A DNA stretch of 64,000 nucleotides, from NCBI GenBank assembly GCA_023898465.1, contig CP060223.1, positions 672,001 through 736,000 of the forward strand, in the 5' to 3' direction. How positions within the stretch are numbered: the stretch's first letter is position 1; every line of letters begins with the position of its first letter. Below the pieces are notes generated by a model. It saw only the letters and a program-made list of their open reading frames with translations. It had not been told where the DNA came from and did not search any database. A program made the translations under genes and the position numbers. Of the stretch, positions 1 to 64,000 are shown piece by piece. The DNA comes from Candidatus Nomurabacteria bacterium (GTDB lineage: Bacteria > Patescibacteriota > Patescibacteriia > HK-STAS-PATE-3).

Positions 1-584
1 ATGTCGTAATCGAGTACGGAAAAAATTTCCGGATCAGGTCGGAAAATAATCGTCGTGCCTGTGCCCTTAGCGCTCCCAATCGGTTTAATCTTGCTGGTCA
101 CTTTACCGCGGGTGAATTCCATGGCCCAGACTTTACCTTCGCGGCTCACTTCAGCCCGTACAAAATCAGAAAGCGCGTTCACCACAGACAAACCGACACC
201 GTGCAAACCTCCAGACACTTTGTATCCCCCACTGCCAAACTTACCACCAGCGTGCAAAGTGGTCATAACTGTTTCCAGGGCAGACTTCTTGGTGGTGGCA
301 TGCTTCTCAACCGGGATACCACGTCCGTTATCTTGTACCTCAACGCGTCGATCTTTGTGTAAGACCACATGCACCTCAGTACAATGACCGGCCATGGCTT
401 CGTCAATCGAGTTGTCGACCACTTCCCAAATCAAGTGATGCAAACCTGCCTCGGCCGTGTTACCGATGTACATACCCGGACGCTTGCGAACCGGATCTAA
501 TCCTTCGAGGACGGTGATTTGCTTAGCGGAATATTCGCTGGATGCGGACTTCTCTTTCTTGGCTGGGCTAGGTTTTTTTGGCAT
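1..584 (-). CDS. gyrB: DNA gyrase subunit B, N-terminal part (gene continues beyond the window start)
   Basis: Minus-strand translation from ATG at 584 reads MPKKPSPAKKEKSASSEYSAKQITVLEGLDPVRKRPGMYIGNT... followed by the GHKL ATPase motifs of type II topoisomerase B subunits. The ORF track lists only a spurious antisense ORF (55..387 +) here. GyrB versus ParE cannot be strictly separated from this fragment. Confidence 0.8.
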   Translation of the reverse strand, partial: MPKKPSPAKKEKSASSEYSAKQITVLEGLDPVRKRPGMYIGNTAEAGLHHLIWEVVDNSIDEAMAGHCTEVHVVLHKDRRVEVQDNGRGIPVEKHATTKKSALETVMTTLHAGGKFGSGGYKVSGGLHGVGLSVVNALSDFVRAEVSREGKVWAMEFTRGKVTSKIKPIGSAKGTGTTIIFRPDPEIFSVLDYD

Positions 585-598
585 GCGGAATTCTTTCG

Positions 599-2893
599 TT
601 AAGATCTGACTTCAGCGTTCACTTTAGTGCGGAGCGCTTCTCTGAGTTTGTGCATACTGGCGTCGACTTCATCCGAGGATAAGGTGCGATCGGCAGCCCG
701 GAAACTGAGGTGAAAAGCCAGGCTGCGTTTGCCTTCTTTTTCGTAGACATCGAAGAGGGCAAAGTCGGTAATAAGCGGGGTAGCTCGAATAATCCCCTCT
801 ATATCAGTATAGCGTATTTCAGCCTTAATCCATAGGGCTAGGTCACGTTTTACCTCTGGATATGCAGGAATCTCTGTATAGCGTATTTTGGCCTTTTCTA
901 GGGCCTTTTGCAGGGCCTCCAGGCGGAATTCAGCCATCCGTACCAGGCCTGAGAGTTTATGGTTGCGGAGGACGAGTGGAGAGGCCTGAAGTAGGCGCCC
1001 GACGCTCTGTCCTTGCACGAGTATCTTTACCTCATTTTCCCCGGCTTGGAGGCGGAAATCAGTCACCCCAAAGTGGTGCTCCAGCACCGTGCGTAAGAGG
1101 CTGGAAAACTCCATGACCGCCTTTTCGCTCCCCTGCCAAAGCACGAGGAGCATAGGATCTTCGGTAAAAGTATTGCCTGAGCGTTGATATGCTTTACCAA
1201 ATTCAAAAAGGCGTTGGTCAGAATGTGTCTTCGCATTCTTGGCAGCAACTTGGAGCAGACCCGGGATAAGCGAAGTGCGCAGATATTCTTGCTCAGCGCT
1301 TAAAGGATTACTAATGCGTACAGCCTGTTTCAAATCATCTTGCACCATTACTTCAGGCACATACGCATAGCCTATGTGTTCGTGGAAGCCGAGTTGCGCA
1401 AAAGCATCAGCCAAACGGTCAGTCATCACATCTTGCGCTGGCAATGCGACCGGGCGACCCGGTGCCGGTGGGACTGTTCGAATAATCGCATTGTAGCCAG
1501 AGAGACGTGCTACTTCTTCGGCCACATCTTCAGGTAAGCTAATGTCATGTCGCCAGCTTGGCGGTGTAACGCTGAGCGTCTTAGCTGAACCACTTACCTT
1601 CATCCCAAGCGAGCTCAGCAACTTCTTTATCTTCGTGGCAGGAATGTCGGTACCAAGGAATTCATTTAACCAAGTGACAGAAACTCGCACCGGCTTAGCT
1701 GCTTTTGGCAACTTACCAGCTTGTACCACGCCACCCACCGGCTGCGCGCCGGCATGTGCTTGCAAGAGTTGGACGGCGCGCTGCATTGCCAGCCCAGTCA
1801 TTTCTGGATCAATGCCTTTACTGAAACGCTGCGAGCTCTCGGAACTCAGCTGCAGGGCGCGGGAAGTGTGATACACCGAGTCACTGGCAAACACCGCTGC
1901 TTCTAAAATAATATCCGTACTTGTCTCAGTTACACCGCTCTCTTCTCCTCCCATTACACCAGCAATAGCAATCGGATTTTTCGCATCAGCAATAAGCATC
2001 ATGCTGGGCTTCAGACTATAGCGCTTACCATCAAGGGCGAGGAGTGATTCCCCTGCTTTGGCTGGACGGACCTGAATGGTCTCACCTGAGAGTTTCGCCG
2101 CATCAAAAGCGTGCATGGGCTGACCCAGCTCCAACATGACATAGTTCACAATATCTACCACATTGTTAATAGGCCGCACGCCAGCAGCTTGCAAACGCTG
2201 CTGCAGCCAATCCGGACTCGCCTGCACCCGCACCTTCGTCATGCGCTGACCTAAGTACATTGCACAATCCTTATTTTGCAGACGAACTTTGACCGGGCTC
2301 TTACCTTTGCTGCGTAGGCCTTTTGGTGCAGTAGGAAGCTTCTTGCCACTCGCAGCGGCAATCTCGCGCGCAATGCCAAGCACTGAAAGACAGTCTGAGC
2401 GATTCGGGGTAACAGAAATCTCATACACGAGGTCCTTGCCCTTCAGTACCTCGGTGACTGGTCGGCCAATGGGCGCATTATCAGGTAACACGAGTATGCC
2501 AGCGTGGCTCTCACCAATGCCTAGCTCGTCCTCGGCACAGAGCATGCCGGCGGACTCTTCACCGCGGATTTTGCTTCGCTCGATTTTCTGACCATTGGGT
2601 AAGACAGTGCCTGGGGTAGCTACCGCCACCTTTTGCCCTTGCGCCAGGTTTGGGCCACCACAAACAATCCGATGCAATCCCCCGTCACCGATATTTACTT
2701 CAGCAATGCGGAGACGATCAGCATTTGGATGCGCCAGTACATTCAACACATGACCAATAATGACCGTGTCGGCAATTGCCACATCACTCTTGATTGACTC
2801 AACTGGTAAACCAGCTGCATCAAGCAGGGCCCGGACTTGTTCCGGTTTCGGCATGGTGACAAATTCTGCTGCCCAACGATGCGAAACGTGCAT
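599..2893 (-). CDS. pheT: Phenylalanine--tRNA ligase beta subunit
   Basis: Inside the 781-aa ORF 599..2944 the canonical PheT N-terminus MHVSHRWAAEFV begins at ATG 2893, 1 nt after the pheS stop (TAATATG). B3/B4, B5 and anticodon-binding regions are recognisable. Confidence 0.9.
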   Translation of the reverse strand: MHVSHRWAAEFVTMPKPEQVRALLDAAGLPVESIKSDVAIADTVIIGHVLNVLAHPNADRLRIAEVNIGDGGLHRIVCGGPNLAQGQKVAVATPGTVLPNGQKIERSKIRGEESAGMLCAEDELGIGESHAGILVLPDNAPIGRPVTEVLKGKDLVYEISVTPNRSDCLSVLGIAREIAAASGKKLPTAPKGLRSKGKSPVKVRLQNKDCAMYLGQRMTKVRVQASPDWLQQRLQAAGVRPINNVVDIVNYVMLELGQPMHAFDAAKLSGETIQVRPAKAGESLLALDGKRYSLKPSMMLIADAKNPIAIAGVMGGEESGVTETSTDIILEAAVFASDSVYHTSRALQLSSESSQRFSKGIDPEMTGLAMQRAVQLLQAHAGAQPVGGVVQAGKLPKAAKPVRVSVTWLNEFLGTDIPATKIKKLLSSLGMKVSGSAKTLSVTPPSWRHDISLPEDVAEEVARLSGYNAIIRTVPPAPGRPVALPAQDVMTDRLADAFAQLGFHEHIGYAYVPEVMVQDDLKQAVRISNPLSAEQEYLRTSLIPGLLQVAAKNAKTHSDQRLFEFGKAYQRSGNTFTEDPMLLVLWQGSEKAVMEFSSLLRTVLEHHFGVTDFRLQAGENEVKILVQGQSVGRLLQASPLVLRNHKLSGLVRMAEFRLEALQKALEKAKIRYTEIPAYPEVKRDLALWIKAEIRYTDIEGIIRATPLITDFALFDVYEKEGKRSLAFHLSFRAADRTLSSDEVDASMHKLREALRTKVNAEVRS

Positions 2894-2894
2894 A

Positions 2895-3887
2895 TTAGAA
2901 TTGCGACAAGAAACGAAGATCGCCCTGATATGACATACGCACATCAGGCACTTGATAGTAATACATCATGAGGCGATCAATCCCCATGCCAAAAGCAAAG
3001 CCAGAGTACTCCCGAGGATCAACGCGCATATTCCGCAGCACCTCTGGATGAATCATGCCGCAGCCCAGCATCTCCATCCAACCTTTGCCGCCGTTCATCA
3101 GGATTTCCGCGCCTGGCTCCACAAATGGGAAAAAGCTTGGCTGCGCTCGGATTTCTACGTGTTCGCCAAAAAGTGTTTTGAAAAAAGTTTCCAAAGTACC
3201 GAGAAGGTCGCCAAAGGTCAGCCCTTTGGCAATCGCCATACCTTCGCAGTAATGATAGTTCGCCTCATGCGACGCATCAGTTGCCTCGTGACGGAACACA
3301 CGCCCAGGTGAAATGAAACGGATCGGCGGCTGGCGCTCCTCCATCACCCGCACCTGCATCGGAGAAATGTGCGTGCGCAGTAAAGGCTGGTTGGGTCCGC
3401 TCTTCAGCGCACCGTCAATGTAAAAAGTATCCCACTCATCCCGGGCTGGATGATCCTCAGGGATGCGGAGGAAGTCGAAGTTGTACTTGGCCAGCTCAAT
3501 CTCCGGGCCATGCAGCACCTCATAACCCATGCCCATGAAGACCTCCTGAATCCGCCGCTGCATATGACGGAGAGGATGAATTGAACCAAGAGGCAGTTCC
3601 GGCCCCATTAGGGTGAGATCAGCTGCTGCTTTCACGTTCCCCTGCTGCAAAAGCTGCTGCTGTTTCTGCAGCGCTTGTTCCAGCTCTTGCTTCACGCTAT
3701 TCCAAAGTTTGCCCAGCTGCGCGCGGTCGCTCTGCGGCTGGCTGGCAATCGCGGTTGATGCCTGAGCTAAAGCGCCTTTGCGGCCAAGCCAGGTATTGCG
3801 CCACTGCTCCAGTGACTTCGCATCACTCACCTGCTGCAGAGCAGCCATGGCATCACTACGTAGCTTATTGAGTTCGGATTCCATCAT
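2895..3887 (-). CDS. pheS: Phenylalanine--tRNA ligase alpha subunit
   Basis: Class II aaRS core (…FRHEATDASHEANYHYCEGM…GMGIDRLMM). The N-terminus MMESELNKL matches the PheS coiled-coil start. Start chosen at M13/M14 (3887 or 3884); ORF M1 at 3923 is the alternative. Confidence 0.88.
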   Translation of the reverse strand: MMESELNKLRSDAMAALQQVSDAKSLEQWRNTWLGRKGALAQASTAIASQPQSDRAQLGKLWNSVKQELEQALQKQQQLLQQGNVKAAADLTLMGPELPLGSIHPLRHMQRRIQEVFMGMGYEVLHGPEIELAKYNFDFLRIPEDHPARDEWDTFYIDGALKSGPNQPLLRTHISPMQVRVMEERQPPIRFISPGRVFRHEATDASHEANYHYCEGMAIAKGLTFGDLLGTLETFFKTLFGEHVEIRAQPSFFPFVEPGAEILMNGGKGWMEMLGCGMIHPEVLRNMRVDPREYSGFAFGMGIDRLMMYYYQVPDVRMSYQGDLRFLSQF

Positions 3888-4266
3888 GCGGCTTTTGTTC
3901 ACGGGCCAGAGCAAAGAATTCAATCAAAGAAAGGAGGATGAGATAGGCAGCCAGGTTCCACCAACGCAGGAATTCAGACACCTGCATAATGAGCGCGCCG
4001 CTCACCAGGAGACTGAAGAGCGTGCCCTGGCGAAAAGAAATCGCCACCTGCCGGTAGGCCACTGGTTCGCGCACAAAGCGCATCCGCAGACCAAAACCCA
4101 GCAAGGAGAAGCTGCCAATCAAGGCAAAAAACAAGGTTAAAAAAAACGCGGCATGCCCGATGAAGCCCGACACCTCCGGATCAATCGAGAAAAGGACCAG
4201 CGCCCAGAGCGCCCAACTCAGCACCGTGGCCACAGTCATAAGGAGCAGGTAACGTCGAATGCTCAC
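3865..4266 (-). CDS. Small hypothetical integral membrane protein (4 predicted TM helices)
   Basis: 133-aa ORF, highly hydrophobic, no recognisable family; overlaps the pheS start by about 20 nt. Confidence 0.4.
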   Translation of the reverse strand: MSIRRYLLLMTVATVLSWALWALVLFSIDPEVSGFIGHAAFFLTLFFALIGSFSLLGFGLRMRFVREPVAYRQVAISFRQGTLFSLLVSGALIMQVSEFLRWWNLAAYLILLSLIEFFALAREQKPHDGIRTQ

Positions 4267-4491
4267 AAGGCAAAAATTCGGGAGTAATTAGCTAAAACAG
4301 CAGCCTGATTGTACCAGAAATCAGGTGCTGGGGCAAGATAGGATATTTAATTACTTTTTGTTTGGATAACGGGAAAAAAGGAAAATGAATGAATGTTCGT
4401 CGATCAAAATATCTTAGCACTCTTTCTTCAATCCATTCATTTATACCTAATATTTATTTTAGACACATATTATTGACCATACTTAACTCTT

Positions 4492-6819
4492 TCAGTCTTT
4501 CGTCGCATCATTGATAATTTGATAGTGATTTGGTGCGATTTTTTCCATCATCTCAAATAATTCATTCACAATCTTTTTTGTCTCTGGGACGAGCGCTGGA
4601 TTAAAACCGGATCCAGTAATATGTGATTGATCATTTGTAAATTTGTATATGGCGTCTAACTTTTGTTCATCATACCCATTTTGTTTTAACTCCTCTATCT
4701 TTTTATATGATTTTTTTCCATTTGGAACACTGAACATTAAAAACGTATCCCAAACCTTCCTTGCTATATTAGGAATAGGATATGCCTTGGCGATAGAATC
4801 ATCTTGTTCATCGCGAAGATATTTAAGTAATTTAAAGAGATAGTGGTATTCACTTTCATATTCACAAAGCTCTTTATCCATTCTATCAATGTAGGCACAA
4901 CGAATGTTCGAGGGAAAATAATTTTTTATCATAAAGTACCCGGTATTATCTCTCCCGGCACCCCTCCGCCAATTGATCAAAAGTTTCAAGAAATCAAAAC
5001 TATGAGTAAAAATAAACACTTGCCCGCCGTCTTTTACTGCACCCTTCAAAAAACTAAAGGCTTGATAAAGAGAATTTGAATCGAGGCTAGATACAGGATC
5101 GTCAATGAGGATGATTCCATTTTGAAGATCAAAACTCTGATCTTCAAGATGCACCACAAAATATATAAAGGCAATAGCGGTCTTTTCACCTTCGCTTAAA
5201 TATTTTGCAGCAGAGTCATCGCGCATGATATTGTACCCCGAAACAACCTCTTTTTCATCACCATTCTCGCTAATAACCGTTTCGATGCGCGGAACAAATT
5301 TTAGCTCTCTGTGCCCCAAATAAGTTGCTATTTTTTCATTGATGACTTCACAGGCCTTATGTTTCGATGAGATTTTCGCTGTATTTTCTTCAATTCTTTT
5401 ATTTATCTCCTCAATTTCTTTTGTTAATGTGTCTATGTTTTTTGTTAGATTAGAAATATCTGATTCTATTTTTTTTATATCGTCAAAAATTGTACTCAGA
5501 TAGTGGAATTTTATTTTTTCCGCAGCCCTCTGTTTAACGGTATCAAAATCCGCAGTTCGTTTTTTGTGTTCATCAATAATGGCATTTACGCTATCAACAA
5601 CTTTATATAGACCGATACTGCTCAATTTTTTATCATGCTCTACCCTTTCGGTCGTCTTACTTTTCTTACTTTTAATTTTATCCGCAAGATTTGTAATATC
5701 GTTGACAAATTGTTGTTTAGCTAGTTCAAAATTAACTTTTTCTGTCTCTAGGTTTGTTTGTAGGTCTTTATAGAATCTCGTTTTCTCGGGAATTGTTATA
5801 TTTTGAATAACGGAGTAAAGCTTCCTTAATTTTTCAACAAGACTATCCAGGTCTTCTTTTAATTTTTTGTCTGCATTATTAAAATAAAGTGCCAATTGCT
5901 CTACTCTATCATTTGGAATATTTTGTAAACAGTATTCGCAAACATCTGAAGAATGTCTTTTGTGTAATTTTACCCCCTCTTCTACCCATTCTGAAATATC
6001 ATTATTTTCTGCAAGTCGATTAATAATCTCGGACTCAACTTTTTTGTTTAATACGTTTTCTGCCTCGGTATTAATGGAATTTACAATTTCAGAAATTTCG
6101 TAATTGTTTTGATCTATTTCGACTTTCGGAATAAATATTCTATCCAAAAATGGTAGAGATTCCTGCTTTAAAGAGATTAATATATTATTGAGCTCTACTT
6201 CTTCTAGCTCCACCTTCCTATTAATTTTAGAAAAATCACTTTCTGCCTGCGGCCTACGATAATCTCTTAATGCATTTCCTCCGATCGCAGCTCCTATGGT
6301 TTTTGCAATTTCGGTGAATTGACCATCGCGACTTGCTTTAAGCCGCTTATGGTCTTTTTTATAATCTGCCAATCTTGCAATTTTTCCTCTTTGCTTCGGA
6401 TCAGATGAATCGCCGTTGAGTAAAGTTCTATCTTTTTTAATTTGAACAGCGAGATCTTTATTTTCTTCACCGAGTAAAATTGAAATTGAATTTGCACGGC
6501 CTTCTATAAGCTCAATATTTCTTTCTATATAGTCTCTGTTGAAAACTCTGACTTTTGGAGGGAATGTGTCGTTTTGATCGTACCTATTTCCATTCTCGTC
6601 TTCAATTTCATACTCCAGATTTTCAATACTCACCCCGCTTAAAGCATCAAATAAACGGGAGAGTGTTGTTTTGCCGCTTCCATTCCAACCATACACTAAA
6701 TTAAGTTGCTTGAAATTTGGCAAGGTTGATCTAGATCGTATTCCTGAACCCCAGACATAATTAGAAAAAACAAGTCCGAGATTTTTTATTTTATTGATTC
6801 TTTGGATAGCATTACCCAT
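4492..6819 (-). CDS. RloC/PrrC-like ABC-type ATPase with Rad50-like CxxC zinc hook (putative anticodon nuclease / abortive-infection defence protein, AAA_13-like)
   Basis: 775 aa. Walker A LVYGWNGSGKTT near the N-terminus; about 450 aa of predicted coiled coil interrupted by CEYC (CxxC hook); ABC signature LSEGEK; Walker B/D-loop GIILIDDPVSSLD; H-loop FIFTHSFDF; about 170-aa C-terminal extra domain. The gene and its flanks (about 4270-7040) are markedly AT-rich (about 30-35% GC by eye) against about 50% neighbours. Confidence 0.6.
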   Translation of the reverse strand: MGNAIQRINKIKNLGLVFSNYVWGSGIRSRSTLPNFKQLNLVYGWNGSGKTTLSRLFDALSGVSIENLEYEIEDENGNRYDQNDTFPPKVRVFNRDYIERNIELIEGRANSISILLGEENKDLAVQIKKDRTLLNGDSSDPKQRGKIARLADYKKDHKRLKASRDGQFTEIAKTIGAAIGGNALRDYRRPQAESDFSKINRKVELEEVELNNILISLKQESLPFLDRIFIPKVEIDQNNYEISEIVNSINTEAENVLNKKVESEIINRLAENNDISEWVEEGVKLHKRHSSDVCEYCLQNIPNDRVEQLALYFNNADKKLKEDLDSLVEKLRKLYSVIQNITIPEKTRFYKDLQTNLETEKVNFELAKQQFVNDITNLADKIKSKKSKTTERVEHDKKLSSIGLYKVVDSVNAIIDEHKKRTADFDTVKQRAAEKIKFHYLSTIFDDIKKIESDISNLTKNIDTLTKEIEEINKRIEENTAKISSKHKACEVINEKIATYLGHRELKFVPRIETVISENGDEKEVVSGYNIMRDDSAAKYLSEGEKTAIAFIYFVVHLEDQSFDLQNGIILIDDPVSSLDSNSLYQAFSFLKGAVKDGGQVFIFTHSFDFLKLLINWRRGAGRDNTGYFMIKNYFPSNIRCAYIDRMDKELCEYESEYHYLFKLLKYLRDEQDDSIAKAYPIPNIARKVWDTFLMFSVPNGKKSYKKIEELKQNGYDEQKLDAIYKFTNDQSHITGSGFNPALVPETKKIVNELFEMMEKIAPNHYQIINDATKD

Positions 6820-6954
6820 GACGGTAAAAAATTATATTATTGGCAAGTTCACCCCCACCATAAATCACATAGTAACCGATTACACCTTACACCCCTCCTT
6901 AACCTCTTACACCATTCATCTCAAGAAAATATTAAGACCACCCTCCCCTGCCAA

Positions 6955-6985
6955 TAGCAAAAGCGGGTAGCCAACGGCACCCGCT
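6955..6985 (-). terminator. Rho-independent terminator downstream of 7042..7590 gene
   Basis: Minus strand reads AGCGGGTGCCGTTGGCTACCCGCT (7-bp stem AGCGGGT/ACCCGCT) followed by TTTTGCTATT. Confidence 0.5.
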
Positions 6986-7041
6986 CATTACTCCCTCCAT
7001 AGGGTATTTCACCAGAAACAGATTAAGAAAATATTAAGAGG

Positions 7042-7590
7042 CTAAATTGCCTGATAGGTATTTACAATCTGAGTTGCCTCTTGAAGCATATTATCAGCTC
7101 CCTGGCTCCTCGCCGGGATCGTCCATAGCAACATAGCATCACCACTTACCATGTAGTAATGATCAAAACCACCGTCAAAGCTATAATACGCAGTGCTTCC
7201 GTTTGAGAGTGTTATCGCCTGCCAAGTATCCGCTATTTCAGTGTTCGAGCTGATAGTCAGAGATAGTGCTGGCACTTCGCTTGCCTGCTCTGTAGATGTA
7301 GGGGTCGGTACGTTCTTTTCAGTATTCACTGACCAACCCTGAGGGTAACGCACTGAGAAATGATACTCGGGATTTTCTACTACCTTCCAAGCAGAAATAT
7401 CTACATTGCCTGACGACGGTGGTAATACTGACTGAGTGAAATTTTGTTGCACCGCCATGGATGACTCTAGTTCGTTAACCTGAGCACTTAACTCTTGCGC
7501 ATCATTTCGAGCAAGGCTATACATCCACGCTAAACTCACCGTGATAACAACAAGGACAATAAAGGCTATATTCTGGAATTTCTTGGACAT
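7042..7590 (-). CDS. Hypothetical membrane-anchored protein (N-terminal TM helix, extracytoplasmic domain)
   Basis: 182-aa ORF with N-terminal hydrophobic anchor IAFIVLVVITVSLAWMY; no family recognised; own terminator downstream. Confidence 0.55.
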   Translation of the reverse strand: MSKKFQNIAFIVLVVITVSLAWMYSLARNDAQELSAQVNELESSMAVQQNFTQSVLPPSSGNVDISAWKVVENPEYHFSVRYPQGWSVNTEKNVPTPTSTEQASEVPALSLTISSNTEIADTWQAITLSNGSTAYYSFDGGFDHYYMVSGDAMLLWTIPARSQGADNMLQEATQIVNTYQAI

Positions 7591-7754
7591 AGTTGTCTCC
7601 TGCTAATTAATAACAGGGCTATCTTAGCCCAGTAATATCTAATAAGCAAGTCCTATTCTTAATATTTTCTTTAACTACCATATGTAAATTGTCCCTGGGT
7701 GATAACCAGCCTGATTATCACATCTGTGAAGTTCTTTGAAGAAAAGGAAGCAAA

Positions 7755-8108
7755 ATGAGGTATCTTCTCTTCCTGATTGTCGCACTGGTGGCGCTTTCAG
7801 TTGCTAGCCCCGGAGTGAGCCTTGCGACGGACACAACGGTGGAGTACTCCTTCTACGGTCCGTCCGGAGACTACAAGATCGAACTCTTCGAGGTGGGGGC
7901 ACCCTATCCATCTCGACAAGACTACGTCTACGGCTATAGTGGCACTTTCACGTATCGCCGTACTTGGTCATCGATCGTCGCCTACCGATCCTACTTCATC
8001 CGCATCACTGACCTTAACTCGGGAGTCGCAAAGCAGACTGGATCCGTCTACGTTACCTACAATGGTGGGTACTATGCGTGGTCGACCTGCTACTGGAGCT
8101 CAATGTAA
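7755..8108 (+). CDS. Small secreted Tyr/Trp/Ser-rich hypothetical protein
   Basis: 117 aa, classic signal peptide MRYLLFLIVALVALSVASPGVSLA, mature part about 90 aa with 17 Tyr; followed by a terminator at 8137..8172. Confidence 0.6.
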   Translation: MRYLLFLIVALVALSVASPGVSLATDTTVEYSFYGPSGDYKIELFEVGAPYPSRQDYVYGYSGTFTYRRTWSSIVAYRSYFIRITDLNSGVAKQTGSVYVTYNGGYYAWSTCYWSSM

Positions 8109-8136
8109 AGACTTCGACTTCCTGAAGGGTTCTCAA

Positions 8137-8172
8137 CTGCGTCATTTCCTCTAGGGAATGGCGCAGTTTTTT
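8137..8172 (+). terminator. Rho-independent terminator
   Basis: CTGCGTCATTTCC…GGAATGGCGCAG imperfect stem followed by TTTTTT. Confidence 0.5.
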
Positions 8173-8255
8173 ACTAGCAGCTCAAGTAGTGTTTTTTAAA
8201 TAGCAAAGCTAATTATTTCATATTTGCATACCACTGCATTACCCACAAATAAACG

Positions 8256-8284
8256 TTGACAAAAACGCCTCATAGGTTTATATT
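8256..8284 (+). promoter_or_regulatory. Sigma70-like promoter (TTGACA-17nt-TATATT)
   Basis: TTGACA at 8256-8261, 17-nt spacer, TATATT at 8279-8284; about 55 nt upstream of the ATG at 8343 preceded by GGAGG. Confidence 0.4.
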
Positions 8285-8342
8285 GCGGTGTTCTCTAGTG
8301 GCTCTTTTCACACGTGCAAATCAGACAGAGACGGAGGCCTCT

Positions 8343-8618
8343 ATGTTGAGATCAGCTGAGGAAGTCAGCGCCGGAATCCTCGAACGAATACCGGAGTCTG
8401 CTCCGGAACGAGAAATCCTGCGACAACGCTTCGATGAAATCATGCGCGAGATCGGACCCGATCAGAACAGCCTACCCTTCACCTCACCTGAGATGCTGCA
8501 GGGTTACGACGGCTTGAGAATTCAAGGCTTCTGCAACGCTTGCACAGAAACGATCGGCGATCCCAGCGGAAGCGAATGGAAACTCGCGGTAGCAAGCTAC
8601 CTCAGTTCTGGATCCTGA
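8343..8618 (+). CDS. Hypothetical small protein
   Basis: ATG at 8343 preceded by GGAGGCC SD (inside longer track ORF 8256..8618); 91 aa, acidic, no family recognised. Confidence 0.45.
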   Translation: MLRSAEEVSAGILERIPESAPEREILRQRFDEIMREIGPDQNSLPFTSPEMLQGYDGLRIQGFCNACTETIGDPSGSEWKLAVASYLSSGS

Positions 8619-8645
8619 CCCCCAAACCCTTTCCTCGAGGTCGAC

Positions 8646-8840
8646 ATGACAACAAGGACCAGAGGACGGAGTCAGGTCAAAAGGCTCCTCACCCTCATAC
8701 AAGGTTCCTCATGCAGGGACCTAACCCCAGAAGATGATGGCTTCAATGCCCAAGTCCGGAGCCAGATGATGGAGCTCTGGGCAAAGGACCCCAAGCGTGC
8801 CAGACGACACATCATTCGGAGCAGGCCTGTCCGCTCTTGA
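8646..8840 (+). CDS. Hypothetical small basic protein
   Basis: 64-aa ORF immediately followed by a strong terminator (8852..8890); no homology recognised. Confidence 0.3.
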   Translation: MTTRTRGRSQVKRLLTLIQGSSCRDLTPEDDGFNAQVRSQMMELWAKDPKRARRHIIRSRPVRS

Positions 8841-8851
8841 ACCCATCCCTA

Positions 8852-8890
8852 AAGACTGTTGGATACGCTCCAGCAGTCTTTTTCTTTATT
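8852..8890 (+). terminator. Rho-independent terminator
   Basis: AAGACTG…CAGTCTT stem followed by TTTTTCTTTATT. Confidence 0.55.
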
Positions 8891-8906
8891 CAACTTTCTA
8901 AAAATC

Positions 8907-9461
8907 CTACAAAATAATTAGACTCGCCACTACTCCGTAAATGACCACGCTAAGCATGTCCTGCAACACCGTAGCGATCGGTCCGGTGCTCGCTGCTGGA
9001 TCTCGATGAGCTGATTGGAAGAGGTAGGCAATGATGAGTGCTACTACTGGGGCTGTGGTAATAGCAACACATGAAGCAATCGCCACGCTCAATGACAATT
9101 GCGCATCTCCCAACCAAAACCAAGTGATGAGTCCGGAGATAAGACCAAACACGATGCCAATAATTACACCGAGAGAAAACTCTTTGCGGAGATAAACCTT
9201 GAACTTGGCTTTCCCAGTTTTTAAATCACGGGAATAAATAGCCTCGGTTTGCGTCCCCACTGCATCAGAAATATACACAATGAAGGGCATGAAAAAGGCC
9301 ACCTGCACGCTATGGGCCAGCACTTCTTCAAAACGCGAAGTAACAAAAGAAATACCAATGCCTAACATGAGACCAAAAATAAGAGCTGGGGCTCGCAGGT
9401 TTAATAAAGTACCAATGCTCTCATGACCATCATCTGCGTATCGTATTTTTGGCGTTTGCAT
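8907..9461 (-). CDS. MgtE-family divalent-cation transporter, membrane domain only (no N/CBS domains)
   Basis: 184 aa with the PF01769-type motifs (…PFIVYISDAVGTQTEAI… and …DPAASTGPIATVLQDMLSVVIYGVVAS…). Confidence 0.7.
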   Translation of the reverse strand: MQTPKIRYADDGHESIGTLLNLRAPALIFGLMLGIGISFVTSRFEEVLAHSVQVAFFMPFIVYISDAVGTQTEAIYSRDLKTGKAKFKVYLRKEFSLGVIIGIVFGLISGLITWFWLGDAQLSLSVAIASCVAITTAPVVALIIAYLFQSAHRDPAASTGPIATVLQDMLSVVIYGVVASLIIL

Positions 9462-9792
9462 ATATTTTTTAAGAAATAGAGGGGGCGCTTTTTTCAGCTA
9501 CGTGAAACATGGAAGTTTACCTGTCAGAATAATACTCCTCTGCCACGCAAAAACAATATTGGACTGATCAAAATAATTGCTTTTCAATCAGGCTTCGACA
9601 AGTATCGAACAGGGTTGAGATGAGGACTTGAGAAGCTGATTGAATGCTATTCAGGTTCTCAACTTCGCCATCTCGACAAAGCCTCGATGACTGCGTTCGA
9701 ACACTGAATCACCTTTCAGTCTTCGAGCAAGGTCGAGAAGCTGATGTTAATTATATAACTCGGTTCCAACTACGCACGAACACTGAATAACG

Positions 9793-12700
9793 TTATACCG
9801 CCTTGAATGGACAAATCTGTTTGAACTCGCAGCCGCCGCACTTGATGGGATTTGGATCAGCCGTGAAGTCTGCTTCCCGGATTTGTCCAATCTGCTCCAG
9901 CACCCATTCACGAGCCGCTTCCAGGTCTTTCTCCTTTGGCACAAATGAGACCTGACTGTTATCGTCAATATACCAGAAGGTTAACTTCCCTACCTTGCGA
10001 TGCAGCAGATCGCTATCCTGCACGGCTAATGCATAGAGGATGAGCTGGTACTTCGCTTCCTTGCTCGGCTTCTCTTTCGCTGTGCCGGTTTTGTAATCAA
10101 TGATTTCCACTTCCTCGCTATCCTCAATCTGATCAATGCGGTCAATCTTACCGGTCAAGCGAAACTCTTCTGAGAGTTGAATAGTGAAAGGCTGCTCGAG
10201 CGCCAAAGGCACAGGCAGGTCGCCGCTATAGGATGCGTAAAAAGCTTTCAGCGACTCCCAGCCTTTTTGCTTACTCTTCTCCATGTCGCGTTCGCCGTCA
10301 TACCATTCACGAATCCAGTTACGCTCGTACAACTCTTTTAACTCAGCCAGAGAAACGCTCTTAGCTCCAGCCTCCAATATCCCCTCATTTACTTTCGGCG
10401 CTTCAGCGAAAAGAGTGACTTGCCGCTTCTTGCTGCGCTCTTGCACGAGGCGGAAGAAATCGTACAAGGTAGCGTGGACAGATTGCCCATAGGAGAAGCG
10501 CTTGTTCCCAGGCTCTGGCACTTCCAAGGCATAGCGGTAGCGGAATTTCCATGGACAGAGATCATAGGTGCTGATGCGGGAATAGTCATAGCGCGTTTCT
10601 TCGGCCACTTTGCGTAAGATGCTCTCCGGCTCTGATTGCACAGCACTTCGCACACGAGCGTTGAGTAAAGTCGACTGCTGTTTTTTCTCCTCCGCTGCCT
10701 GCTCCTTGGTCACCAATCCCATTTCGATTAAGAAAGGAGAAGGACGCTTCACAGTTGCGCCGCCGTAATCCAAGGCACGGGTTAAGGTGAGTGAATCCTT
10801 TGCGCGAGTGAGGGCAACATAGAAGAGGCGGCGCTCTTCTTGAATATGCACATTCCCCTCTGGCAAACGTTCGTGTACCAAACCATCGGGCAAACTAATC
10901 GCATCACCGCGATCAGAGGATGGGAAACGCCGCTCAACCATATTCACGACAAAGACATGACGGAATTCCAAACCCTTGGCCGCGTGCACGGTCATCAGCT
11001 TCACGCTATCTGGACCTTCTTGCGCCACCGCATCCAACTGCCCCTCTTCCCCGGCATCCATGGAGGCCTGCATAAGAAGGAGGAAGTTTTTCACGCTCGG
11101 TTCGGTGTTGCCGCGCTCAAAGTCAGTCACTTCGCGATAGTACTGTGATAAGTAATGGAGCTGCGCTTGCTTGACCGGATCATCATCATCGCTTAAGTAA
11201 CGCAGATAGCCGGAGTCCTCGAGGAAAGCATAGAGCACGCGGCTGACGTTGCGCCGCTCTTGCAGGGCTAGAGCCGTGTGCGACTCAATCAAACCTAGCA
11301 GACGATCAGCTTCTTGATGTGTTTTTTGACTCAGAGTGGAAATGAGTCCGTGCTCTTTCAATGACTGATAGACTGAGCGGCTTTGGCGACGAGCATCTTG
11401 ATTTAGGGTAATGATATCCTGCGTAGAAAAAGAAAAAATCGGCATGGTCAGCACCCGATGCAAGGCAATGTCCTCGTGATAATTATCCAACATGCGCAGA
11501 TAAGCCAGCACGTCGAGTACGACTGCCTGACGATACAGCCCGCGAGCGGCCACATACTGGTATGGGACGCCTGAGCGTTCGGCAGCGTTCAGAAAAGATT
11601 CCAAGTGCGCGTTTGCTCGAGCCAGAATAGCGAAATCGCTCCACTGCAAATCCTTATCCGCATTCTTCTGAGCCAGGATTTGCTCTACTACTTTTTCCGC
11701 CTCGTCATCTTCAGTCGAGGTGACCAGCTCCTGAATTTTTGCCTCACCCTGACGAGCGGCTTGTAAGCGTTTATTTAAACCCTTGCCGTCATCCTGCAAC
11801 TGCACTTCTAAACGGTTTGGGTTATTGAGTTGAATAAAGTTGTAGGCCGTATCCAGGATGCGTTGATACGAGCGATAGTTTTGGGTCAATACCACGCTGG
11901 TGCAGTCTTTGTAATCTTCGCGGAACTGCATAATGTTAGCAACCGACGCACCACGGAATTTATAAATCGATTGGTCGTCATCACCCACCACGGTTAAATT
12001 GTTTTCCGGTGCAGCTAGGAGCTTCACTAATTCATACTGCGCCCAGTTGGTGTCCTGGAATTCATCAACCAGAATCGCTTTGAATTGATTGCGATAACGC
12101 TGCAGCAATGTCGAGCGAGTTTGAAAAAGCTTGAGTGTCTCCACAATCAGATCACCGAAGTCGACAAAGCCGCGCTCGCGTAGTAAACGATTATAAAGAT
12201 GGAAAGATGAAGCAAGCTCTTGTAAGCGTTGCACATCCTCGCCGGCTGCATCCTTATCCTCTTTTTTAGTAAACTCGCTTTGATCCAGATTAAGTCGCTT
12301 CTCCTCGACAAAGGCAAGGTAACGCTCCGGGCTCACCACTTCATCTTTTAATCGCGAGAAGTGTTTGATAAGTGATTGGAGAAACTTGGTCGGGCGACCG
12401 TGCGGACGATAGTAATCTAGAGAAAGTGCGTCCAAGTGCTGACGCAAAAACATCCACTGCTGCCGCTCGGATAACACTTGGAAGTCACCAGGTAAACCAA
12501 CGTCAATCGCATTCTCCCGCAGCACGCGCTCACCAAATCCGTGAAAGGTTGATACCCAAAGGTCGACATAGCCAGTTGGCAAGCGGCGGTCAATGCGATC
12601 AAGCATTTCATTGGCTGCTTTGTCGGTAAAAGTGAGACAAAGCACCTCGTCAGGCCGCAGTCCCTTCTCAGTAATCAACCAGGCCAGTCGCTCAACAATC

Positions 12701-12858
12701 ACTGTGGTCTTACCCGTGCCTGCGCCAGCCACGATAAGGAGTGGTCCCTGAGCATGCTCAACAGCCTGACGCTGCTCAGCGTTCAATTGCACGTCGAAGG
12801 AATTGGACGCGGCCTTGGCCTCCCCTTTTGCTGCTGCTTTCTTCGCGGTCATAGCCAT
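9793..12858 (-). CDS. UvrD/PcrA-family helicase fused to C-terminal RecB-type PD-(D/E)XK nuclease with Cys cluster (AddA/AdnB-like helicase-nuclease)
   Basis: Walker A AGAGTGKTT, SF1 helicase motifs through to VHAAKGLEF…FVALTRAK. The C-terminus has IDRID…EIIDYKTG…QLILY and a terminal C-x-x-C…C cluster (CGGCEFKQIC). Start chosen at MAMTAKK (12858); ORF M1 is at 12936. Confidence 0.8.
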   Translation of the reverse strand: MAMTAKKAAAKGEAKAASNSFDVQLNAEQRQAVEHAQGPLLIVAGAGTGKTTVIVERLAWLITEKGLRPDEVLCLTFTDKAANEMLDRIDRRLPTGYVDLWVSTFHGFGERVLRENAIDVGLPGDFQVLSERQQWMFLRQHLDALSLDYYRPHGRPTKFLQSLIKHFSRLKDEVVSPERYLAFVEEKRLNLDQSEFTKKEDKDAAGEDVQRLQELASSFHLYNRLLRERGFVDFGDLIVETLKLFQTRSTLLQRYRNQFKAILVDEFQDTNWAQYELVKLLAAPENNLTVVGDDDQSIYKFRGASVANIMQFREDYKDCTSVVLTQNYRSYQRILDTAYNFIQLNNPNRLEVQLQDDGKGLNKRLQAARQGEAKIQELVTSTEDDEAEKVVEQILAQKNADKDLQWSDFAILARANAHLESFLNAAERSGVPYQYVAARGLYRQAVVLDVLAYLRMLDNYHEDIALHRVLTMPIFSFSTQDIITLNQDARRQSRSVYQSLKEHGLISTLSQKTHQEADRLLGLIESHTALALQERRNVSRVLYAFLEDSGYLRYLSDDDDPVKQAQLHYLSQYYREVTDFERGNTEPSVKNFLLLMQASMDAGEEGQLDAVAQEGPDSVKLMTVHAAKGLEFRHVFVVNMVERRFPSSDRGDAISLPDGLVHERLPEGNVHIQEERRLFYVALTRAKDSLTLTRALDYGGATVKRPSPFLIEMGLVTKEQAAEEKKQQSTLLNARVRSAVQSEPESILRKVAEETRYDYSRISTYDLCPWKFRYRYALEVPEPGNKRFSYGQSVHATLYDFFRLVQERSKKRQVTLFAEAPKVNEGILEAGAKSVSLAELKELYERNWIREWYDGERDMEKSKQKGWESLKAFYASYSGDLPVPLALEQPFTIQLSEEFRLTGKIDRIDQIEDSEEVEIIDYKTGTAKEKPSKEAKYQLILYALAVQDSDLLHRKVGKLTFWYIDDNSQVSFVPKEKDLEAAREWVLEQIGQIREADFTADPNPIKCGGCEFKQICPFKAV

Positions 12859-12970
12859 AGGATAGCACAAACAGCATGTCAACACACACTTCCCCCAGCG
12901 TAGGTTTTTAACCTGCGCTGGGAATAAATGCCACACAGCGCAGGCTCTCCTGCCTGCGCTCTTTATAAAC

Positions 12971-13004
12971 CAAAAACCAGCGCGGGTTTGAGAGCCCGCG
13001 CTGG
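12971..13004 (-). terminator. Rho-independent terminator after the surface-protein gene
   Basis: Perfect 10-bp stem CCAGCGCGGG/CCCGCGCTGG, 8-nt loop, followed on the minus strand by TTTTTGG. Confidence 0.7.
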
Positions 13005-13028
13005 TGTGTTTATCTTATTCCTTTAAGT

Positions 13029-16000
13029 CTAGCGATTCAGCGGCATGCTGAAGCGTCGCTTATCGAACAACACAACGAATCCGCTGATTATAGCCATCAT
13101 GCCGAGGCCAAAGGCCGCCACATCACCCCAACCAGATCCAGTATCAGCCAAGGTTGATGCACCAAGGACCTGACCGCGCTTCACTACCACATTCTGGCTG
13201 GCGCGAACTTCGCCGTAATTATCTGCTACGGCTTTTGCTACGTTGAGGTAATTCCCAGACGCAGCATTATCAGCCACCTTCACCTCATAAGTGATAGTGC
13301 GAGTATCGTCAGTAAACATGCTGCCGAGAGTCCAGACACGTTCGGTCAAACCTGAATCAGCAAAGGTAAAGCCCTCAGGTAAGATATCTGTTACGCGCAC
13401 GTTTAAGGCAATGCCATCACCAGCGTTTGTTACCTTCAAGGTGTAGGTCAGATAATCACCTGGCTTTGCCTCGTTGGTGTTCACGCTCTTAGTAAGGAGT
13501 AAGAGCGGCTCAGTGCTGACACCCAGGACAGACCCAAGGCGTACCTCAACGGTTGCTTCATCAGCCACTGGATCGGTGTTATCTGCATCAGCTGTTGCTA
13601 CGTTGTCGTAGAAACCGGCCGCTTGGCTGGTGCTCACAATGACATCATAGGTGACTGTCATGCTTTCATTCGCTGCGAGATCACCGAGTGGGAAGCTGCG
13701 AACTGACAAGCCAGTGTCTACAAAGATGAAACCAGCTGGCAATTGATCAGTCATGACTACATTCACTGCAGTGGATTGGCCAATGTTCTTCACGACCACG
13801 GTGTAGGTTACTGTTGCACCCGGATTCACAAAGGTGTCGACATTGACCGACTTCACAATGCTCAGCTCAGGACTGAGAAGCTTGTTACCAAAGTTATTCG
13901 CATTGGAGACTAAGCCTGAAGTCATCACAATCGGACCAAGGGTGATAGGGCTGGAAGTCTGCTCCCAACCATCTTGCAATGTTTCGCTTAACCAGTAGGT
14001 ACCAGGACCAAGATCAGTGAAGCTGTAATTACCATCAGCGTCAGTTAAGGTATCAGCAATAATTGCACCCGGCTGACCATCCTCATCTTCCCAAAGGTTA
14101 ATCTGCCAATTGGCTAAGCCGCTTTCATCCTCATCCCAGGTGCCGTTGCCATTCACATCATGCCATTTTGCACCGTTGATTGATCCGAGTTGAAAGTTAC
14201 CAAAGTCATTCCCGGTCAAGGTAGTGTTTTCACCCAGCTCGAGCGGACCAATAACTACTGGCTCAGAAGTTTGCATCCAACCATCCACTAATGCCTCGTT
14301 CACCCAGTAGGTACCTGGCTCAAGATCAGTGAAGGCGTAGCTGCCATCGGCTGCAGTCTGCGTCGTGGCAATGATATTGCCCGGGCCGTCTTCACCATCA
14401 TCCCAGAGATTAATAGTCCAGCCCTGGATGCCTGGCTCGCCAACTTGTCGCACGCCATCGCCGTTCAAGTCATTCCACTTGGTACCGGCAATAGTAAGTG
14501 AGCGGGTGTTGCCAAACTCCACATAGGCTGGTTCGCCTTGCACTACTTCAACTTCTACACTGAGTGGCGTGGTGTTCATCCAAGCATCTGGCAGGACTTC
14601 ATTCACTTCGTAGGTACCAGTTGGCAAATTCGCAAAGGAGAAACTGCCATCGCTGGCACTCACTTTGCTTTGCCCATTGCTTAGCTGGATAGTGACACCT
14701 TCGATGCCTTCATCGCCGTCGTCACGTACACCATTCGCATTGTGGTCATAATATTTTACTCCGGTGATTTCTCCGGTGTTGCGGGTATTCTCGAGCACAC
14801 AAGTACCACCCTGGCGACCGGTGTCTAAAGTGATAACACCATTTGCATAACTACAGATTCCACTCGCGTTAGTTAAGGTGTAGAGGTTATCGTAGCTACC
14901 TGAAGTTTCAGTCACCATGTACTGCGTCATTGTCGGCACTGACACTGGAGCGCTTGCTTCAGTGAAATCACCCAAGCCTTCAACATGGAAGGTCCAATCC
15001 TGATCGGTCGATGGTCCGCCGCCTACGACTACTTTATCAAAGTCGATAGTAGTGAAGTCGCGCGCATTACAGAGCGTGATGGATGTTTCCTGATCTTCAA
15101 ATACTTCTACCGGCACAGGCAGGGTCGTGCCTTGCGGATTTGTACATGAGTAATCGGAGATATTTTTGTCATCATACCAACCAACAAAATGCCACCCAGG
15201 CAATTGCGTTTCAGTGATTTGATGAGGGCCAACACCGGTCTCGTTGGGCGTGCCCATATCTCGCATCTTTGTTTCAGTGATATCACTCCACTGGAAACCA
15301 AGTTCATTTGCTCGGACATTACCGCCCTCAAATATACCATCACCGTTTTCATCGACTTTCTTATTCACCGTCAGATCACCAGTCGGGCAATCAAGCGGAG
15401 CGGTCAATGAAGATGCGAAGAGAATAAAGCTCTCACCATTATCATCTTCTGGTGATTCGATTTGATAAGCAAAGTAGGTCGCGTTGGCTGGAATAGTTAC
15501 CGTGACTGTTGGATGATCCCACTCTGGACCTTCGTGCGAAGTGAGCAAGTTATGCAGCAGCTCTGTTGCGCCAGCTTGATCAACCAGGTTTGTTGGAACT
15601 GCACCAGTGGCACTCTTTACCCAGAGCGCATCACCGCGATTAGGGTTCGTGTGATCGCCGCCGCCCACACTCAAGGTAAGTGTTGCTTGTCGATCATAAT
15701 CTACTGGAGCAAAAGAATAACTGTACACTTCAGTGTCTGGACCTTTGGGGAAGTAGGGTCGATTCCAATATGCGGTATCCACTCCTCCCAACCAAGTCAC
15801 CAGAGAGGCATCAACATCTTCAGATGCATATACCACGTAAAGACTCGCTCCTAACATTGTGTAAGGACTGGAGTTCTCTACTGTATATGAATGCGTGCCG
15901 GTACTCACATAGCTGCTTACATTTGCGACGTACGCTACTGCATCCAGCGCCTCGCGATACTCAGTACCATTCACTGCATGTCCGTTAAACACAAAACTTG

Positions 16001-16736
16001 GATCGCTCTCTTCTTCATAGGCGCCCCAAATAAGATAGGCCGCTGCAATAGTACCTGGTACGTCGAGATTGCTTATCACACCACTTCCGTCATCTTCTAA
16101 TCCAACTCCTGCGCTGGCAACCGCATAGCCGGCAGTTTGACCCTGCGAACAAGCTGTTTGAATCGAGAAAAGGTTTTCTAAACCACCGGTAGTACGCCAG
16201 TTACCAAAATCAATCTCCGTGGTCTGACCCGCCGTAACATGTACGTTTTCTGTCACATTACCGGTTGTCACTTCCCAATCAGGAAGCTGGGTTTCTGTGA
16301 CGGTATAGTCTCCGGCATGCAGGTGAGGTACATAAAAACCGGATTCTCCACTCGTATCACCCTCGGCCACAATCTGGTCCTGCATATCACGCACCACAAA
16401 GTGCCAATCGCTCAGCCATGGGTCAGTGTCATGGGCGGTATTACGGATACCGTTACCATTATCGTCATAAAACTTCCGAATGCGGAGGTTGCCAAAGGTA
16501 AGCGCTGAATCGTCTACATTTGTACCCAGGCTAAGGCTTGTACCGCCCTCCTGAGAGTTATCCACAGCTTGAACTGGCAGCTCAGCTGCTTGGGCAGCCA
16601 GCACCGTTCCTAGGCCGGTAGTCTGGAGCACCAAACTAAAGACTGCCACGACGCTCAATAGATTGAATAAGCGCCGACGGACTCCCTTGCTAAGACCCCC
16701 CTGATATTCCCCCCTGAATAGTGATAACGTAGGCAT
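13029..16736 (-). CDS. Large cell-surface protein with signal peptide, Cna-B/SdrD-like and DUF11 repeats, and sortase-type C-terminal anchor (LADTG + TM + KRR)
   Basis: 1235 aa. N-terminal signal peptide/TM; repeated GTY(E/W)VNE…DGW(M/E)QTS units (SD-repeat B-like); two DUF11-like repeats (…PGATVTYTVVVKNIG… / …PGDYLTYTLKVTNAGDG…); C-terminal LADTGSGWGDVAAFGLGMMAIISGFVVLFDKRR. Confidence 0.75.
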   Translation of the reverse strand: MPTLSLFRGEYQGGLSKGVRRRLFNLLSVVAVFSLVLQTTGLGTVLAAQAAELPVQAVDNSQEGGTSLSLGTNVDDSALTFGNLRIRKFYDDNGNGIRNTAHDTDPWLSDWHFVVRDMQDQIVAEGDTSGESGFYVPHLHAGDYTVTETQLPDWEVTTGNVTENVHVTAGQTTEIDFGNWRTTGGLENLFSIQTACSQGQTAGYAVASAGVGLEDDGSGVISNLDVPGTIAAAYLIWGAYEEESDPSFVFNGHAVNGTEYREALDAVAYVANVSSYVSTGTHSYTVENSSPYTMLGASLYVVYASEDVDASLVTWLGGVDTAYWNRPYFPKGPDTEVYSYSFAPVDYDRQATLTLSVGGGDHTNPNRGDALWVKSATGAVPTNLVDQAGATELLHNLLTSHEGPEWDHPTVTVTIPANATYFAYQIESPEDDNGESFILFASSLTAPLDCPTGDLTVNKKVDENGDGIFEGGNVRANELGFQWSDITETKMRDMGTPNETGVGPHQITETQLPGWHFVGWYDDKNISDYSCTNPQGTTLPVPVEVFEDQETSITLCNARDFTTIDFDKVVVGGGPSTDQDWTFHVEGLGDFTEASAPVSVPTMTQYMVTETSGSYDNLYTLTNASGICSYANGVITLDTGRQGGTCVLENTRNTGEITGVKYYDHNANGVRDDGDEGIEGVTIQLSNGQSKVSASDGSFSFANLPTGTYEVNEVLPDAWMNTTPLSVEVEVVQGEPAYVEFGNTRSLTIAGTKWNDLNGDGVRQVGEPGIQGWTINLWDDGEDGPGNIIATTQTAADGSYAFTDLEPGTYWVNEALVDGWMQTSEPVVIGPLELGENTTLTGNDFGNFQLGSINGAKWHDVNGNGTWDEDESGLANWQINLWEDEDGQPGAIIADTLTDADGNYSFTDLGPGTYWLSETLQDGWEQTSSPITLGPIVMTSGLVSNANNFGNKLLSPELSIVKSVNVDTFVNPGATVTYTVVVKNIGQSTAVNVVMTDQLPAGFIFVDTGLSVRSFPLGDLAANESMTVTYDVIVSTSQAAGFYDNVATADADNTDPVADEATVEVRLGSVLGVSTEPLLLLTKSVNTNEAKPGDYLTYTLKVTNAGDGIALNVRVTDILPEGFTFADSGLTERVWTLGSMFTDDTRTITYEVKVADNAASGNYLNVAKAVADNYGEVRASQNVVVKRGQVLGASTLADTGSGWGDVAAFGLGMMAIISGFVVLFDKRRFSMPLNR

Positions 16737-17172
16737 AACTCCTCTGGTTAATGAACTCGTTTATTTGATACAAAAAGCCAACAGCAAGCTATAAAACGAA
16801 AATTCCGCTTTCTAACTTTTTGTTGGCTTTCCTAACTTCCTCCGAAGTTGTAGGGAATGTGCAGTGTTTGAGACGAAAGAACGATACTGAAAGTGTCCGA
16901 CAAGGTGCGATATTTTGGGTTTTTATTTCGGAAAAGATCGATTTTGTCTGTGCTTCACCTTAATGGTTCAGGGCCAATTTGTCAAGCTGAAAAATGTGCC
17001 TCTCCTCAGCGCTTTTTGACCCTATTCCCCACCCAAAGTGGCCAGCTCTTCACATTTTTTTCATATATGGTAGTATGGCCTCGCAAGTCTTTTCGGGATA
17101 TCTCGCCGTAGGGCGTAGAGGTGAAAGGTCTACCGAAACAGATACGCACCTCTTAGTAGTAAGTGGAAGTAA

Positions 17173-17451
17173 ATGGCGAAGAAACTCTACGTCGGAAACC
17201 TTCCGTTCAGCGTCACCGAGGACAGCCTTAAGGAGCATTTCTCCCAGGTTGGACCGGTTGAATCGACTCAGGTCATCCTAGACCGAGCGACCGGACGCTC
17301 ACGCGGATTCGGTTTCGTCGAGATGTCCAACGATGAGGACGCGGCAAAGGCAGTTGAAACCTTCAACGGCCAAGAAATGGAAGGCCGCGCGCTCGTTGTC
17401 AACGAAGCTCGACCAATGACAGATCGTCCAAAGCGAAGCTTTGATAACTAA
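17173..17451 (+). CDS. RNA-binding protein with single RRM domain (glycine-less Rbp type)
   Basis: RNP2 LYVGNL and RNP1 RGFGFVEM motifs; 92 aa; about 95-nt leader. Confidence 0.9.
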   Translation: MAKKLYVGNLPFSVTEDSLKEHFSQVGPVESTQVILDRATGRSRGFGFVEMSNDEDAAKAVETFNGQEMEGRALVVNEARPMTDRPKRSFDN

Positions 17452-17469
17452 AGCAACGTGATGGAATCA

Positions 17470-17505
17470 AAAACTCGGCTGCCTAGGCAGACCGAGTTTT
17501 TGATT
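17470..17505. terminator. Bidirectional rho-independent terminator between convergent RRM gene and atp operon
   Basis: AAAACTCGGCTGCC-TA-GGCAGACCGAGTTTTT; U-tracts on both strands. Confidence 0.65.
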
Positions 17506-17523
17506 ATATTCGAATTCGTGCTC

Positions 17524-18138
17524 TTACTGCATCGCTTCCTTTAATCGCATGATGCTGACCAGGGCGCCTCGCTCCTGCTCATCCAATTTGCTGGAAATGT
17601 ATTTCACATTCCGCTCAATCTCGGGAACAAAGACAAACTCAAGTGCATTCACACGACGACGCGTCTTCTCAATCTCAGCTGAGAGTAAACGAGCTGAGTG
17701 CTCGGTCTGAGCTAACTCCACGATCTTTGGCAGCGCATCTGAGAATGTTTTCAGAGAAGTATCAAGTCCAGAGGAAGTAGTTGCCAAAGAGTAGCTCAGG
17801 AAATCACCTGACTCGGCATACTGAAACTGTGGCACCTGCACACTCATGACGTTCTTGGTTGCCACCTGCAATTGAATTTGCTTCGTGGTGACTGCCAGCG
17901 CTTCCTCGGTTACTTCCGGACGCATATCAGCTGAAGCGATAATGAAACTCTGGAACGCTTGACCGAGCTGAGCCTCTACTTCTTGTCGTAAGCTGCGAGT
18001 CTTTTTGATGATACCTAAGAACTCCTGCATCAAGCCTTCGAGTTTTTCCTCGAGTAAAGAATGACCGCGCTTGGCCATCTTGAGCTTACCCTTGAGTCGG
18101 ATAAGCTCCATGCGTGTTGGGTTAATCGTTTGCGCCAT
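17524..18138 (-). CDS. atpD: V/A-type ATP synthase subunit D
   Basis: MAQTINPTRMELIRLKGKLKMAKRGHSLLEEK… typical NtpD/AtpD N-terminus; last gene of operon. Confidence 0.9.
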   Translation of the reverse strand: MAQTINPTRMELIRLKGKLKMAKRGHSLLEEKLEGLMQEFLGIIKKTRSLRQEVEAQLGQAFQSFIIASADMRPEVTEEALAVTTKQIQLQVATKNVMSVQVPQFQYAESGDFLSYSLATTSSGLDTSLKTFSDALPKIVELAQTEHSARLLSAEIEKTRRRVNALEFVFVPEIERNVKYISSKLDEQERGALVSIMRLKEAMQ

Positions 18139-18221
18139 AGGGTAATGAGTGTTCGAGCGTATCCGCCCAGAGCGGAGAAGTCGAGAACCGAGCTTAGCTT
18201 CTCGACAAGCTCGAAGACTAA

Positions 18222-19628
18222 TTAGGAGTCAGATTTGGGTAAATACTTCTCAATATATTCTTCTTTCACACGCTTCAGTTCAGACTTCGGCAAGATGGAG
18301 AAGAGTTCCCAACCGAGATTCAAGGTCGTGAGAATATCGCGATCCTCATACTCACCTTGGTTGATGTAGCGTGACTCAAACTGCGTGGCAAATTCCACGT
18401 ACTTCTTATCAACGTCGGACAGAGCAGCTTCACCGAGGATAGCGGCTAATTCCTTTGCCTCAGTGCCACGAGCGTAGGCAGCATAGAGCTGGTTAAAGAC
18501 TCCGGAGTGATCCTCACGAGTCTTCTCTTCTCCGATACCCTTCGGCATCAGACGAGAGAGACATGGCAGCACATCAACTGGAGGACGAATACCGCGCTTG
18601 TGCAAGCCGCGGCTTAACATGATTTGTCCTTCGGTAATGTAGCCGGTCAAGTCAGGAATTGGATGTGTCTTATCATCTTCCGGCATGGTAAGAATCGGGA
18701 TCTGGGTAATTGAACCCTTCTTACCCTTGATCATACCAGCGCGCTCGTACAGGGTAGCTAAGTCAGTGTAGAGGTAACCTGGGTAGCCACGGCGACCTGG
18801 GACTTCTTTACGAGCTGCCGCAACTTCACGCAAGGCTTCACAGTAGTTAGTCATGTCGGTCAGGATAACCAAGACGTGCATGTCCTTTTCAAAAGCCAGA
18901 TACTCGGCAGTGGTCAGAGCCAAGCGAGGTAGAGTGATACGTTCAACCACCGGGTCATTTGCCTGGTTCAAGAAGAGTACCGCGCGGCTGATAGCACCGG
19001 TCTTGCGGAATTCATTTACGAAGTATTCTGCTTCTTCAAAGGTGATACCCATAGCGCCAAAGACTACAGCGAATTGGGAATCCTCTGCTTCCACTTTACC
19101 CTGCGGGGAAACGCGAACCACTTTTGCCTGACGAGCGATTTGGGCGGCCATGGCATTGTGTGGCAAACCAGCGCCGGAGAAAATCGGTAGCTTTTGTCCA
19201 CGCACTAAAGTATTCAATCCATCAATCGTGGAAATACCGGTTTGGATAAAGTCATTTGGGAAGTTACGGGAGTATGGGTTAATCGGATTACCGTTCACGT
19301 TCAAACGTGCTTCGGCAATGATTTCGGCTCCACCGTCTTTTGGCTTACCTGAGCCGTCAAAGACGCGACCAAGCATGTCGGTGGAAACTGGCAATTCCAT
19401 AACGCGGCCGAGGAAGCGGGCGGAAGCATCCTGCACGCTAATACCGCGAGTGTCTTCAAACATCTGTACCACTGCCCGATCATTGTCGATTTCGAGCACG
19501 CGGCCGCGGCGAATCTTGCCATCAGGCAATTTCACATCGACCAGCTCTTCGTATTTGACGCCTTCCACTCCCTCAACAATGAGGAGAGGACCAGCGACTT
19601 CACGTAGTGTCTTGTATTCTCGTTCCAT
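18222..19628 (-). CDS. atpB: V/A-type ATP synthase subunit B (regulatory)
   Basis: 468 aa, [23 protein letters not shown]…, non-catalytic nucleotide-binding fold. Confidence 0.92.
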
Positions 19629-19639
19629 ATGCGTGCTCC

Positions 19640-21385
19640 TTAGTTAGCGGCAGCTACGGCGGACGGAATCTCCGTCACCAGCTGCTCCAGCTCCTTAATC
19701 TTCTCTGTCGGCACTTCTTTCATGCGGCCGATGCGCTCTTTGATTGGCAGGTTGACCATCTGCTTCAAGTTCACTCCCCGCTCCAGCGCCTCTTGGGCGG
19801 CGTGGTGGAAGGCCAGGATACCCTTTAACATGTAGTATTGCTTCTGCAGACTGGTGTAGGTATCAACGTCATCGAAGGCGTTTTGCATCAGGAAGTCTTC
19901 GCGTAATGCTCGAGCGGTTTCTAATACTAATTGCTCCTTAGCCGACAAAGCGTCCTGTCCGACCAAGCGAACGATTTCTTCTAGCTCAGACTCTTGCTGC
20001 AGTAAGCGCATAGCTTCACCGCGCAATTCGCCGAAATCACTGCCGGTTTCTTTGCTGAAGAAGCTTTGTAAATCATCTGAGTAGAGTGAGTAGCTGGTTA
20101 ACCAGTTAATTGATGGGAAGTGACGGCGATAGGCCAGCTTCGCTTCGAGTGACCAGAACACTTTTGTCACACGTAAGGTGTTTTGCGTTACTGGCTCAGA
20201 CAAGTCACCGCCAGGAGGAGAAACAGCTCCTACCACAGTGAGTGAACCTTGGCGACCTTCGCTACCGAGTGTTTCCACGATTCCAGCTCGCTCATAAAAG
20301 GCGGCGGTACGGGAACCAAGATAGGCTGGGTAACCTTCTTCACCTGGCATTTCTTCCAGACGACCAGAAATTTCACGCATAGCCTCGGCCCAGCGGGAAG
20401 TTGAGTCAGCCATCAAGGCAACGCTGTAACCCATGTCACGGAAATATTCCGCAATAGTGATACCGGTATACACCGATGCTTCACGAGCTGCCACCGGCAT
20501 ATTGGAGGTGTTGGCAATCAACACTGTGCGTTCCATCAAAGGCTTACCAGTCTTAGGATCTTTTAACTCAGGGAATTCCAGCAACACGTCAGTCATTTCA
20601 TTGCCGCGCTCACCGCAGCCGATGAAGATAACAATGTCCGCATCAGCCCACTTCGCCAGCTGGTGCTGAATCACGGTCTTACCAGCGCCGAAAGGACCAG
20701 GGATACACGCGGCACCGCCCTTCGCAACTGGGAAGAAGGTATCAATAATGCGCTGTCCGGTAATCAGAGGACGCATTGGAGGTAATTTTTGCTTGACCGG
20801 TCGTGGATCGCGAATTGGCCAGCGCTGCAACATGGTGATTTCTTCTTTATCAACCACTGCTACAACTTCGGTAATGTTGTGTTCACCTGTCGCAATTTTT
20901 TTCACAGTACCTTCTTGAATATGTGGAGGTACGAGAATTTTGTGGGTGATCAGGCTGGTTTCTTGCACCTCACCCAGGACATCACCAGCGTGCACGACAT
21001 CACCCTCTTTTACCTTTGGCTGAAAATCCCACTTCTTTTCTTCATCAAGTGGAGCTACATCCAAACCGCGACCGATGAAAGCGCCTGAGCGCTCTTCCAG
21101 CTTCACGAGCGGTCGCTGAATACCATCATAGAACGAGGTCAGCAAACCCGGACCCAGAGTCACGGCCAGAGGGAGCTCAGTGCGGTACACTGGCTCGCCT
21201 GGTCCTAAACCTCCGGTGTCTTCATACACCTGGATATAGGCTTGATCGCCGTCCAGACGGATGATTTCTCCGACCAATTTCTGTTCGGATACTTTCACCA
21301 CTTCATACATTTTCGCTCCTTGCATGCCTTTCGCAACCACGAGAGGGCCGGAGACTTTGGTGATAATTCCTGTGTGTTCTTTCAT
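19640..21385 (-). CDS. atpA: V/A-type ATP synthase subunit A (catalytic)
   Basis: 581 aa, [21 protein letters not shown]…, P-loop GPFGAGKTV. Confidence 0.93.
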
Positions 21386-21450
21386 ATAATTCTCAAGTAT
21401 TCAAGTTGCAAATATCAAGCTACAAATTACTACTTGTCATTTGATACTTG

Positions 21451-21777
21451 CTACTTGTCGTTTTTAAAAAGTATATCGCTACCTACTGCGCGCTCGACAA
21501 TACGACGCAGCTCTCGATCCCCCGCTCCAGTCGAACCAGTTGGCCCAGGGACCACGGTGACTGCTGGCAAAGCTCGAGTACGTAATTCATCTAACTCTGG
21601 ACGCAATTGATCAGCCCAATCCTCGGTGATGAGGAGGATGGCGCATTCTGAAGCAGCGATTTGCTGCAGCACCTCACGACCTTGCTCAGCTGTGGCTACT
21701 GGCCAAGCCCGCACGCCTAGCGCTTTGAAGCCGCCGATGGCATTTGGTGAACCAAGAATAGCGATTGGATGATCCAT
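21451..21777 (-). CDS. atpF: V/A-type ATP synthase subunit F
   Basis: Start at MDHPIAILGSPNAIGGFKALGV (ATG 21777, 1 nt after atpC stop, TAACATG); about 108 aa. Confidence 0.8.
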   Translation of the reverse strand: MDHPIAILGSPNAIGGFKALGVRAWPVATAEQGREVLQQIAASECAILLITEDWADQLRPELDELRTRALPAVTVVPGPTGSTGAGDRELRRIVERAVGSDILFKNDK

Positions 21778-21778
21778 G

Positions 21779-22774
21779 TTAGTAGAGCTCCCGGATGTAA
21801 GGTTTAATAGCGTCGCCTGGCAAACCATTTAACTTGCCTGACATGATTAAACGCACGTTACGAATAGCATTCTTCTTTGCGTAATAATATGCCAAAGGTA
21901 ATTCAGGACCGTAATCAATGAATTGAGCTTCCCGCACATGTGCCAGCTCAGCATTCTCCAGATCACGCTCTAATGTTTCCAGTGAATCAGTTTCGCGGAA
22001 TCGTTCCAGAGCCGGCTGCAGAGATGAGGGCACCAGCGTGGTTAAGCGCTGCAAGGCTTCTTCATTACTTAAGCCCAAGAGTGACTCGTAGTCATCCAAG
22101 GTGACGTTTCCATTCATTAACACTTCCGCGAGGAGGTAACGATCATCGAGCTGGAAGCGACGTCCTCGAATCCAGGTTTTCAGATTAGCCATGTCAATCT
22201 GTAGCACCACTAAATCCATAATCCACTGACTATCGATTTCCTGGGCGATCTGAACGCGTTCAGCAAAGTATTGTCGATCTAGCCAGCGATCAATATAGGC
22301 TGACTGCACTTCCACTGTAGCGGCTTTTTCCTCAACCAGATCAATCCCCCGCTGGATATAGTCAGGCAATTCATGCTGAGCTTCCTGCATCAGGTTTTCT
22401 TGCAAAGTAGCAAATGGGACGGTACTGAGCGGTGAGGCCCAGGCAGTCGCGTCCTGATGAAAGTACTTCTGCTTCATCAACAACTTCAAGTTGTGATAGT
22501 CATGGCGCATAAAGACAAGCGCCACGAGCTTCTCATCAGGACACATTTCAATAATGCGCTCTTTTGCTTGCAATAAATCTGCTTCGAGTGACTGATTAAA
22601 CTCAGCCGGTGCGATATCGCCTACGTTGTCGAAGTAATCGGTGTCATGAAACACGCGAAAAGCTGACTCCATATCTGGAGCATCAACCATGCGTTCCACA
22701 TCGGTCGGATTCAAAAGATTCGACTCAAGGTGTCGTACAACTCCGGCTGCGTAGAGATAATCGTCTCGGCTCAT
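21779..22774 (-). CDS. atpC: V/A-type ATP synthase subunit C (d-like)
   Basis: 331 aa alpha-helical protein in the conserved operon position between E and F. Confidence 0.8.
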   Translation of the reverse strand: MSRDDYLYAAGVVRHLESNLLNPTDVERMVDAPDMESAFRVFHDTDYFDNVGDIAPAEFNQSLEADLLQAKERIIEMCPDEKLVALVFMRHDYHNLKLLMKQKYFHQDATAWASPLSTVPFATLQENLMQEAQHELPDYIQRGIDLVEEKAATVEVQSAYIDRWLDRQYFAERVQIAQEIDSQWIMDLVVLQIDMANLKTWIRGRRFQLDDRYLLAEVLMNGNVTLDDYESLLGLSNEEALQRLTTLVPSSLQPALERFRETDSLETLERDLENAELAHVREAQFIDYGPELPLAYYYAKKNAIRNVRLIMSGKLNGLPGDAIKPYIRELY

Positions 22775-22777
22775 AGT

Positions 22778-23341
22778 TTAGACAAAAAGTTGGGCAGCTA
22801 CCGCCGCTTCAGTTTGCGTGCGGATGTTAGCTAAGAGTGTGGCAAAGCGACAATCGACTTCAATCGCTTCTGAGCGCCAGATAAATCCACCTTCGGCGTC
22901 AACTGACTCTTTGGCTATGGTCCAGTCGCGCTTGAGGCCATGGAGCGCCTTCTTGGTCTGCGCTTCTTTACCCTTGGCTGGGATTATCTCCCCTTTTTCA
23001 TTAGGTAGCTGGGTAAAGAGTTGCTGCAAGAATGCTTCGTAGTCGGCGTCACTTAATTGGCTAAGCTTTTGCAAAGCCTTTTCGTACACCGAAGCTAAAA
23101 CGCGACGCTTCTCAGTTAACACTGATTGACGCAAACGCGATTCAGCGGCGAATCGCTCCATATCACTTTCCTGACGCACAGCCCGATCGGCCTGAGTCAA
23201 CGCTTGGTCACGGGCTTTACTCATACGCCCTTCCCACTCGCTGAGCAGAGCATCGCGCTCTTTGGCATGAGCAGCCTGAATTTGCGCGAGCTCTTTGTCG
23301 GCTTCAGCCTGCACACTCTGGAGAAGTTGATTGAGTGCCAT
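22778..23341 (-). CDS. atpE: V/A-type ATP synthase subunit E (peripheral stalk)
   Basis: 187 aa, long N-terminal coiled coil and globular C-terminus; operon position. Confidence 0.8.
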   Translation of the reverse strand: MALNQLLQSVQAEADKELAQIQAAHAKERDALLSEWEGRMSKARDQALTQADRAVRQESDMERFAAESRLRQSVLTEKRRVLASVYEKALQKLSQLSDADYEAFLQQLFTQLPNEKGEIIPAKGKEAQTKKALHGLKRDWTIAKESVDAEGGFIWRSEAIEVDCRFATLLANIRTQTEAAVAAQLFV

Positions 23342-23347
23342 GGATGC

Positions 23348-23815
23348 TTAGACGGTGATGCCGTTTAAGAGCAAAATGGTAGCGAGCAATCCAAGTACGG
23401 CGTAGGTTTCTACTACCGCAGCGAAGATAATACCCTTACCGGATTCTGACGGTTTCTTTGCCACGATACCGACGCCAGCCGCAGCTACTCGACCCTGGTA
23501 CAAACCAGAGAGTAAGCCGGTGAAGGCAATTGGTAAACAAGCAAAGAAGATTTCCCAACCGGTGTTGACGGAAATCGTTGCTACTTCTCCGCCGAGTAAA
23601 CCGATTTTCTGCAGCGCCATGATAGCACCGAGGAATCCGTAAATACCCTGCGTACCAGGAAGCGCTTGGAGCAAAAGTACGCGTCCAAACTTTTCCGGGT
23701 CAACTGATACGAGGCCAGAGGCAGCTCGACCCACTGTGGCAGTACCGAGAATCGAACCGATTCCGGCGAGGCTGACCGCAGTGATGGCTCCAGCAATTGC
23801 GAATGCGAGTCCCAT
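23348..23815 (-). CDS. atpK: V/A-type ATP synthase subunit K (proteolipid, duplicated 4-TM form)
   Basis: 155 aa, Gly/Ala-rich hydrophobic hairpins, conserved acidic residue context (…VETYAVLGL…). Confidence 0.85.
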   Translation of the reverse strand: MGLAFAIAGAITAVSLAGIGSILGTATVGRAASGLVSVDPEKFGRVLLLQALPGTQGIYGFLGAIMALQKIGLLGGEVATISVNTGWEIFFACLPIAFTGLLSGLYQGRVAAAGVGIVAKKPSESGKGIIFAAVVETYAVLGLLATILLLNGITV

Positions 23816-23831
23816 ATGGTTCTCCTGTTAA

Positions 23832-25871
23832 TTATGCAGATGTCGACTTTGGACCAGAGGCGTCCTGATCGGCATCCATCTTGTTATGAATAAGATCTGA
23901 CTGAGTTAAGGTGTCCACATCAACGTACTTTGCCTGACGAGCAAAGGACTTAAAGCGACTACCGCCGCCTTCCATAAACTTCGGGAAAAATTCCACGTAT
24001 TGCAAACGGCCTGAGTGGATAAAAGAGCCGAGTGCGTTTATAGCAAGATTGAAAAGGTGTCCCCCAACCAAAATTCCGATAGCTACCACCCATCCGAAAA
24101 TCGGGATCATGTCTTTGAAAAGTAAGGCAACCATATTCACCACTACGGCAATGATGCCAGTGGAGAGTCCAAGTGCGAGCAAGCGAGAATATGACATGAC
24201 ATCAGAAAAATAACCGACAATGTTGTACAGACTGAGGATGCCCATTGGAATCTTCAGGAAAATATTTTTTTGGCGACGGCCCTGCGTCAAAACCAAAGTA
24301 GCAAGACCAGCGTACACCCAATACACACCAATTTGCCCTAAGATATCGCTCTGTATCGCCTGCCCGGCAACCAGCCAGAAAACTACACCGATTAAGAGGA
24401 AGAGCCAAGCGCCAGCATCAAAAGCTGCGTCCCAGGACTTCTGGCGAATTTGGTAATACAAATTAATACTCACACCAACAATTACCTGCACCACGCCAAT
24501 AGCGAGGGAGAAAACGAGTAGAGTGAGTGGATTGCTGACCGGATCGATAATCTTCAGGCTGAGTAAAAAGGATGTGATGGCATTCTTTGGTAGATCTTCC
24601 AAAACTAGTCCAAACCAACCACCAAAAGCTGCACCTACTACAAAGGTGGCAATACCAGCGTAGATAAGGAGTCGATAAAAGCCTTGCTTAGCTCGTGGCA
24701 ACTTAAAAAGTTTAATAGCGAGGAAAGAAAAACCAGCCAAAATAATGCCATAGCCGGCGTCTGACAAACACATGGCAAAATAGAAAATGAAAAACGGTGC
24801 CAGATAAGGTGTCGGGTCTAGTTCATTTGGCTTAGGTGCACCATAAATACTAGTAACTGATTCAAAAGGCTGCACTAAATTAGTATTTGTAAGCAGTACT
24901 GGAGGCTCTTCATCCTCTGCTAAAGCCAGCTCAAGGAGGGTAGCGCTCGTGCTCACCTTATGTAGAGCTTCTTCTAGCTCAACAAAACGAGAAGCTGGAA
25001 TGTATCCGCTCAACGCAAAGGTACGCTCTTGCGAAGCTGCGTTTAAAGAGGCGGCAACTTTATCACGTTGCCAAGTCAGGCCGTCAAAAATAATCTGTAG
25101 GTCGTGTACGTGCTGAGAAAGCTTTGTCGCTTCTGCTTGGGCAGTTTCCAATAAAGCAGCTAAGCGCAACATTTCCTTTTCTCGCTCAGTAATCGCCTCT
25201 TGGACAGTGCCCTGATGCTCAGGCAAGTTTACTTCTTGGAAATGATATTCCGTCAGCGCATTCTGCAACCAAGCCTCAGCTGAACGATGACTGACAATAT
25301 ATACCTTTACCTGCTTATCTGTACCAGGTAAGCGTTGTAGCTCAATTGCTTGATGCTCTTTGGTAATAGCTGCTTCAAGAAGCATGAGCTGCTCTTCAGT
25401 GAAAGTGCCGATGCGTACCTGTGCGCTCTCTAGTTTTTGATCTAAGCGCAGCGATAAATCTGACCAATGAGCGAGTAATAGCTGTTCTGCGCGCATCCGA
25501 TTGATATCAGACTGGTAGCTATTCATATCAGCTTCCAGTTTTTCTACCTGCTGGATGAAAGGCGCCAAATCAAATTCCTGCAATAACTTGGCCACTTCTT
25601 CATGTGAAACCGTAATTCCCTGGCTACCCATCGCAGCCAAACGCTCTCGAAAGCTCTGTTTTTGCTTCGGGGTATAGCGAGCAAGGAAATCCAAAGCAAA
25701 CTTTACACCAGCCAAGCGATACTCAATCTGGGATAATGCTTCATTTTGTTCCTCAGCTCCATCCATATGGATAAGCTGCATTTGGCCAAAATCATAGAGC
25801 AGTTCGAGCATTTTCTGCCGATCTGCCTGGAGACCGAGGACAAGGATTTTCTTTACCGGAGCTACTGCCAT
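23832..25871 (-). CDS. atpI: V/A-type ATP synthase subunit I (a-subunit)
   Basis: 679 aa, cytoplasmic N-terminal half plus C-terminal multi-TM domain with conserved Arg region (…SYSRLLALGL…). Confidence 0.88.
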   Translation of the reverse strand: MAVAPVKKILVLGLQADRQKMLELLYDFGQMQLIHMDGAEEQNEALSQIEYRLAGVKFALDFLARYTPKQKQSFRERLAAMGSQGITVSHEEVAKLLQEFDLAPFIQQVEKLEADMNSYQSDINRMRAEQLLLAHWSDLSLRLDQKLESAQVRIGTFTEEQLMLLEAAITKEHQAIELQRLPGTDKQVKVYIVSHRSAEAWLQNALTEYHFQEVNLPEHQGTVQEAITEREKEMLRLAALLETAQAEATKLSQHVHDLQIIFDGLTWQRDKVAASLNAASQERTFALSGYIPASRFVELEEALHKVSTSATLLELALAEDEEPPVLLTNTNLVQPFESVTSIYGAPKPNELDPTPYLAPFFIFYFAMCLSDAGYGIILAGFSFLAIKLFKLPRAKQGFYRLLIYAGIATFVVGAAFGGWFGLVLEDLPKNAITSFLLSLKIIDPVSNPLTLLVFSLAIGVVQVIVGVSINLYYQIRQKSWDAAFDAGAWLFLLIGVVFWLVAGQAIQSDILGQIGVYWVYAGLATLVLTQGRRQKNIFLKIPMGILSLYNIVGYFSDVMSYSRLLALGLSTGIIAVVVNMVALLFKDMIPIFGWVVAIGILVGGHLFNLAINALGSFIHSGRLQYVEFFPKFMEGGGSRFKSFARQAKYVDVDTLTQSDLIHNKMDADQDASGPKSTSA

Positions 25872-26201
25872 TTATGCGTTCTCCGTCCCCTCTTGTAATA
25901 GCTCTTTGATCACTGTATCGGCAGCACTTTCCATGCGCGCACCATCAATAGACTGCAAGGCGGCAATCCGATCAGCATAGGTTTTTTCTAAATCAGCAAT
26001 GACTTTCTTAGTCTCAGCTTGGATTTTGGCCTTTGTTTCCTCTACTTCTGGGGCTATTTCGGCCTGAATCTTACTCAAACGCTCTTCTTGCTGTTGTTGA
26101 ATCTGGCTTAATTCCTGCTGAGCTTTCGATTTTGCCTGGGCAATCTTGCTATCTAGCTCTTCTTCCAGGGCTTTGATCTGTTGAAGTGGATCCTGCGACA
26201 T
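25872..26201 (-). CDS. V/A-type ATP synthase small coiled-coil stalk subunit (G/H-type)
   Basis: 109-aa all-helical charged protein, first gene of operon, contiguous with atpI (stop/start adjacent). Confidence 0.65.
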   Translation of the reverse strand: MSQDPLQQIKALEEELDSKIAQAKSKAQQELSQIQQQQEERLSKIQAEIAPEVEETKAKIQAETKKVIADLEKTYADRIAALQSIDGARMESAADTVIKELLQEGTENA

Positions 26202-26502
26202 GGTTTTTTCCTAAATTTCGCCAAAAAATGAAAAAATCTCTATTTGAAACGCGTATAGGATACAGATTTCCTGAAAAACCGTCAACGGTGCCAAAAAAAT
26301 ACCCCTCTTGACTTTTCAACCAATTTCCCCATGCCCTGTAAATTGGAAATTTTACCCATGCTTTGCTCTTGCCGAAATAAAAAATCTGTGGCCCAATGTA
26401 AGAAGAAATACCAAACACTAAACGCTAAATCCTAAATATCCTGTATATTTATATATGTCATTATTTAGTATTTAGCTATTCAAATTTAGAACTTACTTCA
26501 CT

Positions 26503-27501
26503 ATGGAAATCCTTATCCTCGTTATCCTTGGCCTCCTCGTTATTACCGTTATTGCTGGAATTGCCCTTTTTACCCAGAGAATGCGGCAATTTGCCCAACC
26601 AAAAGATGAGCAATCCATGGCCATGCTGCATCAGTCTATCCAGGGCATGCAGAATCGTTTAGATGCACAAATCGGTGAAAGTACTCGGATTATCCAAAAT
26701 GTAACTGAGCGCCTGACACGTTTGGATGAAACAAATAAGCAGGTTATGGGCTTTGCGGACCAGCTCCAGCAACTGCAGGATATCCTAAAAAATCCGAAGC
26801 AACGCGGCGTCCTGGGTGAGTATTACCTCGAAACGGTATTGAAGAATGTGCTGCCACCTTCGGCTTTTAAACTGCAGTATGGATTTAAAAATGGTGAAAT
26901 TGTTGATGCTGCCGTGTTTGTGCAGGACAAAATCATTCCGATTGATGCGAAATTCTCGCTAGAAAATTACAATCGCATCGCGCAAGAGTCTGACCCGAAT
27001 CGAAAAGCTGACTTAGAAAAGCAATTTAAGCAGGATTTGAAGCTACGAATCGATGAAACCTCTAAGTATATTCGACCAAGCGAGAATACAATGGACTTTG
27101 CTTTCATGTTTATTCCGTCTGAGGGCATTTACTATGACTTGTTGGTCAATTCAGTTGGAACAGTAAAAGTATCGGCCCGCGATCTCATTGAATACGCTTT
27201 TAAAGAAAAGCACGTTATCATCGTCTCCCCCACCTCCTTCTTTGCCTACCTACAAACAGTGCTGCAGGGTTTGCGCGCGTTGCAGATTGAGGAATCAGCA
27301 AAAGAGATTCGCAAAAATGTTGAAAAGCTCGGTCGTCATCTCATGAACTACGAGGAATACTTACGAAAACTAGGCGGACATCTCAACACCACAGTGAATG
27401 CGTATAAATCTGCGTATAGCGAATTCCAAAAGGTAGATAAGGATGTCATGAAGATTGCGCCGGAAGTAGAGGCGGAGAAGTTGGAACAGACAGAAGAGTA
27501 A
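26503..27501 (+). CDS. rmuC: DNA recombination protein RmuC
   Basis: N-terminal TM helix, coiled coil, and RmuC core (…RGVLGEYYLETVL… IPIDAKFSLENY…). Confidence 0.85.
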   Translation: MEILILVILGLLVITVIAGIALFTQRMRQFAQPKDEQSMAMLHQSIQGMQNRLDAQIGESTRIIQNVTERLTRLDETNKQVMGFADQLQQLQDILKNPKQRGVLGEYYLETVLKNVLPPSAFKLQYGFKNGEIVDAAVFVQDKIIPIDAKFSLENYNRIAQESDPNRKADLEKQFKQDLKLRIDETSKYIRPSENTMDFAFMFIPSEGIYYDLLVNSVGTVKVSARDLIEYAFKEKHVIIVSPTSFFAYLQTVLQGLRALQIEESAKEIRKNVEKLGRHLMNYEEYLRKLGGHLNTTVNAYKSAYSEFQKVDKDVMKIAPEVEAEKLEQTEE

Positions 27502-27514
27502 AATATACACAAAA

Positions 27515-27560
27515 CCCCCATAGTGCACCTTGGGGGACCTTTGTGTTTGTGTTGTTTTTT
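27515..27560 (+). terminator. Rho-independent terminator after rmuC
   Basis: CCCCCA-tagtgcacct-TGGGGG followed by a T-rich run TTTGTGTTTGTGTTGTTTTTT. Confidence 0.6.
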
Positions 27561-27841
27561 GCGCGCGCTGACTTGTTAACGATCACTCCGGAGTGCGGAG
27601 TCTAACTCATGCAGCATATCGCGGAGACTCGAGAGTACGCCACCAGGATCATGACTTTGGTGCGCCGATTTTGACTGGCGCCGTTTTCCTGGATGAGAAC
27701 CTTCTGCCTCGTGCAATGTAGTGGAATCAGTCGAGAGAGAAATCGGTCGACTTTCCTCCTTTCCTTGCCTTTAAAGAACGAAATGTTCCGACACATGTAT
27801 CGGAACCATCACTAGTATAGCGTATTTTGACCTTCTCGTAA

Positions 27842-27876
27842 AGACAAAATGTATGAACTTGTCATACATTTTGTCT
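27842..27876. repeat. Perfect 15-bp inverted repeat (palindrome) with 5-nt spacer
   Basis: AGACAAAATGTATGA-acttg-TCATACATTTTGTCT, 25 nt downstream of the 27901..29598 gene end; no U-tract on either strand. Confidence 0.6.
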
Positions 27877-27900
27877 AACTTAAATTATGCTTAAACGCTA

Positions 27901-29598
27901 CTAATGAAGCACGCCGCCCCATTCAACAACAGTAAATCCTTTCCTCTCTGGTGTGCGAATATGATATGACGAAACATTGATAGGCTCGTCTAACTCTTGG
28001 TAATCCATGAGAACACGAATTACCGTGTCGGGCTTCGGGGTAATATCAAGTGGAGCAAGTTGATTCATAACCGGATTACCCATAAAGGTTATAAAATAAT
28101 ACGGTGCAGATTGCATTTTTGGTTCCCAGAATTCTTGAAAATCTGCGGTCTCCTGCGAATTGAGCCCCAGCTTCGCTAGTGTGGTATTGAGAAAATCGTG
28201 CACACGATCCTTCTTAATTACCCAGCCTTGCTTTGGTGTCTCATATATACTTGTGCTACGACCTTCCCAGAACAAATATGGATATTGCTTACCTGATGCC
28301 AGCTCGGTCAAGTCTCCATTGGGCTGAGCAAATACCTTCCAACCATTGCCGTACTCAGGTACTGTCTTACTGAAACCTCCGCTTGGTGCAACCTTAACCT
28401 CTACCTCAGTACTCTGCTCAGGGTAAAGATAAATAACTGGCTTGCCACACTCTGCCAAGGGTTTATACAAATCATTTTGTCCTTTTAAGAGACGGTCAAA
28501 GGGATCCTTATAGAAAATGATCGGGCGCTGGGTAATAAACTCCGCATATGAGGTAACATATGATCCATCGGAATGATACCCTGCATACGTTTCATACAGG
28601 TCTTTCAGCATCTTACTCTCAGAGTCCTTAAAACCGTAAATGATATCACCCTTGCTACTAGTACCAATTTGTTCCAACTCACTCATACTGACATCATCAC
28701 TACTTACCACTTCGGCATAGTTTGTCGCACCGCAGCCTCCGTATCCAACGAAGGTATATTGTTGATAGTTTTTTTTGCCATCCGTCCAAGTTATGCTCGG
28801 CGTATTTTCACTACCAGCAAAATCTACTAAGAGTCGATAGGCACGCACTGTCCCGTCAGCTGCTTTCATATAAAACCCATTTCGTCCGTAAAATTTCAAG
28901 TCATTCGACTCAGCACTTGTATACACCGTGCCATACTTTGGGTCTTGATAAGCTGTTACTAAACCATCTTCAGAGAAAAAAGCATTCACATACGTATCAC
29001 GCTCAAATAGATATCGCGCATTCGCACTGCTAGTGAAAATGCTTGGATAATCAAGTGTCGGAACAATCGTCTCGGAATCTGTGCTGAACTTTGTATCATC
29101 AAGTTGCCAAGTACCATCATCAGAATAAAGCGACAAAAATACCAGCGAGTCATCACTTTGCTGCACAAAGCGAAAATAAAGAGGATAACGATATGGACCC
29201 TCGGGTCGAACAGAAAGGAGAAGCATATGACTTCCGGCATATTTTGTACCCTGCAACGCTGCTGTGCCGGTGTCATAGGACTCTACGTAGTTATTCACGA
29301 GACCTGAAACAAAAACAAGCGGCGTGTCTATCTCTTGCACAGTAGTTGGCACAACGGTTGGAGTATTTACAGGCAATTCATCAACAACCGTTTCATTTGT
29401 ATTACTCACACTCTCATTTACTGCGAGATTCGCATTCTCTAAAGTAGTAAAGTTCGTATTTGCTACAACGTTATTTGTATTGAGATTGGATTCTGGAGCT
29501 TCTTCTTGCGACTGGAAAAGCCAAAAGCCTAAGGCAACCCCAACGCATAAGGCGGCACAACCAATGAGTAGAGTGAGCCACAAACGAGTATTTTGCAT
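27901..29598 (-). CDS. Hypothetical membrane-anchored extracytoplasmic protein
   Basis: 565 aa, N-terminal TM anchor, Asn/Thr-rich linker, large Tyr-rich domain; somewhat AT-rich gene; no family recognised. Confidence 0.6.
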   Translation of the reverse strand: MQNTRLWLTLLIGCAALCVGVALGFWLFQSQEEAPESNLNTNNVVANTNFTTLENANLAVNESVSNTNETVVDELPVNTPTVVPTTVQEIDTPLVFVSGLVNNYVESYDTGTAALQGTKYAGSHMLLLSVRPEGPYRYPLYFRFVQQSDDSLVFLSLYSDDGTWQLDDTKFSTDSETIVPTLDYPSIFTSSANARYLFERDTYVNAFFSEDGLVTAYQDPKYGTVYTSAESNDLKFYGRNGFYMKAADGTVRAYRLLVDFAGSENTPSITWTDGKKNYQQYTFVGYGGCGATNYAEVVSSDDVSMSELEQIGTSSKGDIIYGFKDSESKMLKDLYETYAGYHSDGSYVTSYAEFITQRPIIFYKDPFDRLLKGQNDLYKPLAECGKPVIYLYPEQSTEVEVKVAPSGGFSKTVPEYGNGWKVFAQPNGDLTELASGKQYPYLFWEGRSTSIYETPKQGWVIKKDRVHDFLNTTLAKLGLNSQETADFQEFWEPKMQSAPYYFITFMGNPVMNQLAPLDITPKPDTVIRVLMDYQELDEPINVSSYHIRTPERKGFTVVEWGGVLH

Positions 29599-29645
29599 AT
29601 TCGTATAATAAGAAATTAACTATCTAAATAAAGTATATCATTCTC

Positions 29646-30509
29646 TTAACGGGAAAAGAAGCCAACAATATAGCTGGTATTTTCCTCTGCTGCAGCGCTT
29701 GGGAAACGTTGTGCAGAGCTATCACGATCTATCAAATGGAATCTGCCAGCGCCCCTAAGTCGACTTAATTCTAGAAATAATGCAATCCCCGCTTGTGAAT
29801 CAACAGTCACCTCGCTCGCCTTTGTGCTATCCAATGCCTGAAGTACTTTCAAGCTTCTTGCATCCTTTTCCTGCGCTTCTGACTCTGAAATGTAGTGGGA
29901 GAAATCAAAGGAACCAATTACCAAGGTGTTGGGCAGGGTACGACGGTCTATCATTTTTGCCATCTCCCGTGCTACCTCAATTGGCACATTATCTTTCACA
30001 ATAATAGGGATCACTGGAACCCCCGGGTAAGTAGCGGCAATGAAGGGCATGATGTTGTACACCCCGTGTTCGGTATAAAACGGTCCCTCATCATCTGCAA
30101 AATACTGAAGGGTAGCGAGGGCTTGGACATGCACGCTATCGCTTCGGACGGGGCCGAAGCTTGTTTGCCAATTTTTTGATGTAGTTAGGAAGGGTTTGCT
30201 ACCATTTTGAAAATGATTAGGGCTAACGAGAATAATTGCATCAGGCATTTGACTTGATGCTGTTTGGAAAGTTCGGGCAATAAGATCGTCAGCTAAAAGG
30301 TGGTGATTAACTAGGATAGCTTGCACATCTTCGTTCACGACAGGCTGCTTTTTTGCCTTGTCCAACACACCCTCTTCATGCAAGCGCGTAAAAGGAAAGG
30401 CCGACAAACTTTTATGATTTTTCCTCTCTCCTTGAAGGTCGTGGACAATTATTGTTCCAAAAAAACCGACGCAGATACATACGACGGTTAAAACAAGAAG
30501 ACGCTTCAT
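29646..30509 (-). CDS. MEMO1/AmmeMemoRadiSam-system-protein-B-like protein, membrane anchored
   Basis: 287 aa; N-terminal TM; motifs resembling the Memo family (…ILVSPNHF… and …VIGSFDFSHY…). Confidence 0.45.
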   Translation of the reverse strand: MKRLLVLTVVCICVGFFGTIIVHDLQGERKNHKSLSAFPFTRLHEEGVLDKAKKQPVVNEDVQAILVNHHLLADDLIARTFQTASSQMPDAIILVSPNHFQNGSKPFLTTSKNWQTSFGPVRSDSVHVQALATLQYFADDEGPFYTEHGVYNIMPFIAATYPGVPVIPIIVKDNVPIEVAREMAKMIDRRTLPNTLVIGSFDFSHYISESEAQEKDARSLKVLQALDSTKASEVTVDSQAGIALFLELSRLRGAGRFHLIDRDSSAQRFPSAAAEENTSYIVGFFSR

Positions 30510-30513
30510 ACGT

Positions 30514-31212
30514 TTAGCATACTGCTGTCGCTTGTTCTTTGTCTAATACCTGCACGTGCACCTCTCCCCCGCAGTGCTCCTGGATAAGTTTCGTGCATTC
30601 ATCTAGCGCTGCTTGTAAACGTGTTGCATCATAACCGCCTAAGGTTTCGATTTCCAAAATCGCGTTACGAGTCGATTCAGTCAGCTTTGTACGATCAGCT
30701 TCCCGCCAATTCCATCGTCGACACAGCACACCCAGCTCGTCTTTATATACCACCTCACCAGGATCAGGCGGCTCGTTTTCTTCACCACCTAAACGAATGA
30801 AAGGCTCATCACCTTTTGCCTGATCTAATACAATAGCACCTTGCACCGCATCTAAATCCTCGCCACCGATTGGCACGACATACTTTAGCGAAATGTAATT
30901 ATAAATATCTACTAGCGCATTAATATGCATGGGCGGCTCGCCTTTTAAGGTGCGGCGAACCAGCGCTTCTACTGAGCAACGATATTTTTGCGGATCAGTG
31001 CCAAAAGTTTTGTACGCCTGCCGCCAGGCCAAAATATGCGGATGTCGTGACGGCGCTTCATAGCTATCGAAGTGTTTTACTAATTCCTGCTGCATCGCAT
31101 CCCAAGGTAGATCAATTTTTTCTTTTGTGTTCTCAATACCCTTTGCCACAATAACGCCGCAACGAAAATCCGGATAGGTATGAAAAATGCTTGGCTGAAT
31201 GTGTAGTGGCAT
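30514..31212 (-). CDS. Stand-alone B3/B4 tRNA-binding domain protein (PheT-related)
   Basis: 232 aa containing the PF03483-like B3_4 region (…HPHILAWRQAYKTFGTDPQKYRCSVEALVRR…VVPIGGEDLD…). Confidence 0.6.
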   Translation of the reverse strand: MPLHIQPSIFHTYPDFRCGVIVAKGIENTKEKIDLPWDAMQQELVKHFDSYEAPSRHPHILAWRQAYKTFGTDPQKYRCSVEALVRRTLKGEPPMHINALVDIYNYISLKYVVPIGGEDLDAVQGAIVLDQAKGDEPFIRLGGEENEPPDPGEVVYKDELGVLCRRWNWREADRTKLTESTRNAILEIETLGGYDATRLQAALDECTKLIQEHCGGEVHVQVLDKEQATAVC

Positions 31213-31256
31213 AGTGAAACCTTATTGCCGATGCATCTTTGCCTCGGTGAAGTGTG

Positions 31257-32051
31257 TTATTCTTTTATTCCAAAAACTGTGTGCGCGTTTTCCCAGGTTG
31301 CTTCCACTACTTCCTCATAACGTAAACCTTTGAGCTCCGCAATTTTACGGGCAACAAACTCAACGTACAGGGGTTCATTACGCTTCCCGCGATGTGGGAC
31401 CGGGGTGAGATACGGCGCATCAGTCTCAAGCAATATACGATCAAGCGGCACTTCTTTCACCACTTCCAATAATTCTGGTGTGGCATTTTTGAATGTGATG
31501 ACACCGGTAAAGCCCATGTAGGAACCAAAAGCCATGAAGCGCTTTGCCTGCGCTCGATTCCCCATGAAGCAATGAATAAGATGGCGCCCTTGAATGCCTC
31601 GCTCTTCTATCACATCAAGCAACTGATCATACGCATCACGACAATGCATGATAACAGTTTTCTTCGCCTGCTCAGCAATTGCCAGCTGTTGCAAAAAGAC
31701 TTTCTTCTGCTTGATAAAAATTTGCTCTTCCTCCTCCGGTGTTTCTGCCCAAATGCGATACTTATCTAAACCGATTTCACCCACCCCCACAGTATGCTCG
31801 TCCTGGGCCAGTCGCAAATATTCAGCCTCATCTAATTCTTCATCTACCACGTGAATAGGATGCAGACCAACACCTGCGTAGATGTCAGGATATTTGGTAG
31901 CAAAAGCAACAGCCTTCTGACTGGTGTCCAGCTGTGAGCTCGGCATAACCATTTTCATACCTGCCTCGAAACAACGAGCGATCACTGCATCGTGATCCTC
32001 ATCAAACTTCTCAAACTGCAGGTGACAGTGCGTGTCAAAGAGTCGCGGCAT
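31257..32051 (-). CDS. tatD: TatD-family metal-dependent DNase/hydrolase
   Basis: MPRLFDTHCHLQ… N-terminal His motif and conserved …GVGEIGLD… / …HCR… / …LETDAPYL… motifs. Confidence 0.9.
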   Translation of the reverse strand: MPRLFDTHCHLQFEKFDEDHDAVIARCFEAGMKMVMPSSQLDTSQKAVAFATKYPDIYAGVGLHPIHVVDEELDEAEYLRLAQDEHTVGVGEIGLDKYRIWAETPEEEEQIFIKQKKVFLQQLAIAEQAKKTVIMHCRDAYDQLLDVIEERGIQGRHLIHCFMGNRAQAKRFMAFGSYMGFTGVITFKNATPELLEVVKEVPLDRILLETDAPYLTPVPHRGKRNEPLYVEFVARKIAELKGLRYEEVVEATWENAHTVFGIKE

Positions 32052-32053
32052 GT

Positions 32054-32569
32054 CTATGTGAAAATGGAGGTTACACTCTCAATCGCCTTTGGGAAAAGCG
32101 GTACTAGCCAGGCGCTCACTGCAGTAAAATATCCAACCACATCTGATTCTGCCAAACGGTTTGCCCAATCCTCCGATAAAGGTAATCGGCCGATAAACTG
32201 CAGGGTCACTCCAACGATCAAACTTCCTTCAATGAAACCTAGAATCGCACCGCCGACTCGATTGAGTAATTTCATGCCAGGTAGGATGGCGAAGATATGA
32301 AATATCTTATTCGCAAACCAAAAAAGTAAACCCACTGCCTGAGTGACTACAAAGTACACTAAGATAAATCCAACAATATCTGCAACAAGCGCATTCCCGC
32401 CCACGATCGGCTGCACCCAATTAGACACTGAGTCATACCAAATACCGGCGAAGAAGATACCAACAAATACACCGACGAGTGAGCCAATGGTCCGTATGAG
32501 CCCAGACCAAAAACCAGCCCAAACAAAACCGAATACGAGCAAAATGAGAATAATATCGAGTAGTGTCAT
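32054..32569 (-). CDS. cvpA: CvpA-family membrane protein
   Basis: 171 aa, 4 TM helices, typical CvpA N-terminus MTLLDIILILLVFGFVWAGFWSGLIR. Confidence 0.75.
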   Translation of the reverse strand: MTLLDIILILLVFGFVWAGFWSGLIRTIGSLVGVFVGIFFAGIWYDSVSNWVQPIVGGNALVADIVGFILVYFVVTQAVGLLFWFANKIFHIFAILPGMKLLNRVGGAILGFIEGSLIVGVTLQFIGRLPLSEDWANRLAESDVVGYFTAVSAWLVPLFPKAIESVTSIFT

Positions 32570-32611
32570 ATACTCTAGCCTAGCATAGAAAGCTCGACTC
32601 GTCAGCTCAAT

Positions 32612-34057
32612 CTACGCGACAATGCGTGGAAACAAACCCTCACCCTTTACAATTTTTTCCGCCTCTAGCTGCTGACGCATCTTCTCCCCTGCTTCTGGCA
32701 TAAAAGGGCTCACCAAAGGATGTAGGGTGCGCAGACAAAGGATGTAACGTGACAAAGCTGAACGAAGTTCCTCACTCTTTTCCTCTTTCGCCAGCTGCCA
32801 CGGTTTTACTTTTTCGATTTCCTCGTCAATAAGACTGATGGCTTGCTGCAACTTCTGGAGGGCGGTAAAGAAATCAAGCTGCTCAATAGCCTGTCCTATC
32901 TCTGTCGGGAAATGCGTAAAGTCATCGATGGCAACACTCGCGTCAATCTCTCCGTCTAAATATTGCTCTACCATCTTTGTTACCCGCGCAACTACATTAC
33001 CTAAGCCATTAGCTAGAGCGGCCTGATACTGCTCGGCAAAAGCTTCTTCTTTGATATCGCCATCCTGACCAAAGGGAAATTGCGCCAGGAGGAGATAACG
33101 AGTCGCATCAGCGCCATATTGATCAACCAGCGCATTTGGGTCAATGGCATTGCCAAGCGATTTTGACATCTTCTGTCCGTTCACGGTGAAGAAGCCATGG
33201 ATGAATTCCGCTTCAGGTAAAGGTAGATCAGCCGCCAATAACATAGCTGGCCAATACACTGCATGGAATTTCAAAATATCCTTGGCCATCAGATGATACT
33301 GCGCCGGCCACCACTGCTTTACTTTTTCCTCATCGCTGCCGTAGCCAATTGCCGTGAGATAATTGGTCAGCGCTTCTACCCAGACGTAAATGCGCTGCGA
33401 CTCGTCCCAAGGCAAAGGAATCCCCCACTGCACCTTTTCACGACTGACAGAAAAATCAGCTAGGTCCTGTTTAAATAAACCAAGCACTTCTTTCTTGGCC
33501 CATTCTGGTTGAATCTTGATCTTATCTTGTTCGATCGCCTCTTTTACCTTTGGCAACCATTCTTTTAGCTTGAAGAAATAATTTTTTTCTTGAATCTTTT
33601 CCGGCACCGTATTGTGCAGTGGACACTTACCATCCACTAACTCTTTTTCGGTTAAGAAGCGTTCGCAACCGATGCAGTACAAACCTTCGTATTGATCTTC
33701 ATACAAAGCACCTTTCTCGTGGAGTAGGCTAAGGAATTTTTGTGCACCAATTTTATGCCGCTCCTCGGTGGTGCGGAGAAAGTCATTATGAGAAATATTC
33801 AGCTTTTGCCAAGCTGCTCGAAACTGCGCACTCACCTCGTCAGTAAACTGCTCCGGCGTCTTACCCTCCTTTACTGCGCTCTCGGCTACCTTAGCGCCGT
33901 GTTCATCCGTACCGGTGAGAAAGAATACCTGATCATCACCTAACTTACCGCGCCAATAGCGAGCTAAGACATCGGCGGCAATTGTCGTATACGCGCTGCC
34001 AATATGCGGACGCGCATTTACGTAATAAATTGGTGTAGTGACGTAGAATTTCTCCAT
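32612..34057 (-). CDS. metG: Methionine--tRNA ligase (short form, no C-terminal tRNA-binding domain)
   Basis: HIGH motif as PHIGSAY, KMSKS motif KMSKSLGN, MetRS zinc-knuckle region; 481 aa. Confidence 0.92.
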   Translation of the reverse strand: MEKFYVTTPIYYVNARPHIGSAYTTIAADVLARYWRGKLGDDQVFFLTGTDEHGAKVAESAVKEGKTPEQFTDEVSAQFRAAWQKLNISHNDFLRTTEERHKIGAQKFLSLLHEKGALYEDQYEGLYCIGCERFLTEKELVDGKCPLHNTVPEKIQEKNYFFKLKEWLPKVKEAIEQDKIKIQPEWAKKEVLGLFKQDLADFSVSREKVQWGIPLPWDESQRIYVWVEALTNYLTAIGYGSDEEKVKQWWPAQYHLMAKDILKFHAVYWPAMLLAADLPLPEAEFIHGFFTVNGQKMSKSLGNAIDPNALVDQYGADATRYLLLAQFPFGQDGDIKEEAFAEQYQAALANGLGNVVARVTKMVEQYLDGEIDASVAIDDFTHFPTEIGQAIEQLDFFTALQKLQQAISLIDEEIEKVKPWQLAKEEKSEELRSALSRYILCLRTLHPLVSPFMPEAGEKMRQQLEAEKIVKGEGLFPRIVA

Positions 34058-34066
34058 AGCAGCACT

Positions 34067-34741
34067 TTAGCTCGGCGCGACTAAAAGCACAAATTCACCC
34101 TTTTGCGAGGGGCGCTTGGCAATGACTGTGGAGACCTCTGCTAGGCTTCCACGAATAATCTCCTCAAACTGCTTGGTAAGCTCGCGACCTACGACGCACT
34201 TCGCTTCAGGCAAACGTTCGGCCAAGGCTTCAAGCGTTTTTACAATACGATGAGGTGACTCAAAAAGGAGGACTGGGTAGACACTCGAGGCGATTTCATT
34301 CAATAAGGTCTCTCTCCCCTTCTTGTGAGGTAAGAAACCAAGGAAGGTGTAGCGATCTACGGAGAATCCGGCAACAGAAAGTAAAGCAGTCACTGCACTT
34401 GGTCCAGGAATCGGCACAATCGGAATACCAGCCGCCACTGCAGCAGCAACCACTTGATTGCCCGGGTCAGACACGCCCGGCGTACCAGCGTCAGTAACCA
34501 AGGCAGCTGAGGTGCCTGACTGCAACTCCTCAATCATCTTATCCAAACGAGCTAGACGGCTGTGCTGATGAAAAGAAACAAGCCTCTTCTTCACATCATA
34601 ACGCTGCAATAACTTCTGCGTTACCCGGGTATCTTCGCAAATAACAAAATCCACTTCATTGAGGACACGAAGTGCTCGCTGACTGAGATCCTCCAGATTC
34701 CCAATCGGGGTTGCTGCAATAAAGAGTGTTCCGGTGCTCAC
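34067..34741 (-). CDS. rsmI: 16S rRNA (cytidine1402-2'-O)-methyltransferase
   Basis: Tetrapyrrole-methylase fold motifs (…AATPIGNLEDLS…DFVICEDTR…GTPGVSDPG…). Confidence 0.88.
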   Translation of the reverse strand: MSTGTLFIAATPIGNLEDLSQRALRVLNEVDFVICEDTRVTQKLLQRYDVKKRLVSFHQHSRLARLDKMIEELQSGTSAALVTDAGTPGVSDPGNQVVAAAVAAGIPIVPIPGPSAVTALLSVAGFSVDRYTFLGFLPHKKGRETLLNEIASSVYPVLLFESPHRIVKTLEALAERLPEAKCVVGRELTKQFEEIIRGSLAEVSTVIAKRPSQKGEFVLLVAPS

Positions 34742-35805
34742 GACTCTAAACGATTTTGCTCAGCTTTTTTCTCTTTGAGGAAATCCTCTAAAAAGGCATT
34801 GGCAATAATAGTTACCGGGATCGCTAAGATCACACCAACGATACCAGCCAACTTCGCGCCAATTAACATCACCACAATCACCACGACAGGATTTAAGCCA
34901 GTTACCTTTTGCATCACCTTTGGCACGATCAAATTATTCTCCAACTGCTGGATAATAATATAGAGAATAATAACCAAGAGCGCTTTAATCGGCGATTGGG
35001 TAAAGGCAACCAAGACGGCCGGAATAGCTCCGATGAAAGGACCAGCAATTGGAATAAACTCGGTGATGCCAGCGATCAGAGAAAGCACAATTGCAAAATT
35101 CACACCAAGGATACTCAAACCAATGAAGGTCATCACTCCAATGATCAAGCTGAGAATTAACTGTCCGCGCAACCATAGCCCGAGGCGATGCTGAATACGA
35201 TTAATCACTTGGATGATGTAGGGCTGCCAATGAGCCGGGGCAACCGACTGCACAAACTTCTTAATACCCTGCTCCTCCAGCGTCATATAGAAGGTAAGCA
35301 CCAAGACGCCGAAGAGCGTGAAGATGCCACCGAAAAGATTTACCACGCCGGCAAAAATACTTCCGGTAATTTTCACCAGAGATTGGTTTAATGCGTTTAG
35401 CGTTTCTTGAATATTCTGCAGCAGGGTTTGATCACCTGCATCGTTCTGAATATTCAAGCCATTAATCACATTATTATAAATTGTCGGGAATTTATCAGAA
35501 AAGGACTTCACTTGATCAGCCACCAGCGGCACAAAGAGTACTACCGTTAAACTAATCACGCCGAGTAAAATCGTGTAAAGGATGATAATACCCAATACGC
35601 GAGGAATGCCCTTACGCTGTAGCCAGTCCACCCAAGGATCAAGCGCCGAGGCAAAAACCAAAGAAATAAAGACAATCGCAATCACATCGCGAATGAGGAA
35701 AAGCGCCGCTACGAACAATAAAATCACCAGCACTTTTACAATGCCGCTCGTGGTAACTCGTAAAAAGACTTCGTTGTTATTGTTTTGCGTGGCCATACGA
35801 CACAA
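34738..35805 (-). CDS. AI-2E family transporter (PerM/YhhT-like)
   Basis: 355 aa, 7-8 TM helices, UPF0118 pattern; start may be a few codons downstream of ORF M1. Confidence 0.8.
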   Translation of the reverse strand: MCRMATQNNNNEVFLRVTTSGIVKVLVILLFVAALFLIRDVIAIVFISLVFASALDPWVDWLQRKGIPRVLGIIILYTILLGVISLTVVLFVPLVADQVKSFSDKFPTIYNNVINGLNIQNDAGDQTLLQNIQETLNALNQSLVKITGSIFAGVVNLFGGIFTLFGVLVLTFYMTLEEQGIKKFVQSVAPAHWQPYIIQVINRIQHRLGLWLRGQLILSLIIGVMTFIGLSILGVNFAIVLSLIAGITEFIPIAGPFIGAIPAVLVAFTQSPIKALLVIILYIIIQQLENNLIVPKVMQKVTGLNPVVVIVVMLIGAKLAGIVGVILAIPVTIIANAFLEDFLKEKKAEQNRLES

Positions 35806-35887
35806 AGTATAGCTTTGTTTCTAAAAATAGCCAAATCTTCCCGGCAAGTGTCAATAACAAATCAACGAGTAGCGAAAAGACTTTTTA

Positions 35888-37183
35888 TTACTTCTTCACC
35901 AGGTTCTCGAAGCGCTTTGCGTCCTTATAGGGCCCAATAATTGCGAGATTCATCTTCTGCGGATTGATAATTTTGCGAGCCAGAGCATTTACCTCTTCCC
36001 TCGTCACCCGTTGAATCTTTGCCATCTTTTCAGCCGGAGTTTCAATCTTCTTGGTGAGTAGCCACTGCTTCCCAAACCAGGCGCCAATATGATCAGAATC
36101 TTCTAATTCCAGAACCAGCTTACCTTTAATAAATTCCTTCGCTCGTTTCAATTCCGCTTCCGTGATCCCCTGTTTCCGAATCTTCTCCAGCTCCACCAAG
36201 ATTGCCTTGATCGCTTCCTCGGTTCGCTCTTTTGCCACACCGGCTTGAATATAGAGATTGCCAGTATCCTCATACACGGTTGGCGTACAGCGAATAGCAT
36301 AGGCCAGACCGCGGCGCTCTCGGATTTGGATGAAAAGACGTGAGCTCATGTTGCCACCAAGGATGGAAGTCAGTAAAGACAGGGCGGGTAAACTCTTATC
36401 AAAGTAAGAGGCTGCCGGATAACCAATGCCAATCTGAGCCTGCTCAGTCTCTTTGTACATAACCCGCACTCGCGGCTTGGTGCCCGTGTAACGAAAAGGC
36501 TTGAAGGTAAGCTCCTTCTGCTTGGTAGCTGGCACCGTGAAAAGTTTTGCCAATTGCTCATCAATAGTCTCTTCATTATAGCGACCCGATACGACCACCA
36601 TCATATTGCTGGGGAAGTAGTGCGTCTTGTAGAACTTCAAAATAGTGTCGCGAGTCACATTACGAATCACCGAACGAGGCCCGGCGATTAATTGACCAAG
36701 CGTCGAGCCAGCGTACATGGTTTCCTCAAAAATATCCTCGAGGTACATGAGCGGGTTATCCTCGTACATGCTTATCTCTTCGATAATCACAGTGCGCTCT
36801 CGATCGATTTCCTTGGCGTCAAATTTAGAGTTCGCCAACATGTCTGCAATAACATCCAGGGCAAGGTGAAGGTGTTCCGAATTAATTTTAATGTAGTAGC
36901 CCGTGTGATCCTTGCCGGTGAAAGCATTGTACTCCGCTCCCACACCATCCAGTAGGCGTGAAATTGATAAAGTGCTGGGTCGTCGCTTCGTGCCCTTAAA
37001 CATCAAGTGCTCAACAAAGTGGGAAATACCATTTACAGGCTTGCTCTCATGTCGTGAACCAACTTTGGTTAAGACAAGCACAGTCACCGCTTTTGTCTCG
37101 TGCAAAGGCACCTTAAGTACCCGCATACCGTTTTTAAGGACCGAGGTCTGGTATGGCTTCCCTGTCGCAGATTGTTTAGGCAT
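35888..37183 (-). CDS. M16-family zinc peptidase (pitrilysin/insulinase-like)
   Basis: Inverted zinc motif HFVEHLMFKGT (HxxEH); start set at MPKQSATGK (ATG 37183) with AGGAGA SD; track ORF extends to 37255. Confidence 0.8.
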   Translation of the reverse strand: MPKQSATGKPYQTSVLKNGMRVLKVPLHETKAVTVLVLTKVGSRHESKPVNGISHFVEHLMFKGTKRRPSTLSISRLLDGVGAEYNAFTGKDHTGYYIKINSEHLHLALDVIADMLANSKFDAKEIDRERTVIIEEISMYEDNPLMYLEDIFEETMYAGSTLGQLIAGPRSVIRNVTRDTILKFYKTHYFPSNMMVVVSGRYNEETIDEQLAKLFTVPATKQKELTFKPFRYTGTKPRVRVMYKETEQAQIGIGYPAASYFDKSLPALSLLTSILGGNMSSRLFIQIRERRGLAYAIRCTPTVYEDTGNLYIQAGVAKERTEEAIKAILVELEKIRKQGITEAELKRAKEFIKGKLVLELEDSDHIGAWFGKQWLLTKKIETPAEKMAKIQRVTREEVNALARKIINPQKMNLAIIGPYKDAKRFENLVKK

Positions 37184-38486
37184 GAAATTTCTCCTGGAAA
37201 AATGATGGTAGGTCTGCCAGTGCCACGCGTTCCTGTCCCATAGTATCGCGATCACGCACTGTTACTTTTTTATCTTCAGGTGTATCGAAATCAACTGTGA
37301 CGCAATATGGCGTGCCAATCTCATCCTGGCGTCGATAGCGACGACCAATTGAGGCGACTTCATCGTACGCGCACACAAAGTTCGATTTCAACGAGTCAAA
37401 TACTTCAGCAGCTACTTTGGTAAGTGGCTCTTTTTTTGACAATGGCAATATGGCGATTTTAATAGGAGCTAAGTCTTTATGCAGACGCAGCATGACTTCC
37501 TCCTCTTTATTACTCTCTGTAGTGGTTGTCCGTCCGCCCTCTACAACTTCGTAAGCATCGAGGAGAAAGGCTAAGGCAGAGCGCTCTACGCCGAAAGAAG
37601 GTTCAATAACGTATGGAGTAATCTTACCCTTCTCATCAGGGTATTCCATCCCATGTGCTTTCAAATCGTAATCAGTCCGGTTGGAAATACCAATTAACTC
37701 TCCCCAACCTTTGAAGGGCCAGTTATATTCCAGATCAACCGTTGCCTTGGCATAGTGGGCCAGCTCTTCTTTTTTCTGTTTGTACTCACGGACGCTGTTT
37801 TCCTTAATGCCCAGCGACTTAAACCAGGCAATGGATTCCTTCACCCAGTAGTCAAACCACTCCCCGTCTTCACCGGGTCGGACAAAAAACTCTAGCTCCA
37901 TTTGCTCAAATTCCCGTGAACGGAAAATAAAATTACCTGGGGTGATTTCGTTACGAAACGCTTTACCAATCTGCGCAATACCAAATGGTAATTTCATGCG
38001 CATGCTCTGCTGTACGGTTTCGAAGTTTACAAAAATGTTTTGAGCTGTTTCTGGACGTAGATACGCTGTAGAAGCATCGTCCTGCACCGGACCAACAAAG
38101 GTGCGAAACATAAGATTAAAGGCTCTTGCTTCTTCAAATTCTTTCTTGCCACAATTTGGGCAAGTCTCACTCATGTCTTCTTCTTTGAAACGCTGATGGC
38201 AAGATTTGCACTCTACTAGCTTGTCGCTAAATCCGCCCATGTGTCCGCTTTTTTGCCAAACAGTCGGGTTGGTCACAATGGCGCTGTCCAAACCAACCAC
38301 ATCGCGTCGCTCTTGAACAAAGTGTTTCCACCAGGCGCGCTTGATATTATTCTTTAGCTCAACCCCCAGCGGACCCCAATCCCAAAAGCCGCCCAGGCCA
38401 CCGTATTTTTCCGCAGTAGGAAAAATAAAACCACGGCGCTTTGCCAAAGATACCAACCGTTCCATCAAATCAGTTTGCGCGTTCAT
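37176..38486 (-). CDS. glyQS: Glycine--tRNA ligase (alpha2 dimeric type)
   Basis: MNAQTDLMERLVSLAKRRGFIFPTAEKYGGLGGFWDWGPLG is the canonical GlyQS N-terminus; class II motifs; Cys-rich insertion. Start at 38486 (alternative 38465); track ORF M1 at 38588 is unlikely. Confidence 0.9.
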   Translation of the reverse strand: MNAQTDLMERLVSLAKRRGFIFPTAEKYGGLGGFWDWGPLGVELKNNIKRAWWKHFVQERRDVVGLDSAIVTNPTVWQKSGHMGGFSDKLVECKSCHQRFKEEDMSETCPNCGKKEFEEARAFNLMFRTFVGPVQDDASTAYLRPETAQNIFVNFETVQQSMRMKLPFGIAQIGKAFRNEITPGNFIFRSREFEQMELEFFVRPGEDGEWFDYWVKESIAWFKSLGIKENSVREYKQKKEELAHYAKATVDLEYNWPFKGWGELIGISNRTDYDLKAHGMEYPDEKGKITPYVIEPSFGVERSALAFLLDAYEVVEGGRTTTTESNKEEEVMLRLHKDLAPIKIAILPLSKKEPLTKVAAEVFDSLKSNFVCAYDEVASIGRRYRRQDEIGTPYCVTVDFDTPEDKKVTVRDRDTMGQERVALADLPSFFQEKFHA

Positions 38487-38860
38487 ACATAAGGAGTATA
38501 GCCGATGCCTCCCTGCTTCGGCAAGGTTCAAATATTCTACCAGGCGTCCCTGCCTTCGCAAGGCTATAAATAGAAAGCCCCGCCTCATCTCAATACAAAG
38601 TGTTGTGATGGACGGGGCATGGGTTTAGGACGACGCATCGTCATCCTTCTTCTCTGGGTCGGGCTTCTCCTCCTCATCTTTTGGAGGATCACCACTCCCC
38701 CCGCTCGGTCGCCAATCCGTTGCAAAACGAACTGGCTCAATGAGCACTGGAGCTTCAGGTTCAGGCTCTTCCGGCGGCGGCTGTTCTGGAATTTTCATCA
38801 CGCGCTCCTTTTCGCCTCCATGGCATCAGCATCTTTCACCAAGTTGAAAAAGAAGTCAAT

Positions 38861-38921
38861 AAGAAAAAGCCTCGCCTCGCACTTCGCTCACCCAAGGGTG
38901 AAAGAAGATACGAGACGAGGC
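38861..38921 (-). terminator. Long-hairpin rho-independent terminator (repeat copy 1)
   Basis: Minus strand: GCCTCGTCTCG-…TCACCCTTGGGTGA…-CGAGGCGAGGC followed by TTTTTCTTATT. Near-identical to the copy at 40316..40376. Confidence 0.65.
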
Positions 38922-38939
38922 GCTAGCAATGTGCAATCC

Positions 38940-39494
38940 TCACAGCGCATCGAAGCTGATCAGTCGACCATCAGGACCAAAAACCCAAAGTCGACTCAGC
39001 CGCTCTAATGTTTGACGGAAGTTTTCCCTGTACTGCTCCAGCGTCGCCCGAACGATTTCCTGGCAATCCTCACCCTGAAGATTCGGGTCTGACTTCAGGG
39101 CAATGATATCGTCCCGGTAGCTTATCGCCGCCTGACGAAGCGCTGCAGCAATCCGACCATTCTGCTCGTGCACAAACTCCCTTCTCAATTGGCCTATGTA
39201 GGCCGCAGCCTGCTGCTCATAGTACTCGATGATCGCCCTGGACACTGCTTCAGCAACACTCAAACGAGTGGCGTAGTGAAGCTTGATCAGCTCCAGTGCT
39301 CTGGAATGGATTTGCCGGCGAAGCCTCCAGTCAAAACCAAAGTGTCCGAGACCTCGACAACGCTCCCTGGCTTCAGCTACTACCGCGTCAACATCCAGAT
39401 CGTTCAGCCCACTCTCCAAGGCCTGCGGCGAGGCACGTACCAAAGCAGATGAGTCAGTTGAGATAAACTCCCAGTTATCCTCTTCTCTACCCAT
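38940..39494 (-). CDS. Hypothetical protein (third gene of a 3-gene operon)
   Basis: Start set at MGREEDNWEF (ATG 39494) with GGAGG SD overlapping the stop of the upstream gene; track ORF extends to 39581. No family recognised. Confidence 0.5.
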   Translation of the reverse strand: MGREEDNWEFISTDSSALVRASPQALESGLNDLDVDAVVAEARERCRGLGHFGFDWRLRRQIHSRALELIKLHYATRLSVAEAVSRAIIEYYEQQAAAYIGQLRREFVHEQNGRIAAALRQAAISYRDDIIALKSDPNLQGEDCQEIVRATLEQYRENFRQTLERLSRLWVFGPDGRLISFDAL

Positions 39495-39498
39495 AGGT

Positions 39499-39750
39499 CT
39501 AACCTCCTGGCAGAAGGAGCTGGCCTGCACCAAGTCTCCGTATCTGCTGATCATAGGATTGAAGCTGTCGTTCACGCTCACCAGATGCTAGACCCAATTT
39601 CGTCAGCTCAGCATCGAGCTTTCTTCGCTCCTCAATCAGGACTTCGGCAATTCGCTGCCGCGCTTCCTTCTGTATTCCCTCAACTTCGTCTCGGGTATGT
39701 TGTACGATTGTCCGAATGGACGCTAAGACCTCACTCTCTTCCACGGGCAC
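39499..39750 (-). CDS. Hypothetical small coiled-coil protein
   Basis: 83 aa, Glu/Arg-rich helix; tightly coupled to flanking genes (3-4-nt gaps). Confidence 0.45.
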   Translation of the reverse strand: MPVEESEVLASIRTIVQHTRDEVEGIQKEARQRIAEVLIEERRKLDAELTKLGLASGERERQLQSYDQQIRRLGAGQLLLPGG

Positions 39751-39753
39751 ACC

Positions 39754-40275
39754 TCATGCTCGATTAATGTCATCACGTGCCGTACCAAATGCATCTCGAT
39801 GGCGCCGCCGCTCTTCCTCAGACAAAGAGCCTTCCAAGCTGGCGAGATTCCGCCAGCCTCGCCGCTTTGCCTCAGCCTCACTCAGCTCCACTTCTCGAGC
39901 AGTATTGTTCATTGCTCCTAGGACTCGAATTCTACTTTCCTCAGTAGAGCGTGTGGCTGCCGTCCTTTGATCCATGCTATCTATCATAGCTTGCAACTTT
40001 GCAGAAGTTCGCAAAGAGTCAGCACGGCGCTTCTCAACTGCATTCTGAAACCACACGCGCTCTTCTTCTTCCCTCTTCTGTATCCGGCTTACGGCTCCAA
40101 CAAAAAGAAGGACGAGAATGATTGGCCAGAACTTTGCTACCAGAAACGCAAACAACAGAAACACGATGATTCCTATGACTGCCATAAGGCACACTCCCTG
40201 TGTCACGGTGTAATAACCAAAAGAAGAAAGGGCATGCGCCCCTTGCGTATTTTCAAGGTCCTTTCCGTTCTTCAC
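39754..40275 (-). CDS. Hypothetical membrane protein with cytoplasmic Arg/Glu-rich coiled coil
   Basis: 173 aa; two TM helices (MAVIGIIVFLLFAFLVAKFWPIILVLLFVGAV); the track start at 40275 is a GTG codon; internal ATG (M31) is the alternative. Confidence 0.5.
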   Translation of the reverse strand: MKNGKDLENTQGAHALSSFGYYTVTQGVCLMAVIGIIVFLLFAFLVAKFWPIILVLLFVGAVSRIQKREEEERVWFQNAVEKRRADSLRTSAKLQAMIDSMDQRTAATRSTEESRIRVLGAMNNTAREVELSEAEAKRRGWRNLASLEGSLSEEERRRHRDAFGTARDDINRA

Positions 40276-40315
40276 TTTTTGTATAACTCTAATATCTTAG
40301 GAAGTCAATGGATAA

Positions 40316-40376
40316 GAAAAAGAGCCCCGCCTCGCACTTCGCTCACCCGAGGGTGAAAGAAGATACGAGACGGGGC
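40316..40376 (-). terminator. Long-hairpin rho-independent terminator (repeat copy 2)
   Basis: Minus strand: GCCCCGTCTCG-…TCACCCTCGGGTGA…-CGAGGCGGGGC + TCTTTTTCTTATCC. The T->C change in one arm is matched by A->G in the other relative to copy 1. Confidence 0.65.
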
Positions 40377-40407
40377 AAGGAGGCAGAGCTCGCCTGGTCG
40401 AAGATGA

Positions 40408-40959
40408 TCAGCCGAGCGTGGAGCTTCCGTGAAGCGTCTTCACGTCGATCTGCAGTGCCGCCGGGCCTCGAAAGTCACCGAGACGAAGTGACACTTCTTC
40501 TTGAACGTCGATCTGGTAGGAGCAGTCCATCTGGGTTTCATCACCCGCGTCCGGCAGGCGATCCCAGATGATGTACTGCGCCGTAGCATCCGGACCGGAT
40601 CGCGCAGTGACCTCCGGCACCGTGGTCCCATAGTGGCTGACGATGATGCTCTGAGTCCCCGGTTGTTCCGGCCGAGACGTCAGAACAGACTCGACCTGTA
40701 CCCACGGAGTCAGGGCGAAGTCGATCTGGACCTGATTGAAGCTGCTCTGATCCGAAGCCGGCAACAGAACAACCTCACCACCTGCGGAAGCGTAGAGACC
40801 GTCGGGAGCGATGGTGTTGTCGTCCATAGCGTACGTCGCCGCCATTTGAGACACACCCGGATCGTCCCCTCCGGCCGCGTAGATCGGCGGAGCGTGTGAA
40901 AGAGCGTAGCCGCACAGAACGATCAACGCGATCGCCCAGAGCGACAACTTCCTGAGCAT
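40408..40959 (-). CDS. Hypothetical secreted protein (signal peptide), GC-rich gene
   Basis: MLRKLSLWAIALIVLCGYALSHA signal peptide; GGAGG SD 7 nt upstream; no family recognised. Confidence 0.6.
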   Translation of the reverse strand: MLRKLSLWAIALIVLCGYALSHAPPIYAAGGDDPGVSQMAATYAMDDNTIAPDGLYASAGGEVVLLPASDQSSFNQVQIDFALTPWVQVESVLTSRPEQPGTQSIIVSHYGTTVPEVTARSGPDATAQYIIWDRLPDAGDETQMDCSYQIDVQEEVSLRLGDFRGPAALQIDVKTLHGSSTLG

Positions 40960-41092
40960 GTGGACCTCCTAAGGCGAAGTTCCATCTCGTAAGCAACGTT
41001 GCTACTCCCACAATACTTTTGTGGTGAGCATTCACATGGTAACTAAAAGCTTCTCGAGTAGTCAATAGAAGAAGATACACAGTGAATACTGC

Positions 41093-43807
41093 CTATAACT
41101 CAGGCGCCTGCTCGACTCGGATAACCCCACCAACCTCTAAAATCGCTTTATCACGACGACCTAACTGACCCTTTAAGAGATAGTCAGCTAATGCGTTATC
41201 AACTCGCTCTTGAATAACACGGCGCAAAGGTCGAGCACCAAAGACCGGATCAAATCCAATCTCAGCTAATTCCTGCACCGCAGCTTCAGTTGCTTCAAAA
41301 GTAATACCGCGACCCTCTAATTGTCGTTGCACCTTTGCAAGAAGTAGGCGCACGATCTGCACAATCTCATCCTTTTGCAATGGGCGGAATACGGTAATCT
41401 TATCAAAACGGTTGAGAAATTCTGGGCGATAATATTGATTCAGCACGGAGTTGATGAGCTCCTGCGTAATACCTTCAATCGTGGCCTTTTCTTGAATGCG
41501 TTTTTGAATCAGGTCTGAACCTGCGTTGGAGGTTGAAATGATAATCGTATTGGTGAAGTCGATCGTACGACCAATGCCATCAGTTAATCGGCCATCATCA
41601 AACACCTGCAGGAAAATATTCAACACATCAGGATGCGCCTTTTCCAATTCATCAAGCAAGACGAGAGAGAAGGGACTCTTGCGCACCGCTTCAGTTAAGT
41701 AACCGCCTACTGGACCCTGCGTGCCTTGATTACTACCGATCAGGCGAGAAATACTGCTCGGCTCCTGATACTCCGACATGTCGAGACGGATCATCGCATC
41801 CTCGGATCCAAAATACGCTTCGGCTAAAGTTTTTGCCAGCTCGGTTTTACCTACACCAGTCGGACCAAGGAAAAGGAAGGTGGCAATCGGTCGCTTTTGA
41901 TCACGCAATTCTGCTCGAGCACGACGGAGCGCTGCGGCAACTGCTTTGACTGCCTCATCCTGACCAATGATGCGCTGATGCATGGTTGATTCCAAGTTGA
42001 GTAACTTCTCAGACTCGGACTCATTCACTTTAGTTACTGCCACATGCGTTTTACTAGAAACAATCTTTGCCACATCTTCACCGTCTACAAAACTATTCTT
42101 ACCTTTGTGCTTATGAGCATCAACTGCAACTTCTTCCAGCAAGCTAATCGCTTTTTCCGGCAAGTAGCGATCGTGCATGTAGCGCTGTGAAAGGACTACG
42201 GTTTTTTCTAATGCATCGTAGGTAAAGAAAATGTGATGCTTATATTCAAGCGGACCGGCCTTCACCATAAGTATGCGCACCGCTCCATCAGTATCTACTT
42301 CCTGGCAATCAACTTTGGTAAAGGTGCTGGTGAGTGAAGATTGGTTTTCAATATAGCGCGTGTAGTCAATTGGATTAGTGGTGCCGATCACCTGCACTCG
42401 TCCGGTCTCCAGTGCCTGACTCAACACATCAGAGAGATCAAAACTCTCTCCACCGGCTGAAGAAATACCAACAATGTTTTGAATATTATCAATGAGTAAA
42501 ATGATATTTCCTGACTTCACCACTTCAGACAAAATCTGATTCAAGCGTCCTTCTAATTCTCCAGTTGACCCGGCATTACCAACCAGAGCTGCCACAGATA
42601 ATGAAACCAGGCGCTTATCTTTCAAAACATCCGGCACTTCCTCGGTCACCATGCGGCGAGCAATGCCATCGACAATCGCAGTCTTCCCTACGCCAGGATT
42701 ACCAACCAACATGGGACTGCCGCCTCGCTCCAAAACGCGAAACATTTCATCCAGCACTTCCTCACGTCCGACAGTCATCGGGACAGCGCCCCGTTGCGCT
42801 AAATCAGTTAAGTCATGGCTGTACTGATTCAGCATTCGAGTTTCTTGTGCCGTCATGGCCCGGTTCATACCACGCTTCGGTCGCCAAGCTGCCCGCTTAC
42901 GGAAACGCTTATACTGCTCGCACAAATCTTCCTCAATATGCGCCCAAGCCACAACGTGTCGCAGCTTGTTCTCATCTACTTCTAGGTCATAAAGAATATC
43001 CTGGGTGTGCGTTTCTGAAGTAGCTAAGGCGACCAAGACTTCCAGCACGCCAACTTGTTGACGCTTCGTTGCATAGGCTTCTCGATAGGCAGCGCAGAGT
43101 AGCTTTTTTGTTGAAGTGGAAAGATGCGGCTCCCCTGGCCAATCCTGTGGCATGCCAGTGAAAAGTTTCCCAATGCGTTGCTTCAATTGCTCGTACTGAA
43201 TATTTAAACGGGCAAAAAGTACAGCCGCTGTCCGCGTAGTTAACATTGCCGCTAAAATATGCGAGGGCCAAATTTCACGATGATTTAAATGATTCGCAAT
43301 ATCCCAAGCCTGCTGCAGCATGTGCTCTAACTCGTTGTCGAGCAAAGCTGGTAGGTCCTCTACTTTGTCGGCAAAATCTGCCTCGGAGATTTGCTCCAAG
43401 GACAATACCGTCTCCATCTCAGCTGGAGTCTGTCGCGTAATTTTCTTTCGCGGTTTTAACTCTCGCTCAATGCGAAAGTAGGCGTAACAGTCAGTTGCTA
43501 ATGAAATCCAAAAGATCAACATAGCTGGGCTGCGCAAATCCCAAAGGTCGAGCAGTGAAGCGCCGCCCTGAAGCAGTTGATACAACTCCCAAAAACCAAT
43601 GAGGAAACCCGCCAGACCAAAGAAGACTAGGAAACCGTTTATAAAGGCACGTAATCCTCGAGCAAACTTTTCGCCACTTACTTCGCTGCGACCAAATGTT
43701 TTATCCCAGTACAAAATCCGACTGCCAAACATCTCAGAGTAAGGCGCTGGTCGCTGGCCCTTTGGACTGGCCGGTGCTGGATTAGAAAAGCTGTCGGATG
43801 ATGGCAT
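41093..43807 (-). CDS. ClpA/B/C-family AAA+ chaperone ATPase with N-terminal 2-TM membrane anchor
   Basis: 904 aa. About 130-aa N-terminal extension with two hydrophobic helices; Clp_N repeats; AAA-1 (GNPGVGKTA, Walker B IILLIDNIQ); AAA-2 (GPTGVGKTE, LVLLDELEKAH, sensor motifs). No obvious long ClpB middle domain. Confidence 0.85.
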   Translation of the reverse strand: MPSSDSFSNPAPASPKGQRPAPYSEMFGSRILYWDKTFGRSEVSGEKFARGLRAFINGFLVFFGLAGFLIGFWELYQLLQGGASLLDLWDLRSPAMLIFWISLATDCYAYFRIERELKPRKKITRQTPAEMETVLSLEQISEADFADKVEDLPALLDNELEHMLQQAWDIANHLNHREIWPSHILAAMLTTRTAAVLFARLNIQYEQLKQRIGKLFTGMPQDWPGEPHLSTSTKKLLCAAYREAYATKRQQVGVLEVLVALATSETHTQDILYDLEVDENKLRHVVAWAHIEEDLCEQYKRFRKRAAWRPKRGMNRAMTAQETRMLNQYSHDLTDLAQRGAVPMTVGREEVLDEMFRVLERGGSPMLVGNPGVGKTAIVDGIARRMVTEEVPDVLKDKRLVSLSVAALVGNAGSTGELEGRLNQILSEVVKSGNIILLIDNIQNIVGISSAGGESFDLSDVLSQALETGRVQVIGTTNPIDYTRYIENQSSLTSTFTKVDCQEVDTDGAVRILMVKAGPLEYKHHIFFTYDALEKTVVLSQRYMHDRYLPEKAISLLEEVAVDAHKHKGKNSFVDGEDVAKIVSSKTHVAVTKVNESESEKLLNLESTMHQRIIGQDEAVKAVAAALRRARAELRDQKRPIATFLFLGPTGVGKTELAKTLAEAYFGSEDAMIRLDMSEYQEPSSISRLIGSNQGTQGPVGGYLTEAVRKSPFSLVLLDELEKAHPDVLNIFLQVFDDGRLTDGIGRTIDFTNTIIISTSNAGSDLIQKRIQEKATIEGITQELINSVLNQYYRPEFLNRFDKITVFRPLQKDEIVQIVRLLLAKVQRQLEGRGITFEATEAAVQELAEIGFDPVFGARPLRRVIQERVDNALADYLLKGQLGRRDKAILEVGGVIRVEQAPEL

Positions 43808-44189
43808 AGGTAATAATTGGTGGTGTGGCTAACCACACTATGACGAAAACGCTCATGATGAGGAACCAAAGCACAAAGACAAAGAGGCGTCCGACTAGGA
43901 CCACAATACGCAAGAAGAAACTAATAATACGACCGCTCTTGGTGTAGTCGCCGTACATTGGCGTGAACATGTTACGCAGCCAAATGCGTAACGATAACTG
44001 TTCAGCCCGGCCGCGCATCTGCGACAACCAGAAACGACCTAATTGCATGAGGCCACCGCTATACCACCAAAATGGAAAGCGAACAACGTCAAAAAGCAGC
44101 TCCTGGAATAAGAAGCTGAAGGAATATTGCGTCTGGCTTCGCGATCGATACATGGCTTGTGTTTTTCTTTTCACTTTTACTTTACGCAT
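43782..44189 (-). CDS. Hypothetical small membrane protein
   Basis: 135-aa ORF, 2-3 TM helices, overlaps the clpC-like start by 26 nt; start uncertain (M13 alternative). Confidence 0.4.
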   Translation of the reverse strand: MRKVKVKRKTQAMYRSRSQTQYSFSFLFQELLFDVVRFPFWWYSGGLMQLGRFWLSQMRGRAEQLSLRIWLRNMFTPMYGDYTKSGRIISFFLRIVVLVGRLFVFVLWFLIMSVFVIVWLATPPIITYAIIRQLF

Positions 44190-44267
44190 GCATTATAGCA
44201 TTTTTTTTCGCGTTTGGCAAGACTCTATTCTTTTAGCTTCCTTTCTTTTGAAGGAAAAGGAGGAATA

Positions 44268-44300
44268 ACAAAAACCGCGACAAGGCGGGGACGCCCTGTC
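44268..44300 (-). terminator. Rho-independent terminator after tgt
   Basis: Minus: GACAGGGCG-TCCC-CGCCTTGTC followed by GCGGTTTTTGTTATT. Confidence 0.6.
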
Positions 44301-44309
44301 TACAAGAAA

Positions 44310-45413
44310 CTATAACTGCCCTAGGCGAATCTGTGCTCGAATCTTCTCCATCAAGCGGAGATAGAATCGCACATTATGGATGGTGCACAAGCGCTGCGCC
44401 AAAGGATCCTCTGTGGCAAACAAATGCCGGATGTAGGCGCGTGTTGTTGTCTGGCAAGTTGCACAATCACAGCTGGTATCAATCGGACGCAAATCAGACT
44501 TATATTTTGCATTGGCAATTTTTAGCACCTCGTAAAATTTCCCACGCAGCTCATCACGCTTCCAGACAAATAAAGAACCATGGCGTGCGTTTCGGGTTGG
44601 CACTACGCAGTCAAACATATCAACACCTTGCTGCACCGCTTCCACAATTTGCTCGGGCGGACCAACGCCCATGAGGTAATGTGCTGAGTCCTGCGGCAAC
44701 TCGGGTACGGTCCACTCTAAAACGCGATACATTTCCTTGGCCGTCTCACCCACCGCTAATCCACCAATCGCAAATCCATCAAAGGGCATCTCGCGCAAGG
44801 TCTGCGCATGCGCGATACGGAGATCTTTCTCCCCCGCTCCCTGCACAATAGCAAAACGTAATTGCCCCTGGGTGCGCTTCACCTTGGTACTGCGCTCAGC
44901 CCAGTGCGTGGTTAAAGCAATTGATCGCTCTATCTCCGCACGCGAACTATGAAAAGGCGGACACACATCAAGCAGCATTGCAATGTCAGTACCTAAACGT
45001 GATTGAATATCCAGTGCCCGCTCTGGAGTCAGGAAATGTTTACTGCCATCAACCGTATCTCGGAAACGAACGCCGCGCCGGCTGAGCACGCGGTGCTTGG
45101 CCAAACTAAACACCTGATAGCCGCCCGAGTCAGTTAAGATGGGACCTTGCCATCCCATGAAGTCATGCAGGTCGCCAGCTTTTTGAATGACCGAGAGACC
45201 CGGCCGCAGCCACAGATGATAGGTGTTTGATAAAATAATGTGTGCACCCAGTCCGCGCATAGAGGAAATTTCTAAAGCCCGAACTGAACCACGTGTCGCG
45301 ATCGGCATAAAAAAAGGCGTGGGAATATTCCCATGCGCAGTCGTGAGGCGGCCGAGGCGCGCCTGACTTTTTCGCGATGTTTTGAGCAGCCGAAACGCTT
45401 TATTCCGTGCCAT
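44310..45413 (-). CDS. tgt: Queuine tRNA-ribosyltransferase (tRNA-guanine transglycosylase)
   Basis: …ARLGRLTTAHGNIPTPFFMPIATRGSV… canonical Tgt N-terminus; zinc site C-x-C-x2-C…H near the C-terminus. Confidence 0.92.
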   Translation of the reverse strand: MARNKAFRLLKTSRKSQARLGRLTTAHGNIPTPFFMPIATRGSVRALEISSMRGLGAHIILSNTYHLWLRPGLSVIQKAGDLHDFMGWQGPILTDSGGYQVFSLAKHRVLSRRGVRFRDTVDGSKHFLTPERALDIQSRLGTDIAMLLDVCPPFHSSRAEIERSIALTTHWAERSTKVKRTQGQLRFAIVQGAGEKDLRIAHAQTLREMPFDGFAIGGLAVGETAKEMYRVLEWTVPELPQDSAHYLMGVGPPEQIVEAVQQGVDMFDCVVPTRNARHGSLFVWKRDELRGKFYEVLKIANAKYKSDLRPIDTSCDCATCQTTTRAYIRHLFATEDPLAQRLCTIHNVRFYLRLMEKIRAQIRLGQL

Positions 45414-47376
45414 TGTTGCCGTCTGTCACTACACCCTGACCGGTGGCATATTGATCCGCATCAAGGTTAGTGGTGAGTGAATCGTCAGAGACGCTTAAGG
45501 CCTCGTTGGTAAAACTGTCAGTGCCCTCTAACTTGGATGCATCAAGTAAAACCATAACCTTACCCAGGTCACTAGCATTTGGCGTCACCGCAACTTCAAA
45601 GCTGGCGCTTAATGCGTCACTGCTATAACCAACCCCGGCTGGTACGCGGCTAAATTGCCAAGTGATAGTCCGATCGCTGGGGGTAAAGGTAATTGATCCC
45701 AAGCTAGTGGAAATATTTTTCCCAGCCCAAAATACATTGCTCGGTAAGGTGGCGGAAATCTTCACGTTTCCCAATTCATTTACTGTATTGCTCACCTTCC
45801 AAAACAAACGATAGGTTGTAGTTTCTCCAACTTGCGGAGGCAAGGGCCCATCGCCAATTTTAGTAAAGTCTTCGGAATAGTAGCGCGCCTCGGCCGCCAA
45901 AGATGCCTGAGTGATGAGCTTCACAGTAATCGGCTGACTACTCGCCTGCACCTGACTTGCACCGAGCTCCTCTGCCTCACCCTCTATACTCGCCTGCCCA
46001 ATAAGCTCTGGGTTAGTCACTGAACTGTCGCTGGCTAAGCTATCAAGTAATTGCACGCTAATGGTAAATTCATCCTTGCTGCCAGAACGCAACTCGCCTA
46101 AGTCCTCAATTTGCTCCTTGGTCCATATCAAGGTATTTCCCTCGCGCTGAGCTGAATGCGGCTCAACCAAGCTGTCCCAATCAACCAAATCTCCATCGAG
46201 CTGAACCCGTAGCGTTACATCTCGAATCACTTCATCAGTTTGATTCGCATAGCTCAAGGTATATTGCAGAGTGCTACCAAAAGTTAACGCGCGATCTTCA
46301 TGTCCGCTGTTTAGACTGAGGTCTACATTGAGTTCCGGTCGTACCAACTGCACAATAATGCGCTGCTCGGTTTGTAATTGAAAGCTGCCTGTGTTGGATA
46401 AGATGCCCACCCGCGCGACAAGCTCCTGCAAAGAATCAACATCACCGCTCAATTGAGCAGTCACCTGCACCCGCTCTTCATCACCGGGCGCTAAATCCGC
46501 AAAGGTCCACGTCTTCCCCACCTCGGCTGCTGGGTCACTCGACTTCATGCTAAACCCGTCTGGAGTATCTAAAGTTAGTCGCGCCTGGCTGATATCTTCC
46601 TCTGAATTATTTTTCACCAGGAGCTCATACTGCACTTCGCTATCTGGAATCACGCGAGAGGGGCCGTCAAACTGCAGTCCGAGATTAGACTGGGAAATGG
46701 TGAAACTCTCACTAGACTGAGTCACGAATTCTGAGTTAAAGGTCGCTGGCACATAGCTGAGAATAGCCGTGATGCTATGTTCGCTGCCCACATCACCGAC
46801 CACGGTACCGGTGATGGTTATGCGTCGTCCATAACCTGAATCCATATCACCGAGCAGGAAGGAATTTTTTGCATCATTAGCCGGCGCAATGCTCGTATTG
46901 GTTACCTTGAAGCCGTCAGGATAGTTAATATTGAGCTCAGCTGATCGCAGCTTCACTGCTTCACCATTCTGTATAAGTAATTCAAAACTTAGTTCGCCAC
47001 CCGAAGCTACATCGGTCGGCACTTCCATCTTCACTTGTACTTTATTGCCCGTGAAACGCTGCCCGGAAGTGAAATAGAAAAAGCCGGCCACTGCTGCCAC
47101 GACAATCAAGCTCAGGATGCTAAAGAAGGCGATCTTACCCCAAGGCTTTCGCGTCGACTTCTTCCGCGTTATGGTGGTCATGTCCGTCTTCTCCGCCTTT
47201 TCCTCGGCCTGCAAAACTTCAGCAAAGGCTTGCAAGCGTTCGTCGGTCATTTCGTCATCCTGTTTGATGTCGATTTTTTTTGGCTCGTTTTCCTTCTTTG
47301 CTTCTGCCGGCTTCTCAGGAGTTTCCGGTGCTTTCGGTGCAGACTTTTTCTCGGTTTTTCGTGAAGATTTTGCCAT
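45400..47376 (-). CDS. Hypothetical membrane-anchored protein with Lys/Glu-rich N-terminus and repeated beta-rich extracytoplasmic domains
   Basis: 658 aa; single TM (IAFFSILSLIVVAAVAGFFYF) after an about 80-aa charged cytoplasmic tail; overlaps tgt start by 14 nt. Confidence 0.6.
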   Translation of the reverse strand: MAKSSRKTEKKSAPKAPETPEKPAEAKKENEPKKIDIKQDDEMTDERLQAFAEVLQAEEKAEKTDMTTITRKKSTRKPWGKIAFFSILSLIVVAAVAGFFYFTSGQRFTGNKVQVKMEVPTDVASGGELSFELLIQNGEAVKLRSAELNINYPDGFKVTNTSIAPANDAKNSFLLGDMDSGYGRRITITGTVVGDVGSEHSITAILSYVPATFNSEFVTQSSESFTISQSNLGLQFDGPSRVIPDSEVQYELLVKNNSEEDISQARLTLDTPDGFSMKSSDPAAEVGKTWTFADLAPGDEERVQVTAQLSGDVDSLQELVARVGILSNTGSFQLQTEQRIIVQLVRPELNVDLSLNSGHEDRALTFGSTLQYTLSYANQTDEVIRDVTLRVQLDGDLVDWDSLVEPHSAQREGNTLIWTKEQIEDLGELRSGSKDEFTISVQLLDSLASDSSVTNPELIGQASIEGEAEELGASQVQASSQPITVKLITQASLAAEARYYSEDFTKIGDGPLPPQVGETTTYRLFWKVSNTVNELGNVKISATLPSNVFWAGKNISTSLGSITFTPSDRTITWQFSRVPAGVGYSSDALSASFEVAVTPNASDLGKVMVLLDASKLEGTDSFTNEALSVSDDSLTTNLDADQYATGQGVVTDGNNGTE

Positions 47377-47746
47377 AGCCTGTACAGTATAGCAGGAAAA
47401 TTGTACTTACGTCAGACCTCATGCTCCCCTTTGCCCCTAGAAAAAAACCCATGGCAGCTCCTTTAGATATCAACTCCATGTCTATCTGAGCTTAGGGGTT
47501 TGGGGATCATTCATTAAGTGAGAAGTCTCTGTCTCTTTGTCGCCGCTAGAAAAAACCCGTGGCATTCTGCCGCGAGTTGTGACGCTCCCGTCTTGGGCGG
47601 GACAGCTTTGCTTTGTCTGACGATACGAGGCTTCGAGTGAGGAGTTGCAAAGCTGAGGAGCAGACGAGCAAAGATATGCCCGAGTTTTTGAGCGCGGCGA
47701 ATGTTTCTTTTGTCCTCCTTTTCTTTTCCAAAGAAAAGGAGGGCTC

Positions 47747-48484
47747 CTATTTCACTTTCCGCATCTGCACCCAAAAATATTCCGTGGGTAGCTTTGCACC
47801 CAGCTGCACCCGTAATGTCTGTTCAATCACTTTCGCCACCAGGTCATTTGCCTCACGCGGAATCACCTCGGTATCCAAAGTATGTAAAGCGAGGAGCTGC
47901 TGACGCACATCATCCGGCAAAGCAAAAGCGCCTACCTGCTCTTTGGCACACTTTGCGCAAAGAGCTCCGCCCGCATCTGCGCTGTAATAGGATTCTTGAC
48001 CTAGGTCTTTGCCACAACGTGCACAAATGTCGAGACGAGGTTGTAAGCCTAGTAGCGTGAACAGCTTCCACAAAAAACGTCGGACAATCGGGCTCGCTTG
48101 CTCAGGCTGCGCATCCATATCCAGGAGGCTCTGTCGCAGAGATGTGAAAAGTTCCAGGTCAGGATGATTTGGCTGCGTGAGACGGGTTACCACCTGGGCC
48201 AAAAAGTTGGCTGCAGCAAAGGCATCAAGGTTGTTTCGTAATCCAGCGAGACTATGCAGCATGACACTCCCAATCACCCGATCAAATCTTCCGCGAGCAA
48301 TGTGCAGGCGTATTTCTGATAAGGGCTCGAGCGAACCAGCCAACTTGCTGCTGATCTTCTGCGTGCCCTTGGCGATCAACTCCAGCTTACCCAACTCTTT
48401 GGTAAACACCACAATGCGCCGATCATGCTCGCGCAATGGTCGCCGCTCCAGAACAATGGCATGGGTTTCGGTGGTGAGGGACAT
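47747..48484 (-). CDS. recO: DNA repair protein RecO
   Basis: N-terminal OB fold (…AIVLERRPLREHDRRIVVFTKELGKL…) and C-terminal Cys4 zinc finger (CARCG…CAKC). Confidence 0.85.
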   Translation of the reverse strand: MSLTTETHAIVLERRPLREHDRRIVVFTKELGKLELIAKGTQKISSKLAGSLEPLSEIRLHIARGRFDRVIGSVMLHSLAGLRNNLDAFAAANFLAQVVTRLTQPNHPDLELFTSLRQSLLDMDAQPEQASPIVRRFLWKLFTLLGLQPRLDICARCGKDLGQESYYSADAGGALCAKCAKEQVGAFALPDDVRQQLLALHTLDTEVIPREANDLVAKVIEQTLRVQLGAKLPTEYFWVQMRKVK

Positions 48485-48495
48485 AAGCTTATTCG

Positions 48496-49056
48496 CTAGG
48501 TAGAAAGCGCACTACGAACACTTGCAAATAAGGAACTATAGTCAATTTCTTCGGGTTTAGTGGTGTCTATCTCAATCACACTTCCCTCAACTTGAAGCTG
48601 ATCAACTTGAGCATTTAAGAGTTCGACGGAAAATTCGTCGTAATTGGTCTGATCAACATGTCCCGGGTGTCGCTGTCCTGACTCAGCCCGATCTTTAAAG
48701 CGCTGGAGCAAAACCTTACCATCTGCTGTACAAATAATCTGGATAATTCGGGCGCCATAACGTTTCTGTAATTCTTGCATTTTAAGGTTATCATTTTCAG
48801 AACGAAAATTACTTTCAACAATACATGAGATACCTGCCTGAAGCATCTTCTCAAGCGTAAAGTACAGAATTGAATATGAAGCAATGCCCAACTTTCGTGA
48901 CCAGGCACGATCACTCCAACCTAAAGTATCAAATAACTGCTCCTTGATATCATCCCGAGCTATAAGAGGAAAATGAAATTCATCAACAATCTTTCGAGCT
49001 AAAGTTGTTTTTCCCGAGCCGGGCAAACCGGTAATGAGGATAAGAAGCGGCGACAT
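48496..49056 (-). CDS. P-loop NTPase / predicted kinase (AAA_33 / zeta-toxin-like fold)
   Basis: Start set at MSPLLILITGLPGSGKTT (ATG 49056); Walker A GLPGSGKT, Walker B-like …CIVESNF…; 186 aa. Confidence 0.6.
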   Translation of the reverse strand: MSPLLILITGLPGSGKTTLARKIVDEFHFPLIARDDIKEQLFDTLGWSDRAWSRKLGIASYSILYFTLEKMLQAGISCIVESNFRSENDNLKMQELQKRYGARIIQIICTADGKVLLQRFKDRAESGQRHPGHVDQTNYDEFSVELLNAQVDQLQVEGSVIEIDTTKPEEIDYSSLFASVRSALST

Positions 49057-49130
49057 AAAATCTCTAGTCTTGAATAGGAAGTATGGAAACTTGACTATAG
49101 CATTAATGCCTGACAAGAAAGAATGACTAC

Positions 49131-49159
49131 TTGACAAAATGTATAATATATGCTATACT
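49131..49159 (+). promoter_or_regulatory. Near-consensus sigma70 promoter with extended -10 (TTGACA-17-TGcTATACT)
   Basis: TTGACA 49131-49136; 17-nt AT-rich spacer; TG at 49151-52; TATACT 49154-49159; additional TTGAC-like repeats just upstream. Confidence 0.55.
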
Positions 49160-49205
49160 TATTATTGTACCTGAAACGTTCCTTCCCCTATCATAGGAGG
49201 ACTCC

Positions 49206-49358
49206 ATGCAGAAGAAGCTGCACTTCGTTGGCGAGCAACTGCTCGAAGTCGGTCGAGACATTCTCGGCCTTCCCCGTGGCTACGTCGTTGACGGCGAGCC
49301 TGGGGAACGACCGCCGACGCATCTGCGCACGGCACTCAAGGGCCTCTTCACCCGCTAG
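49206..49358 (+). CDS. Unannotated 50-aa ORF with strong SD (AGGAGG-6nt-ATG)
   Basis: Product MQKKLHFVGEQLLEVGRDILGLPRGYVVDGEPGERPPTHLRTALKGLFTR. Below the track's length cut-off; GC-rich; its own terminator at 49380..49416. Confidence 0.45.
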   Translation: MQKKLHFVGEQLLEVGRDILGLPRGYVVDGEPGERPPTHLRTALKGLFTR

Positions 49359-49379
49359 ACCTCGCACTTTCCTCAAACC

Positions 49380-49416
49380 GACGGCTGCACTACACGTGTG
49401 GCCGTCTTTCTTTATC
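49380..49416 (+). terminator. Rho-independent terminator after the 50-aa ORF
   Basis: GACGGC…GCCGTC stem followed by TTTCTTTATC. Confidence 0.45.
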
Positions 49417-49445
49417 AAAACACCGCCCAAGCTCAAGGCTTGGGC
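49414..49445 (-). terminator. Rho-independent terminator after ileS
   Basis: Minus: GCCCAAGC-CTTGA-GCTTGGGC followed by GGTGTTTTGAT; a third hairpin (49462..49490) lies between it and the ileS stop. Confidence 0.55.
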
Positions 49446-49508
49446 TACGTATTGTCTTTCTAGGCCTCGCAGCCAAGGCATTGAGCCTTGCTGCATTGTA
49501 TTCAAAGG

Positions 49509-52382
49509 CTACACCTTTAATACAAGCACATTTACTCCTTGCTCATCCAACTTCACTTCTTTCCCATTCTCTAGCTGATCAACTGCCTCCAGTTTCTCAG
49601 CCAGCACAGCAGACTTTAACTCATCAGCGTAACGATCAAATAAACCTCGCACAGTCCCATCCTCAGTGTGATACTGCACGCTGATTTTGTCAGTGCGGTC
49701 CAGACCCATCTTCTTCCGCTCGTCATTTATTTGTCGGGCCAGTTCGCGCACCCAACCAGCTTCCCGGAGCTCGTCTGTGATCGTGGTGTCCAGCGCCACC
49801 TGCAAACCATTATTATCCTTTTGCTTCCAGTCGTCGTCACTCGGTAAAGAGGATTTGTAAAGCACTTCGCGGACATTCACCTCATCTTGAATCAGCTCAG
49901 TAAACTCGGGTTGCAGTTGCTCACCTTTGACCACAACTTGACCCAAAGGCTGACGAACCTTTACTCCGGCTTCAGCCCGAAGCGCGTGAGCCGTCTCTAC
50001 AATCGCACGAACTTGCTGCATGGATTTCAAAACTGCCTCGTCAATGTCTGACTTTGTCTCAGGCCAACTTACCAAGTGCACGCTTTCCTCCGGCCCATCA
50101 ATGTCACTATAAAACGCGTCAGCTAACATAGGCGAGAAGGGCGCCAGTAAAACACAGACTCGCTCGAGTACAGTGTACAACATCGCCCGAGCAGCTTCTT
50201 TATCCGGACCATCTTCTCGGAAGCGATCCCGGCTCCGACGCACATACCACGTAGACAGCTCAGTAATAAAATCCGCGATGGCCCGACTGGCTGTAGTGAT
50301 ATCATAGGCTTCCAGTGAAGCAGTCACTTTCCCAGTCACTTGCTCCAAGTTAGCCATCACCCAACGGTCCAGCACATGCTGAGGCGACGCAGACGGTTCA
50401 GGCCGCTTGTCAGTATGCAGCGAATAAAAGGACACGACATTTGCGAAAATACGAAAGACTTTTTTCGACACTTCATCCGTCCCCTTCTTGTCATACAGTT
50501 TATAGTCTCCGGGTTGGTTCATGCTAAAGAATTGGAAACGGAGCACGTCCGCGCCAAACTCATCAATCACTTCCCACGGATCAACCACGTTCCCAATGTG
50601 CTTGGACATTTTCCGGCCTTTGGCATCAAGAATATGACTCAAGCAAATCACGTTCTTATACGGCGCTTCTTTGCCTAAAACCGTGGCCACAGCTAAGAGG
50701 GTATAAAACCAACCGCGAGTTTGATCTATGGCTTCGGAAATGTAATCAGCCGGATAGCTTACGCCTTCGTCAATGCGTTTTTTCCCGTCATCAGTGTGCG
50801 GATAATACCATTGGGCAAAAGGCATCGAGCCTGAGTCAAACCATACATCGCAAACATCTTGCACCCGGCGATATTCTTTCCCGTCTTTCACTAGCACCAC
50901 ATCGTCAACAAAAGGCCGATGCGGATCAAAATCATCACCAACTTGCTTCGGGTCTTTAGCGAGCTCGCGCAGTTCAGCAAATGAACCAATGCAGATCCGA
51001 TCACCATCTTCCGATTCCCAAATCGGCAACGGTGTGCCCCAATAACGTTCGCGAGAAAAAGCCCAGTCCTTTACTTCATTAAGCCACTCGCCCATTCGGC
51101 CTTCCTTAATATGCCCCGGCACCCAATTAATACTCTCGTTATTCTTTTTCAGTTCTTCGCGTAAGCTGGACATCCGTACAAACCAGGATGACTTCGCGTA
51201 ATAGAGCAAAGGGTTATGACAACGCCAGCAGTGCGGATACTCGTGTTCGTATTGCTCTTGCTGCAACAGCTGATTGTTTGATTGGAGATGCTCGAGAATC
51301 TTGTCCTCGGTTTCTTTAGCTTTGACATAGAGACCAGCTAAGTCCGGCACCTCGTCAGTGAAATGTCCGTCCGTGGTAACCGTATGATGCTTGGGCAGTC
51401 CGATTTCTGTGCCCAGGTTATAGTCATCTTCTCCGTACATGACTGCGGTGTGGACCACGCCAGTTCCATCTTCGGTGGTAACGAAGTTTGCCTCATATAT
51501 ATGATAGGCCTTGTCACTCTCAGTAAAGGTCTTAATTGAGAATAAGGGCTTATATGCTTTCCCAACTAAGTCAGACCCTTTCATGGTTTCCACCACTTCA
51601 GGTTGCTCATCAAAAATCTCTACGCGGTTTTTGGCTAAGATGTAATGCTCGTCTTGTACTTTTACTTTTACGTAGTCAATATCTGCACCAACTGCCAACG
51701 CTAAGTTACCAGGCAGCGTCCACGGTGTGGTGGTCCAAGCCAACACAAAAGTTCCTGGCTCATCTACTAACTCAAGCTTCATATACACCGATGTGTCTTT
51801 CACTGTCTCATAGCCTTGCGCAACTTCATGCGACGACAACGCAGTTCCACAGCGCGGACAGTGCGGCACAACTTTATGACCAGTGTAGAGTAATTCTTTT
51901 TCCCACATCTGCTGAATAATCCACCAAAGTGACTCGACATACTTTGGATCATAGGTAACGTAGGGATGTTCCAGGTCTAACCAAAAACCAATTCGTTGCG
52001 TCAGTCTCTCCCACTCCTCTTGGTATTTCCATACGCTTTTACGGCAGGCTTCATTGAACTTGGCAATTCCATAGGCCTCAATGTCTTTTTTGCTTTTCAG
52101 GCCTAAGTCTTTTTCTACCAGCAGCTCCACTGGCAGACCGTGTGTATCCCAACCAGCTTTCCGTTCCACGTAAAAACCCTGCATGGTTTTGAAACGCGGG
52201 ATAATATCTTTAAAAGCACGGGCCAGAATGTGATGAATGCCAGGTCGGCCATTCGCTGTGGGCGGGCCTTCGTAAAACACAAAACGCGGACCGTCTTTTG
52301 TCCGCTCTAAGGTTTTCTCAAACACTTTGTCTTTGGCCCAGCGTTCGAGGACTGCTTGTTCGCGTTCGGGAAAGGATTGCAT
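49509..52382 (-). CDS. ileS: Isoleucine--tRNA ligase, type 2 (eukaryote/archaea-like)
   Basis: 957 aa; …PPTANGRPGIHHILARAFKD… (HIGH-type) followed by GWDTHGLPVE, characteristic of IleRS rather than ValRS/LeuRS; KMSKS motif as KMSKHIGN; CP1 editing domain; zinc-binding Cys pairs. Confidence 0.8.
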   Translation of the reverse strand: MQSFPEREQAVLERWAKDKVFEKTLERTKDGPRFVFYEGPPTANGRPGIHHILARAFKDIIPRFKTMQGFYVERKAGWDTHGLPVELLVEKDLGLKSKKDIEAYGIAKFNEACRKSVWKYQEEWERLTQRIGFWLDLEHPYVTYDPKYVESLWWIIQQMWEKELLYTGHKVVPHCPRCGTALSSHEVAQGYETVKDTSVYMKLELVDEPGTFVLAWTTTPWTLPGNLALAVGADIDYVKVKVQDEHYILAKNRVEIFDEQPEVVETMKGSDLVGKAYKPLFSIKTFTESDKAYHIYEANFVTTEDGTGVVHTAVMYGEDDYNLGTEIGLPKHHTVTTDGHFTDEVPDLAGLYVKAKETEDKILEHLQSNNQLLQQEQYEHEYPHCWRCHNPLLYYAKSSWFVRMSSLREELKKNNESINWVPGHIKEGRMGEWLNEVKDWAFSRERYWGTPLPIWESEDGDRICIGSFAELRELAKDPKQVGDDFDPHRPFVDDVVLVKDGKEYRRVQDVCDVWFDSGSMPFAQWYYPHTDDGKKRIDEGVSYPADYISEAIDQTRGWFYTLLAVATVLGKEAPYKNVICLSHILDAKGRKMSKHIGNVVDPWEVIDEFGADVLRFQFFSMNQPGDYKLYDKKGTDEVSKKVFRIFANVVSFYSLHTDKRPEPSASPQHVLDRWVMANLEQVTGKVTASLEAYDITTASRAIADFITELSTWYVRRSRDRFREDGPDKEAARAMLYTVLERVCVLLAPFSPMLADAFYSDIDGPEESVHLVSWPETKSDIDEAVLKSMQQVRAIVETAHALRAEAGVKVRQPLGQVVVKGEQLQPEFTELIQDEVNVREVLYKSSLPSDDDWKQKDNNGLQVALDTTITDELREAGWVRELARQINDERKKMGLDRTDKISVQYHTEDGTVRGLFDRYADELKSAVLAEKLEAVDQLENGKEVKLDEQGVNVLVLKV

Positions 52383-52534
52383 GTCAGGAATTCAATTCAG
52401 TACGCCTACTATAGAAGATTCAGGCCGGCTTCGCAAGGCCTAAGCATTGACAAAAAGCCCAAATTGACATACATTGCCTTGTTCATTTTCGCACCTTCCA
52501 TCCTAAGGCTCTCGAGTAGAAAGGAAGCGAACTC

Positions 52535-53047
52535 GTGACAGATGCACCTCATCCCCATTCAGAATCCCCAGATGATCCTCACTTCTGGATCAAGTTCTAC
52601 CCCCACCTCTCAGGCGCAGTCCAGTCTGTCTTGGAGCGAGTCTACCAACTCGGTCTGCCGCAACACCCAGGCATCATCCACGTTCTGTTCGTACACCGTG
52701 GTCAAGACCAGCCTCAGATCACCACGTTTCCAGGGCGGCGCCAAATCGATCTTCGGGTCGGCATGACCCTTCCGCCTTGTCGGGACGCTTTGAAGTCCGA
52801 CCCAGACAGGAAGTGGGCTACCAACATGTGGGACGGCGACCCCGAAGGCAAAATCGGTGCCGCAGCTCTCCGCATCACTCCGGCTGGCCACATCCTCGGT
52901 ATCGTAGGCGAGCATCTGATTCTTGAACACGCGCTGGCCATTCTCTACCTGGCGCTGGCTCGCAGCGGCTTGATCAGCGCTGACGAACTGACCAAGCTCG
53001 AAGTCGACGGCAACCTTACCTACATGGTCTTGCGCGCTCGTGACTAG
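52535..53047 (+). CDS. Hypothetical protein (paralog A of a tandem pair), GTG start
   Basis: 170 aa; GTG at 52535 with AAGGAAG SD; possible TTGACA-17-TACATT promoter at about 52447-52475; GC-rich. Confidence 0.5.
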   Translation: MTDAPHPHSESPDDPHFWIKFYPHLSGAVQSVLERVYQLGLPQHPGIIHVLFVHRGQDQPQITTFPGRRQIDLRVGMTLPPCRDALKSDPDRKWATNMWDGDPEGKIGAAALRITPAGHILGIVGEHLILEHALAILYLALARSGLISADELTKLEVDGNLTYMVLRARD

Positions 53048-53209
53048 CACAAATCCTCCCAACAAGACTCCTCATGCCCTGGGGAGTCTTTCTTTATCCT
53101 CGACGGACTTCGTATATGTAATAAATTGACACCTGCACTACAAGCGCTATACTGCGACCACACTTTTTGCACCTTCCTACAAACCGCGCCTGAAGAAACC
53201 AAGGAGTAC

Positions 53210-53719
53210 CGGATGAAATCTGAAGGAAGCGCTGGTCTTTGGCGGCAACTTACTCCGGAGCTGCACAAGGCTATCGCGAGTATTCACATCTATGCTGAGG
53301 ATCGTGATAGCAGCGGACCTAAGCCTGAAGCATGCCTTCTTGGACTGTCCATAGATGGCACCGTAGTGTACGCTCATGCCTGGCCACCCCGTGGTCCCAT
53401 CTCGCCGAACATGACTACGCACCTCAATACTCTGTGCGCCGTCCTGGCAAGGCGTCGCAGTAAAGGTTTCGCAATCGAAGCGGTTGACGACCGCATCGAT
53501 GCCTACACCGTGGCCGCTGCAGTGCGCATCGCTGGCACCAGCATGATCATCGGCTGCATCGGCAAGAACTTCTATCCCGAGGGTGGGCTGACTGTCCTCC
53601 TCACCGGAATGAAGAACGCGGGGATCATCGATGCGGAGACAGCAAGTCAAATCGCCACACAAGCGAAGTGCCGCTGGTACTACGAGATCAACGAGCTTCC
53701 AATCCCGCGAAGGATATAG
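53210..53719 (+). CDS. Hypothetical protein (paralog B of the tandem pair)
   Basis: Start at MKSEGSAGL (ATG 53210) with AAGGAG SD; the C-terminal about 90 aa align by eye to paralog A (AAALRITPAGHILGIVGEH ~ AAAVRIAGTSMIIGCIGKN; LAILYLALARSGLISADELTKL ~ LTVLLTGMKNAGIIDAETASQI). Confidence 0.5.
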   Translation, partial: RMKSEGSAGLWRQLTPELHKAIASIHIYAEDRDSSGPKPEACLLGLSIDGTVVYAHAWPPRGPISPNMTTHLNTLCAVLARRRSKGFAIEAVDDRIDAYTVAAAVRIAGTSMIIGCIGKNFYPEGGLTVLLTGMKNAGIIDAETASQIATQAKCRWYYEINELPIPRRI

Positions 53720-53760
53720 GAAGCACCTAAAGACTCCTCAACTCTGAGGGGTCTTTCTCT

Positions 53761-54900
53761 TTATTGCGCTCGGCGAATTTTTTCGTACACTGCAATTGTT
53801 CGCAGAGCTACTTTATCCCAACTGAAACGTCGCGCTTGCTCTAAACCTTGCTGACTTAAACGCTGGCGCAGATTATCGTCAAAGGCGAGTCGAGCTAAGC
53901 CATTGGCGATTGCATTCACTTCCTCGGGATCAACCAGATAGGCTGCCCCGCCGGTGATTTCTGGAAGCGAGGAAATATCGCTGGTCAAAACTGGAGTCCC
54001 CAACGCCATGGCCTCGATGACTGGCAAACCAAAACCTTCATAGAGTGAAGGAAACACAAAGGCTCGCGCGTGACGAATGAGCTCCAGTTTTTCATTCTTA
54101 CTAATGTAGCCAAGGTAATGCACATTGTCCTGAATTCCCTCTTGCTCGAGCGCGGCAAACACCTCGGCCGACTGCCAACCCTTTTTCCCAGCTAAGACAA
54201 GTGGAATGTTATGGAAGCGCACATCTTGGCGAAGGGCTTGTGCATAGGCACGAATGAGACGCGGCAAATTTTTTCGTGGCTCTAGGGTACCGACAAAGCA
54301 GAGGTAGTCGTCAGGCAGATTGAAACGTTCACGCGGATCAGGTTGTGGCTCCCCCGGATTAGGTCGGACATCAACTCCTTCATAAATGACACTGATCTTT
54401 TCACTTGGGACTTTAAAGAGCTCACGGAGATCCTCAGCCGTGCTCTCTGATACCGCAATAATTCGCTCAGCTCGAGTCAGTGATTTGGGAACCAGCAGCT
54501 TGGTAGAAAAAATTTGCCGCGGAAACCACGAGGGGTTTTTGTAAATCGCTAAGTCGTGAATAGTCACTACAGCTGGGCCGGTATACCCGAGTGGAATAAT
54601 ATTAGCCGGTGCGTGAAAAAGATCTAGGCGCTCCGTTTGCATTGCCCGAGCAGTTAAAACATGTGAATACGCAAAAGGCAAATAGCGACGACGCTCGGAA
54701 AATGGAAAATACTTTGGGGTCGCATTGTCGCGCCGGAAAGGACGTAAATCCTTCATGCTGGAGTCAAAAAACAGGACATACTCGTTCCGCTTGTCCTGCT
54801 GCAGCAAGTTCTTAATCAAAAAATAGGTGTAGTGGCCTACCCCGGCACCCTCGCCAACGCTTGGGTTAAGGATTGTGCGGCAGTCAATTCCGATGCGCAT
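53761..54900 (-). CDS. GT4-family glycosyltransferase (GT-B fold)
   Basis: 379 aa; C-terminal …EGFGLPVIEAMALGTPVLTSD… E-x7-E type motif. Confidence 0.85.
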   Translation of the reverse strand: MRIGIDCRTILNPSVGEGAGVGHYTYFLIKNLLQQDKRNEYVLFFDSSMKDLRPFRRDNATPKYFPFSERRRYLPFAYSHVLTARAMQTERLDLFHAPANIIPLGYTGPAVVTIHDLAIYKNPSWFPRQIFSTKLLVPKSLTRAERIIAVSESTAEDLRELFKVPSEKISVIYEGVDVRPNPGEPQPDPRERFNLPDDYLCFVGTLEPRKNLPRLIRAYAQALRQDVRFHNIPLVLAGKKGWQSAEVFAALEQEGIQDNVHYLGYISKNEKLELIRHARAFVFPSLYEGFGLPVIEAMALGTPVLTSDISSLPEITGGAAYLVDPEEVNAIANGLARLAFDDNLRQRLSQQGLEQARRFSWDKVALRTIAVYEKIRRAQ

Positions 54901-54919
54901 AAATGCGGGTCCTCCGTTC

Positions 54920-56584
54920 TCATGATGCCTGCTCCTCTGTTCGTTCCATTTTCTCTGGTGCGTGAATTCCCATAAGTGCTAATGTCTTTTGTAGCACAAG
55001 CTTGGACGCCTGGCAAAGTTCATACGCTGGCAAAGAAACCTGCTCGTTATCAATCACGCGCACTTTGGTATAAAAATTGTGAAAAGCCGTAGCTAAAGAC
55101 ATGGCGTATTGCGGCAACTCATGCACGCTGGAGCGACGTGCTACCTGCGCCACCAGCTCGGGGAAACGGAGTAACTGCTTTACTAATTCATCGGCGCTTG
55201 GCTCTTGTAAGGCAGCCTTGGTGGTCTTCCCTTTTTTGACCAGCGGATCAGCCTTACGCAAAATGCTGGCAATGCGAGCATGCGCATACTGCACATAGTA
55301 CACGGGGTTCTTGTCGGACTGCTCGCGGGCCAGATTCAAATCAAAATCCATATGCGTATTCATGCCTGACATGAGGAAGAAGAAGCGCGCCGCATCAATG
55401 CCCACATCCTTAATCAATTCATCAATGGTGACAAAGGTGCCACTGCGCTTGGACATGCGCACCTCTTTACCATCTTCCATTAGGCGAACGAGCTGGAAAA
55501 TGTGAATAGTCAGACGCCCTTCCCAACCCAAGGCCCGCATCGCTGCTTGCATGCGTCCTACATACCCATGATGATCAGCACCCAGGAGGAGTATGGCGCG
55601 CGGGTAACGTCGTACCGCAAACTTATCAAAGAGATAGGCCAGGTCAGACAGGAAGTAAGTTTTTTCGCCATCACTCTTCTTAATTGCTCTATCTTTATCA
55701 TCGCCAAAAGCTGTGGTGCGCATCCACAGCGCGCCATCTTTTTCATACAGCAGTTCGCGCGCTTCCAGCATGCGTAGGACCCGGTCAGTTAATTTCTTTG
55801 TGTGCAATTCTGACTCAAAAAAGAAATTATCAAAATCAATGCGCATCACTTTACTCAGTGTCTGCTTAATCTGCTTCATCATGGCGCGCAAAGCCTGACC
55901 GCGTAGTTTTTTCTTTGCTCGGTCAATGTACTGAATCTGCACGCCAGAAAAATCCAGCGTCTTGGCTAATTCCTTCACATACTCACCCTGGTAGCAGGTG
56001 TCAGGATACGGGACCGGGATACCCTGCTCCTGGAAGTAACGGCGAATGATTGATTCAGCTAAAGTATCAACCTGCTTCCCAATGTCATTTACATAGTACT
56101 CTCGATACACACGATAGCCGGCCATCTCCAACACATTTCCCAAGGTGTCGCCTGTAAAACCTCCACGGCCGTTTCCTAAATGCAGCGGACCAGTCGGGTT
56201 AGCTGAAATAAACTCCAAATGCACGCGCTCACCTTGTCCCACTTCGAGGTGTCCATAGTGATTGCCGCTAAGGAGAATGCGCTTCGCTTGCTTCCGGAGC
56301 CAGTCTGTCTTCAGGTAGATATTAATGAAGCCCGGCGGCACCACATCAAGCTTGCCCACTGAGGCAAGTGGAATACCCGGAGCAATAATCTTCTGTGCAA
56401 TATCAACTGGTGCCATTTTTAAGCGAGCAGCCAATTGCATTGCAATGTTGCTGGAAAAATCGCCGTGTCGTGCATCTGCTGGCGGCTCAATCAGCACCTC
56501 GGGCAAATCGCCTTCTAATTCGGGCCAAACAGTCAAAATATTCTTGACCAGGCGCTTCCGTATCTGATCACTCAGTAATAACAT
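54920..56584 (-). CDS. argS: Arginine--tRNA ligase
   Basis: …SANPTGPLHLGNGRGGFTGDTLGNVL… (HIGH-type) and C-terminal DALR anticodon-binding domain; start chosen at MLLLSDQIRKRL (56584), alternative M1 at 56653. Confidence 0.88.
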   Translation of the reverse strand: MLLLSDQIRKRLVKNILTVWPELEGDLPEVLIEPPADARHGDFSSNIAMQLAARLKMAPVDIAQKIIAPGIPLASVGKLDVVPPGFINIYLKTDWLRKQAKRILLSGNHYGHLEVGQGERVHLEFISANPTGPLHLGNGRGGFTGDTLGNVLEMAGYRVYREYYVNDIGKQVDTLAESIIRRYFQEQGIPVPYPDTCYQGEYVKELAKTLDFSGVQIQYIDRAKKKLRGQALRAMMKQIKQTLSKVMRIDFDNFFFESELHTKKLTDRVLRMLEARELLYEKDGALWMRTTAFGDDKDRAIKKSDGEKTYFLSDLAYLFDKFAVRRYPRAILLLGADHHGYVGRMQAAMRALGWEGRLTIHIFQLVRLMEDGKEVRMSKRSGTFVTIDELIKDVGIDAARFFFLMSGMNTHMDFDLNLAREQSDKNPVYYVQYAHARIASILRKADPLVKKGKTTKAALQEPSADELVKQLLRFPELVAQVARRSSVHELPQYAMSLATAFHNFYTKVRVIDNEQVSLPAYELCQASKLVLQKTLALMGIHAPEKMERTEEQAS

Positions 56585-56760
56585 AGTGTTTCTAGTATAT
56601 AGAGAAAAGTCGCTCGGTGGAAGATGTGGGAAAAGAAAAAGCAGCTCTCGCATACACGAAAGCTGCTTGTAGTTGACGCCGGACGAGCAAATGCTAGTCT
56701 GGCCTTGGGGAAGCAGGAAGACCTAGGGCCGCAAAACCATTGGTCTCCTCCTTCTCTTTG

Positions 56761-58041
56761 CTACGAAGTAATCACTGCACCAAGCTGCAGACAATCGGTC
56801 GCACCATGCACGCTGCGATCCTGCCGAGCCGTCACCACAATGTCGGCAACTTCACGACCAGCAAAATGCACTGTCACCCGGGTGAACCACTCAGCACTCT
56901 GGCAAGCACCCGTGTCAGTGAAGTACTCAAAGCGCCGTGCACGATTCTGCACTTCTCGCTGCAACACCGCCCGACCCCGCGCCTTGACCGCCTTTGCCAA
57001 AGCTGCCGAGAAACGCGCATCACTGCTGAAGATGGTTCCTTTCATGCCGCTGGAAATTGACTCCTTCAGCACGAAATTCCCATCAGCACACAAGGCCTGC
57101 CAATACTCCGGTCGCTTGCTTTTGTCGACCAAGTAGGTCGGCGGGATGAAAGCGCGGATGCACTGGAGCGCTTCCGAGGAAATGAAAGCATGCAACATTG
57201 CCTCAAGCTGAGGATCAGCTTCATCATTCCGCAAGATGGCCATGACCGCCTTTGAGCCCAGGAAGGGCTTTGGTGGGAAAAGGAAGTCGAGGCGTCCACA
57301 CTCATACCCTTCACACAAAACCTGATTGAGCGCTTGGTTTTTGTACATGAAGGGAAAATCGAGTAAGGGTGCCAGCGACAAAGCATCGAGCAAGTGCGAT
57401 GTGTCGCCCGTACAGACAGCATCCAACTCGCTCATGAGCTGAAGATCGATACCAAGTCCCTTCAATTCATCCTGCAGGATGAGGAACTCCGGCCGATAGA
57501 AACGCTCTTGGTCTGCATAGAGTAAGATGGCCTGGTTCGTGCCCTTCGCCCGGATTGCTTCAGCCACTTTGACTGCCGCGCCCGGGAAACTCGCGTGGCC
57601 ATTCTGTGAAAGACGTCGTGTACGGGCTGCCAAGGTTGAGTAGCCGAGTCCATGTTTGTTGTGACCATCGATCTCAGCTATCCAGAGTCGCCCACTCGGA
57701 TCTTCCATGAAATCCACCTTGCACACTGCTGGTACTCGACCAGGCTCGCGCAGTTGAATCTCGTGATAGGCCGGCGGCACCCCGGTCTGTGACACACGCT
57801 TCAACATCCCCCAAGTTTTACCATGCACCAACTTGGGTTGTGCCGATGTCGCGACCATGCGCCCGATCCCAGACATACAGTCATACAGAGCCGGCGCCAA
57901 GGCTCGCAGATCTTCGGCCTGTTGAGCAGTCAACTCCAGCACACTGGGCGACAACACGAAACCATGCTGCCGACGAGACCCGTTCGTCCAGATACCAGAA
58001 GCTTCTACTACCTCCAGCACCTCTTGATACGATGGAGACAT
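56761..58041 (-). CDS. Hypothetical enzyme, possibly circularly-permuted ATP-grasp / glutathionylspermidine-synthase-like
   Basis: Start at MSPSYQEVLEVV (ATG 58041) with AAGGAGGAG SD; 426 aa; weak resemblance only (…FVLKESISSGMKGTIF…). Confidence 0.35.
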   Translation of the reverse strand: MSPSYQEVLEVVEASGIWTNGSRRQHGFVLSPSVLELTAQQAEDLRALAPALYDCMSGIGRMVATSAQPKLVHGKTWGMLKRVSQTGVPPAYHEIQLREPGRVPAVCKVDFMEDPSGRLWIAEIDGHNKHGLGYSTLAARTRRLSQNGHASFPGAAVKVAEAIRAKGTNQAILLYADQERFYRPEFLILQDELKGLGIDLQLMSELDAVCTGDTSHLLDALSLAPLLDFPFMYKNQALNQVLCEGYECGRLDFLFPPKPFLGSKAVMAILRNDEADPQLEAMLHAFISSEALQCIRAFIPPTYLVDKSKRPEYWQALCADGNFVLKESISSGMKGTIFSSDARFSAALAKAVKARGRAVLQREVQNRARRFEYFTDTGACQSAEWFTRVTVHFAGREVADIVVTARQDRSVHGATDCLQLGAVITS

Positions 58042-58081
58042 CTTCTCCTCCTTTGCTTCGTAGCGAATTGTGAATGAACAC

Positions 58082-58516
58082 CTAGGGCAGAATTTCGAGT
58101 ATGTCCTGCAACCTAGAGACAGTGAAGGTGGGTTGTTCTTCGGCACTACGAGGAAGTTCAGAGGCGAACTTTCCTTGTCGCACCCACACTGTCTGCAGAC
58201 CGAGACGATTTCCTAGCGCGATTTCTTTGCGCACCCGATCACCAATCACGAAACTATTTCCTATGGCACACCCTTTCACGATGCGCTGAAGCTCGCGTTG
58301 ACTCTTCCTCCGCGAAACAACTATTTCTGAGAAAAAGGAAGCCAAACCCAGTGAACGAATAAGCTCAGTCCGAGTCGGGATAGCTCGACTGAAAAGCGCT
58401 AAAGTATAGCGACGCTGTAGTCTTGCAAGTACTTCAAGGGCACCAGGCACCAAGGCGCCTTGCGCGGGATCGTACAAAGTACGATTGAAATCAAAAACGA
58501 TAACGTGTTGAGACAT
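58082..58516 (-). CDS. HAD-superfamily hydrolase (small, capless)
   Basis: Motif I VIVFDFNRTLYD (DxD), motif IV GD…; 144 aa. Confidence 0.7.
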   Translation of the reverse strand: MSQHVIVFDFNRTLYDPAQGALVPGALEVLARLQRRYTLALFSRAIPTRTELIRSLGLASFFSEIVVSRRKSQRELQRIVKGCAIGNSFVIGDRVRKEIALGNRLGLQTVWVRQGKFASELPRSAEEQPTFTVSRLQDILEILP

Positions 58517-58695
58517 ACAAAAACACCGACCCTCGCGGGTCAGCTGTGATGAACGTTACTTGAGTAAAAAACTACTTACACGTCAACAGCAACTGTGCCG
58601 CGAGGCCAGCTTTGCTAAACCAGAAATAATGGTTGTGCTGTTGAAGATTGTTCATTGCTGCCTAGTCTAACTGAGTAAATGGTCCTGTCAAGCCC

Positions 58696-58736
58696 TAAAG
58701 GAAAAGACGGCTCACTGCTTAGGCAGAAAGCCGTCG
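58696..58736 (-). terminator. Rho-independent terminator overlapping the stop of 58719..59162
   Basis: Minus: GACGGCTTTCTGCC-TAAG-CAGTGAGCCGTC followed by TTTTCCTTT. Confidence 0.5.
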
Positions 58737-59162
58737 TTTGAAATCACTACGCCACTGATCCACTCGCCAGGTCCACTGCAAGTAAGGACCAAAGAGAAAG
58801 TAGCTCAGACGCTCAGTCACCAACCACGGCCCCCAATAGCAGAGCACATGGAGTGGGTGTGCATAGATTGCATAGCGCCGTAGAGTCTTCACGGCCCCCT
58901 CATCAAGCCAAAGCAAGATCCAAAGCGCTATCCAGCAAGGAAGAAAGAGATAGAAACAGCAAACTGTTTTCCACTCTATCAAGCCCTGAGCAACTTCAGC
59001 GAAGCTTTGCTTCTTCCCGGTGAGGAGATCAAGTAGCATTCCAAGCATCACCAACCACATCATCAGCGCGAGACTACCAAGGTACGCCCAAGCAAAGGGC
59101 TGACATCGTCTCATGCGACGTCGCCAGAGCAATGAGCGGATGCTCACCACTTTTCCAGACAT
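58719..59162 (-). CDS. Hypothetical membrane protein (Trp/Cys-rich, 3-4 TM)
   Basis: 147-aa ORF, strongly hydrophobic; no family recognised. Confidence 0.45.
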   Translation of the reverse strand: MSGKVVSIRSLLWRRRMRRCQPFAWAYLGSLALMMWLVMLGMLLDLLTGKKQSFAEVAQGLIEWKTVCCFYLFLPCWIALWILLWLDEGAVKTLRRYAIYAHPLHVLCYWGPWLVTERLSYFLFGPYLQWTWRVDQWRSDFKRRLSA

Positions 59163-59283
59163 CTACCCTCCTTGCTATCGACATCAAATGAAAGAACAAG
59201 CTAGACTCTATTTTTCATTCTCTTGTCGTTATCGTCAATCCCTCTTTTCATTTTTGCCGACTCATGGCTATACTGACCTCGCT

Positions 59284-59730
59284 ATGCCAACACTCGCCGT
59301 CAACAAATCTGTGGGCTTCAGCTTCGAAATTCAAGAGAAATTCGAGGCTGGTATTGCATTGTCTGGCCCAGAGGTAAAGGCGGCCAAGCAAGGCAACATC
59401 AGCTTGAAAGGAAGCTACATCACTATCCGGCCTGATGGCGCTTGGCTCATTGGCTGCTATATCTCCCCTTATAAGCCGGCGCAAGCTACCCAGCAAGGCT
59501 ATACCCCGACCCGAGATCGCCACCTCTTACTCCGTCAGAGCGAACTCAGCCGATTAGTGGGTGCTGCCAGCGCAAAAGGCTTGACAGTACTGCCTATTTC
59601 CTTTTATACTAAAGGAGGCTTGATAAAGGTTGAAGTCGCTATTGCTAAAGGCAAAAAAAAGGCAGACAAGCGGGAAAGCATTAAAAAACGTGATATTGAG
59701 CGGCGCATCCGCCAATCAGTCCATCACTAA
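59284..59730 (+). CDS. smpB: SsrA-binding protein
   Basis: MPTLAVNKSVGFSFEIQEKFEAGIALSGPEVKAAKQGNISLKGSYI… canonical SmpB; the track ORF starts 171 nt too early; TATACT -10-like element 15 nt upstream of ATG. Confidence 0.9.
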   Translation: MPTLAVNKSVGFSFEIQEKFEAGIALSGPEVKAAKQGNISLKGSYITIRPDGAWLIGCYISPYKPAQATQQGYTPTRDRHLLLRQSELSRLVGAASAKGLTVLPISFYTKGGLIKVEVAIAKGKKKADKRESIKKRDIERRIRQSVHH

Positions 59731-59777
59731 ACTTTGAGCCTTCACCCAGTCGACTGGAGCGTGTTTCCAACTGACCG

Positions 59778-60180
59778 GGGGGATGCCCAATAATCGATCG
59801 ATCGTTCACAATCTGTGCAGGCAAGCCGGTCACCCAGGTCTCCCGTAACAGGCCCTGGAAAAAGCAAGTGTCAATTCATTTGCCAGCAAGGTAAAGAACT
59901 CCATTGCTAACGCAATGCAGTCACTCCAACTTGCGCCAGTTGTCGCGTAAAAACCGATAACCATCTATGCTTACGATGTCCTGAGTTGTTCGCATGGGTG
60001 CTACACTTATCAGGATAGGAACCTACCTTGTCTCGGGTTTGTTCCGAACTATTGAGACTAGGAAATAAATGATTTCGTTCGTTTCATACATTTGTTTCTG
60101 AAGCATTAAAGCGAACTAGGCTTGTAGAATGTACACGATTGTACGATGAGACGCGGGCGTGATACCCGCCATCTCCACCA
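59778..60180 (+). ncRNA. ssrA: tmRNA (ssrA), predicted
   Basis: About 400-nt ORF-free gap right after smpB. 5' GGGGAUG pairs with 3' CAUCUCC-A-CCA, giving a 7-bp acceptor stem with G3:U wobble (the Ala identity element) and encoded CCA. T-arm GCGGG-CGUGAUA-CCCGC sits just before it (same stem as E. coli, deviant loop). 5' AUCGAUCGUUCACAAUC is complementary to 3' GAUUGUACGAU (P2). Perfect 8-bp terminator hairpin immediately follows at 60182-60207. Candidate tag frame ends …LAPVVA-UAA. Confidence 0.6.
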
Positions 60181-60181
60181 A

Positions 60182-60207
60182 CCTTCGCTGTATTGAGCGA
60201 AGGTTGT
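60182..60207 (+). terminator. Terminator hairpin after ssrA
   Basis: CCTTCGCT-GTATTG-AGCGAAGG followed by TTGT. Confidence 0.5.
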
Positions 60208-60236
60208 CCGCCGAAGCTTTATGCGAAGGTGGACAA

Positions 60237-60839
60237 ATGAATGTACATCAACAAGTATGCGGTAACGCAGCTTCGGTTGGCACGGCCATCCGAGATATGC
60301 ATTCAAACATTTATTCATTAACCACTCCGGCAATTCAGAAAAGGCTTCGCATCAATCACTTTATTCGGATTCCTGAAGTTCGCTTGATTGACGAACAAAA
60401 TACACAGGTGGGGGTTGTTCCAACTTCAGATGCCTTACGCATGGCAGAAGAACGGGGCCTCGACCTTGTTGAGGTTGCACCACAAGCTCAACCGCCGGTC
60501 TGTCGCCTACTCGACTACGGCGCCTATCAATATCAACAGGAACGCCAAGAACGAAAAGCCAAAGCCAAACAAAAGAAGTCTGAAGTCAAAGGAATTCGCA
60601 TCTCTTTCAAAATCGGTGAACATGATCTGGATGTTCGCCAGAAGCAAGCCCAGAAGTTCCTCGAGCAGGGTCACAAAGTGAAATTAGAAATGCTACTGCG
60701 TGGTCGAGAAAAGGCCATGAAGCATCTCGCTGAAGAAAAGCTCCGTAATTTTGTGAGCACGCTCGGTGAATCCGTCACCATTGATCAAGATATTACCCGC
60801 CAAGGAGGAAAATTTTTCCTCGTAGTCCGTAAAAAATAA
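60237..60839 (+). CDS. infC: Translation initiation factor IF-3
   Basis: …IRIPEVRLIDEQNTQVGVVPTSDALRMAEERGLDLVEVAPQAQPPVCRLLDYG… typical IF3. Start uncertain: ATG 60237 has AAGGTGG SD; ATG 60297 or a non-AUG (ATT) start, as in many infC genes, are alternatives; track ORF starts at 60159. Confidence 0.85.
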   Translation: MNVHQQVCGNAASVGTAIRDMHSNIYSLTTPAIQKRLRINHFIRIPEVRLIDEQNTQVGVVPTSDALRMAEERGLDLVEVAPQAQPPVCRLLDYGAYQYQQERQERKAKAKQKKSEVKGIRISFKIGEHDLDVRQKQAQKFLEQGHKVKLEMLLRGREKAMKHLAEEKLRNFVSTLGESVTIDQDITRQGGKFFLVVRKK

Positions 60840-60841
60840 GT

Positions 60842-61039
60842 ATGCCTAAGCTCAAGACCCACAAAGCAACTGCCAAGCGTTTCACCTTTACGAAAAAAGG
60901 TAAAATCCAACGCCGCAAAACCGGCCAGGATCATTTCAATGCACGAGAATCAAGTCGTACCACCATGCGGAAGCGACGAGACAGCTCAGCAGCTAAAGCC
61001 GACGTACGGAAAATCCGCAACGTCCTACCCTATCACTAA
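60842..61039 (+). CDS. rpmI: 50S ribosomal protein L35
   Basis: MPKLKTHKATAKRFTFTKKGKIQRRKTGQDH…. Confidence 0.92.
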   Translation: MPKLKTHKATAKRFTFTKKGKIQRRKTGQDHFNARESSRTTMRKRRDSSAAKADVRKIRNVLPYH

Positions 61040-61051
61040 TGCACGAAACAC

Positions 61052-61390
61052 ATGCGAGTTAAGCGCGGTACATCACACATCAAACGACGTAAGAATTTAC
61101 TCAGTCGAGCCAAGGGCTTTCGCTGGGGACGTAAAAGTCATCCTAAGCTAGCCCGAACTGCAGTACTGAAAGCTGGTGCTCACGCCTACCGAGATCGACG
61201 CAAGAAAAAGCGTGATTTCCGCAGCCTCTGGAACATCAAGATCAATGCTGCTTCACGAGAACAGGGCGTTACCTACCATGAACTGATTGATAAGCTGAAG
61301 AAGGGTAACATCAACCTCAATCGAAAAGTATTGGCTGAGCTAGCCGAACATGAACCAGCAGTCTTTGCTGAAGTAGTGAAACAGGCCTAA
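61052..61390 (+). CDS. rplT: 50S ribosomal protein L20
   Basis: MRVKRGTSHIKRRKNLLSRAKGFRWGRKS… canonical L20. Confidence 0.92.
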   Translation: MRVKRGTSHIKRRKNLLSRAKGFRWGRKSHPKLARTAVLKAGAHAYRDRRKKKRDFRSLWNIKINAASREQGVTYHELIDKLKKGNINLNRKVLAELAEHEPAVFAEVVKQA

Positions 61391-61403
61391 GACGTTACCT
61401 TAC

Positions 61404-61447
61404 GAAAAAAAAGAAACAGTCCCCTAGCGGGACTGTTTTGCTTTATG
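61404..61447. terminator. Bidirectional terminator between rplT and vanZ
   Basis: AAAAAAAAG-AACAGTCCC-ctagc-GGGACTGTT-TTGCTTT; the vanZ stop codon lies in the loop. Confidence 0.65.
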
Positions 61448-61828
61448 CGCATACCAATGTCGAAGCACATCTGCTCCAATGAATGCACCAATTGCGTCTA
61501 TACCAACGTCGTGCCAAGCCGGCACTCGATCTTGCACAAAACCCTGATGCCACTCATCGCTGGCCGCATAGAGTGCAGCGAGTAAAAAGGCTAAGAATAG
61601 ACGTCGGGGGCTTAAGTGATTTCCCTGCTGGCTAAGCGCTCGATAAAGCAAAGCCGACAAAATGCCAAACTCCGTGGCATGCGCAAACTTACGTAAAATA
61701 AAATCTATGTTACTAGGGAAACTACTTCGCAATCCTGCAATTGAGGAGAGTCCGAAAATGAGGCCCGCCCAAAGAAGTACAGGTATCCATAATGAAACGA
61801 GATGGGCTAGGGAGGAAGACGATTTCAT
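61424..61828 (-). CDS. VanZ-family membrane protein
   Basis: 134 aa, 4 TM, …ASDEWHQGFVQDRVPAWHDVGIDAIGAFIGA… VanZ-like motif. Confidence 0.7.
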   Translation of the reverse strand: MKSSSSLAHLVSLWIPVLLWAGLIFGLSSIAGLRSSFPSNIDFILRKFAHATEFGILSALLYRALSQQGNHLSPRRLFLAFLLAALYAASDEWHQGFVQDRVPAWHDVGIDAIGAFIGADVLRHWYAHKAKQSR

Positions 61829-61829
61829 C

Positions 61830-62570
61830 TTAGAGCGGCGGATTGAAAGAGCTCACGCGTAAAAGCCAGTCCGACAAAACTCCCAACTGACCAATGACCA
61901 TAAGAAATCCTATGAGGAGTAAAAGTGCTCCAGCCACTCGCTGCACATAATACGCTGCTCGTTGGAAACGACGTATCCAATTCGCGAGATGATCAATAGC
62001 CAGGCTCAGTAAGAGGAAAGGTGTCGCAATACCTAGCGCAAACACGAGAAGTAAGAAACCACCTGACCACATACTCTCAGACTGACTGGCTAAGAAGAGA
62101 ATCGTCGCTAACACCGGACCAATACAGGGCGTCCAAGCAAAGCCAAAACTTAGGCCGATTAAAAACGCATTCACGCCATGCGACTTGGTAAAGTACTTAT
62201 GCAAATCAAACTTTGCTTCTCGATAAAGCCAAGGCGCCCGGAAAGCACCAAGGAGAAAAAGTCCAAAGAGGAAGAAGAACACACCGGCAATCTGGGCAAT
62301 AAGATCCCGATGACGTAAAAACATGCTACCGATCGAGCTCGCACCTAAGCCAAGTAAAACAAAGATAAGCACAAACCCAGCTACAAAAAAGAGGCTATGA
62401 CGAAAAACCTGCCAGCGAACTCTGGCTAACTGCTCTGCTGGGGCATTTATTGCCACTCCGCCGAAATAACTTAAGTAGGCCGGGATTAAGGGAAAAACAC
62501 AGGGCGCAAAAAAGGCTACTAGGCCTCCGACAAATGCTGCAACAATATGGACATTGGTTCCGTCAAACAC
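61830..62570 (-). CDS. ccdA: Cytochrome c-type biogenesis / thiol-disulfide transfer membrane protein CcdA (DsbD beta-domain family)
   Basis: FFAPCVFPLIPAYLSY (first Cys motif) and …WTPCIGPVLATIL… (second Cys motif); 6 TM. Confidence 0.85.
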   Translation of the reverse strand: MFDGTNVHIVAAFVGGLVAFFAPCVFPLIPAYLSYFGGVAINAPAEQLARVRWQVFRHSLFFVAGFVLIFVLLGLGASSIGSMFLRHRDLIAQIAGVFFFLFGLFLLGAFRAPWLYREAKFDLHKYFTKSHGVNAFLIGLSFGFAWTPCIGPVLATILFLASQSESMWSGGFLLLVFALGIATPFLLLSLAIDHLANWIRRFQRAAYYVQRVAGALLLLIGFLMVIGQLGVLSDWLLRVSSFNPPL

Positions 62571-62648
62571 CCCAATATCGTACTCGTAGACCGAAAAATG
62601 GTCAATCTAAAAACAACCAGTCTACACTGGCCTGTCTTGTTGTCCATT

Positions 62649-62726
62649 TGGCGGGCCCGACCGGATTCGAACCGGCGATCTTCTCCGTGACAGGGAGACG
62701 TGTTAACCGGGCTACACCACGAGCCC
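62649..62726 (-). tRNA. tRNA-Asp (anticodon GUC)
   Basis: Minus strand: GGGCTCG-TG-GTGT-AGCCCGGTTA-ACAC-G-TCTCC-CTGTCAC-GGAGA-AGATC-GCCGG-TTCGAAT-CCGGT-CGGGCCC-G-CCA; clean cloverleaf, anticodon loop CUGUCAC, encoded CCA; TATACT -10-like element about 40 nt upstream. Confidence 0.9.
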
Positions 62727-62804
62727 ATCAAATAGACAACAAAATCTAGGAAATACGGATGAGAGTATATCAGTAACTTATTAAGCTGTCTAGGGTTTTA
62801 TTAG

Positions 62805-63845
62805 CCTTGAAAACCCCACCCTCCCCGGACCGCCGGAACAACTGACTGCGTCTCAGAAACACATGAGGAGAGAGTTCAATGCGCTTCAAGGAATACAGTC
62901 GGCTCCTGGCGGCCTGGGGAGAGGGTAACGACTAGGCGTTACCCTGTGTGTTGCTAGAGGTAGTGAGGCACGAAGAGAGGGCGTCGGCCGAAGTCAGGCC
63001 CTTTCCCTACGGGCTTAACAACCCGTCGTGTGAAACTCCTTCGATCTGTGTAGGTCGTCGCGATGCAGAGCTTATAACCCCGCTCCTCTGCGACCTGATC
63101 AGGATCGAAGTCAAAAACATCGACAGTGGACTTTGGCATGCAGACCTCCTCGGGTACTCAGCCTCTAGGGTTTGTACAAACTATTCCTCCTCTCACGCCT
63201 CCTCAAAAGAAGAAGTGAGAGGAGGAGAGCAAGTCAGTCGAAACTGCTTGCTCTCCAAAGAAAGATCAACAGTGGTAGGTCTTCGGTCTCTGGCCTCCGA
63301 AAAGGCCGCGGTGCAGACCAGCGTCCGACCTCCTCGTCCTGCGCGGATTCAACCCGTCCTTGGGCGTACATCCGCGAGAAGTGTAGGTCGTCTGTCTCTG
63401 TGCGCCACCTACCCATGGAGCGTAGTTGACGCCGAGGTCGAGCTTCTCCCGAACCGAGAGGCTCGAGAGATCAACAGGACCGATTTGAGGATCGGATTTC
63501 GATTCCGGAGTGAAGTGATCCGTGACCTTCAGCCACGAACCATTCCCTTCTATCCGAACTGACCCTGGACGCGCGTGAATTCTACACATGCCTTCCCCCA
63601 TCTGCTTGCACTGATCCATCAGTGCATGTAAAGGTCCATCTCTACTCCCAACCCCTTCTCACATTCCTGTGAAATGGGATAGGGGTACTTTAGCGGAAGC
63701 GCCTGCTTCTCGCAAGAATCAGCCACCTCCCCTGGACACTCCTCCTCAATGAGGATTGCCCGGGGGAGGCCACGTACACCGATGCATAAGCCTCCGGTGG
63801 ACGTGGCTAAAACAGTGAGTGGTACCAGGACCAAAGCTCAGCGCC
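62805..63845. other. About 1 kb GC-rich, hairpin-dense region without convincing protein-coding signal (candidate large structured ncRNA; unclassified)
   Basis: Numerous perfect or near-perfect GC stems, e.g. GCCACGT-A-CACCG…CGGTG-G-ACGTGGC (63768-63807), GGCCT-ccgaaa-AGGCC (63291-63306), TCACA-ttcc-TGTGA (63658-63671), GAAGC-gcct-GCTTC (63694-63707); a C-UUCG-G tetraloop at 63279-63286; a 12-mer GTGTAGGTCGTC present twice (63047, 63381). The long ORFs on both strands are low-complexity (S/R/G-rich) and mutually overlapping. Confidence 0.35.
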
Positions 63846-64000
63846 CTTGAACAGAGCGAGAACTGCTGCTGGTGCCAGTAAAGAACCAAATGGAAGAGCT
63901 GCCGAGCTGCTCGCCCTGCCGAAGCGGATCAAGCTCAAGCCCAAGATACTACCAGCAGTAGACGCTAGCAGTACGGCAGCCAAGAAAGCAGCTGGACCAA

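What the first reader, a model, noticed from the sequence alone, without database searches (positions are those of the whole stretch)
4270..7040. AT-rich island carrying a stand-alone RloC/PrrC-like zinc-hook ABC ATPase (candidate anticodon-nuclease defence gene)
The 775-aa ORF has a specific architecture: Walker A at the N-terminus, an about 450-aa coiled coil carrying a CxxC (CEYC) hook exactly as in Rad50 and RloC, then ABC signature LSEGEK, Walker B/D-loop, H-loop, and an about 170-aa C-terminal domain where PrrC/RloC carry their anticodon nuclease. The gene and its flanks are far more AT-rich than the surrounding housekeeping genes, indicating horizontal acquisition. No restriction-modification partner (as for PrrC) is present, which matches the stand-alone RloC configuration. 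It lies right beside pheST.
Basis: partly seen in the sequence, partly recalled or inferred. Interest (0 to 1): 0.7.

Follow-up and report, generated by a model that had tools for sequence, protein, structure and literature searches.

The report
Stand-alone RloC-type anticodon nuclease gene

Summary
Observation confirmed. A 775-aa ORF (4492-6819, minus strand) lies in the lowest-GC stretch of the window: GC 0.34 and GC3 0.29, against 0.485 for the window and GC3 0.51-0.64 in pheS, pheT and the small ORF between.

It matches Pfam AAA_13 end to end (E 7e-118) and the PADLOC candidate-defence family PDC-S06 (E 6e-224).

- Walker A K50
- CEYC hook C294/C297
- signature LSEGEK
- Walker B DDP (D573)
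- H-loop H606
- the C-terminal R687-x3-D691-x41-S732-H733 motif, which fits the published RloC signature Arg-x3-Glu-x36-52-(Ser)His. Asp replaces Glu here; the position is always acidic.

Relatives occur in many bacterial phyla and in archaea. Of 63 relatives' loci, 13 sit inside type I hsdM-hsdS-X-hsdR operons and 11 next to recombinases. The closest relative follows a type II R-M/Vsr cassette. The window copy has no such partner.

Verdict: a stand-alone RloC-family anticodon-nuclease defence gene, a new member of a known kind. tRNA cleavage and anti-phage activity are inferred, not shown. Low-to-moderate interest.

The parts
4492..6819 (-). rloC-like gene, 775 aa (NCBI USN53192.1, annotated there only as 'AAA family ATPase')
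   Evidence: ORF. AAA_13 E 7e-118, full length. PADLOC PDC-S06 E 6e-224. Identical protein in NCBI.
6664..6690 (-). Walker A / P-loop GWNGSGKTT (K50)
   Evidence: Translation. G44, N46, G49 and K50 are invariant in the 61-sequence alignment: the window protein plus 60 genome homologues.
5317..6468 (-). Mostly helical insert (aa 118-501) that forms the Rad50-like arm
   Evidence: AlphaFold2 full-length model, pLDDT 84, long helices on both sides of the CxxC. Foldseek best matches are Rad50, SMC and retron PtuA ATPases.
5929..5940 (-). CEYC putative zinc hook (C294, C297)
   Evidence: Both Cys are invariant in the 37-sequence and 61-sequence alignments. They lie in the loop between the ascending and descending helices. 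Colinear with GkaRloC C288/C291 (PMC2610378).
5182..5199 (-). ABC signature LSEGEK (S542)
5080..5115 (-). Walker B / D-loop IILIDDPVSSLD (D573, D574, D580)
   Evidence: GkaRloC's Walker B residue is D572 (PMC3458546).
5002..5007 (-). H-loop T605-H606
   Evidence: Invariant in the 61-sequence alignment.
4495..4983 (-). C-terminal HEPN-like domain (aa 613-775), the presumed anticodon nuclease
4747..4761 (-). R687-K-V-W-D691: the Arg and acidic residues of the ACNase triad
   Evidence: R687 is invariant. Position 691 is D 23 / E 14 in the 37-sequence alignment and E 50 / D 11 in the 61-sequence alignment. It matches the published Arg-x3-Glu motif.
4621..4626 (-). S732-H733: the His of the ACNase triad, preceded by Ser
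   Evidence: Invariant in both alignments. It lies 41 residues after D691, within the published 36-52 spacing.
4267..4491 (.). AT-rich 3' flank of the island (GC 0.32); left GC boundary at about 4267-4300
   Evidence: No convincing small ORF. DNA similarity to the closest homologue does not extend into it.
6820..6960 (.). 5' flank and likely promoter region of the gene; right GC boundary at about 6900-6960
   Evidence: GC profile. Promoter-like TTGGCA-17-TATTTT at 6954-6926 (-). Terminator-like hairpin of the upstream gene at 6986-6961 (-). These are consensus matches only.

Best explanation
The gene encodes a stand-alone RloC-family protein. It has an ABC ATPase head split by a long Rad50-like helical arm with a CxxC zinc hook at its tip, fused to a C-terminal HEPN-type RNase domain.

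By analogy with the studied RloC proteins of Geobacillus kaustophilus and Acinetobacter baylyi, the ATPase/zinc-hook region would keep the RNase off. On sensing DNA ends or breaks (phage infection, genotoxic stress) and hydrolysing ATP, it would switch the RNase on. The RNase would then cut the anticodon loop of certain tRNAs, stopping translation and phage production. No external silencer such as an R-M enzyme would be needed.

The gene was acquired horizontally as a single-gene cassette, inserted upstream of the small membrane-protein ORF and pheST in a roughly 1.08-Mb Candidatus Nomurabacteria genome.

Shown here: the architecture, motif conservation, predicted folds, composition anomaly, and the defence/mobile-element contexts of relatives.
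Inferred: the nuclease activity, its tRNA targets, the DNA-break trigger and the anti-phage role.
For: - AAA_13 matches full length at E 7e-118.
- PADLOC PDC-S06 matches full length at E 6e-224; weaker matches to LmuB, PrrC and AriA.
- Homologues at 43-73% identity are named 'wobble nucleotide-excising tRNase' by JGI and 'Translation-disabling ACNase RloC' by NCBI.
- End-to-end BLASTP alignment to an NCBI-named 'wobble nucleotide-excising tRNase' from Pullulanibacillus: 25% identity, E 1e-52, with the hook and triad motifs aligned.
- K50, C294, C297, D573, H606, R687, S732 and H733 are invariant, and position 691 is always Asp or Glu, in the 37-sequence and 61-sequence alignments.
- The published RloC definition is Arg-x3-Glu-x36-52-His with Ser before His. 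The published GkaRloC residues are K44, C288/C291, D572, R692/E696/H737 in 804 aa, colinear within 6 residues with this protein.
- The full-length model gives a Rad50/SMC/PtuA-like head and arm.
- GC 0.34 and GC3 0.29 against 0.485 for the window.
- Relatives sit in type I R-M operons (13 of 63 loci), next to recombinases (11 of 63) or SIR2-like genes (4 of 63), next to a HEPN_AbiV gene, or behind a type II R-M + Vsr cassette. They are on 237 plasmid records, 157 of them conjugative.
Against: - No experiment exists for this protein or its close clade. PADLOC lists PDC-S06 only as a candidate.
- The triad Glu is Asp here (as in 23 of 37 sequences of the close alignment). In GkaRloC only the Glu-to-Ala change was tested.
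- The C-terminal domain alone gives no hit to the PADLOC PrrC model or to any solved structure by sequence. The nuclease assignment therefore rests on motifs plus a predicted fold.
- The characterised GkaRloC and AbaRloC sequences could not be retrieved for direct alignment.
- NCBIfam has no model that names it.
Confidence: 0.72

Rival explanations
1. It is an RloC/PrrC-like nuclease that does depend on an R-M enzyme, encoded elsewhere in the genome (in trans), as its silencer and sensor, as PrrC depends on EcoprrI.
For: Of 63 relatives' loci, 13 lie inside hsdM-hsdS-X-hsdR operons, including L020 at 46% identity. The closest homologue (73% identity) overlaps the end of a type II MTase-REase-Vsr cassette. 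Davidov and Kaufmann raised interaction in trans.
Against: No R-M gene was found among the window ORFs scanned, and there are no R-M remnants. The zinc-hook arm that gives RloC its internal switch is intact and invariant. AbaRloC is activated in an R-M-deficient host (PMC3874168 abstract). Only 64 kb of about 1.08 Mb was examined.
Confidence: 0.1
2. It is an ABC-HEPN defence protein of the same architecture, but with a different RNA target (other tRNAs, mRNA or rRNA) or a different trigger from the studied RloCs. The Asp-variant clade would be functionally distinct.
For: This protein is only 25% identical to an NCBI-named Bacillales homologue. Asp replaces the triad Glu, and Trp precedes it, in most of the close clade. 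GkaRloC and AbaRloC already differ in their tRNA targets. One E. coli PDC-S06 protein was not called by DefenseFinder (bioRxiv 10.1101/2025.01.08.631966).
Against: Asp and Glu interchange freely among close relatives. All other catalytic and regulatory residues are invariant across the whole family. Nothing points to another substrate.
Confidence: 0.13
3. It is a generic Rad50/SbcC/SMC-like DNA-repair or chromosome-maintenance ATPase, and the C-terminal domain is not a nuclease.
For: By sequence, the only PDB match is Rad50. The full-length fold search returns Rad50, SMC, cohesin and condensin heads. The NCBIfam best hit is an archaeal SMC-related protein, far below its cut-off.
Against: Rad50 and SbcC lack the C-terminal domain. 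That domain is HEPN-like and carries the invariant Arg / acid / Ser-His residues. There is no Mre11/SbcD partner nearby. The foreign composition and patchy, mobile distribution are unlike a housekeeping gene.
Confidence: 0.03
4. It is a decaying or inactive remnant of a defence gene.
For: It has no partner genes, sits in a reduced genome, and the triad Glu is replaced by Asp.
Against: The 775-codon ORF is intact in 34%-GC DNA, where shuffles give at most 221 stop-free codons. It aligns over its full length with homologues, and every functional motif is kept.
Confidence: 0.02

Closest known systems
RloC (COG4694; 'wobble nucleotide-excising tRNase'), studied in Geobacillus kaustophilus HTA426 and Acinetobacter baylyi ADP1 (PMC2610378, PMC3458546, PMC3874168)
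   Same: Same length class (775 vs 804 aa). Same order and near-identical positions of Walker A, the CxxC hook, Walker B and the Arg-x3-acid-x41-Ser-His motif. Rad50-like arm. C-terminal HEPN-type domain. Usually stand-alone, laterally transferred, and occasionally found in type I R-M loci.
   Different: Only about 25% identical to the Bacillales homologue that could be compared. Asp replaces the triad Glu. The host is a CPR/Patescibacteria bacterium. No biochemical data exist for this clade.
PADLOC candidate system PDC-S06 (sub-model PDLC04894)
   Same: Full-length match, E 6e-224. A single-gene candidate defence system.
   Different: PDC-S06 is a guilt-by-association candidate. The papers found list it only as a prediction, without experimental validation or a stated mechanism. 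It appears to be the AAA_13/RloC-like group under another label.
PrrC anticodon nuclease of E. coli (prr locus, EcoprrI)
   Same: ABC ATPase motifs and the Arg/Glu/His ACNase triad. Some relatives of the window gene occupy the same hsdM-hsdS-X-hsdR slot as prrC.
   Different: PrrC is about 400 aa and has no coiled-coil/zinc-hook insert. It is always R-M linked and is activated by the T4 Stp peptide. The PADLOC PrrC model gives only 39 bits here, mostly from the ATPase part, and the C-terminal domain alone gives no hit.
Rad50 / SbcC / SMC-type ATPases, and the defence ATPases LmuB (Lamassu) and PtuA (Septu/retron)
   Same: ABC head split by a helical arm; a CxxC hook as in Rad50. These are the best full-length structural matches. 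PADLOC LmuB matches at E 1e-19.
   Different: They lack a fused HEPN domain and work with separate nuclease partners (Mre11/SbcD, LmuA, PtuB). No such partner lies next to this gene.

Membership tests
RloC | ABC ATPase motifs: Walker A, signature, Walker B/D-loop, H-loop | tested here: met
   GWNGSGKTT, LSEGEK, IILIDDPVSSLD and TH are present. The key residues are invariant in the 61-sequence alignment.
RloC | Long coiled-coil insert between Walker A and the signature motif, with a central CxxC zinc hook | tested here: met
   CEYC at aa 294-297, with both Cys invariant. The AlphaFold2 model has long helices on both sides of the CxxC. The best structural match is Rad50. Zinc binding itself is not testable here.
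RloC | C-terminal Arg-x3-Glu-x36-52-His motif, with Ser often before His (Davidov and Kaufmann 2008) | tested here: met
   R687-x3-D691-x41-S732-H733. The acid is Asp in this protein. The position is Asp or Glu in every homologue (D 23 / E 14 in the close alignment; E 50 / D 11 in the distant one). This is a conservative deviation from the written motif.
RloC | The C-terminal nuclease domain has a HEPN fold (Anantharaman et al. 2013) | tested here: met
RloC | Sequence homology to the experimentally characterised GkaRloC or AbaRloC | tested here: inconclusive
   Neither sequence could be retrieved. Indirect support: an end-to-end alignment at E 1e-52 to an NCBI-named 'wobble nucleotide-excising tRNase' of Bacillales; JGI and NCBI RloC names on homologues; residue numbering colinear with the published GkaRloC residues.
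RloC | Wobble-nucleotide excision from tRNA; ACNase activated by DNA plus ATP hydrolysis and restrained by the zinc hook | not testable with these tools
   Needs biochemistry.
RloC | Usually not linked to an R-M locus; laterally transferred | tested here: met
   No R-M gene was found among the window ORFs scanned. GC3 is 0.29 against 0.51-0.64 in the neighbours. Of 63 relatives' loci, 50 lack hsd neighbours.
PrrC | About 400 aa, with an ABC NTPase domain that has no coiled-coil insert | tested here: not met
   775 aa, with an insert of about 385 aa.
PrrC | Embedded in a type I R-M (hsd) operon that silences it | tested here: not met
   The neighbours are a 133-aa membrane-protein ORF with pheS on one side and a 182-aa protein without Pfam match on the other.
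PrrC | C-terminal ACNase domain homologous to PrrC's at profile level | tested here: not met
   The PADLOC PrrC model scores 39 bits for the full-length protein. The C-terminal 163 aa alone give no hit at E <= 1.
Rad50/SbcC | No C-terminal nuclease domain; works with an Mre11/SbcD partner | tested here: not met
   An extra HEPN-like domain is present. No Mre11/SbcD-like neighbour was found.
PADLOC PDC-S06 | Full-length match to a PDC-S06 HMM, as a single gene | tested here: met
   PDLC04894: E 6.3e-224, aa 5-772 against model positions 3-737 of 740.

The most novel reading that the evidence does not exclude
The Asp-variant RloC-like clade matched by PADLOC sub-model PDLC04894 is well represented in Patescibacteria/CPR and other uncultured lineages. 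It could be a functionally distinct stand-alone defence or stress switch, with a different tRNA/RNA target or trigger than GkaRloC and AbaRloC. If so, it would give ultra-small episymbiotic bacteria, whose defence repertoire has been little studied, a one-gene abortive-infection system, and it would be the first mechanism attached to the untested PDC-S06 candidate.
Probability: 0.12. Interest if true: 0.45.

Novelty: new member of a known kind. Interest (0 to 1): 0.22.

Why it matters
It upgrades a database entry, 'AAA family ATPase' (USN53192.1), to a specific and testable function. It indicates that PADLOC's untested PDC-S06 candidate is, at least for this sub-model, the RloC-like anticodon-nuclease group. 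It also documents a recently acquired single-gene translation-shut-off defence in a roughly 1-Mb CPR genome. It does not open a new question: the family, its architecture, its lateral mobility and its occasional R-M linkage were all described between 2008 and 2013.

Tried and rejected
1. Retrieving GkaRloC for a direct alignment failed. I searched with a Bacillaceae homologue and screened all 240 retrieved proteins and the genome-locus proteins for the published residue numbering. None matched.
2. The supplement of the HEPN paper holds only an HTML index, with no alignments.
3. The empty-site test for the insertion failed. A metagenome scan with PheS found no relative. Exact-protein look-ups of PheS and the 182-aa protein returned only the same strain, plus one short contig.
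4. I looked for a conserved partner gene. The 181-aa ORF near the closest homologue is unrelated to the window's 182-aa ORF. There are no remnants of that homologue's R-M/Vsr genes in the window, and no plausible small ORFs in the flanks.
5. A 13-nt inverted repeat at 4280-4292 / 6983-6995 brackets the island. I rejected it as element termini: pairs of this length are expected by chance in 4.6 kb (my own estimate, about 6), and the right arm is part of the terminator-like hairpin of the upstream gene.
6. The AFDB Foldseek library was unavailable.
8. Rfam and the tRNA scan found nothing in or beside the island.
Full report
**What is there**

The window holds a 775-codon ORF on the minus strand at 4492-6819, with an ATG start. 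In 2000 shuffles of the same 2328 bases, the longest stop-free run was 221 codons, so the ORF is maintained rather than accidental.

The gene has GC 0.343 and GC3 0.294. The window has GC 0.485, and windows of the same size have sd 0.034. The lowest-GC 2328-bp window of all 64 kb starts at 4301. The neighbours have GC3 of 0.61 (pheS), 0.51 (pheT) and 0.64 (a 133-aa membrane-protein ORF at 3865-4266).

The low-GC tract begins at about 4267-4300, just upstream of the 133-aa ORF's start codon. It ends at about 6900-6960, just downstream of a terminator-like hairpin (6986-6961) that follows the upstream 182-aa gene. There is one small correction: a small GC-rich membrane-protein ORF lies between the gene and pheS.

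**Anatomy of the protein**

Translation shows these motifs:
- Walker A, GWNGSGKTT (aa 44-52)
- CEYC (aa 294-297)
- ABC signature, LSEGEK (aa 541-546)
- Walker B/D-loop, IILIDDPVSSLD (aa 569-580)
- H-loop, T605-H606
- a 163-aa C-terminal domain (aa 613-775) carrying R687-K-V-W-D691 and S732-H733

Pfam AAA_13 (PF13166) matches end to end at E 7e-118, covering model positions 10-712 of 713. In PADLOC the protein matches the single-gene candidate PDC-S06 over its full length (sub-model PDLC04894, E 6e-224). It matches LmuB, PrrC and AriA only weakly. NCBIfam has no model that reaches its cut-off.

A full-length AlphaFold2 model built on 37 homologues has pLDDT 84. It has an α/β head formed by the N- and C-terminal parts, and long helices on both sides of the CxxC loop. 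Its best Foldseek matches among solved structures are Rad50, SMC heads and the retron/Septu PtuA ATPases.

**Relatives**

The identical protein is NCBI USN53192.1, 'MAG: AAA family ATPase [Candidatus Nomurabacteria bacterium]', on a 1,082,586-bp contig.

About 600 proteins matched at E <= 1e-5. Among the 120 best listed, nearly all cover the full length at 43-73% identity. JGI names many of them 'wobble nucleotide-excising tRNase'. One Parcubacteria protein is named 'Translation-disabling ACNase RloC' by NCBI.

A scan of one genome per GTDB species found at least 302 relatives. They come from Verrucomicrobiota, Acidobacteriota, Saccharibacteria and other Patescibacteria, Nitrospirota, many Proteobacteria, Bacteroidota, Actinomycetota, Bacillaceae and two archaea.

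I checked motif conservation in two alignments. One holds 37 close sequences. The other holds 61 sequences: the window protein plus 60 genome-derived homologues at 24-59% identity. In both:
- K50, C294, C297, S542, D573, D574, H606, N684, R687, S732 and H733 are invariant.
- Position 691 is always acidic: D 23 / E 14 in the close set and E 50 / D 11 in the distant set.

**Comparison with the known family**

Davidov and Kaufmann (2008) defined RloC by four features (PMC2610378):
- PrrC-like ABC motifs
- a Rad50-like coiled-coil/zinc-hook insert
- a C-terminal Arg-x3-Glu-x36-52-His motif, with Ser often preceding His
- only rare R-M linkage

The window protein has R-x3-D-x41-SH. The functionally tested residues of Geobacillus RloC (804 aa) line up with the window protein's residues (775 aa) within six positions:

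| Feature | GkaRloC | Window protein |
|---|---|---|
| Walker A Lys | K44 | K50 |
| Zinc hook | C288 / C291 | C294 / C297 |
| Walker B Asp | D572 | D573 |
| Triad Arg | R692 | R687 |
| Triad acid | E696 | D691 |
| Triad His | H737 | H733 |

I could not obtain the GkaRloC sequence itself. The nearest substitute is an end-to-end BLASTP alignment to the protein that NCBI names 'wobble nucleotide-excising tRNase [Pullulanibacillus pueri]'. It shows 25% identity at E 1e-52, with the hook and both triad motifs aligned.

The protein is not a PrrC. It has the large insert, it is not in an hsd operon, and its C-terminal domain alone does not hit the PADLOC PrrC model. No member of the family has a solved structure detectable by sequence.

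**Genomic context and mobility**

The window gene has no partner. Upstream lie a 182-aa membrane-anchored protein and a 117-aa protein, neither with any family match. Further upstream are an MgtE-like fragment, an AddA-like helicase-nuclease, a surface protein and a V/A-type ATPase operon. Downstream are the 133-aa ORF and pheST. The ten largest ORFs further along the window are housekeeping genes or have no Pfam match, and none is an R-M gene.

Relatives sit in many different places:
- The closest one (73% identity) overlaps the end of an HTH / C5-methyltransferase / HpaII-like endonuclease / Vsr cassette.
- Another, in a Parcubacteria genome, lies next to a HEPN_AbiV gene.
- Another lies among integrase, resolvase and transposase genes.
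- Of 63 species-representative loci, 13 have the gene inside an hsdM-hsdS-X-hsdR operon (the prrC slot), 11 lie next to serine or tyrosine recombinases, and 4 lie next to SIR2-like genes.
- Homologues occur on 237 plasmid records, 157 of them conjugative, and in a few prophages and phages.

DNA similarity to the closest homologue (74%) is confined to the ORF (4499-6803). No remnant of that homologue's R-M genes exists in the window. Taken together with the composition, this is a laterally acquired single-gene cassette.

**Most likely mechanism**

This is inferred from the studied RloCs (PMC2610378, PMC3458546, PMC3874168). The zinc-hook/ATPase region acts as an internal switch. DNA ends together with ATP hydrolysis activate the HEPN nuclease. 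The nuclease cleaves the anticodon loop of particular tRNAs; in GkaRloC it excises the wobble nucleotide, which resists phage tRNA repair. This halts translation. The result is an abortive-infection or stress-contingency function that needs no external silencer, which fits the stand-alone arrangement here.

The Asp at the triad's acidic position is a conservative change. It alternates freely with Glu among close relatives, so I expect it to be functional. It has not been tested.

**Rivals**

- Dependence on an R-M enzyme in trans. This is plausible for some relatives and cannot be excluded from 64 kb of a 1.08-Mb genome.
- A different RNA target or trigger for this clade.
- A plain Rad50/SMC repair ATPase. 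The conserved HEPN-like domain and the foreign, mobile character of the gene argue against it.
- A decaying gene. The intact ORF and intact motifs argue against it.

**Verdict**

This is a new member of a known kind: RloC-family, listed by PADLOC as the untested candidate PDC-S06.

It has modest added value in three ways:
- A better annotation for a CPR genome.
- A link between PDC-S06 and the RloC-like group.
- Documentation of the Asp variant.

Interest is low to moderate.

Noticed in passing
window 6923-6937 (+), 7025-7039 (+), 7657-7671 (-): The 15-mer AAGAAAATATTAAGA occurs three times exactly within 750 bp. With up to 2 mismatches there are 4 matches in the window against 0.14 expected by chance. 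One copy lies about 65 nt upstream of the 182-aa gene, one directly after its stop codon, and one about 104 nt upstream of the rloC-like start, overlapping a promoter-like match. Similarity does not extend much beyond the core. It may be a regulator-binding site.
   Followed up: partly
L090 (Logan SRR14234116) = window 8247-6920: A 1328-bp contig from a different sample is 100% identical to the window and ends at 6920, three bases past one copy of the 15-mer and close to the GC boundary of the island. This could be a strain-level breakpoint (island present or absent) or merely low coverage.
   Followed up: partly
window 3865-4266 (-): A GC-rich (GC3 0.64) 133-aa ORF rich in hydrophobic stretches overlaps the pheS start as called on the public contig, which looks operon-like. 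The gene call on the public Logan contig instead lists an 84-aa ORF on the opposite strand. It has no family match.
   Followed up: partly
window 7042-7590 (-) and 7755-8108 (+): Two small ORFs (182 aa and 117 aa) with hydrophobic N-termini have no match in Pfam, NCBIfam, PADLOC or PHROGs. The 182-aa gene has intermediate GC (0.45).
   Followed up: partly
window 8907-9461 (-): A 184-aa MgtE-like ORF covers only the C-terminal membrane part of the transporter (TIGR00400 positions 282-447 of 450). It is either a truncated or a minimal MgtE.
   Followed up: no
L002 1632-7330 (Logan SRR33696242): The closest homologue (73% identity) is the last gene of a compact cassette: HTH regulator, RadC-fused C5 DNA methyltransferase, HpaII-like endonuclease, Vsr, then the RloC-like gene, whose start overlaps the Vsr gene by 8 nt. 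This is a type II R-M linkage, not the type I linkage described for PrrC and RloC.
   Followed up: partly
L091 1013-3241 (Enterobacter phage ENT4, PV844615.1): An unannotated 31-kb phage record encodes a 742-aa RloC-like protein with a CPFC hook, SLSEGEK, IIDDPISSL, IPNIMRNILEYY and RGSH motifs.
   Followed up: partly
window 17524-25871 (-), 9793-12936 (-), 26503-27501 (+): A V/A-type ATPase operon (D, B, A, C/AC39 and I subunits), an AddA-like UvrD/PD-(D/E)XK helicase-nuclease, and RmuC. A second, milder low-GC stretch (about 0.43) spans roughly 24.2-29.8 kb.
   Followed up: no
window 59779-60180 (+), 62649-62726 (-): tmRNA (Rfam, 74 bits) and tRNA-Asp(GTC) are the only RNA genes detected in the window.
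   Followed up: no

What the first reader, a model, noticed from the sequence alone, without database searches (positions are those of the whole stretch)
38851..40376. Two near-identical about 70-nt terminator repeats with a compensatory base-pair change
Copies at 38851-38921 and 40301-40376 share GAAGTCAAT…AAGAAAAAG…GCC(T/C)CGCCTCGCACTTCGCTCACCC(A/G)AGGGTGAAAGAAGATACGAGACG(A/G)GGC. On the minus strand each folds into an 11-bp outer stem plus inner TCACCC-N3-GGGTGA hairpin followed by a U-tract. The single arm difference (T vs C) is matched by A vs G in the partner arm, giving direct evidence of selection for pairing. The same element closes both the secreted-protein gene and the 3-gene operon, and it creates the spurious ASHFAHPRVKEDTRRG-containing ORFs in the six-frame track.
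Basis: seen in the sequence. Interest (0 to 1): 0.5.

Follow-up and report, generated by a model that had tools for sequence, protein, structure and literature searches.

The report
Duplicated long-hairpin terminators in ORFan island
Two nearly identical 53-nt hairpins, each followed by a U-tract, most likely act as ordinary transcription stop signals closing two gene units in a small strain-specific island of a Candidatus Nomurabacteria genome; they are real and probably functional, but not a new kind of element.

Summary
Copies lie at 38852-38921 and 40301-40376, and no others occur in the 64-kb window. On the minus strand each folds into one interrupted 23-bp hairpin (-38/-43 kcal/mol, z about -6.5), followed by a U-tract and a conserved ATTGACTTC. 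Three G-U pairs make the minus-strand RNA the better folder. Each hairpin starts 18 or 31 nt after a minus-strand stop codon. They are the two most stable hairpin-plus-U-tract sites in the window, about twice as long as the clean examples at gene ends.

Both lie in a 2.2-kb, GC-richer island of ORFan genes between clpC and a small conserved gene (orf57) upstream of glyS. One related strain has both copies; another lacks the island. The native terminator after orf57 shares the outer stem and tail and may be a distant third relative.

The compensatory U-A/C-G change is real but is a single event (P about 0.02), so "direct evidence of selection" is too strong. The core sequence is absent from three public DNA collections, so there is no sign of a dispersed family.

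Best reading: duplicated intrinsic terminators with an attached -35-like box. They resemble phage PeSL terminator-promoter cassettes in layout, but membership is not shown. Termination itself is inferred, not measured.

The parts
38869..38921 (-). Copy W1: 53-nt interrupted hairpin (23 bp, loop CUUG). It begins 18 nt after the TGA of the 184-aa gene.
   Evidence: -38.4 kcal/mol, z -6.5; second most stable hairpin-plus-U-tract site in the window.
38852..38868 (-). W1 tail: U-tract UUUUUCUUA (38868-38860), then the conserved ATTGACTTC (38860-38852). The -35-like TTGACT is at 38859-38854. A weak -10-like AAAGAT lies 17 nt further on (38836-38831), outside the repeat.
40324..40376 (-). Copy W2: 53-nt interrupted hairpin (23 bp, loop CUCG). 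It begins 31 nt after the TGA of the 183-aa signal-peptide gene.
   Evidence: -42.7 kcal/mol, z -6.9; most stable hairpin-plus-U-tract site in the window.
40301..40323 (-). W2 tail: U-tract UCUUUUUCUUAUCC (40323-40310), then ATTGACTTC (40309-40301). TTGACT is at 40308-40303.
40280..40285 (-). -10-like TATACA, 17 nt after the W2 TTGACT. It is conserved in strain R although the spacer has three substitutions. Together they form the candidate promoter of the 3-gene operon.
   Evidence: read directly; not picked up by the scan, which requires a T at position 6.
38560..38618 (-). T0: native terminator after orf57 (hairpin 38618-38577, U-rich tail to 38560). It shares the outer stem GCCCCGUC/GAGGCGGGGC and the tail UUUCUAUUUAUAGCCUU with W1 and W2, and may be a distant relative.
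   Evidence: (best non-self nhmmer hit in the window, E 0.033). The ortholog in L005 shows a compensatory C-G to U-A change.
40408..40959 (-). 183-aa ORFan with an N-terminal signal-peptide-like segment. This is the unit closed by W2.
38940..40185 (-). Three-gene ORFan operon closed by W1: 143-aa membrane protein (39754-40185), 81-aa protein (39499-39744) and 184-aa helical protein (38940-39494).
38802..41028 (-). The strain-variable island that holds both copies. GC is 52-60% against about 46-48% around it. The island is absent from the related contig L005.

Best explanation
W1 and W2 are paralogous Rho-independent transcription terminators read on the minus strand. Each closes one transcription unit of a 2.2-kb strain-specific island inserted between clpC and orf57/glyS. 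W2 closes the 183-aa secreted-protein gene. W1 closes the 143/81/184-aa operon.

The nascent RNA would fold into a 23-bp GC-rich hairpin directly followed by a U-tract, which releases RNA polymerase. The duplicated unit also carries ATTGACTTC 9-15 nt after the stem. This probably serves as the -35 box for the next unit, most convincingly TTGACT-17-TATACA downstream of W2. The repeat would then be a composite terminator-plus-promoter-start module that insulates inserted genes from clpC read-through and restarts transcription.

The two copies are alike because they share descent: local duplication or recombination while the island was assembled, possibly from the native T0 terminator. They have stayed alike through structural constraint, and probably through occasional gene conversion.

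Shown: the sequence, the fold, the strand asymmetry, the position relative to genes, the conservation in a second strain, and the substitution pattern. Inferred: actual termination, promoter activity, and the duplication history.
For: Fold. The hairpins fold at -38.4 and -42.7 kcal/mol, z -6.5 and -6.9, and no shuffle does as well. Three G-U pairs (7-47, 12-42, 20-35) become C/A mismatches on the plus strand. That costs 6-9 kcal/mol as RNA but only about 1.5 kcal/mol as DNA, which points to an RNA-level role on the minus strand.

Position. U-tracts start at the stem base, and the hairpins begin 18 and 31 nt after same-strand stop codons. The organism has other canonical terminator-like hairpins just downstream of stop codons (for example 13005-12976 and 44300-44279). 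W1 and W2 are the two strongest of 264 candidate sites.

Conservation. In strain R (SRR17818317) both copies occupy the same positions. The assembly breaks 30 nt into the repeat at each end.

Substitution pattern. Across W1, W2, R1 and R2 there are five variable columns. Two form the compensatory pair 4-50, two are unpaired (loop position 28 and mismatch position 36), and one is the terminal pair. Random placement gives P about 0.013.

Concerted evolution. Position 36 is C in both W copies and U in both R copies, which hints that the copies are homogenised within a genome.

Local context. W2 lies in a roughly 370-nt block that is 95-100% identical between strains and is flanked by 50-70% identical gene segments. 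Three of the four intergenic minus-strand TTGACT sites in the window are the three in the island, each 61-123 nt upstream of a gene start. T0 shares the outer stem and tail.
Against: No transcript data were available, so termination and promoter activity are untested.

The stems are about twice as long as the clean terminator-like hairpins at gene ends in this window. Termination alone does not require that length, so it may signal an extra or different role.

The -10 candidates are weak: TATACA lacks the final T, and AAAGAT after W1 is poor. They lie outside the repeat.

Covariation rests on one pair. The column-shuffle control is not significant (122 of 500).

The link to T0 is statistically weak: E 0.033 in the window, and 0.36 for the L005 copy.
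Confidence: 0.7

Rival explanations
1. The elements are mobile regulatory cassettes in the manner of phage PeSLs. Their main significance would be as about 75 bp of portable homology. Recombination between copies, or with incoming DNA carrying a copy, would insert, delete or swap ORFan gene cassettes. Terminator and promoter activity would then be what makes the captured genes tolerable and expressible. This overlaps with the best explanation rather than excluding it.
For: The direct repeats bracket a 1,455-bp three-gene ORFan cassette. The island is present or absent between close strains. The two modules differ in GC (about 60% vs 51-55%) yet end in the same element. The element sits at the centre of the best-conserved block of a mosaic region. 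Position 36 suggests sequence exchange between copies. PeSLs are described as terminator/promoter composites that flank ORFans and mediate indels and mini-circles (PMC2839356, PMC4122927).
Against: Only two copies (three with T0) are seen, all at one locus. No strain was found with a single hairpin and the cassette deleted. The one empty site (L005) has no hairpin at all, and its junction is at GTGATGAA(G/A), not in the repeat. No further copy turned up in any collection scanned.
Confidence: 0.15
2. The hairpins are mainly RNA processing or stability elements. The 23-bp duplex would be an RNase III site or a block to 3' exonucleases. It would cut a long clpC-island-glyS transcript into segments or protect the upstream mRNAs, rather than stopping polymerase.
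For: A stem of about two helical turns is more than termination needs, and by my own recollection of the literature it is in the size range of RNase III substrates. The stems are far longer than the clean terminator-like hairpins at gene ends here. The internal bulge and the 1x1 mismatch are conserved in all copies.
Against: The immediately adjacent U-tract, conserved in every copy, is the hallmark of termination and is not needed for processing. The two roles are also not exclusive.
Confidence: 0.08
3. The hairpins are DNA-level sites of a dedicated recombination system: integron attC sites, IS200/IS605-type subterminal hairpins, or REP or MITE elements. They would mark cassette boundaries.
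For: The array topology resembles a cassette array: site, gene plus hairpin, three genes plus hairpin. The hairpins are imperfect, with one bulged base.
Against: The stem ends have no RYYYAAC...GTTRRRY cores. No integrase, transposase, TnpA/TnpB or RAYT was found among the window ORFs of at least 180 aa that were screened, or in the gene table around the island. The island proteins hit nothing in Pfam, PHROGs, PADLOC or NCBIfam. There are no terminal inverted repeats. The G-U asymmetry is an RNA property. The element is not dispersed within the window.
Confidence: 0.03
4. The copies are a neutral leftover of a local duplication and have no function of their own.
For: The paralogs differ by 3 of 53 positions. 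That is similar to the divergence between strains in the flanking coding sequence (about 5.6%), so the element is not ultra-conserved.
Against: The changes avoid breaking pairs. The repeat boundaries coincide exactly with the stem base and the -35-like box. Placement after stop codons and the U-tracts are kept in two strains.
Confidence: 0.04

Closest known systems
Canonical Rho-independent (intrinsic, 'L-shaped') bacterial terminators
   Same: A GC-rich hairpin is followed immediately by a U-tract, 18-31 nt downstream of a same-strand stop codon. The element works in one direction only. G-U pairs show that it is the RNA, not the DNA, that is constrained.
   Different: The stem is 23 bp (53 nt), against 11-14 bp (27-32 nt) for the clean terminator-like hairpins at gene ends in this window. 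The two copies are 94% identical to each other, and the shared unit runs on into a -35-like box.
PeSL (promoter-early stem-loop) cassettes of T4-type phages (Arbiol et al. 2010, PMC2839356; Comeau et al. 2014, PMC4122927)
   Same: Both are composite repeated units: a terminator stem-loop, an AT-rich stretch and a sigma-70-type promoter element. Both lie immediately next to ORFan genes in a region that differs by indels and replacements between close relatives.
   Different: PeSLs occur about 50 times per phage genome and carry full consensus -35 and -10 boxes. Recombination between them and mini-circles have been demonstrated. Here there are two or three copies at one locus of a bacterial (CPR) chromosome. 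Only the -35-like box lies inside the repeat, and no recombination product has been observed.
Repeated palindromic elements that act as terminators or mRNA stabilisers (REP/BIME, ERIC, and Neisseria Correia elements or paired uptake sequences; from my own knowledge, not checked here)
   Same: These are repeated intergenic palindromes at gene 3' ends that affect transcript ends.
   Different: Those families are dispersed in tens to hundreds of copies. This element shows no dispersal in 64 kb and no match in public collections.
Integron attC sites
   Same: Imperfect hairpins stand at the 3' end of each unit of a tandem gene array.
   Different: There are no R''/R' core sites and no integrase in the window. 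A U-tract and G-U strand asymmetry point to an RNA function.

Membership tests
Intrinsic (Rho-independent) terminator | Stable GC-rich RNA hairpin | tested here: met
   The hairpins fold at -38.4 and -42.7 kcal/mol, z -6.5 and -6.9, with 0 of 200 shuffles as good. They are the top two of 264 hairpin-plus-U-tract candidates in the window.
Intrinsic (Rho-independent) terminator | U-rich tract starting at or within 2 nt of the stem base | tested here: met
   The tracts are UUUUUCUUAUU (W1) and UCUUUUUCUUAU (W2), and UCUUUUCUUAUU in strain R.
Intrinsic (Rho-independent) terminator | Located shortly downstream of a stop codon, on the same strand as the gene | tested here: met
   The hairpins begin 18 nt and 31 nt after the TGA codons of the 184-aa and 183-aa genes, on the minus strand.
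Intrinsic (Rho-independent) terminator | Transcript 3' ends form in the U-tract (termination in vivo or in vitro) | not testable with these tools
   No transcript data were accessible.
PeSL-type terminator/promoter cassette | The repeated unit joins a stem-loop to a sigma-70-type promoter (-35 and -10) | tested here: inconclusive
   The -35-like TTGACT lies inside the repeat in all copies. The -10 candidates (TATACA, AAAGAT) are weak and lie outside the repeat.
PeSL-type terminator/promoter cassette | Many copies concentrated in hyperplastic regions of a T4-type phage genome | tested here: not met
   There are two copies plus a doubtful third in 64 kb of a bacterial chromosome. The island has no phage match.
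PeSL-type terminator/promoter cassette | Flanks ORFan genes at sites of indels or replacements between close relatives | tested here: met
   The island genes have no family or homologue outside this lineage. The island is absent from L005. Divergence between strains W and R is mosaic.
PeSL-type terminator/promoter cassette | Recombination between copies produces deletions or mini-circles | not testable with these tools
   This needs read-level data. No single-hairpin variant was found among the accessible contigs.
Integron attC | R'' (RYYYAAC) and R' (GTTRRRY) core sites at the ends of the stem | tested here: not met
   The stem ends read GCCYCGU...GCGRGGC, with no AAC/GTT cores.
Integron attC | An integron integrase (tyrosine recombinase) nearby | tested here: not met
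   No recombinase domain was found in the window ORFs of at least 180 aa that were screened, or in the gene table for 30.4-51.0 kb. ORFs at 60159-60839, 61830-62570 and 62948-63562 were not screened.
REP/BIME/MITE-type dispersed repeats | Many dispersed copies in the genome | tested here: inconclusive
   There are no other copies in the 64-kb window. The 42-kb k=31 assembly runs unbroken through both copies. I take this to mean that no other copy in that sample shares a 31-mer with them. The other 1.02 Mb of the genome could not be searched.
IS200/IS605-type element ends | TnpA (Y1/HUH) or TnpB encoded between the hairpins | tested here: not met
   The three enclosed proteins hit no Pfam, PHROGs, NCBIfam or PADLOC family.
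Any Rfam family | Score above the gathering threshold | tested here: not met
   Nothing at gathering level covers the element. A permissive scan gives only chance-level hits, for example mir-593 at 17-18 bits against a threshold of 100.

The most novel reading that the evidence does not exclude
The hairpin + U-tract + TTGACTTC unit could be a bacterial-chromosome counterpart of phage PeSL cassettes. It would be a portable terminator/promoter module that Candidatus Nomurabacteria (CPR) genomes use as a homology anchor to capture, insulate, express and swap ORFan surface-protein cassettes at hotspots such as clpC-glyS, with no dedicated recombinase.
Probability: 0.12. Interest if true: 0.55.

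Novelty: new member of a known kind. Interest (0 to 1): 0.25.

Why it matters
Taken at face value this is a well-formed pair of intrinsic terminators. Its practical use is for annotation. It fixes the 3' ends of two transcription units. It shows that the plus-strand ASHFAHPRVKEDTRRG ORFs are artefacts. It also supports the shorter start calls for the 143-aa gene and for glyS.

The wider interest is modest. The locus shows how a reduced CPR genome accommodates foreign ORFan genes between two housekeeping genes: each inserted unit carries the same terminator-plus-(-35) module. If that module turned out to recur at other variable loci, it would extend the PeSL idea of regulatory cassettes as recombination anchors from T4-type phages to bacterial chromosomes. 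It would also give a handle on gene flux in CPR bacteria.

Tried and rejected
**Dispersed family**
- The exact core patterns TTCGCTCACCCNNGGGTGAAAGAA, CGTCTCGTATCTTCTTTCACC and GGGTGAGYGAAGTGCGAGGCG gave 0 hits in every collection scanned. The first went to genome contigs, metagenome contigs and viral contigs, the second to metagenome contigs and viral contigs, and the third to viral contigs only.
- The first pattern was too strict. It would have missed even strain R, which has GAGTGAAG, so the genome-contig result is weak. The window's own genome is evidently not in that collection.

**Close relatives through GlyRS**
- The genome-contig scan gave nothing closer than 57% identity.
- The N-terminal GlyRS protein search listed nothing closer than 72% and omitted the known 90% cluster. 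The 3' flank of strain R copy 1 was therefore not recovered.
- P0007, a member of the GlyRS cluster, led to an unrelated contig rich in kinase genes.

**Known families**
- Rfam gave nothing at gathering or permissive thresholds.
- The island proteins gave nothing in Pfam, PHROGs, PADLOC or NCBIfam.
- The 184-aa protein has no homologue among 1.84 billion representatives other than strain R. Its AlphaFold model (pLDDT 66) is a helical bundle with no significant PDB match.
- The island DNA has no phage or plasmid match.

**Readings rejected**
- attC, IS200/IS605 and REP readings were rejected for lack of core sites, recombinases and dispersal.
- A resemblance between the L005 empty-site spacer (GGCGAGGGCTCTGCTTGACTT) and the hairpin 3' arm was dropped. 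It is not conserved in strain R, and that spacer does not fold.

**Technical failure**
Full report
**1. What is in the sequence**

The window holds exactly two copies of the element. The ungapped core is 38864-38921 vs 40319-40376 at 93% identity. With two small tail indels the unit is 38852-38921 and 40301-40376. blastn-short and nhmmer find no other copy in 64 kb.

On the minus strand each copy reads as follows. First comes a 53-nt hairpin, GCCYCGUCUCGUAUCUUCUUUCACCCUYGGGUGAGCGAAGUGCGAGGCGRGGC. Then comes a U-tract (UUUUUCUUA, or UCUUUUUCUUAUCC), and then ATTGACTTC.

The fold is one interrupted helix of 23 bp: 13 bp, a bulged U14, 4 bp, a U19/C36 mismatch, 6 bp, and a 4-nt loop. Energies are -38.4 and -42.7 kcal/mol, with z -6.5 and -6.9.

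Three G-U pairs become C/A mismatches on the other strand. The plus-strand RNA is therefore 6-9 kcal/mol weaker. As DNA the two strands differ by only about 1.5 kcal/mol. This asymmetry points to a minus-strand RNA function.

The hairpins begin 18 nt after the stop of the 184-aa gene and 31 nt after the stop of the 183-aa gene. The plus-strand ORFs that contain ASHFAHPRVKEDTRRG are translations of the repeat.

**2. Where it sits**

The window matches a Candidatus Nomurabacteria (CPR) MAG. It is identical to a Logan contig over 20.5 kb.

In minus-strand order the locus runs as follows:
- a clpC-like gene (43807-41093);
- TTGACT (41065-41060);
- the 183-aa signal-peptide ORFan;
- W2;
- TTGACT-17-TATACA;
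- a leader of about 88 nt containing a small conserved hairpin;
- the 143-aa, 81-aa and 184-aa ORFans;
- W1;
- TTGACT, a Shine-Dalgarno sequence and orf57 (38798-38625);
- terminator T0 (38618-38577);
- the glyS promoter(s) and glyS.

The stretch 41028-38802 has 52-60% GC against about 46-48% around it.

Its proteins match nothing in Pfam, PHROGs, PADLOC or NCBIfam. Homologue searches were run for two of them. The 184-aa protein has a homologue only in one related strain, both in the 5.8-billion-sequence collection and among 1.84 billion representatives. The 183-aa protein has only one diverged homologue (52% identity), from that same sample. The 90% clusters of the 81-aa and 143-aa proteins hold no other strain.

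No recombinase or transposase was found among the larger ORFs screened in the window.

**3. Comparison with related strains**

*Strain R (SRR17818317).* Both copies are present at the same positions. Contig L004 ends, and contig L003 both starts and ends, exactly 30 nt inside the hairpin. That is what a k=31 assembly does at an exact repeat. From this I infer that R1 and R2 are identical over positions 2-54.

*Contig L005 (SRR32105342).* It shares the 90% GlyRS cluster and is an empty site. About 70 nt after clpC comes orf57, then T0 and glyS, with no island and no long hairpin.

*orf57 is a real gene.* Between the window and L005 it has 21 nucleotide differences, 17 of them at third codon positions. 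Sixteen changed codons are synonymous and four are not.

*Island junctions.* An 8-of-9 direct repeat, GTGATGAA(G/A), lies at the island junctions: at the left end in strain R and at the right end in the window. This suggests a target duplication or a microhomology join at the orf57 start codon.

*Mosaic divergence.* Between strains W and R, the 5' two-thirds of both the 183-aa and the 143-aa gene are only 50-70% identical. The block 40585-40217 is 95-100% identical; it covers the 3' end of the 183-aa gene, W2, the promoter and the leader. The rest of the operon is 94.4% identical.

**4. Is pairing under selection?**

Across W1, W2, R1 (inferred) and R2, five columns vary:
- the pair 4-50 (U-A in W1, C-G in the others);
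- loop position 28;
- mismatch position 36;
- terminal position 1 (G to A in R1, which breaks the last pair).

Twenty-one of the 23 pairs never vary. Random placement gives P about 0.017 for the two-copy observation and about 0.013 for at most one lone hit in a paired column. The column-shuffle control cannot be significant with four sequences (122 of 500).

The orthologous T0 terminators add an independent compensatory change (C-G vs U-A) and a one-sided U-G/C-G change.

The pattern therefore favours structural constraint but is thin. Hairpin-templated repair or gene conversion could mimic it.

Position 36 is C in both W copies and U in both R copies. It groups the copies by genome rather than by locus, which hints at concerted evolution. 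This rests on one site.

**5. Comparison with other terminators in the window**

A scan of all U-rich sites preceded by a closing hairpin gave 264 candidates. W2 (-38.9) and W1 (-36.8) rank first and second, and the next candidate is -27.9.

Clean terminator-like hairpins of 27-32 nt (11-14 bp) lie just after stop codons, for example at 13005-12976 and 44300-44279. The organism therefore appears to use intrinsic terminators, and these two are unusually long ones.

T0 is 42 nt long. It shares the outer stem GCCCCGUC/GAGGCGGGGC and the tail UUUCU.UUUAU(U/A)G(C/A)CUU with W1 and W2. It is the best non-self nhmmer hit in the window (E 0.033), sits 250 nt away on the same strand, and occupies the same structural register. 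The L005 version is weaker (E 0.36). I rate homology as plausible but unproven.

**6. Mechanism**

The best-supported reading is that W1 and W2 are duplicated Rho-independent terminators that close two transcription units of an inserted ORFan island.

The repeat runs 9-15 nt beyond the U-tract into ATTGACTTC. TTGACT followed at 17-18 nt by a weak -10 (TACCAT, TATACA, AAAGAT) precedes all three downstream units. Of the four intergenic minus-strand TTGACT sites in the window, three are these.

So the unit looks like a terminator plus the start of a promoter. It would shield the inserted genes from clpC read-through and restart transcription. Termination and promoter activity are both inferred.

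**7. Comparison with known systems**

- *Intrinsic terminators.* All sequence-level defining features are met.
- *PeSL cassettes of T4-type phages.* This is the closest described analogue of the repeated composite. PeSLs are terminator stem-loop plus sigma-70 promoter units that flank ORFans in hyperplastic regions and mediate indels and mini-circles (PMC2839356, PMC4122927). The layout and context are similar. Copy number, host replicon, a full promoter inside the repeat, and demonstrated recombination are not met or could not be tested.
- *attC, IS200/IS605 ends, REP/MITE families and all Rfam families.* These fail tested features.

**8. Limits**

The other 1.02 Mb of the genome could not be searched, so a low-copy dispersed family is not excluded. 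Zero further copies in about 61 kb argues only against more than about 50 copies per genome.

The 42-kb k=31 contig runs unbroken through both copies. I take this to mean that no other copy in that sample shares a 31-mer with them.

No close relatives exist in the GTDB representative set as sampled. No transcript data were available.

**9. Verdict**

The terminator interpretation is well supported at the sequence level. "Direct evidence of selection" is overstated, and "dispersed family" is not supported.

This is a new member of a known kind and is of low to moderate interest. It has a small chance of being the first glimpse of PeSL-like regulatory cassettes in a CPR chromosome.

Noticed in passing
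window 38625-38798 (-): orf57 is a 57-aa proline- and acid-rich ORF between clpC and glyS, and it is a real gene. Against the L005 strain it has 21 nucleotide differences, 17 at third codon positions (16 synonymous and 4 non-synonymous codons). It has no family match. In the window it has a Shine-Dalgarno sequence (AAGGAG) supplied by the island's right end; in the empty-site strain it has none.
   Followed up: partly
window 38793-38801 (-) and L004 892-900; empty site L005 1216-1224: An 8-of-9 direct repeat, GTGATGAA(G/A), lies at both island junctions, right on the orf57 start codon. It looks like a 9-bp target duplication or a microhomology join. The island has no terminal inverted repeats and no transposase.
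   Followed up: partly
window 40227-40244 (-), L003 106-123: A second small hairpin, AAGGGGC-loop-GCCCUUU followed by a U-rich stretch (CUUCUUUUGG), lies in the leader of about 88 nt upstream of the 143-aa gene. The stem is identical in strain R, but the loop differs at all four positions (GCAU vs AGGC). It could be a leader attenuator.
   Followed up: no
window 40186-40275 (-): The NCBI annotation (H6760_03535, 173 aa) starts this gene at GTG 40275. The stretch upstream of ATG 40185 differs from strain R by compensating indels and has no Shine-Dalgarno sequence. ATG 40185 keeps a conserved GGAG box. The 143-aa call is therefore more likely.
   Followed up: partly
window 40585-41028 and 39923-40216 (-): The 5' two-thirds of the secreted 183-aa gene and of the 143-aa membrane-protein gene are only 50-70% identical to strain R. 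Everything else in the island is 94-100% identical. This indicates either allele replacement or diversifying selection on exposed N-terminal parts.
   Followed up: partly
window 38495-38561 (-): The glyS promoter region appears tandemly duplicated in this strain (TTGCGA-16-TAGAAT and TTGCCG-18-TATACT), but it is single in L005. The TATACT box ends 8 nt before the glyS ATG (38486), so the mRNA may be nearly leaderless. The 470-aa GlyRS call (start 38588) overlaps these signals and is probably too long; 436 aa is more likely.
   Followed up: no
window 38577-38618 (-) vs L005 1389-1425: The native terminator T0 shows its own compensatory change between strains: pair 5 is C-G in the window and U-A in L005. 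The inner loop sequence is completely replaced.
   Followed up: partly
window 4492-6819 (-): A 775-aa protein gives a full-length AAA_13 match (E 7e-118), with a weaker AAA_21 (AbiEii-type) match. It may be a defence or anticodon-nuclease-type ATPase.
   Followed up: no
window 41093-43807 (-): The Clp ATPase (clpC/clpB-like, 904 aa) has an N-terminal extension of about 160 aa that looks hydrophobic, ahead of the Clp_N domain. That is unusual for this family.
   Followed up: no
window 17524-25871 (-): A V/A-type ATPase operon (subunits D, B, A, C/AC39 and I) is present in this CPR genome.
   Followed up: no

Follow-up and report, generated by a model that had tools for sequence, protein, structure and literature searches.

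The block lying between a ClpC-like gene and GlyRS in the 64-kb window (the whole stretch of DNA analysed here, taken from a Candidatus Nomurabacteria MAG) is an ordinary strain-variable accessory islet and not core. At one fixed core-gene junction some strains carry 2.3 kb of cargo and another carries none, and this cargo appears both mosaic and younger than the flank, which makes the locus a clean, small-scale case of gene flux in the CPR, here in an ultra-small bacterium that has not been cultured; most accessory genes of this group have yet to be characterised. The findings give no hint of a new mechanism and do not touch on an open question; what they offer in practice is a corrected annotation (gene starts and a conserved 58-aa gene) and a polymorphic site that is trackable in metagenomes.

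A polymorphic junction between ClpC and p58

The islet runs from the stop codon of the ClpC-like gene to the start of the gene p58 (38802..41092, minus strand), its 2.3 kb carrying four minus-strand ORFs which we refer to as sec183, tm143, cc81 and p184. In the source genome these genes are annotated as hypothetical proteins, with sec183, tm143 and p184 identical to NCBI USN53224, USN53223 and USN53221 (hypothetical protein, Candidatus Nomurabacteria bacterium) from a contig of 1.08 Mb, and the same genes were recovered by an independent gene caller on an identical Logan contig. The ClpC-like core gene (41093-43807, minus strand) forms one flank. Between the islet and GlyRS lies p58 (38625..38801, minus strand), a conserved acidic, proline-rich gene of 57-58 aa with a dN/dS of 0.049, which is outside the insert and adjoins ClpC in strain C. 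The insertion point is the 5' edge of p58, and the left junction in strain B retains the initial codons of this gene, GTGATGAAG. The preliminary description of this DNA had overlooked p58, which has a related terminator hairpin of its own (R3, below). The neighbours of the islet are ClpC, p135, TGT, GlyRS and an M16 peptidase; the gene table with its Pfam families showed no mobility gene such as an integrase or transposase over 10 kb on either side, and no tRNA target adjoins the islet, the nearest tRNA being 21 kb away.

We compared the window (strain A) with two close strains that came from the members of a 90%-identity cluster, namely strain B, represented by contigs L088 and L089 (~91% identity), and strain C, represented by contig L092 (~85% nucleotide identity). 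A further cluster member, P0008, was an unrelated contig. In both strain B contigs the block stands next to ClpC and the contig breaks inside the repeat described below. The order in strain C is ClpC, a 62-nt spacer, p58, GlyRS and M16 with the block absent, the blastn alignment of L092 to the window covering ClpC as far as 41103 and resuming at 38801; this evidence is a single 3.4-kb short-read contig, with a small chance of an assembly skip across the repeats. Among more distant relatives, Parcubacteria BM519 is syntenic over p135-ClpC-GlyRS-M16-AI2E with just 134 nt from ClpC to GlyRS, and in another relative (L054) the order GlyRS-M16-AI2E is kept and the block is missing. When collections of genomes and metagenomes were scanned with GlyRS, the closest full-length relatives had 57% amino acid identity and partial matches 61-65%. 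The junction is therefore conserved and polymorphic, being occupied in strains A and B and empty in strain C, and the foreign or accessory character that had been ascribed to the block holds, as it is missing from a close relative and from distant syntenic relatives rather than being present in all.

The block had also been called GC-rich, and a windowed GC and codon-usage calculation showed that it does deviate, mainly through sec183. The excess is real, with 53.5% GC for 38802-41092 against 48.5% for the whole window, windows of block size having their highest GC in the 64 kb when centred on the islet (top 1.5%) and its dinucleotide signature ranking in the top 2.8%, but it is modest, and sec183 is the only clear outlier among the islet genes (60.5% GC, GC3 70.7%, z ~2.5; codon-usage z 6.6), its GC and GC3 being the highest in the window. 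The operon genes deviate mildly in composition (p184 54% GC, z 1.0; tm143 50% GC, z 0.2) and the codon usage of the small gene cc81 is native, with the operon as a whole standing at 52.6% GC.

Gene content and repeated hairpins of the two units

The layout proposed in the preliminary description, in which a gene for a presumed secreted protein stands beside an operon of three coupled genes, was confirmed and corresponds to two transcription units (X and Y respectively), each ending in a predicted hairpin terminator of ~75 nt with a TTGACT module. Unit X consists of sec183 (183 aa, 40408..40959, minus strand; NCBI hypothetical protein H6760_03540), an ORF recovered by the gene caller with AGGAGG 5 nt ahead of its ATG and with a candidate promoter-like site upstream, TTGACT-18-TACCAT (41036..41065, minus strand), from the consensus scan only. 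Its N-terminus is signal-peptide-like, consisting of MLRK, a 16-residue hydrophobic core and then PIYA/AG, and by inspection for a basic n-region, an h-region of 10-16 residues and small residues at -3 and -1, features like those of a Sec signal can be read in both strains (MLRK...PIYA/AG here and MARK...VVA/SAG in strain B). The mature part, of ~155 aa, is acidic with a pI of 4.05, its sequence pattern suggesting a high strand content, and sec183 is proposed to be a small acidic protein exported by a predicted Sec-type signal peptide. AF2 with a two-sequence alignment gave no usable model of sec183 (pLDDT 35), residues 7-21 being modelled as helix.

Unit Y begins with a non-coding 5' leader (40186..40275, minus strand) in which strains A and B differ by single-base indels that break the frame and which has a small conserved hairpin at 40227-40244; the NCBI (PGAP) call for tm143, of 173 aa, takes in this leader. 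As we define it, tm143 (143 aa, 39754..40185, minus strand) opens with a hydrophobic stretch of 33 residues and continues in a helical part of 110 aa that is basic and highly charged (pI 9.9). It had been taken for a protein with two transmembrane segments, and a hydrophobic segment is indeed present here, but it is strain-specific and the anchor is not conserved in strain B, whose ortholog has a hydrophobic N-terminus of just 15 aa (Kyte-Doolittle 19-residue score of 1.0 vs 2.7 here). The second gene, cc81 (39499..39744, minus strand), encodes a helical protein of 81 aa rather than the 83 aa originally given, starting from a GTG at 39744, 9 nt past the tm143 stop, the upstream GTG at 39750 being GCG in strain B. 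The coiled coils initially read into these proteins found no support as classical ones, heptad periodicity not being significant in a crude test. The third gene, p184 (184 aa, 38940..39494, minus strand), is an ORF also recovered by the gene caller, and its product is modelled as ~30 disordered acidic residues, a four-helix bundle and a short C-terminal hairpin (pLDDT 70). Translational coupling of the three genes is real, judging by the short gaps and the positions of the Shine-Dalgarno sites, as a GAGG overlaps the tm143 stop codon, a GGAGG lies within the 3' end of cc81 and only 4 nt separate the cc81 stop from the p184 ATG; the Shine-Dalgarno spacing is right and is conserved in strain B. 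The block proteins have no paralogs elsewhere in the window or among themselves.

The two units end in copies of one repeat, R1 (40301..40376, minus strand) and R2 (38852..38921, minus strand), whose 44-nt core occurs exactly twice with 0 occurrences expected by chance and which extends to 58-76 nt at 88-93% identity. R1 comprises a 23-bp hairpin (40324-40376; -42.2 kcal/mol, z -7.8), the U-rich tract UCUUUUUCUU and TTGACT at 40303-40308, and R2 a 23-bp hairpin (38869-38921; -38.2 kcal/mol, z -6.2), the U tract UUUUUCUU and TTGACT at 38854-38859, with a C:G to U:A compensatory difference in R1 relative to R2. The p58 terminator hairpin R3 (38577..38618, minus strand; -23 kcal/mol, z -3.6), followed by UUUCUAUUU, has the stem base GCCCCGTC...GAGGCGGGGCTTT in common with R1 and R2, this stem motif occurring exactly three times in the 64 kb, always at this locus, and R3 recurs in strain C, where it shows compensatory changes. 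All three combine a stable GC-rich hairpin with a U-rich tract 3' of a stop codon, as intrinsic terminators do, and are predicted terminators. R2 is the predicted terminator of the operon. R1 probably acts as the terminator of sec183 and as the source of the -35 element of the operon promoter, for which we read a candidate, TTGACT-17-TATACA (40280..40308, minus strand), from the sequence; it is conserved in strain B, and is absent from the consensus-scan output because its second hexamer ends in A. There are no further copies of the repeat in the 64-kb window, an Rfam E-value scan of 38400-41200 gave no match and the repeat was not found in the viral contigs searched. The spacers of strains B and C are homologous to the repeat, and the module is related to the ancestral spacer. 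Repeat terminators had been thought to delimit the whole block; the repeats are real, but they bracket the three-gene operon only and there is no hairpin on the ClpC side.

Divergence between the strains and searches for relatives

Between strains A and B the operon genes show dN/dS values of 0.06-0.27 indicative of purifying selection (0.06-0.18 for the C-terminal part of tm143, 0.08 for cc81 and 0.27 for p184). Their dS is 0.12-0.15 vs 0.445-0.47 for ClpC and 0.28 for p135 in the same strain pair (Fisher p ~1e-8), a contrast that covers one flank (p135 and ClpC, ~2.4 kb compared). As the operon dS is about threefold below that of the flanking ClpC, a recent exchange of the islet operon between strains is suggested. 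Two patches are far more diverged, one comprising the predicted signal peptide and the N-terminal mature part of sec183, with 29 aa missing in strain B, and the other the N-terminal half of tm143 (dS 1.44); since these adjoin near-identical stretches (95-96% identity) the alleles are mosaic. The strain B homolog of sec183 is 52% identical overall (BLASTP), dS being 0.7-2.3 in the variable part, and the C-terminal 58 aa have 96% nucleotide identity and a dN/dS of ~0.9 that is based on 8 substitutions only. The C-terminal 48 aa of tm143 are nearly invariant. In the variable patches dN/dS is 0.26-0.5, and not >1.

Searches of Pfam, NCBIfam, PHROGs and PADLOC with the four proteins and p58, including the strain B versions, gave nothing below E 0.01. 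Word-indexed homolog searches with p184, tm143 and sec183 returned only the proteins themselves and their strain B orthologs, and an exhaustive phmmer search with p184 of 1.84 billion representatives returned one match, the strain B ortholog, so that no homologs of the four islet proteins were found outside strains A and B (exhaustively for p184). No PDB sequence match fell below E 0.13, no function came out of the fold searches, and the literature yielded nothing specific to this islet. The earlier statement that no family is recognisable is upheld by the family and homolog searches, and as far as sequence comparison reaches the four proteins are new families without detectable relatives beyond one sister strain. 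The resemblance to Psp-like or toxin/immunity modules noted at the same time was not borne out, there being no PspA/B/C, toxin, antitoxin or defence match at E <= 1 except a chance-level Cas7, which was the single PADLOC match (Cas7_IIId to cc81, E 0.016, from 5027 models).

The block shares with flexible genomic islets its presence or absence at a fixed core-gene junction, an atypical composition, flanking direct repeats (R1 and R2, to which the spacer of the empty site is homologous), signs of recent exchange, mosaic alleles and a secreted or membrane-associated cargo. It differs in being only 2.3 kb long, in having no integrase, tRNA target or recognisable cargo family, and in that the bracketing repeat is a terminator-promoter module derived from the ancestral spacer. 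Other known systems were considered and rejected. A holin or lysis cassette does not fit a hydrophobic segment that is not conserved, with no lytic enzyme domain and no PHROG match. The target of a diversity-generating retroelement (DGR) does not fit either, as there is no template/variable repeat pair in 36-45 kb and no reverse transcriptase in the gene table, and it is the N-terminal part that varies, its synonymous change being saturated.

Explanations for the islet

The best overall explanation, to which we give a probability of about 55%, is a strain-variable accessory islet of two units that encodes a helical complex and has a dispensable envelope function. The islet would fill what is otherwise the 62-nt spacer between ClpC and p58, upstream of GlyRS. 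Unit X would be a monocistronic gene of foreign composition for a small acidic protein with predicted Sec export, and unit Y a coupled three-gene operon whose products would be tm143, basic, charged and helical with a hydrophobic N-terminal anchor that varies between strains, the 81-aa helical cc81 and p184, a putative helical bundle of 184 aa. The conserved C-terminal 48 aa of tm143 may form a cytoplasmic helical complex with cc81 and p184, and the variable N-terminus of tm143 would tether this complex to the membrane, an idea weakened by the anchor not being conserved in strain B. Gain and loss would likely proceed by recombination between the direct repeats. The function would be a dispensable one at the cell envelope under diversifying pressure (for example host-cell or phage contact) and not housekeeping, and if this envelope-interface reading is true the four proteins become candidates for a part in the contact of these episymbionts with hosts or phages. 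We offer an envelope-associated accessory module as a low-confidence guess that found no support in homology or fold. The two units, each with a promoter and a terminator of its own and with a different GC content, may have unrelated functions.

A presence/absence pattern among close strains together with recent exchange is typical of anti-phage defence, abortive-infection or toxin/immunity cargo, in which tm143 would be a membrane-acting effector restrained by its helical partners or sec183 a secreted toxin with tm143 as its co-varying membrane immunity protein. The variable patches affect sec183, the putatively exported protein, and that half of tm143 which is nearer the membrane, as would be expected of co-evolving partners, and another foreign defence-like gene (an AAA_13 ATPase, 34% GC) is present in the window. 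However, known anti-phage systems in PADLOC gave no component match beyond the chance-level Cas7_IIId, no toxin, antitoxin or nuclease domain was found, in strain B the hydrophobic segment of tm143 is down to 15 residues, sec183 and the operon form distinct transcription units of different GC and dN/dS in the variable patches does not exceed 1, so that we consider such a module possible but doubtful.

With regard to the direction of change, strain C could have lost the islet by recombination between the repeats. The spacer of the empty site is homologous to the direct repeats (R0, R1 and R2), between which a deletion would recreate the strain C state exactly, and no mobility genes are present; all of this would suit a block that was ancestral in the clade and belongs to a dispensable or decaying part of the core. 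The block is missing from distant syntenic relatives too, however, the GC and codon usage of sec183 are clearly foreign, the four proteins have no homologs outside strains A and B and a dS below that of the flank argues for recent lateral spread; an ancestral origin seems to us rather improbable.

The spacer between ClpC and p58 might also be a cassette-capture site not described before, an idea we hold to be quite unlikely. Each unit of one to a few genes may then arrive with a long hairpin and TTGACT module and the GTGATGAA junction motif, and movement may be due to a recombinase encoded elsewhere or to hairpin-directed recombination. The cargo would perhaps also be a new secreted-effector/membrane-immunity pair, which if true would explain where in sec183 and tm143 the variable patches lie. 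Successive units ending in an imperfect palindrome of ~50-75 nt, in one orientation and at one site, with a short motif, GTGATGAA, recurring at the junctions, are features of integron cassettes as well. Unlike those, the units here have candidate promoters of their own, and behind the hairpin comes a U tract as in an ordinary intrinsic terminator. An integron with attC sites was rejected, as no RYYYAAC or GTTRRRY core sites are present on either strand in or around R1, R2 and R3, and no IntI tyrosine recombinase with attI adjoins the islet, whose neighbours are those listed above.

A sigma/anti-sigma-like module, in which p184 would be a divergent ECF-type sigma domain, cc81 a NepR-like inhibitor and tm143 a membrane-anchored partner, is very unlikely. 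The modelled helices of p184 bear a weak fold resemblance to sigma region 2, and, as in ECF sigma systems with NepR or a membrane anti-sigma factor, p184 is co-transcribed in a small operon with genes for a membrane-associated protein and a short helical one. There is no sequence-family match and no region-4 domain in p184, and its likeness to region 2, taken from a single-sequence model, is of a generic helical kind. We give no more credence to a membrane-stress module in which a small membrane protein and PspA-like coiled-coil partners would stabilise the membrane. The architectural resemblance is loose, in that a small protein whose N-terminus is hydrophobic shares its operon with soluble helical proteins. 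No PspA_IM30, PspB or PspC matched at E <= 1 in Pfam and NCBIfam for the proteins of both strains, and the block is not a core gene set; heptad periodicity was not significant in the crude test, the p184 model is a compact bundle and not a long hairpin, and a core stress role is at odds with presence and absence among strains.

That the ORFs are chance open frames and not genes is largely refuted: GC-rich DNA yields long random ORFs, several overlapping ORFs of 100-130 aa do occur on the other strand and dN/dS in the conserved C-terminus of sec183 is ~0.9, from just 8 substitutions, but the operon genes are under purifying selection, the Shine-Dalgarno sites are rightly spaced in both strains, GC1 exceeds GC2 in the pattern typical of coding sequence, and the sec183 frame and predicted signal peptide survive 48% amino acid divergence and a 29-codon in-frame deletion.

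The accessory islet and its genes

The block between the ClpC-like gene and p58 (38802-41092, 2291 nt) is an accessory islet of small size that comprises two autonomous transcription units, and its genes are real. It lies in a minus-strand series that starts with the ClpC-like AAA+ gene (41093-43807) and runs through sec183, encoding a protein with a putative signal peptide (40408-40959), the repeat copy R1, the operon genes tm143 (39754-40185), cc81 (a small helical gene of 81 aa starting at GTG 39744) and p184 (38940-39494), the other repeat copy, R2, and the 58-aa ORF p58 (38625-38801), to end with the dimeric-type glycyl-tRNA synthetase (GlyRS). An independent gene caller returned the same genes on an identical 42-kb Logan contig (products of 183, 143, 81, 184 and 57 aa), and NCBI annotates these products as 'hypothetical protein' (locus tags H6760_03525 to 03540, Candidatus Nomurabacteria MAG, 1.08-Mb contig).

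The coupling of the operon proposed in the preliminary description is confirmed: one SD motif, GAGG, overlaps the stop codon of tm143, and another, GGAGG, lies within the last codons of cc81, whose stop is 4 nt from the p184 ATG. The 83 aa given there for the middle gene becomes 81 aa, and the upstream GTG taken as its start is GCG in strain B, a relative that carries the block. In strain B (L089 553-822) the stop codon of this gene is replaced by CAG. The product there has 89 aa, with a 20-nt overlap of the p184 start, which shows that cc81 is unconstrained in its C-terminal tail. Out-of-frame single-base indels separate strain A (the genome of the window) from strain B in the 90 nt 5' of the tm143 ATG (40185), which are thus a non-coding leader; the NCBI call of 173 aa for tm143, which adds these 90 nt, is too long.

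The block was described as GC-rich and is so (53.5% versus 48.5% for the window), block-sized windows centred on it being the GC maximum of all 64 kb (top 1.5%), and its dinucleotide signature distance falls in the top 2.8%. Composition and codon usage do set it apart, yet the GC excess stems mainly from sec183 (GC 60.5%, GC3 70.7%, each about 2.5 sd above the window's 58 ORFs), whose codon-usage deviation (z 6.6) is second in the window, behind one AT-rich foreign gene. Deviation is mild in p184 (GC 54%, codon z 4.5), tm143 has a GC of 50% and a codon z of 2.4, and the codon usage of cc81 is native (z 0.7).

Repeats and junctions

Copies of a putative terminator-promoter module, which derives from the ancestral spacer, flank the islet. 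The 44-nt core of the module occurs exactly twice (0 expected by chance), with similarity between R1 and R2 reaching 58-76 nt at 88-93% identity. Both copies form hairpins of 23 bp (R1, -42.2 kcal/mol, z -7.8; R2, -38.2 kcal/mol, z -6.2) that differ at one stem position by a compensatory change, C:G versus U:A, and have a U-rich tract on their 3' side, with TTGACT after it. This arrangement suggests that R1 would both end the sec183 unit and supply the -35 box of the operon, whose candidate promoter (TTGACT-17-TATACA) is kept in strain B. R3, a third hairpin (-23 kcal/mol, z -3.6), comes after p58 and shares with R1 and R2 the stem base GCCCCGTC...GAGGCGGGGCTTT, a motif with exactly three occurrences in the 64 kb, each of them here. 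No Rfam family matched the repeat, it was not found in viral contigs, and integron core sites were not found in it.

The 62-nt spacer after ClpC in strain C, a block-free relative, and the strain B sequence 3' of the ClpC stop are mutually homologous and also homologous to both repeat ends, TCGT[A/T]TCTT..TC and GGCGAGG(G)CT..TTGACTT, with the hairpin missing. The strain B spacer takes in the opening p58 codons (GTGATGAAG) before it diverges into block sequence. At its right end, the block in the window reads ...GTGATGAAA, followed by the remainder of p58. These homologies give a layout of ClpC-R0-[sec183]-R1-[operon]-R2-p58, R0 being the copy after the ClpC stop, against an empty site of ClpC-R0-p58. 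Recombination among the direct repeats R0, R1 and R2 could account for loss and gain of the block alike. Neither an integrase nor a transposase occurs within 10 kb, and 21 kb separate the block from the nearest tRNA.

Distribution and exchange among strains

Scans of genome and metagenome collections with GlyRS as the query gave no full-length relative above 57% identity and a few partial matches at 61-65%. The best match, Parcubacteria BM519, keeps the order p135-ClpC-GlyRS-M16-AI2E-methylase, p135 being the 135-aa gene that precedes ClpC; its ClpC-GlyRS gap of only 134 nt contains neither the block nor p58. A second, partly syntenic contig (L054) is also without the block. Closer strains were obtained through 90%-identity cluster members. 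Strain C (L092; about 85% identity in ClpC and GlyRS, dS 0.6-2) has the order ClpC stop, 62 nt, p58, terminator, GlyRS, M16 and lacks sec183, tm143, cc81 and p184; conservation in all relatives is thereby contradicted and islet status supported. It keeps p58 with a dN/dS of 0.049, which marks this acidic, proline-rich product of 57-58 aa between islet and GlyRS as a real small gene. Strain B (L088, L089, L093; about 91% identity in p135 and ClpC) has, beside ClpC, sec183, repeat, tm143, cc81, p184 and repeat, both block-carrying contigs ending inside the repeat.

Between strains A and B purifying selection acts on p184 (dN/dS 0.27, dS 0.12), cc81 (0.08, 0.14) and the C-terminal part of tm143 (0.06-0.18, 0.15), with flanking values of 0.02-0.04 and 0.445-0.47 for ClpC and 0.06 and 0.28 for p135. 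The lower synonymous divergence of the operon (Fisher p ~1e-8 against ClpC) indicates that the conserved parts of the block are younger in common ancestry than the adjacent ClpC, and points to recent lateral exchange of the block between lineages, in a comparison that covers one flank only. The alleles are mosaic, with two patches in the block that diverge much more strongly than its core. One patch covers the ClpC-sec183 spacer and, in sec183, the putative signal peptide together with the N-terminal two-thirds (dS 0.7-2.3, dN/dS 0.26-0.5, with a 29-codon deletion in strain B), whereas the C-terminal 58 codons are 96% identical; the other is the N-terminal half of tm143 (dS 1.44, dN/dS 0.47). 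As the hydrophobic N-terminus of tm143 spans only 15 residues in strain B versus 33 in strain A (Kyte-Doolittle 19-residue scores of 1.0 and 2.7), a two-TM hairpin is not a conserved property. A crude heptad test gave no support for classical coiled coils. The constrained parts are cc81, p184 and the last 48 aa of tm143, from which we infer that these may function jointly.

Orphan proteins and possible function

Searches of Pfam, NCBIfam, PHROGs and PADLOC gave no match below E 0.01 for the strain A or B proteins, in keeping with the earlier statement that no family is recognisable. Among 5.8 billion clusters only the proteins themselves and one strain B ortholog each of p184 (93% identity) and sec183 (52%) were found, phmmer, run exhaustively with p184 on 1.84 billion representatives, returned the strain B ortholog alone, and PDB sequence searches were empty. 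The single-sequence AF2 model of p184 (pLDDT 70, pTM 0.49) comprises a disordered stretch of about 30 residues and helices at 35-52, 56-72, 80-134 and 142-167, with no Foldseek hit below E 0.6 in PDB and BFVD; for sec183, AF2 on a two-sequence alignment reached a pLDDT of only 35.

Strain-variable orphan-gene islets are a familiar kind, to which the block adds one more example. Very tentatively, its function may be a dispensable one at the cell envelope, where an exported acidic sec183 (mature pI 4.05) and a basic, membrane-tethered cytoplasmic helical complex would take part in an interaction under diversifying pressure. A defence or toxin/immunity module is a live alternative. The preliminary description is largely right in its observation, and its functional analogies are unsupported. 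Loss by deletion in strain C is less likely than insertion in strains A and B, given the foreign composition of the block, its lack of homologs elsewhere and its low dS. At least one defining test went against each of the Psp-like, sigma/anti-sigma, integron, DGR and holin readings.

Among the neighbours, the ClpC-like protein carries an N-terminal extension of ~160 aa with two hydrophobic stretches before its Clp_N domain, and p135 (43782-44189, minus strand), a hydrophobic protein, overlaps and precedes its gene. In BM519, as in several contigs of Dehalococcoidia (L009, L010, L026, L035, L037), ClpC lies immediately 5' of GlyRS. The 470-aa GlyRS ORF is over-extended (38483-38588, minus strand), homologs aligning from ATG 38483 and NCBI giving 436 aa, and the over-extension holds a promoter-like site, TTGCGA-16-TAGAAT with an extended -10 (38534-38561).

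Elsewhere in the window, a 775-aa gene (4492-6819, minus strand; GC 34%, z -3.3) shows the strongest codon-usage deviation of all by a wide margin (z 15); its product is a full-length AAA_13 (PF13166) ATPase (E 7e-118), and it looks like horizontally acquired defence-type cargo. Two plus-strand ORFs of 170 and 197 aa (52535-53719; GC 59% and 56%), in a gene order otherwise almost all minus, had no Pfam match and may form another orphan islet rich in GC; on the minus strand, ORFs of about the same length overlap them. The only RNA genes found were a tmRNA (59779-60180, plus strand; Rfam 74 bits) and a tRNA-Asp (62649-62726, minus strand).
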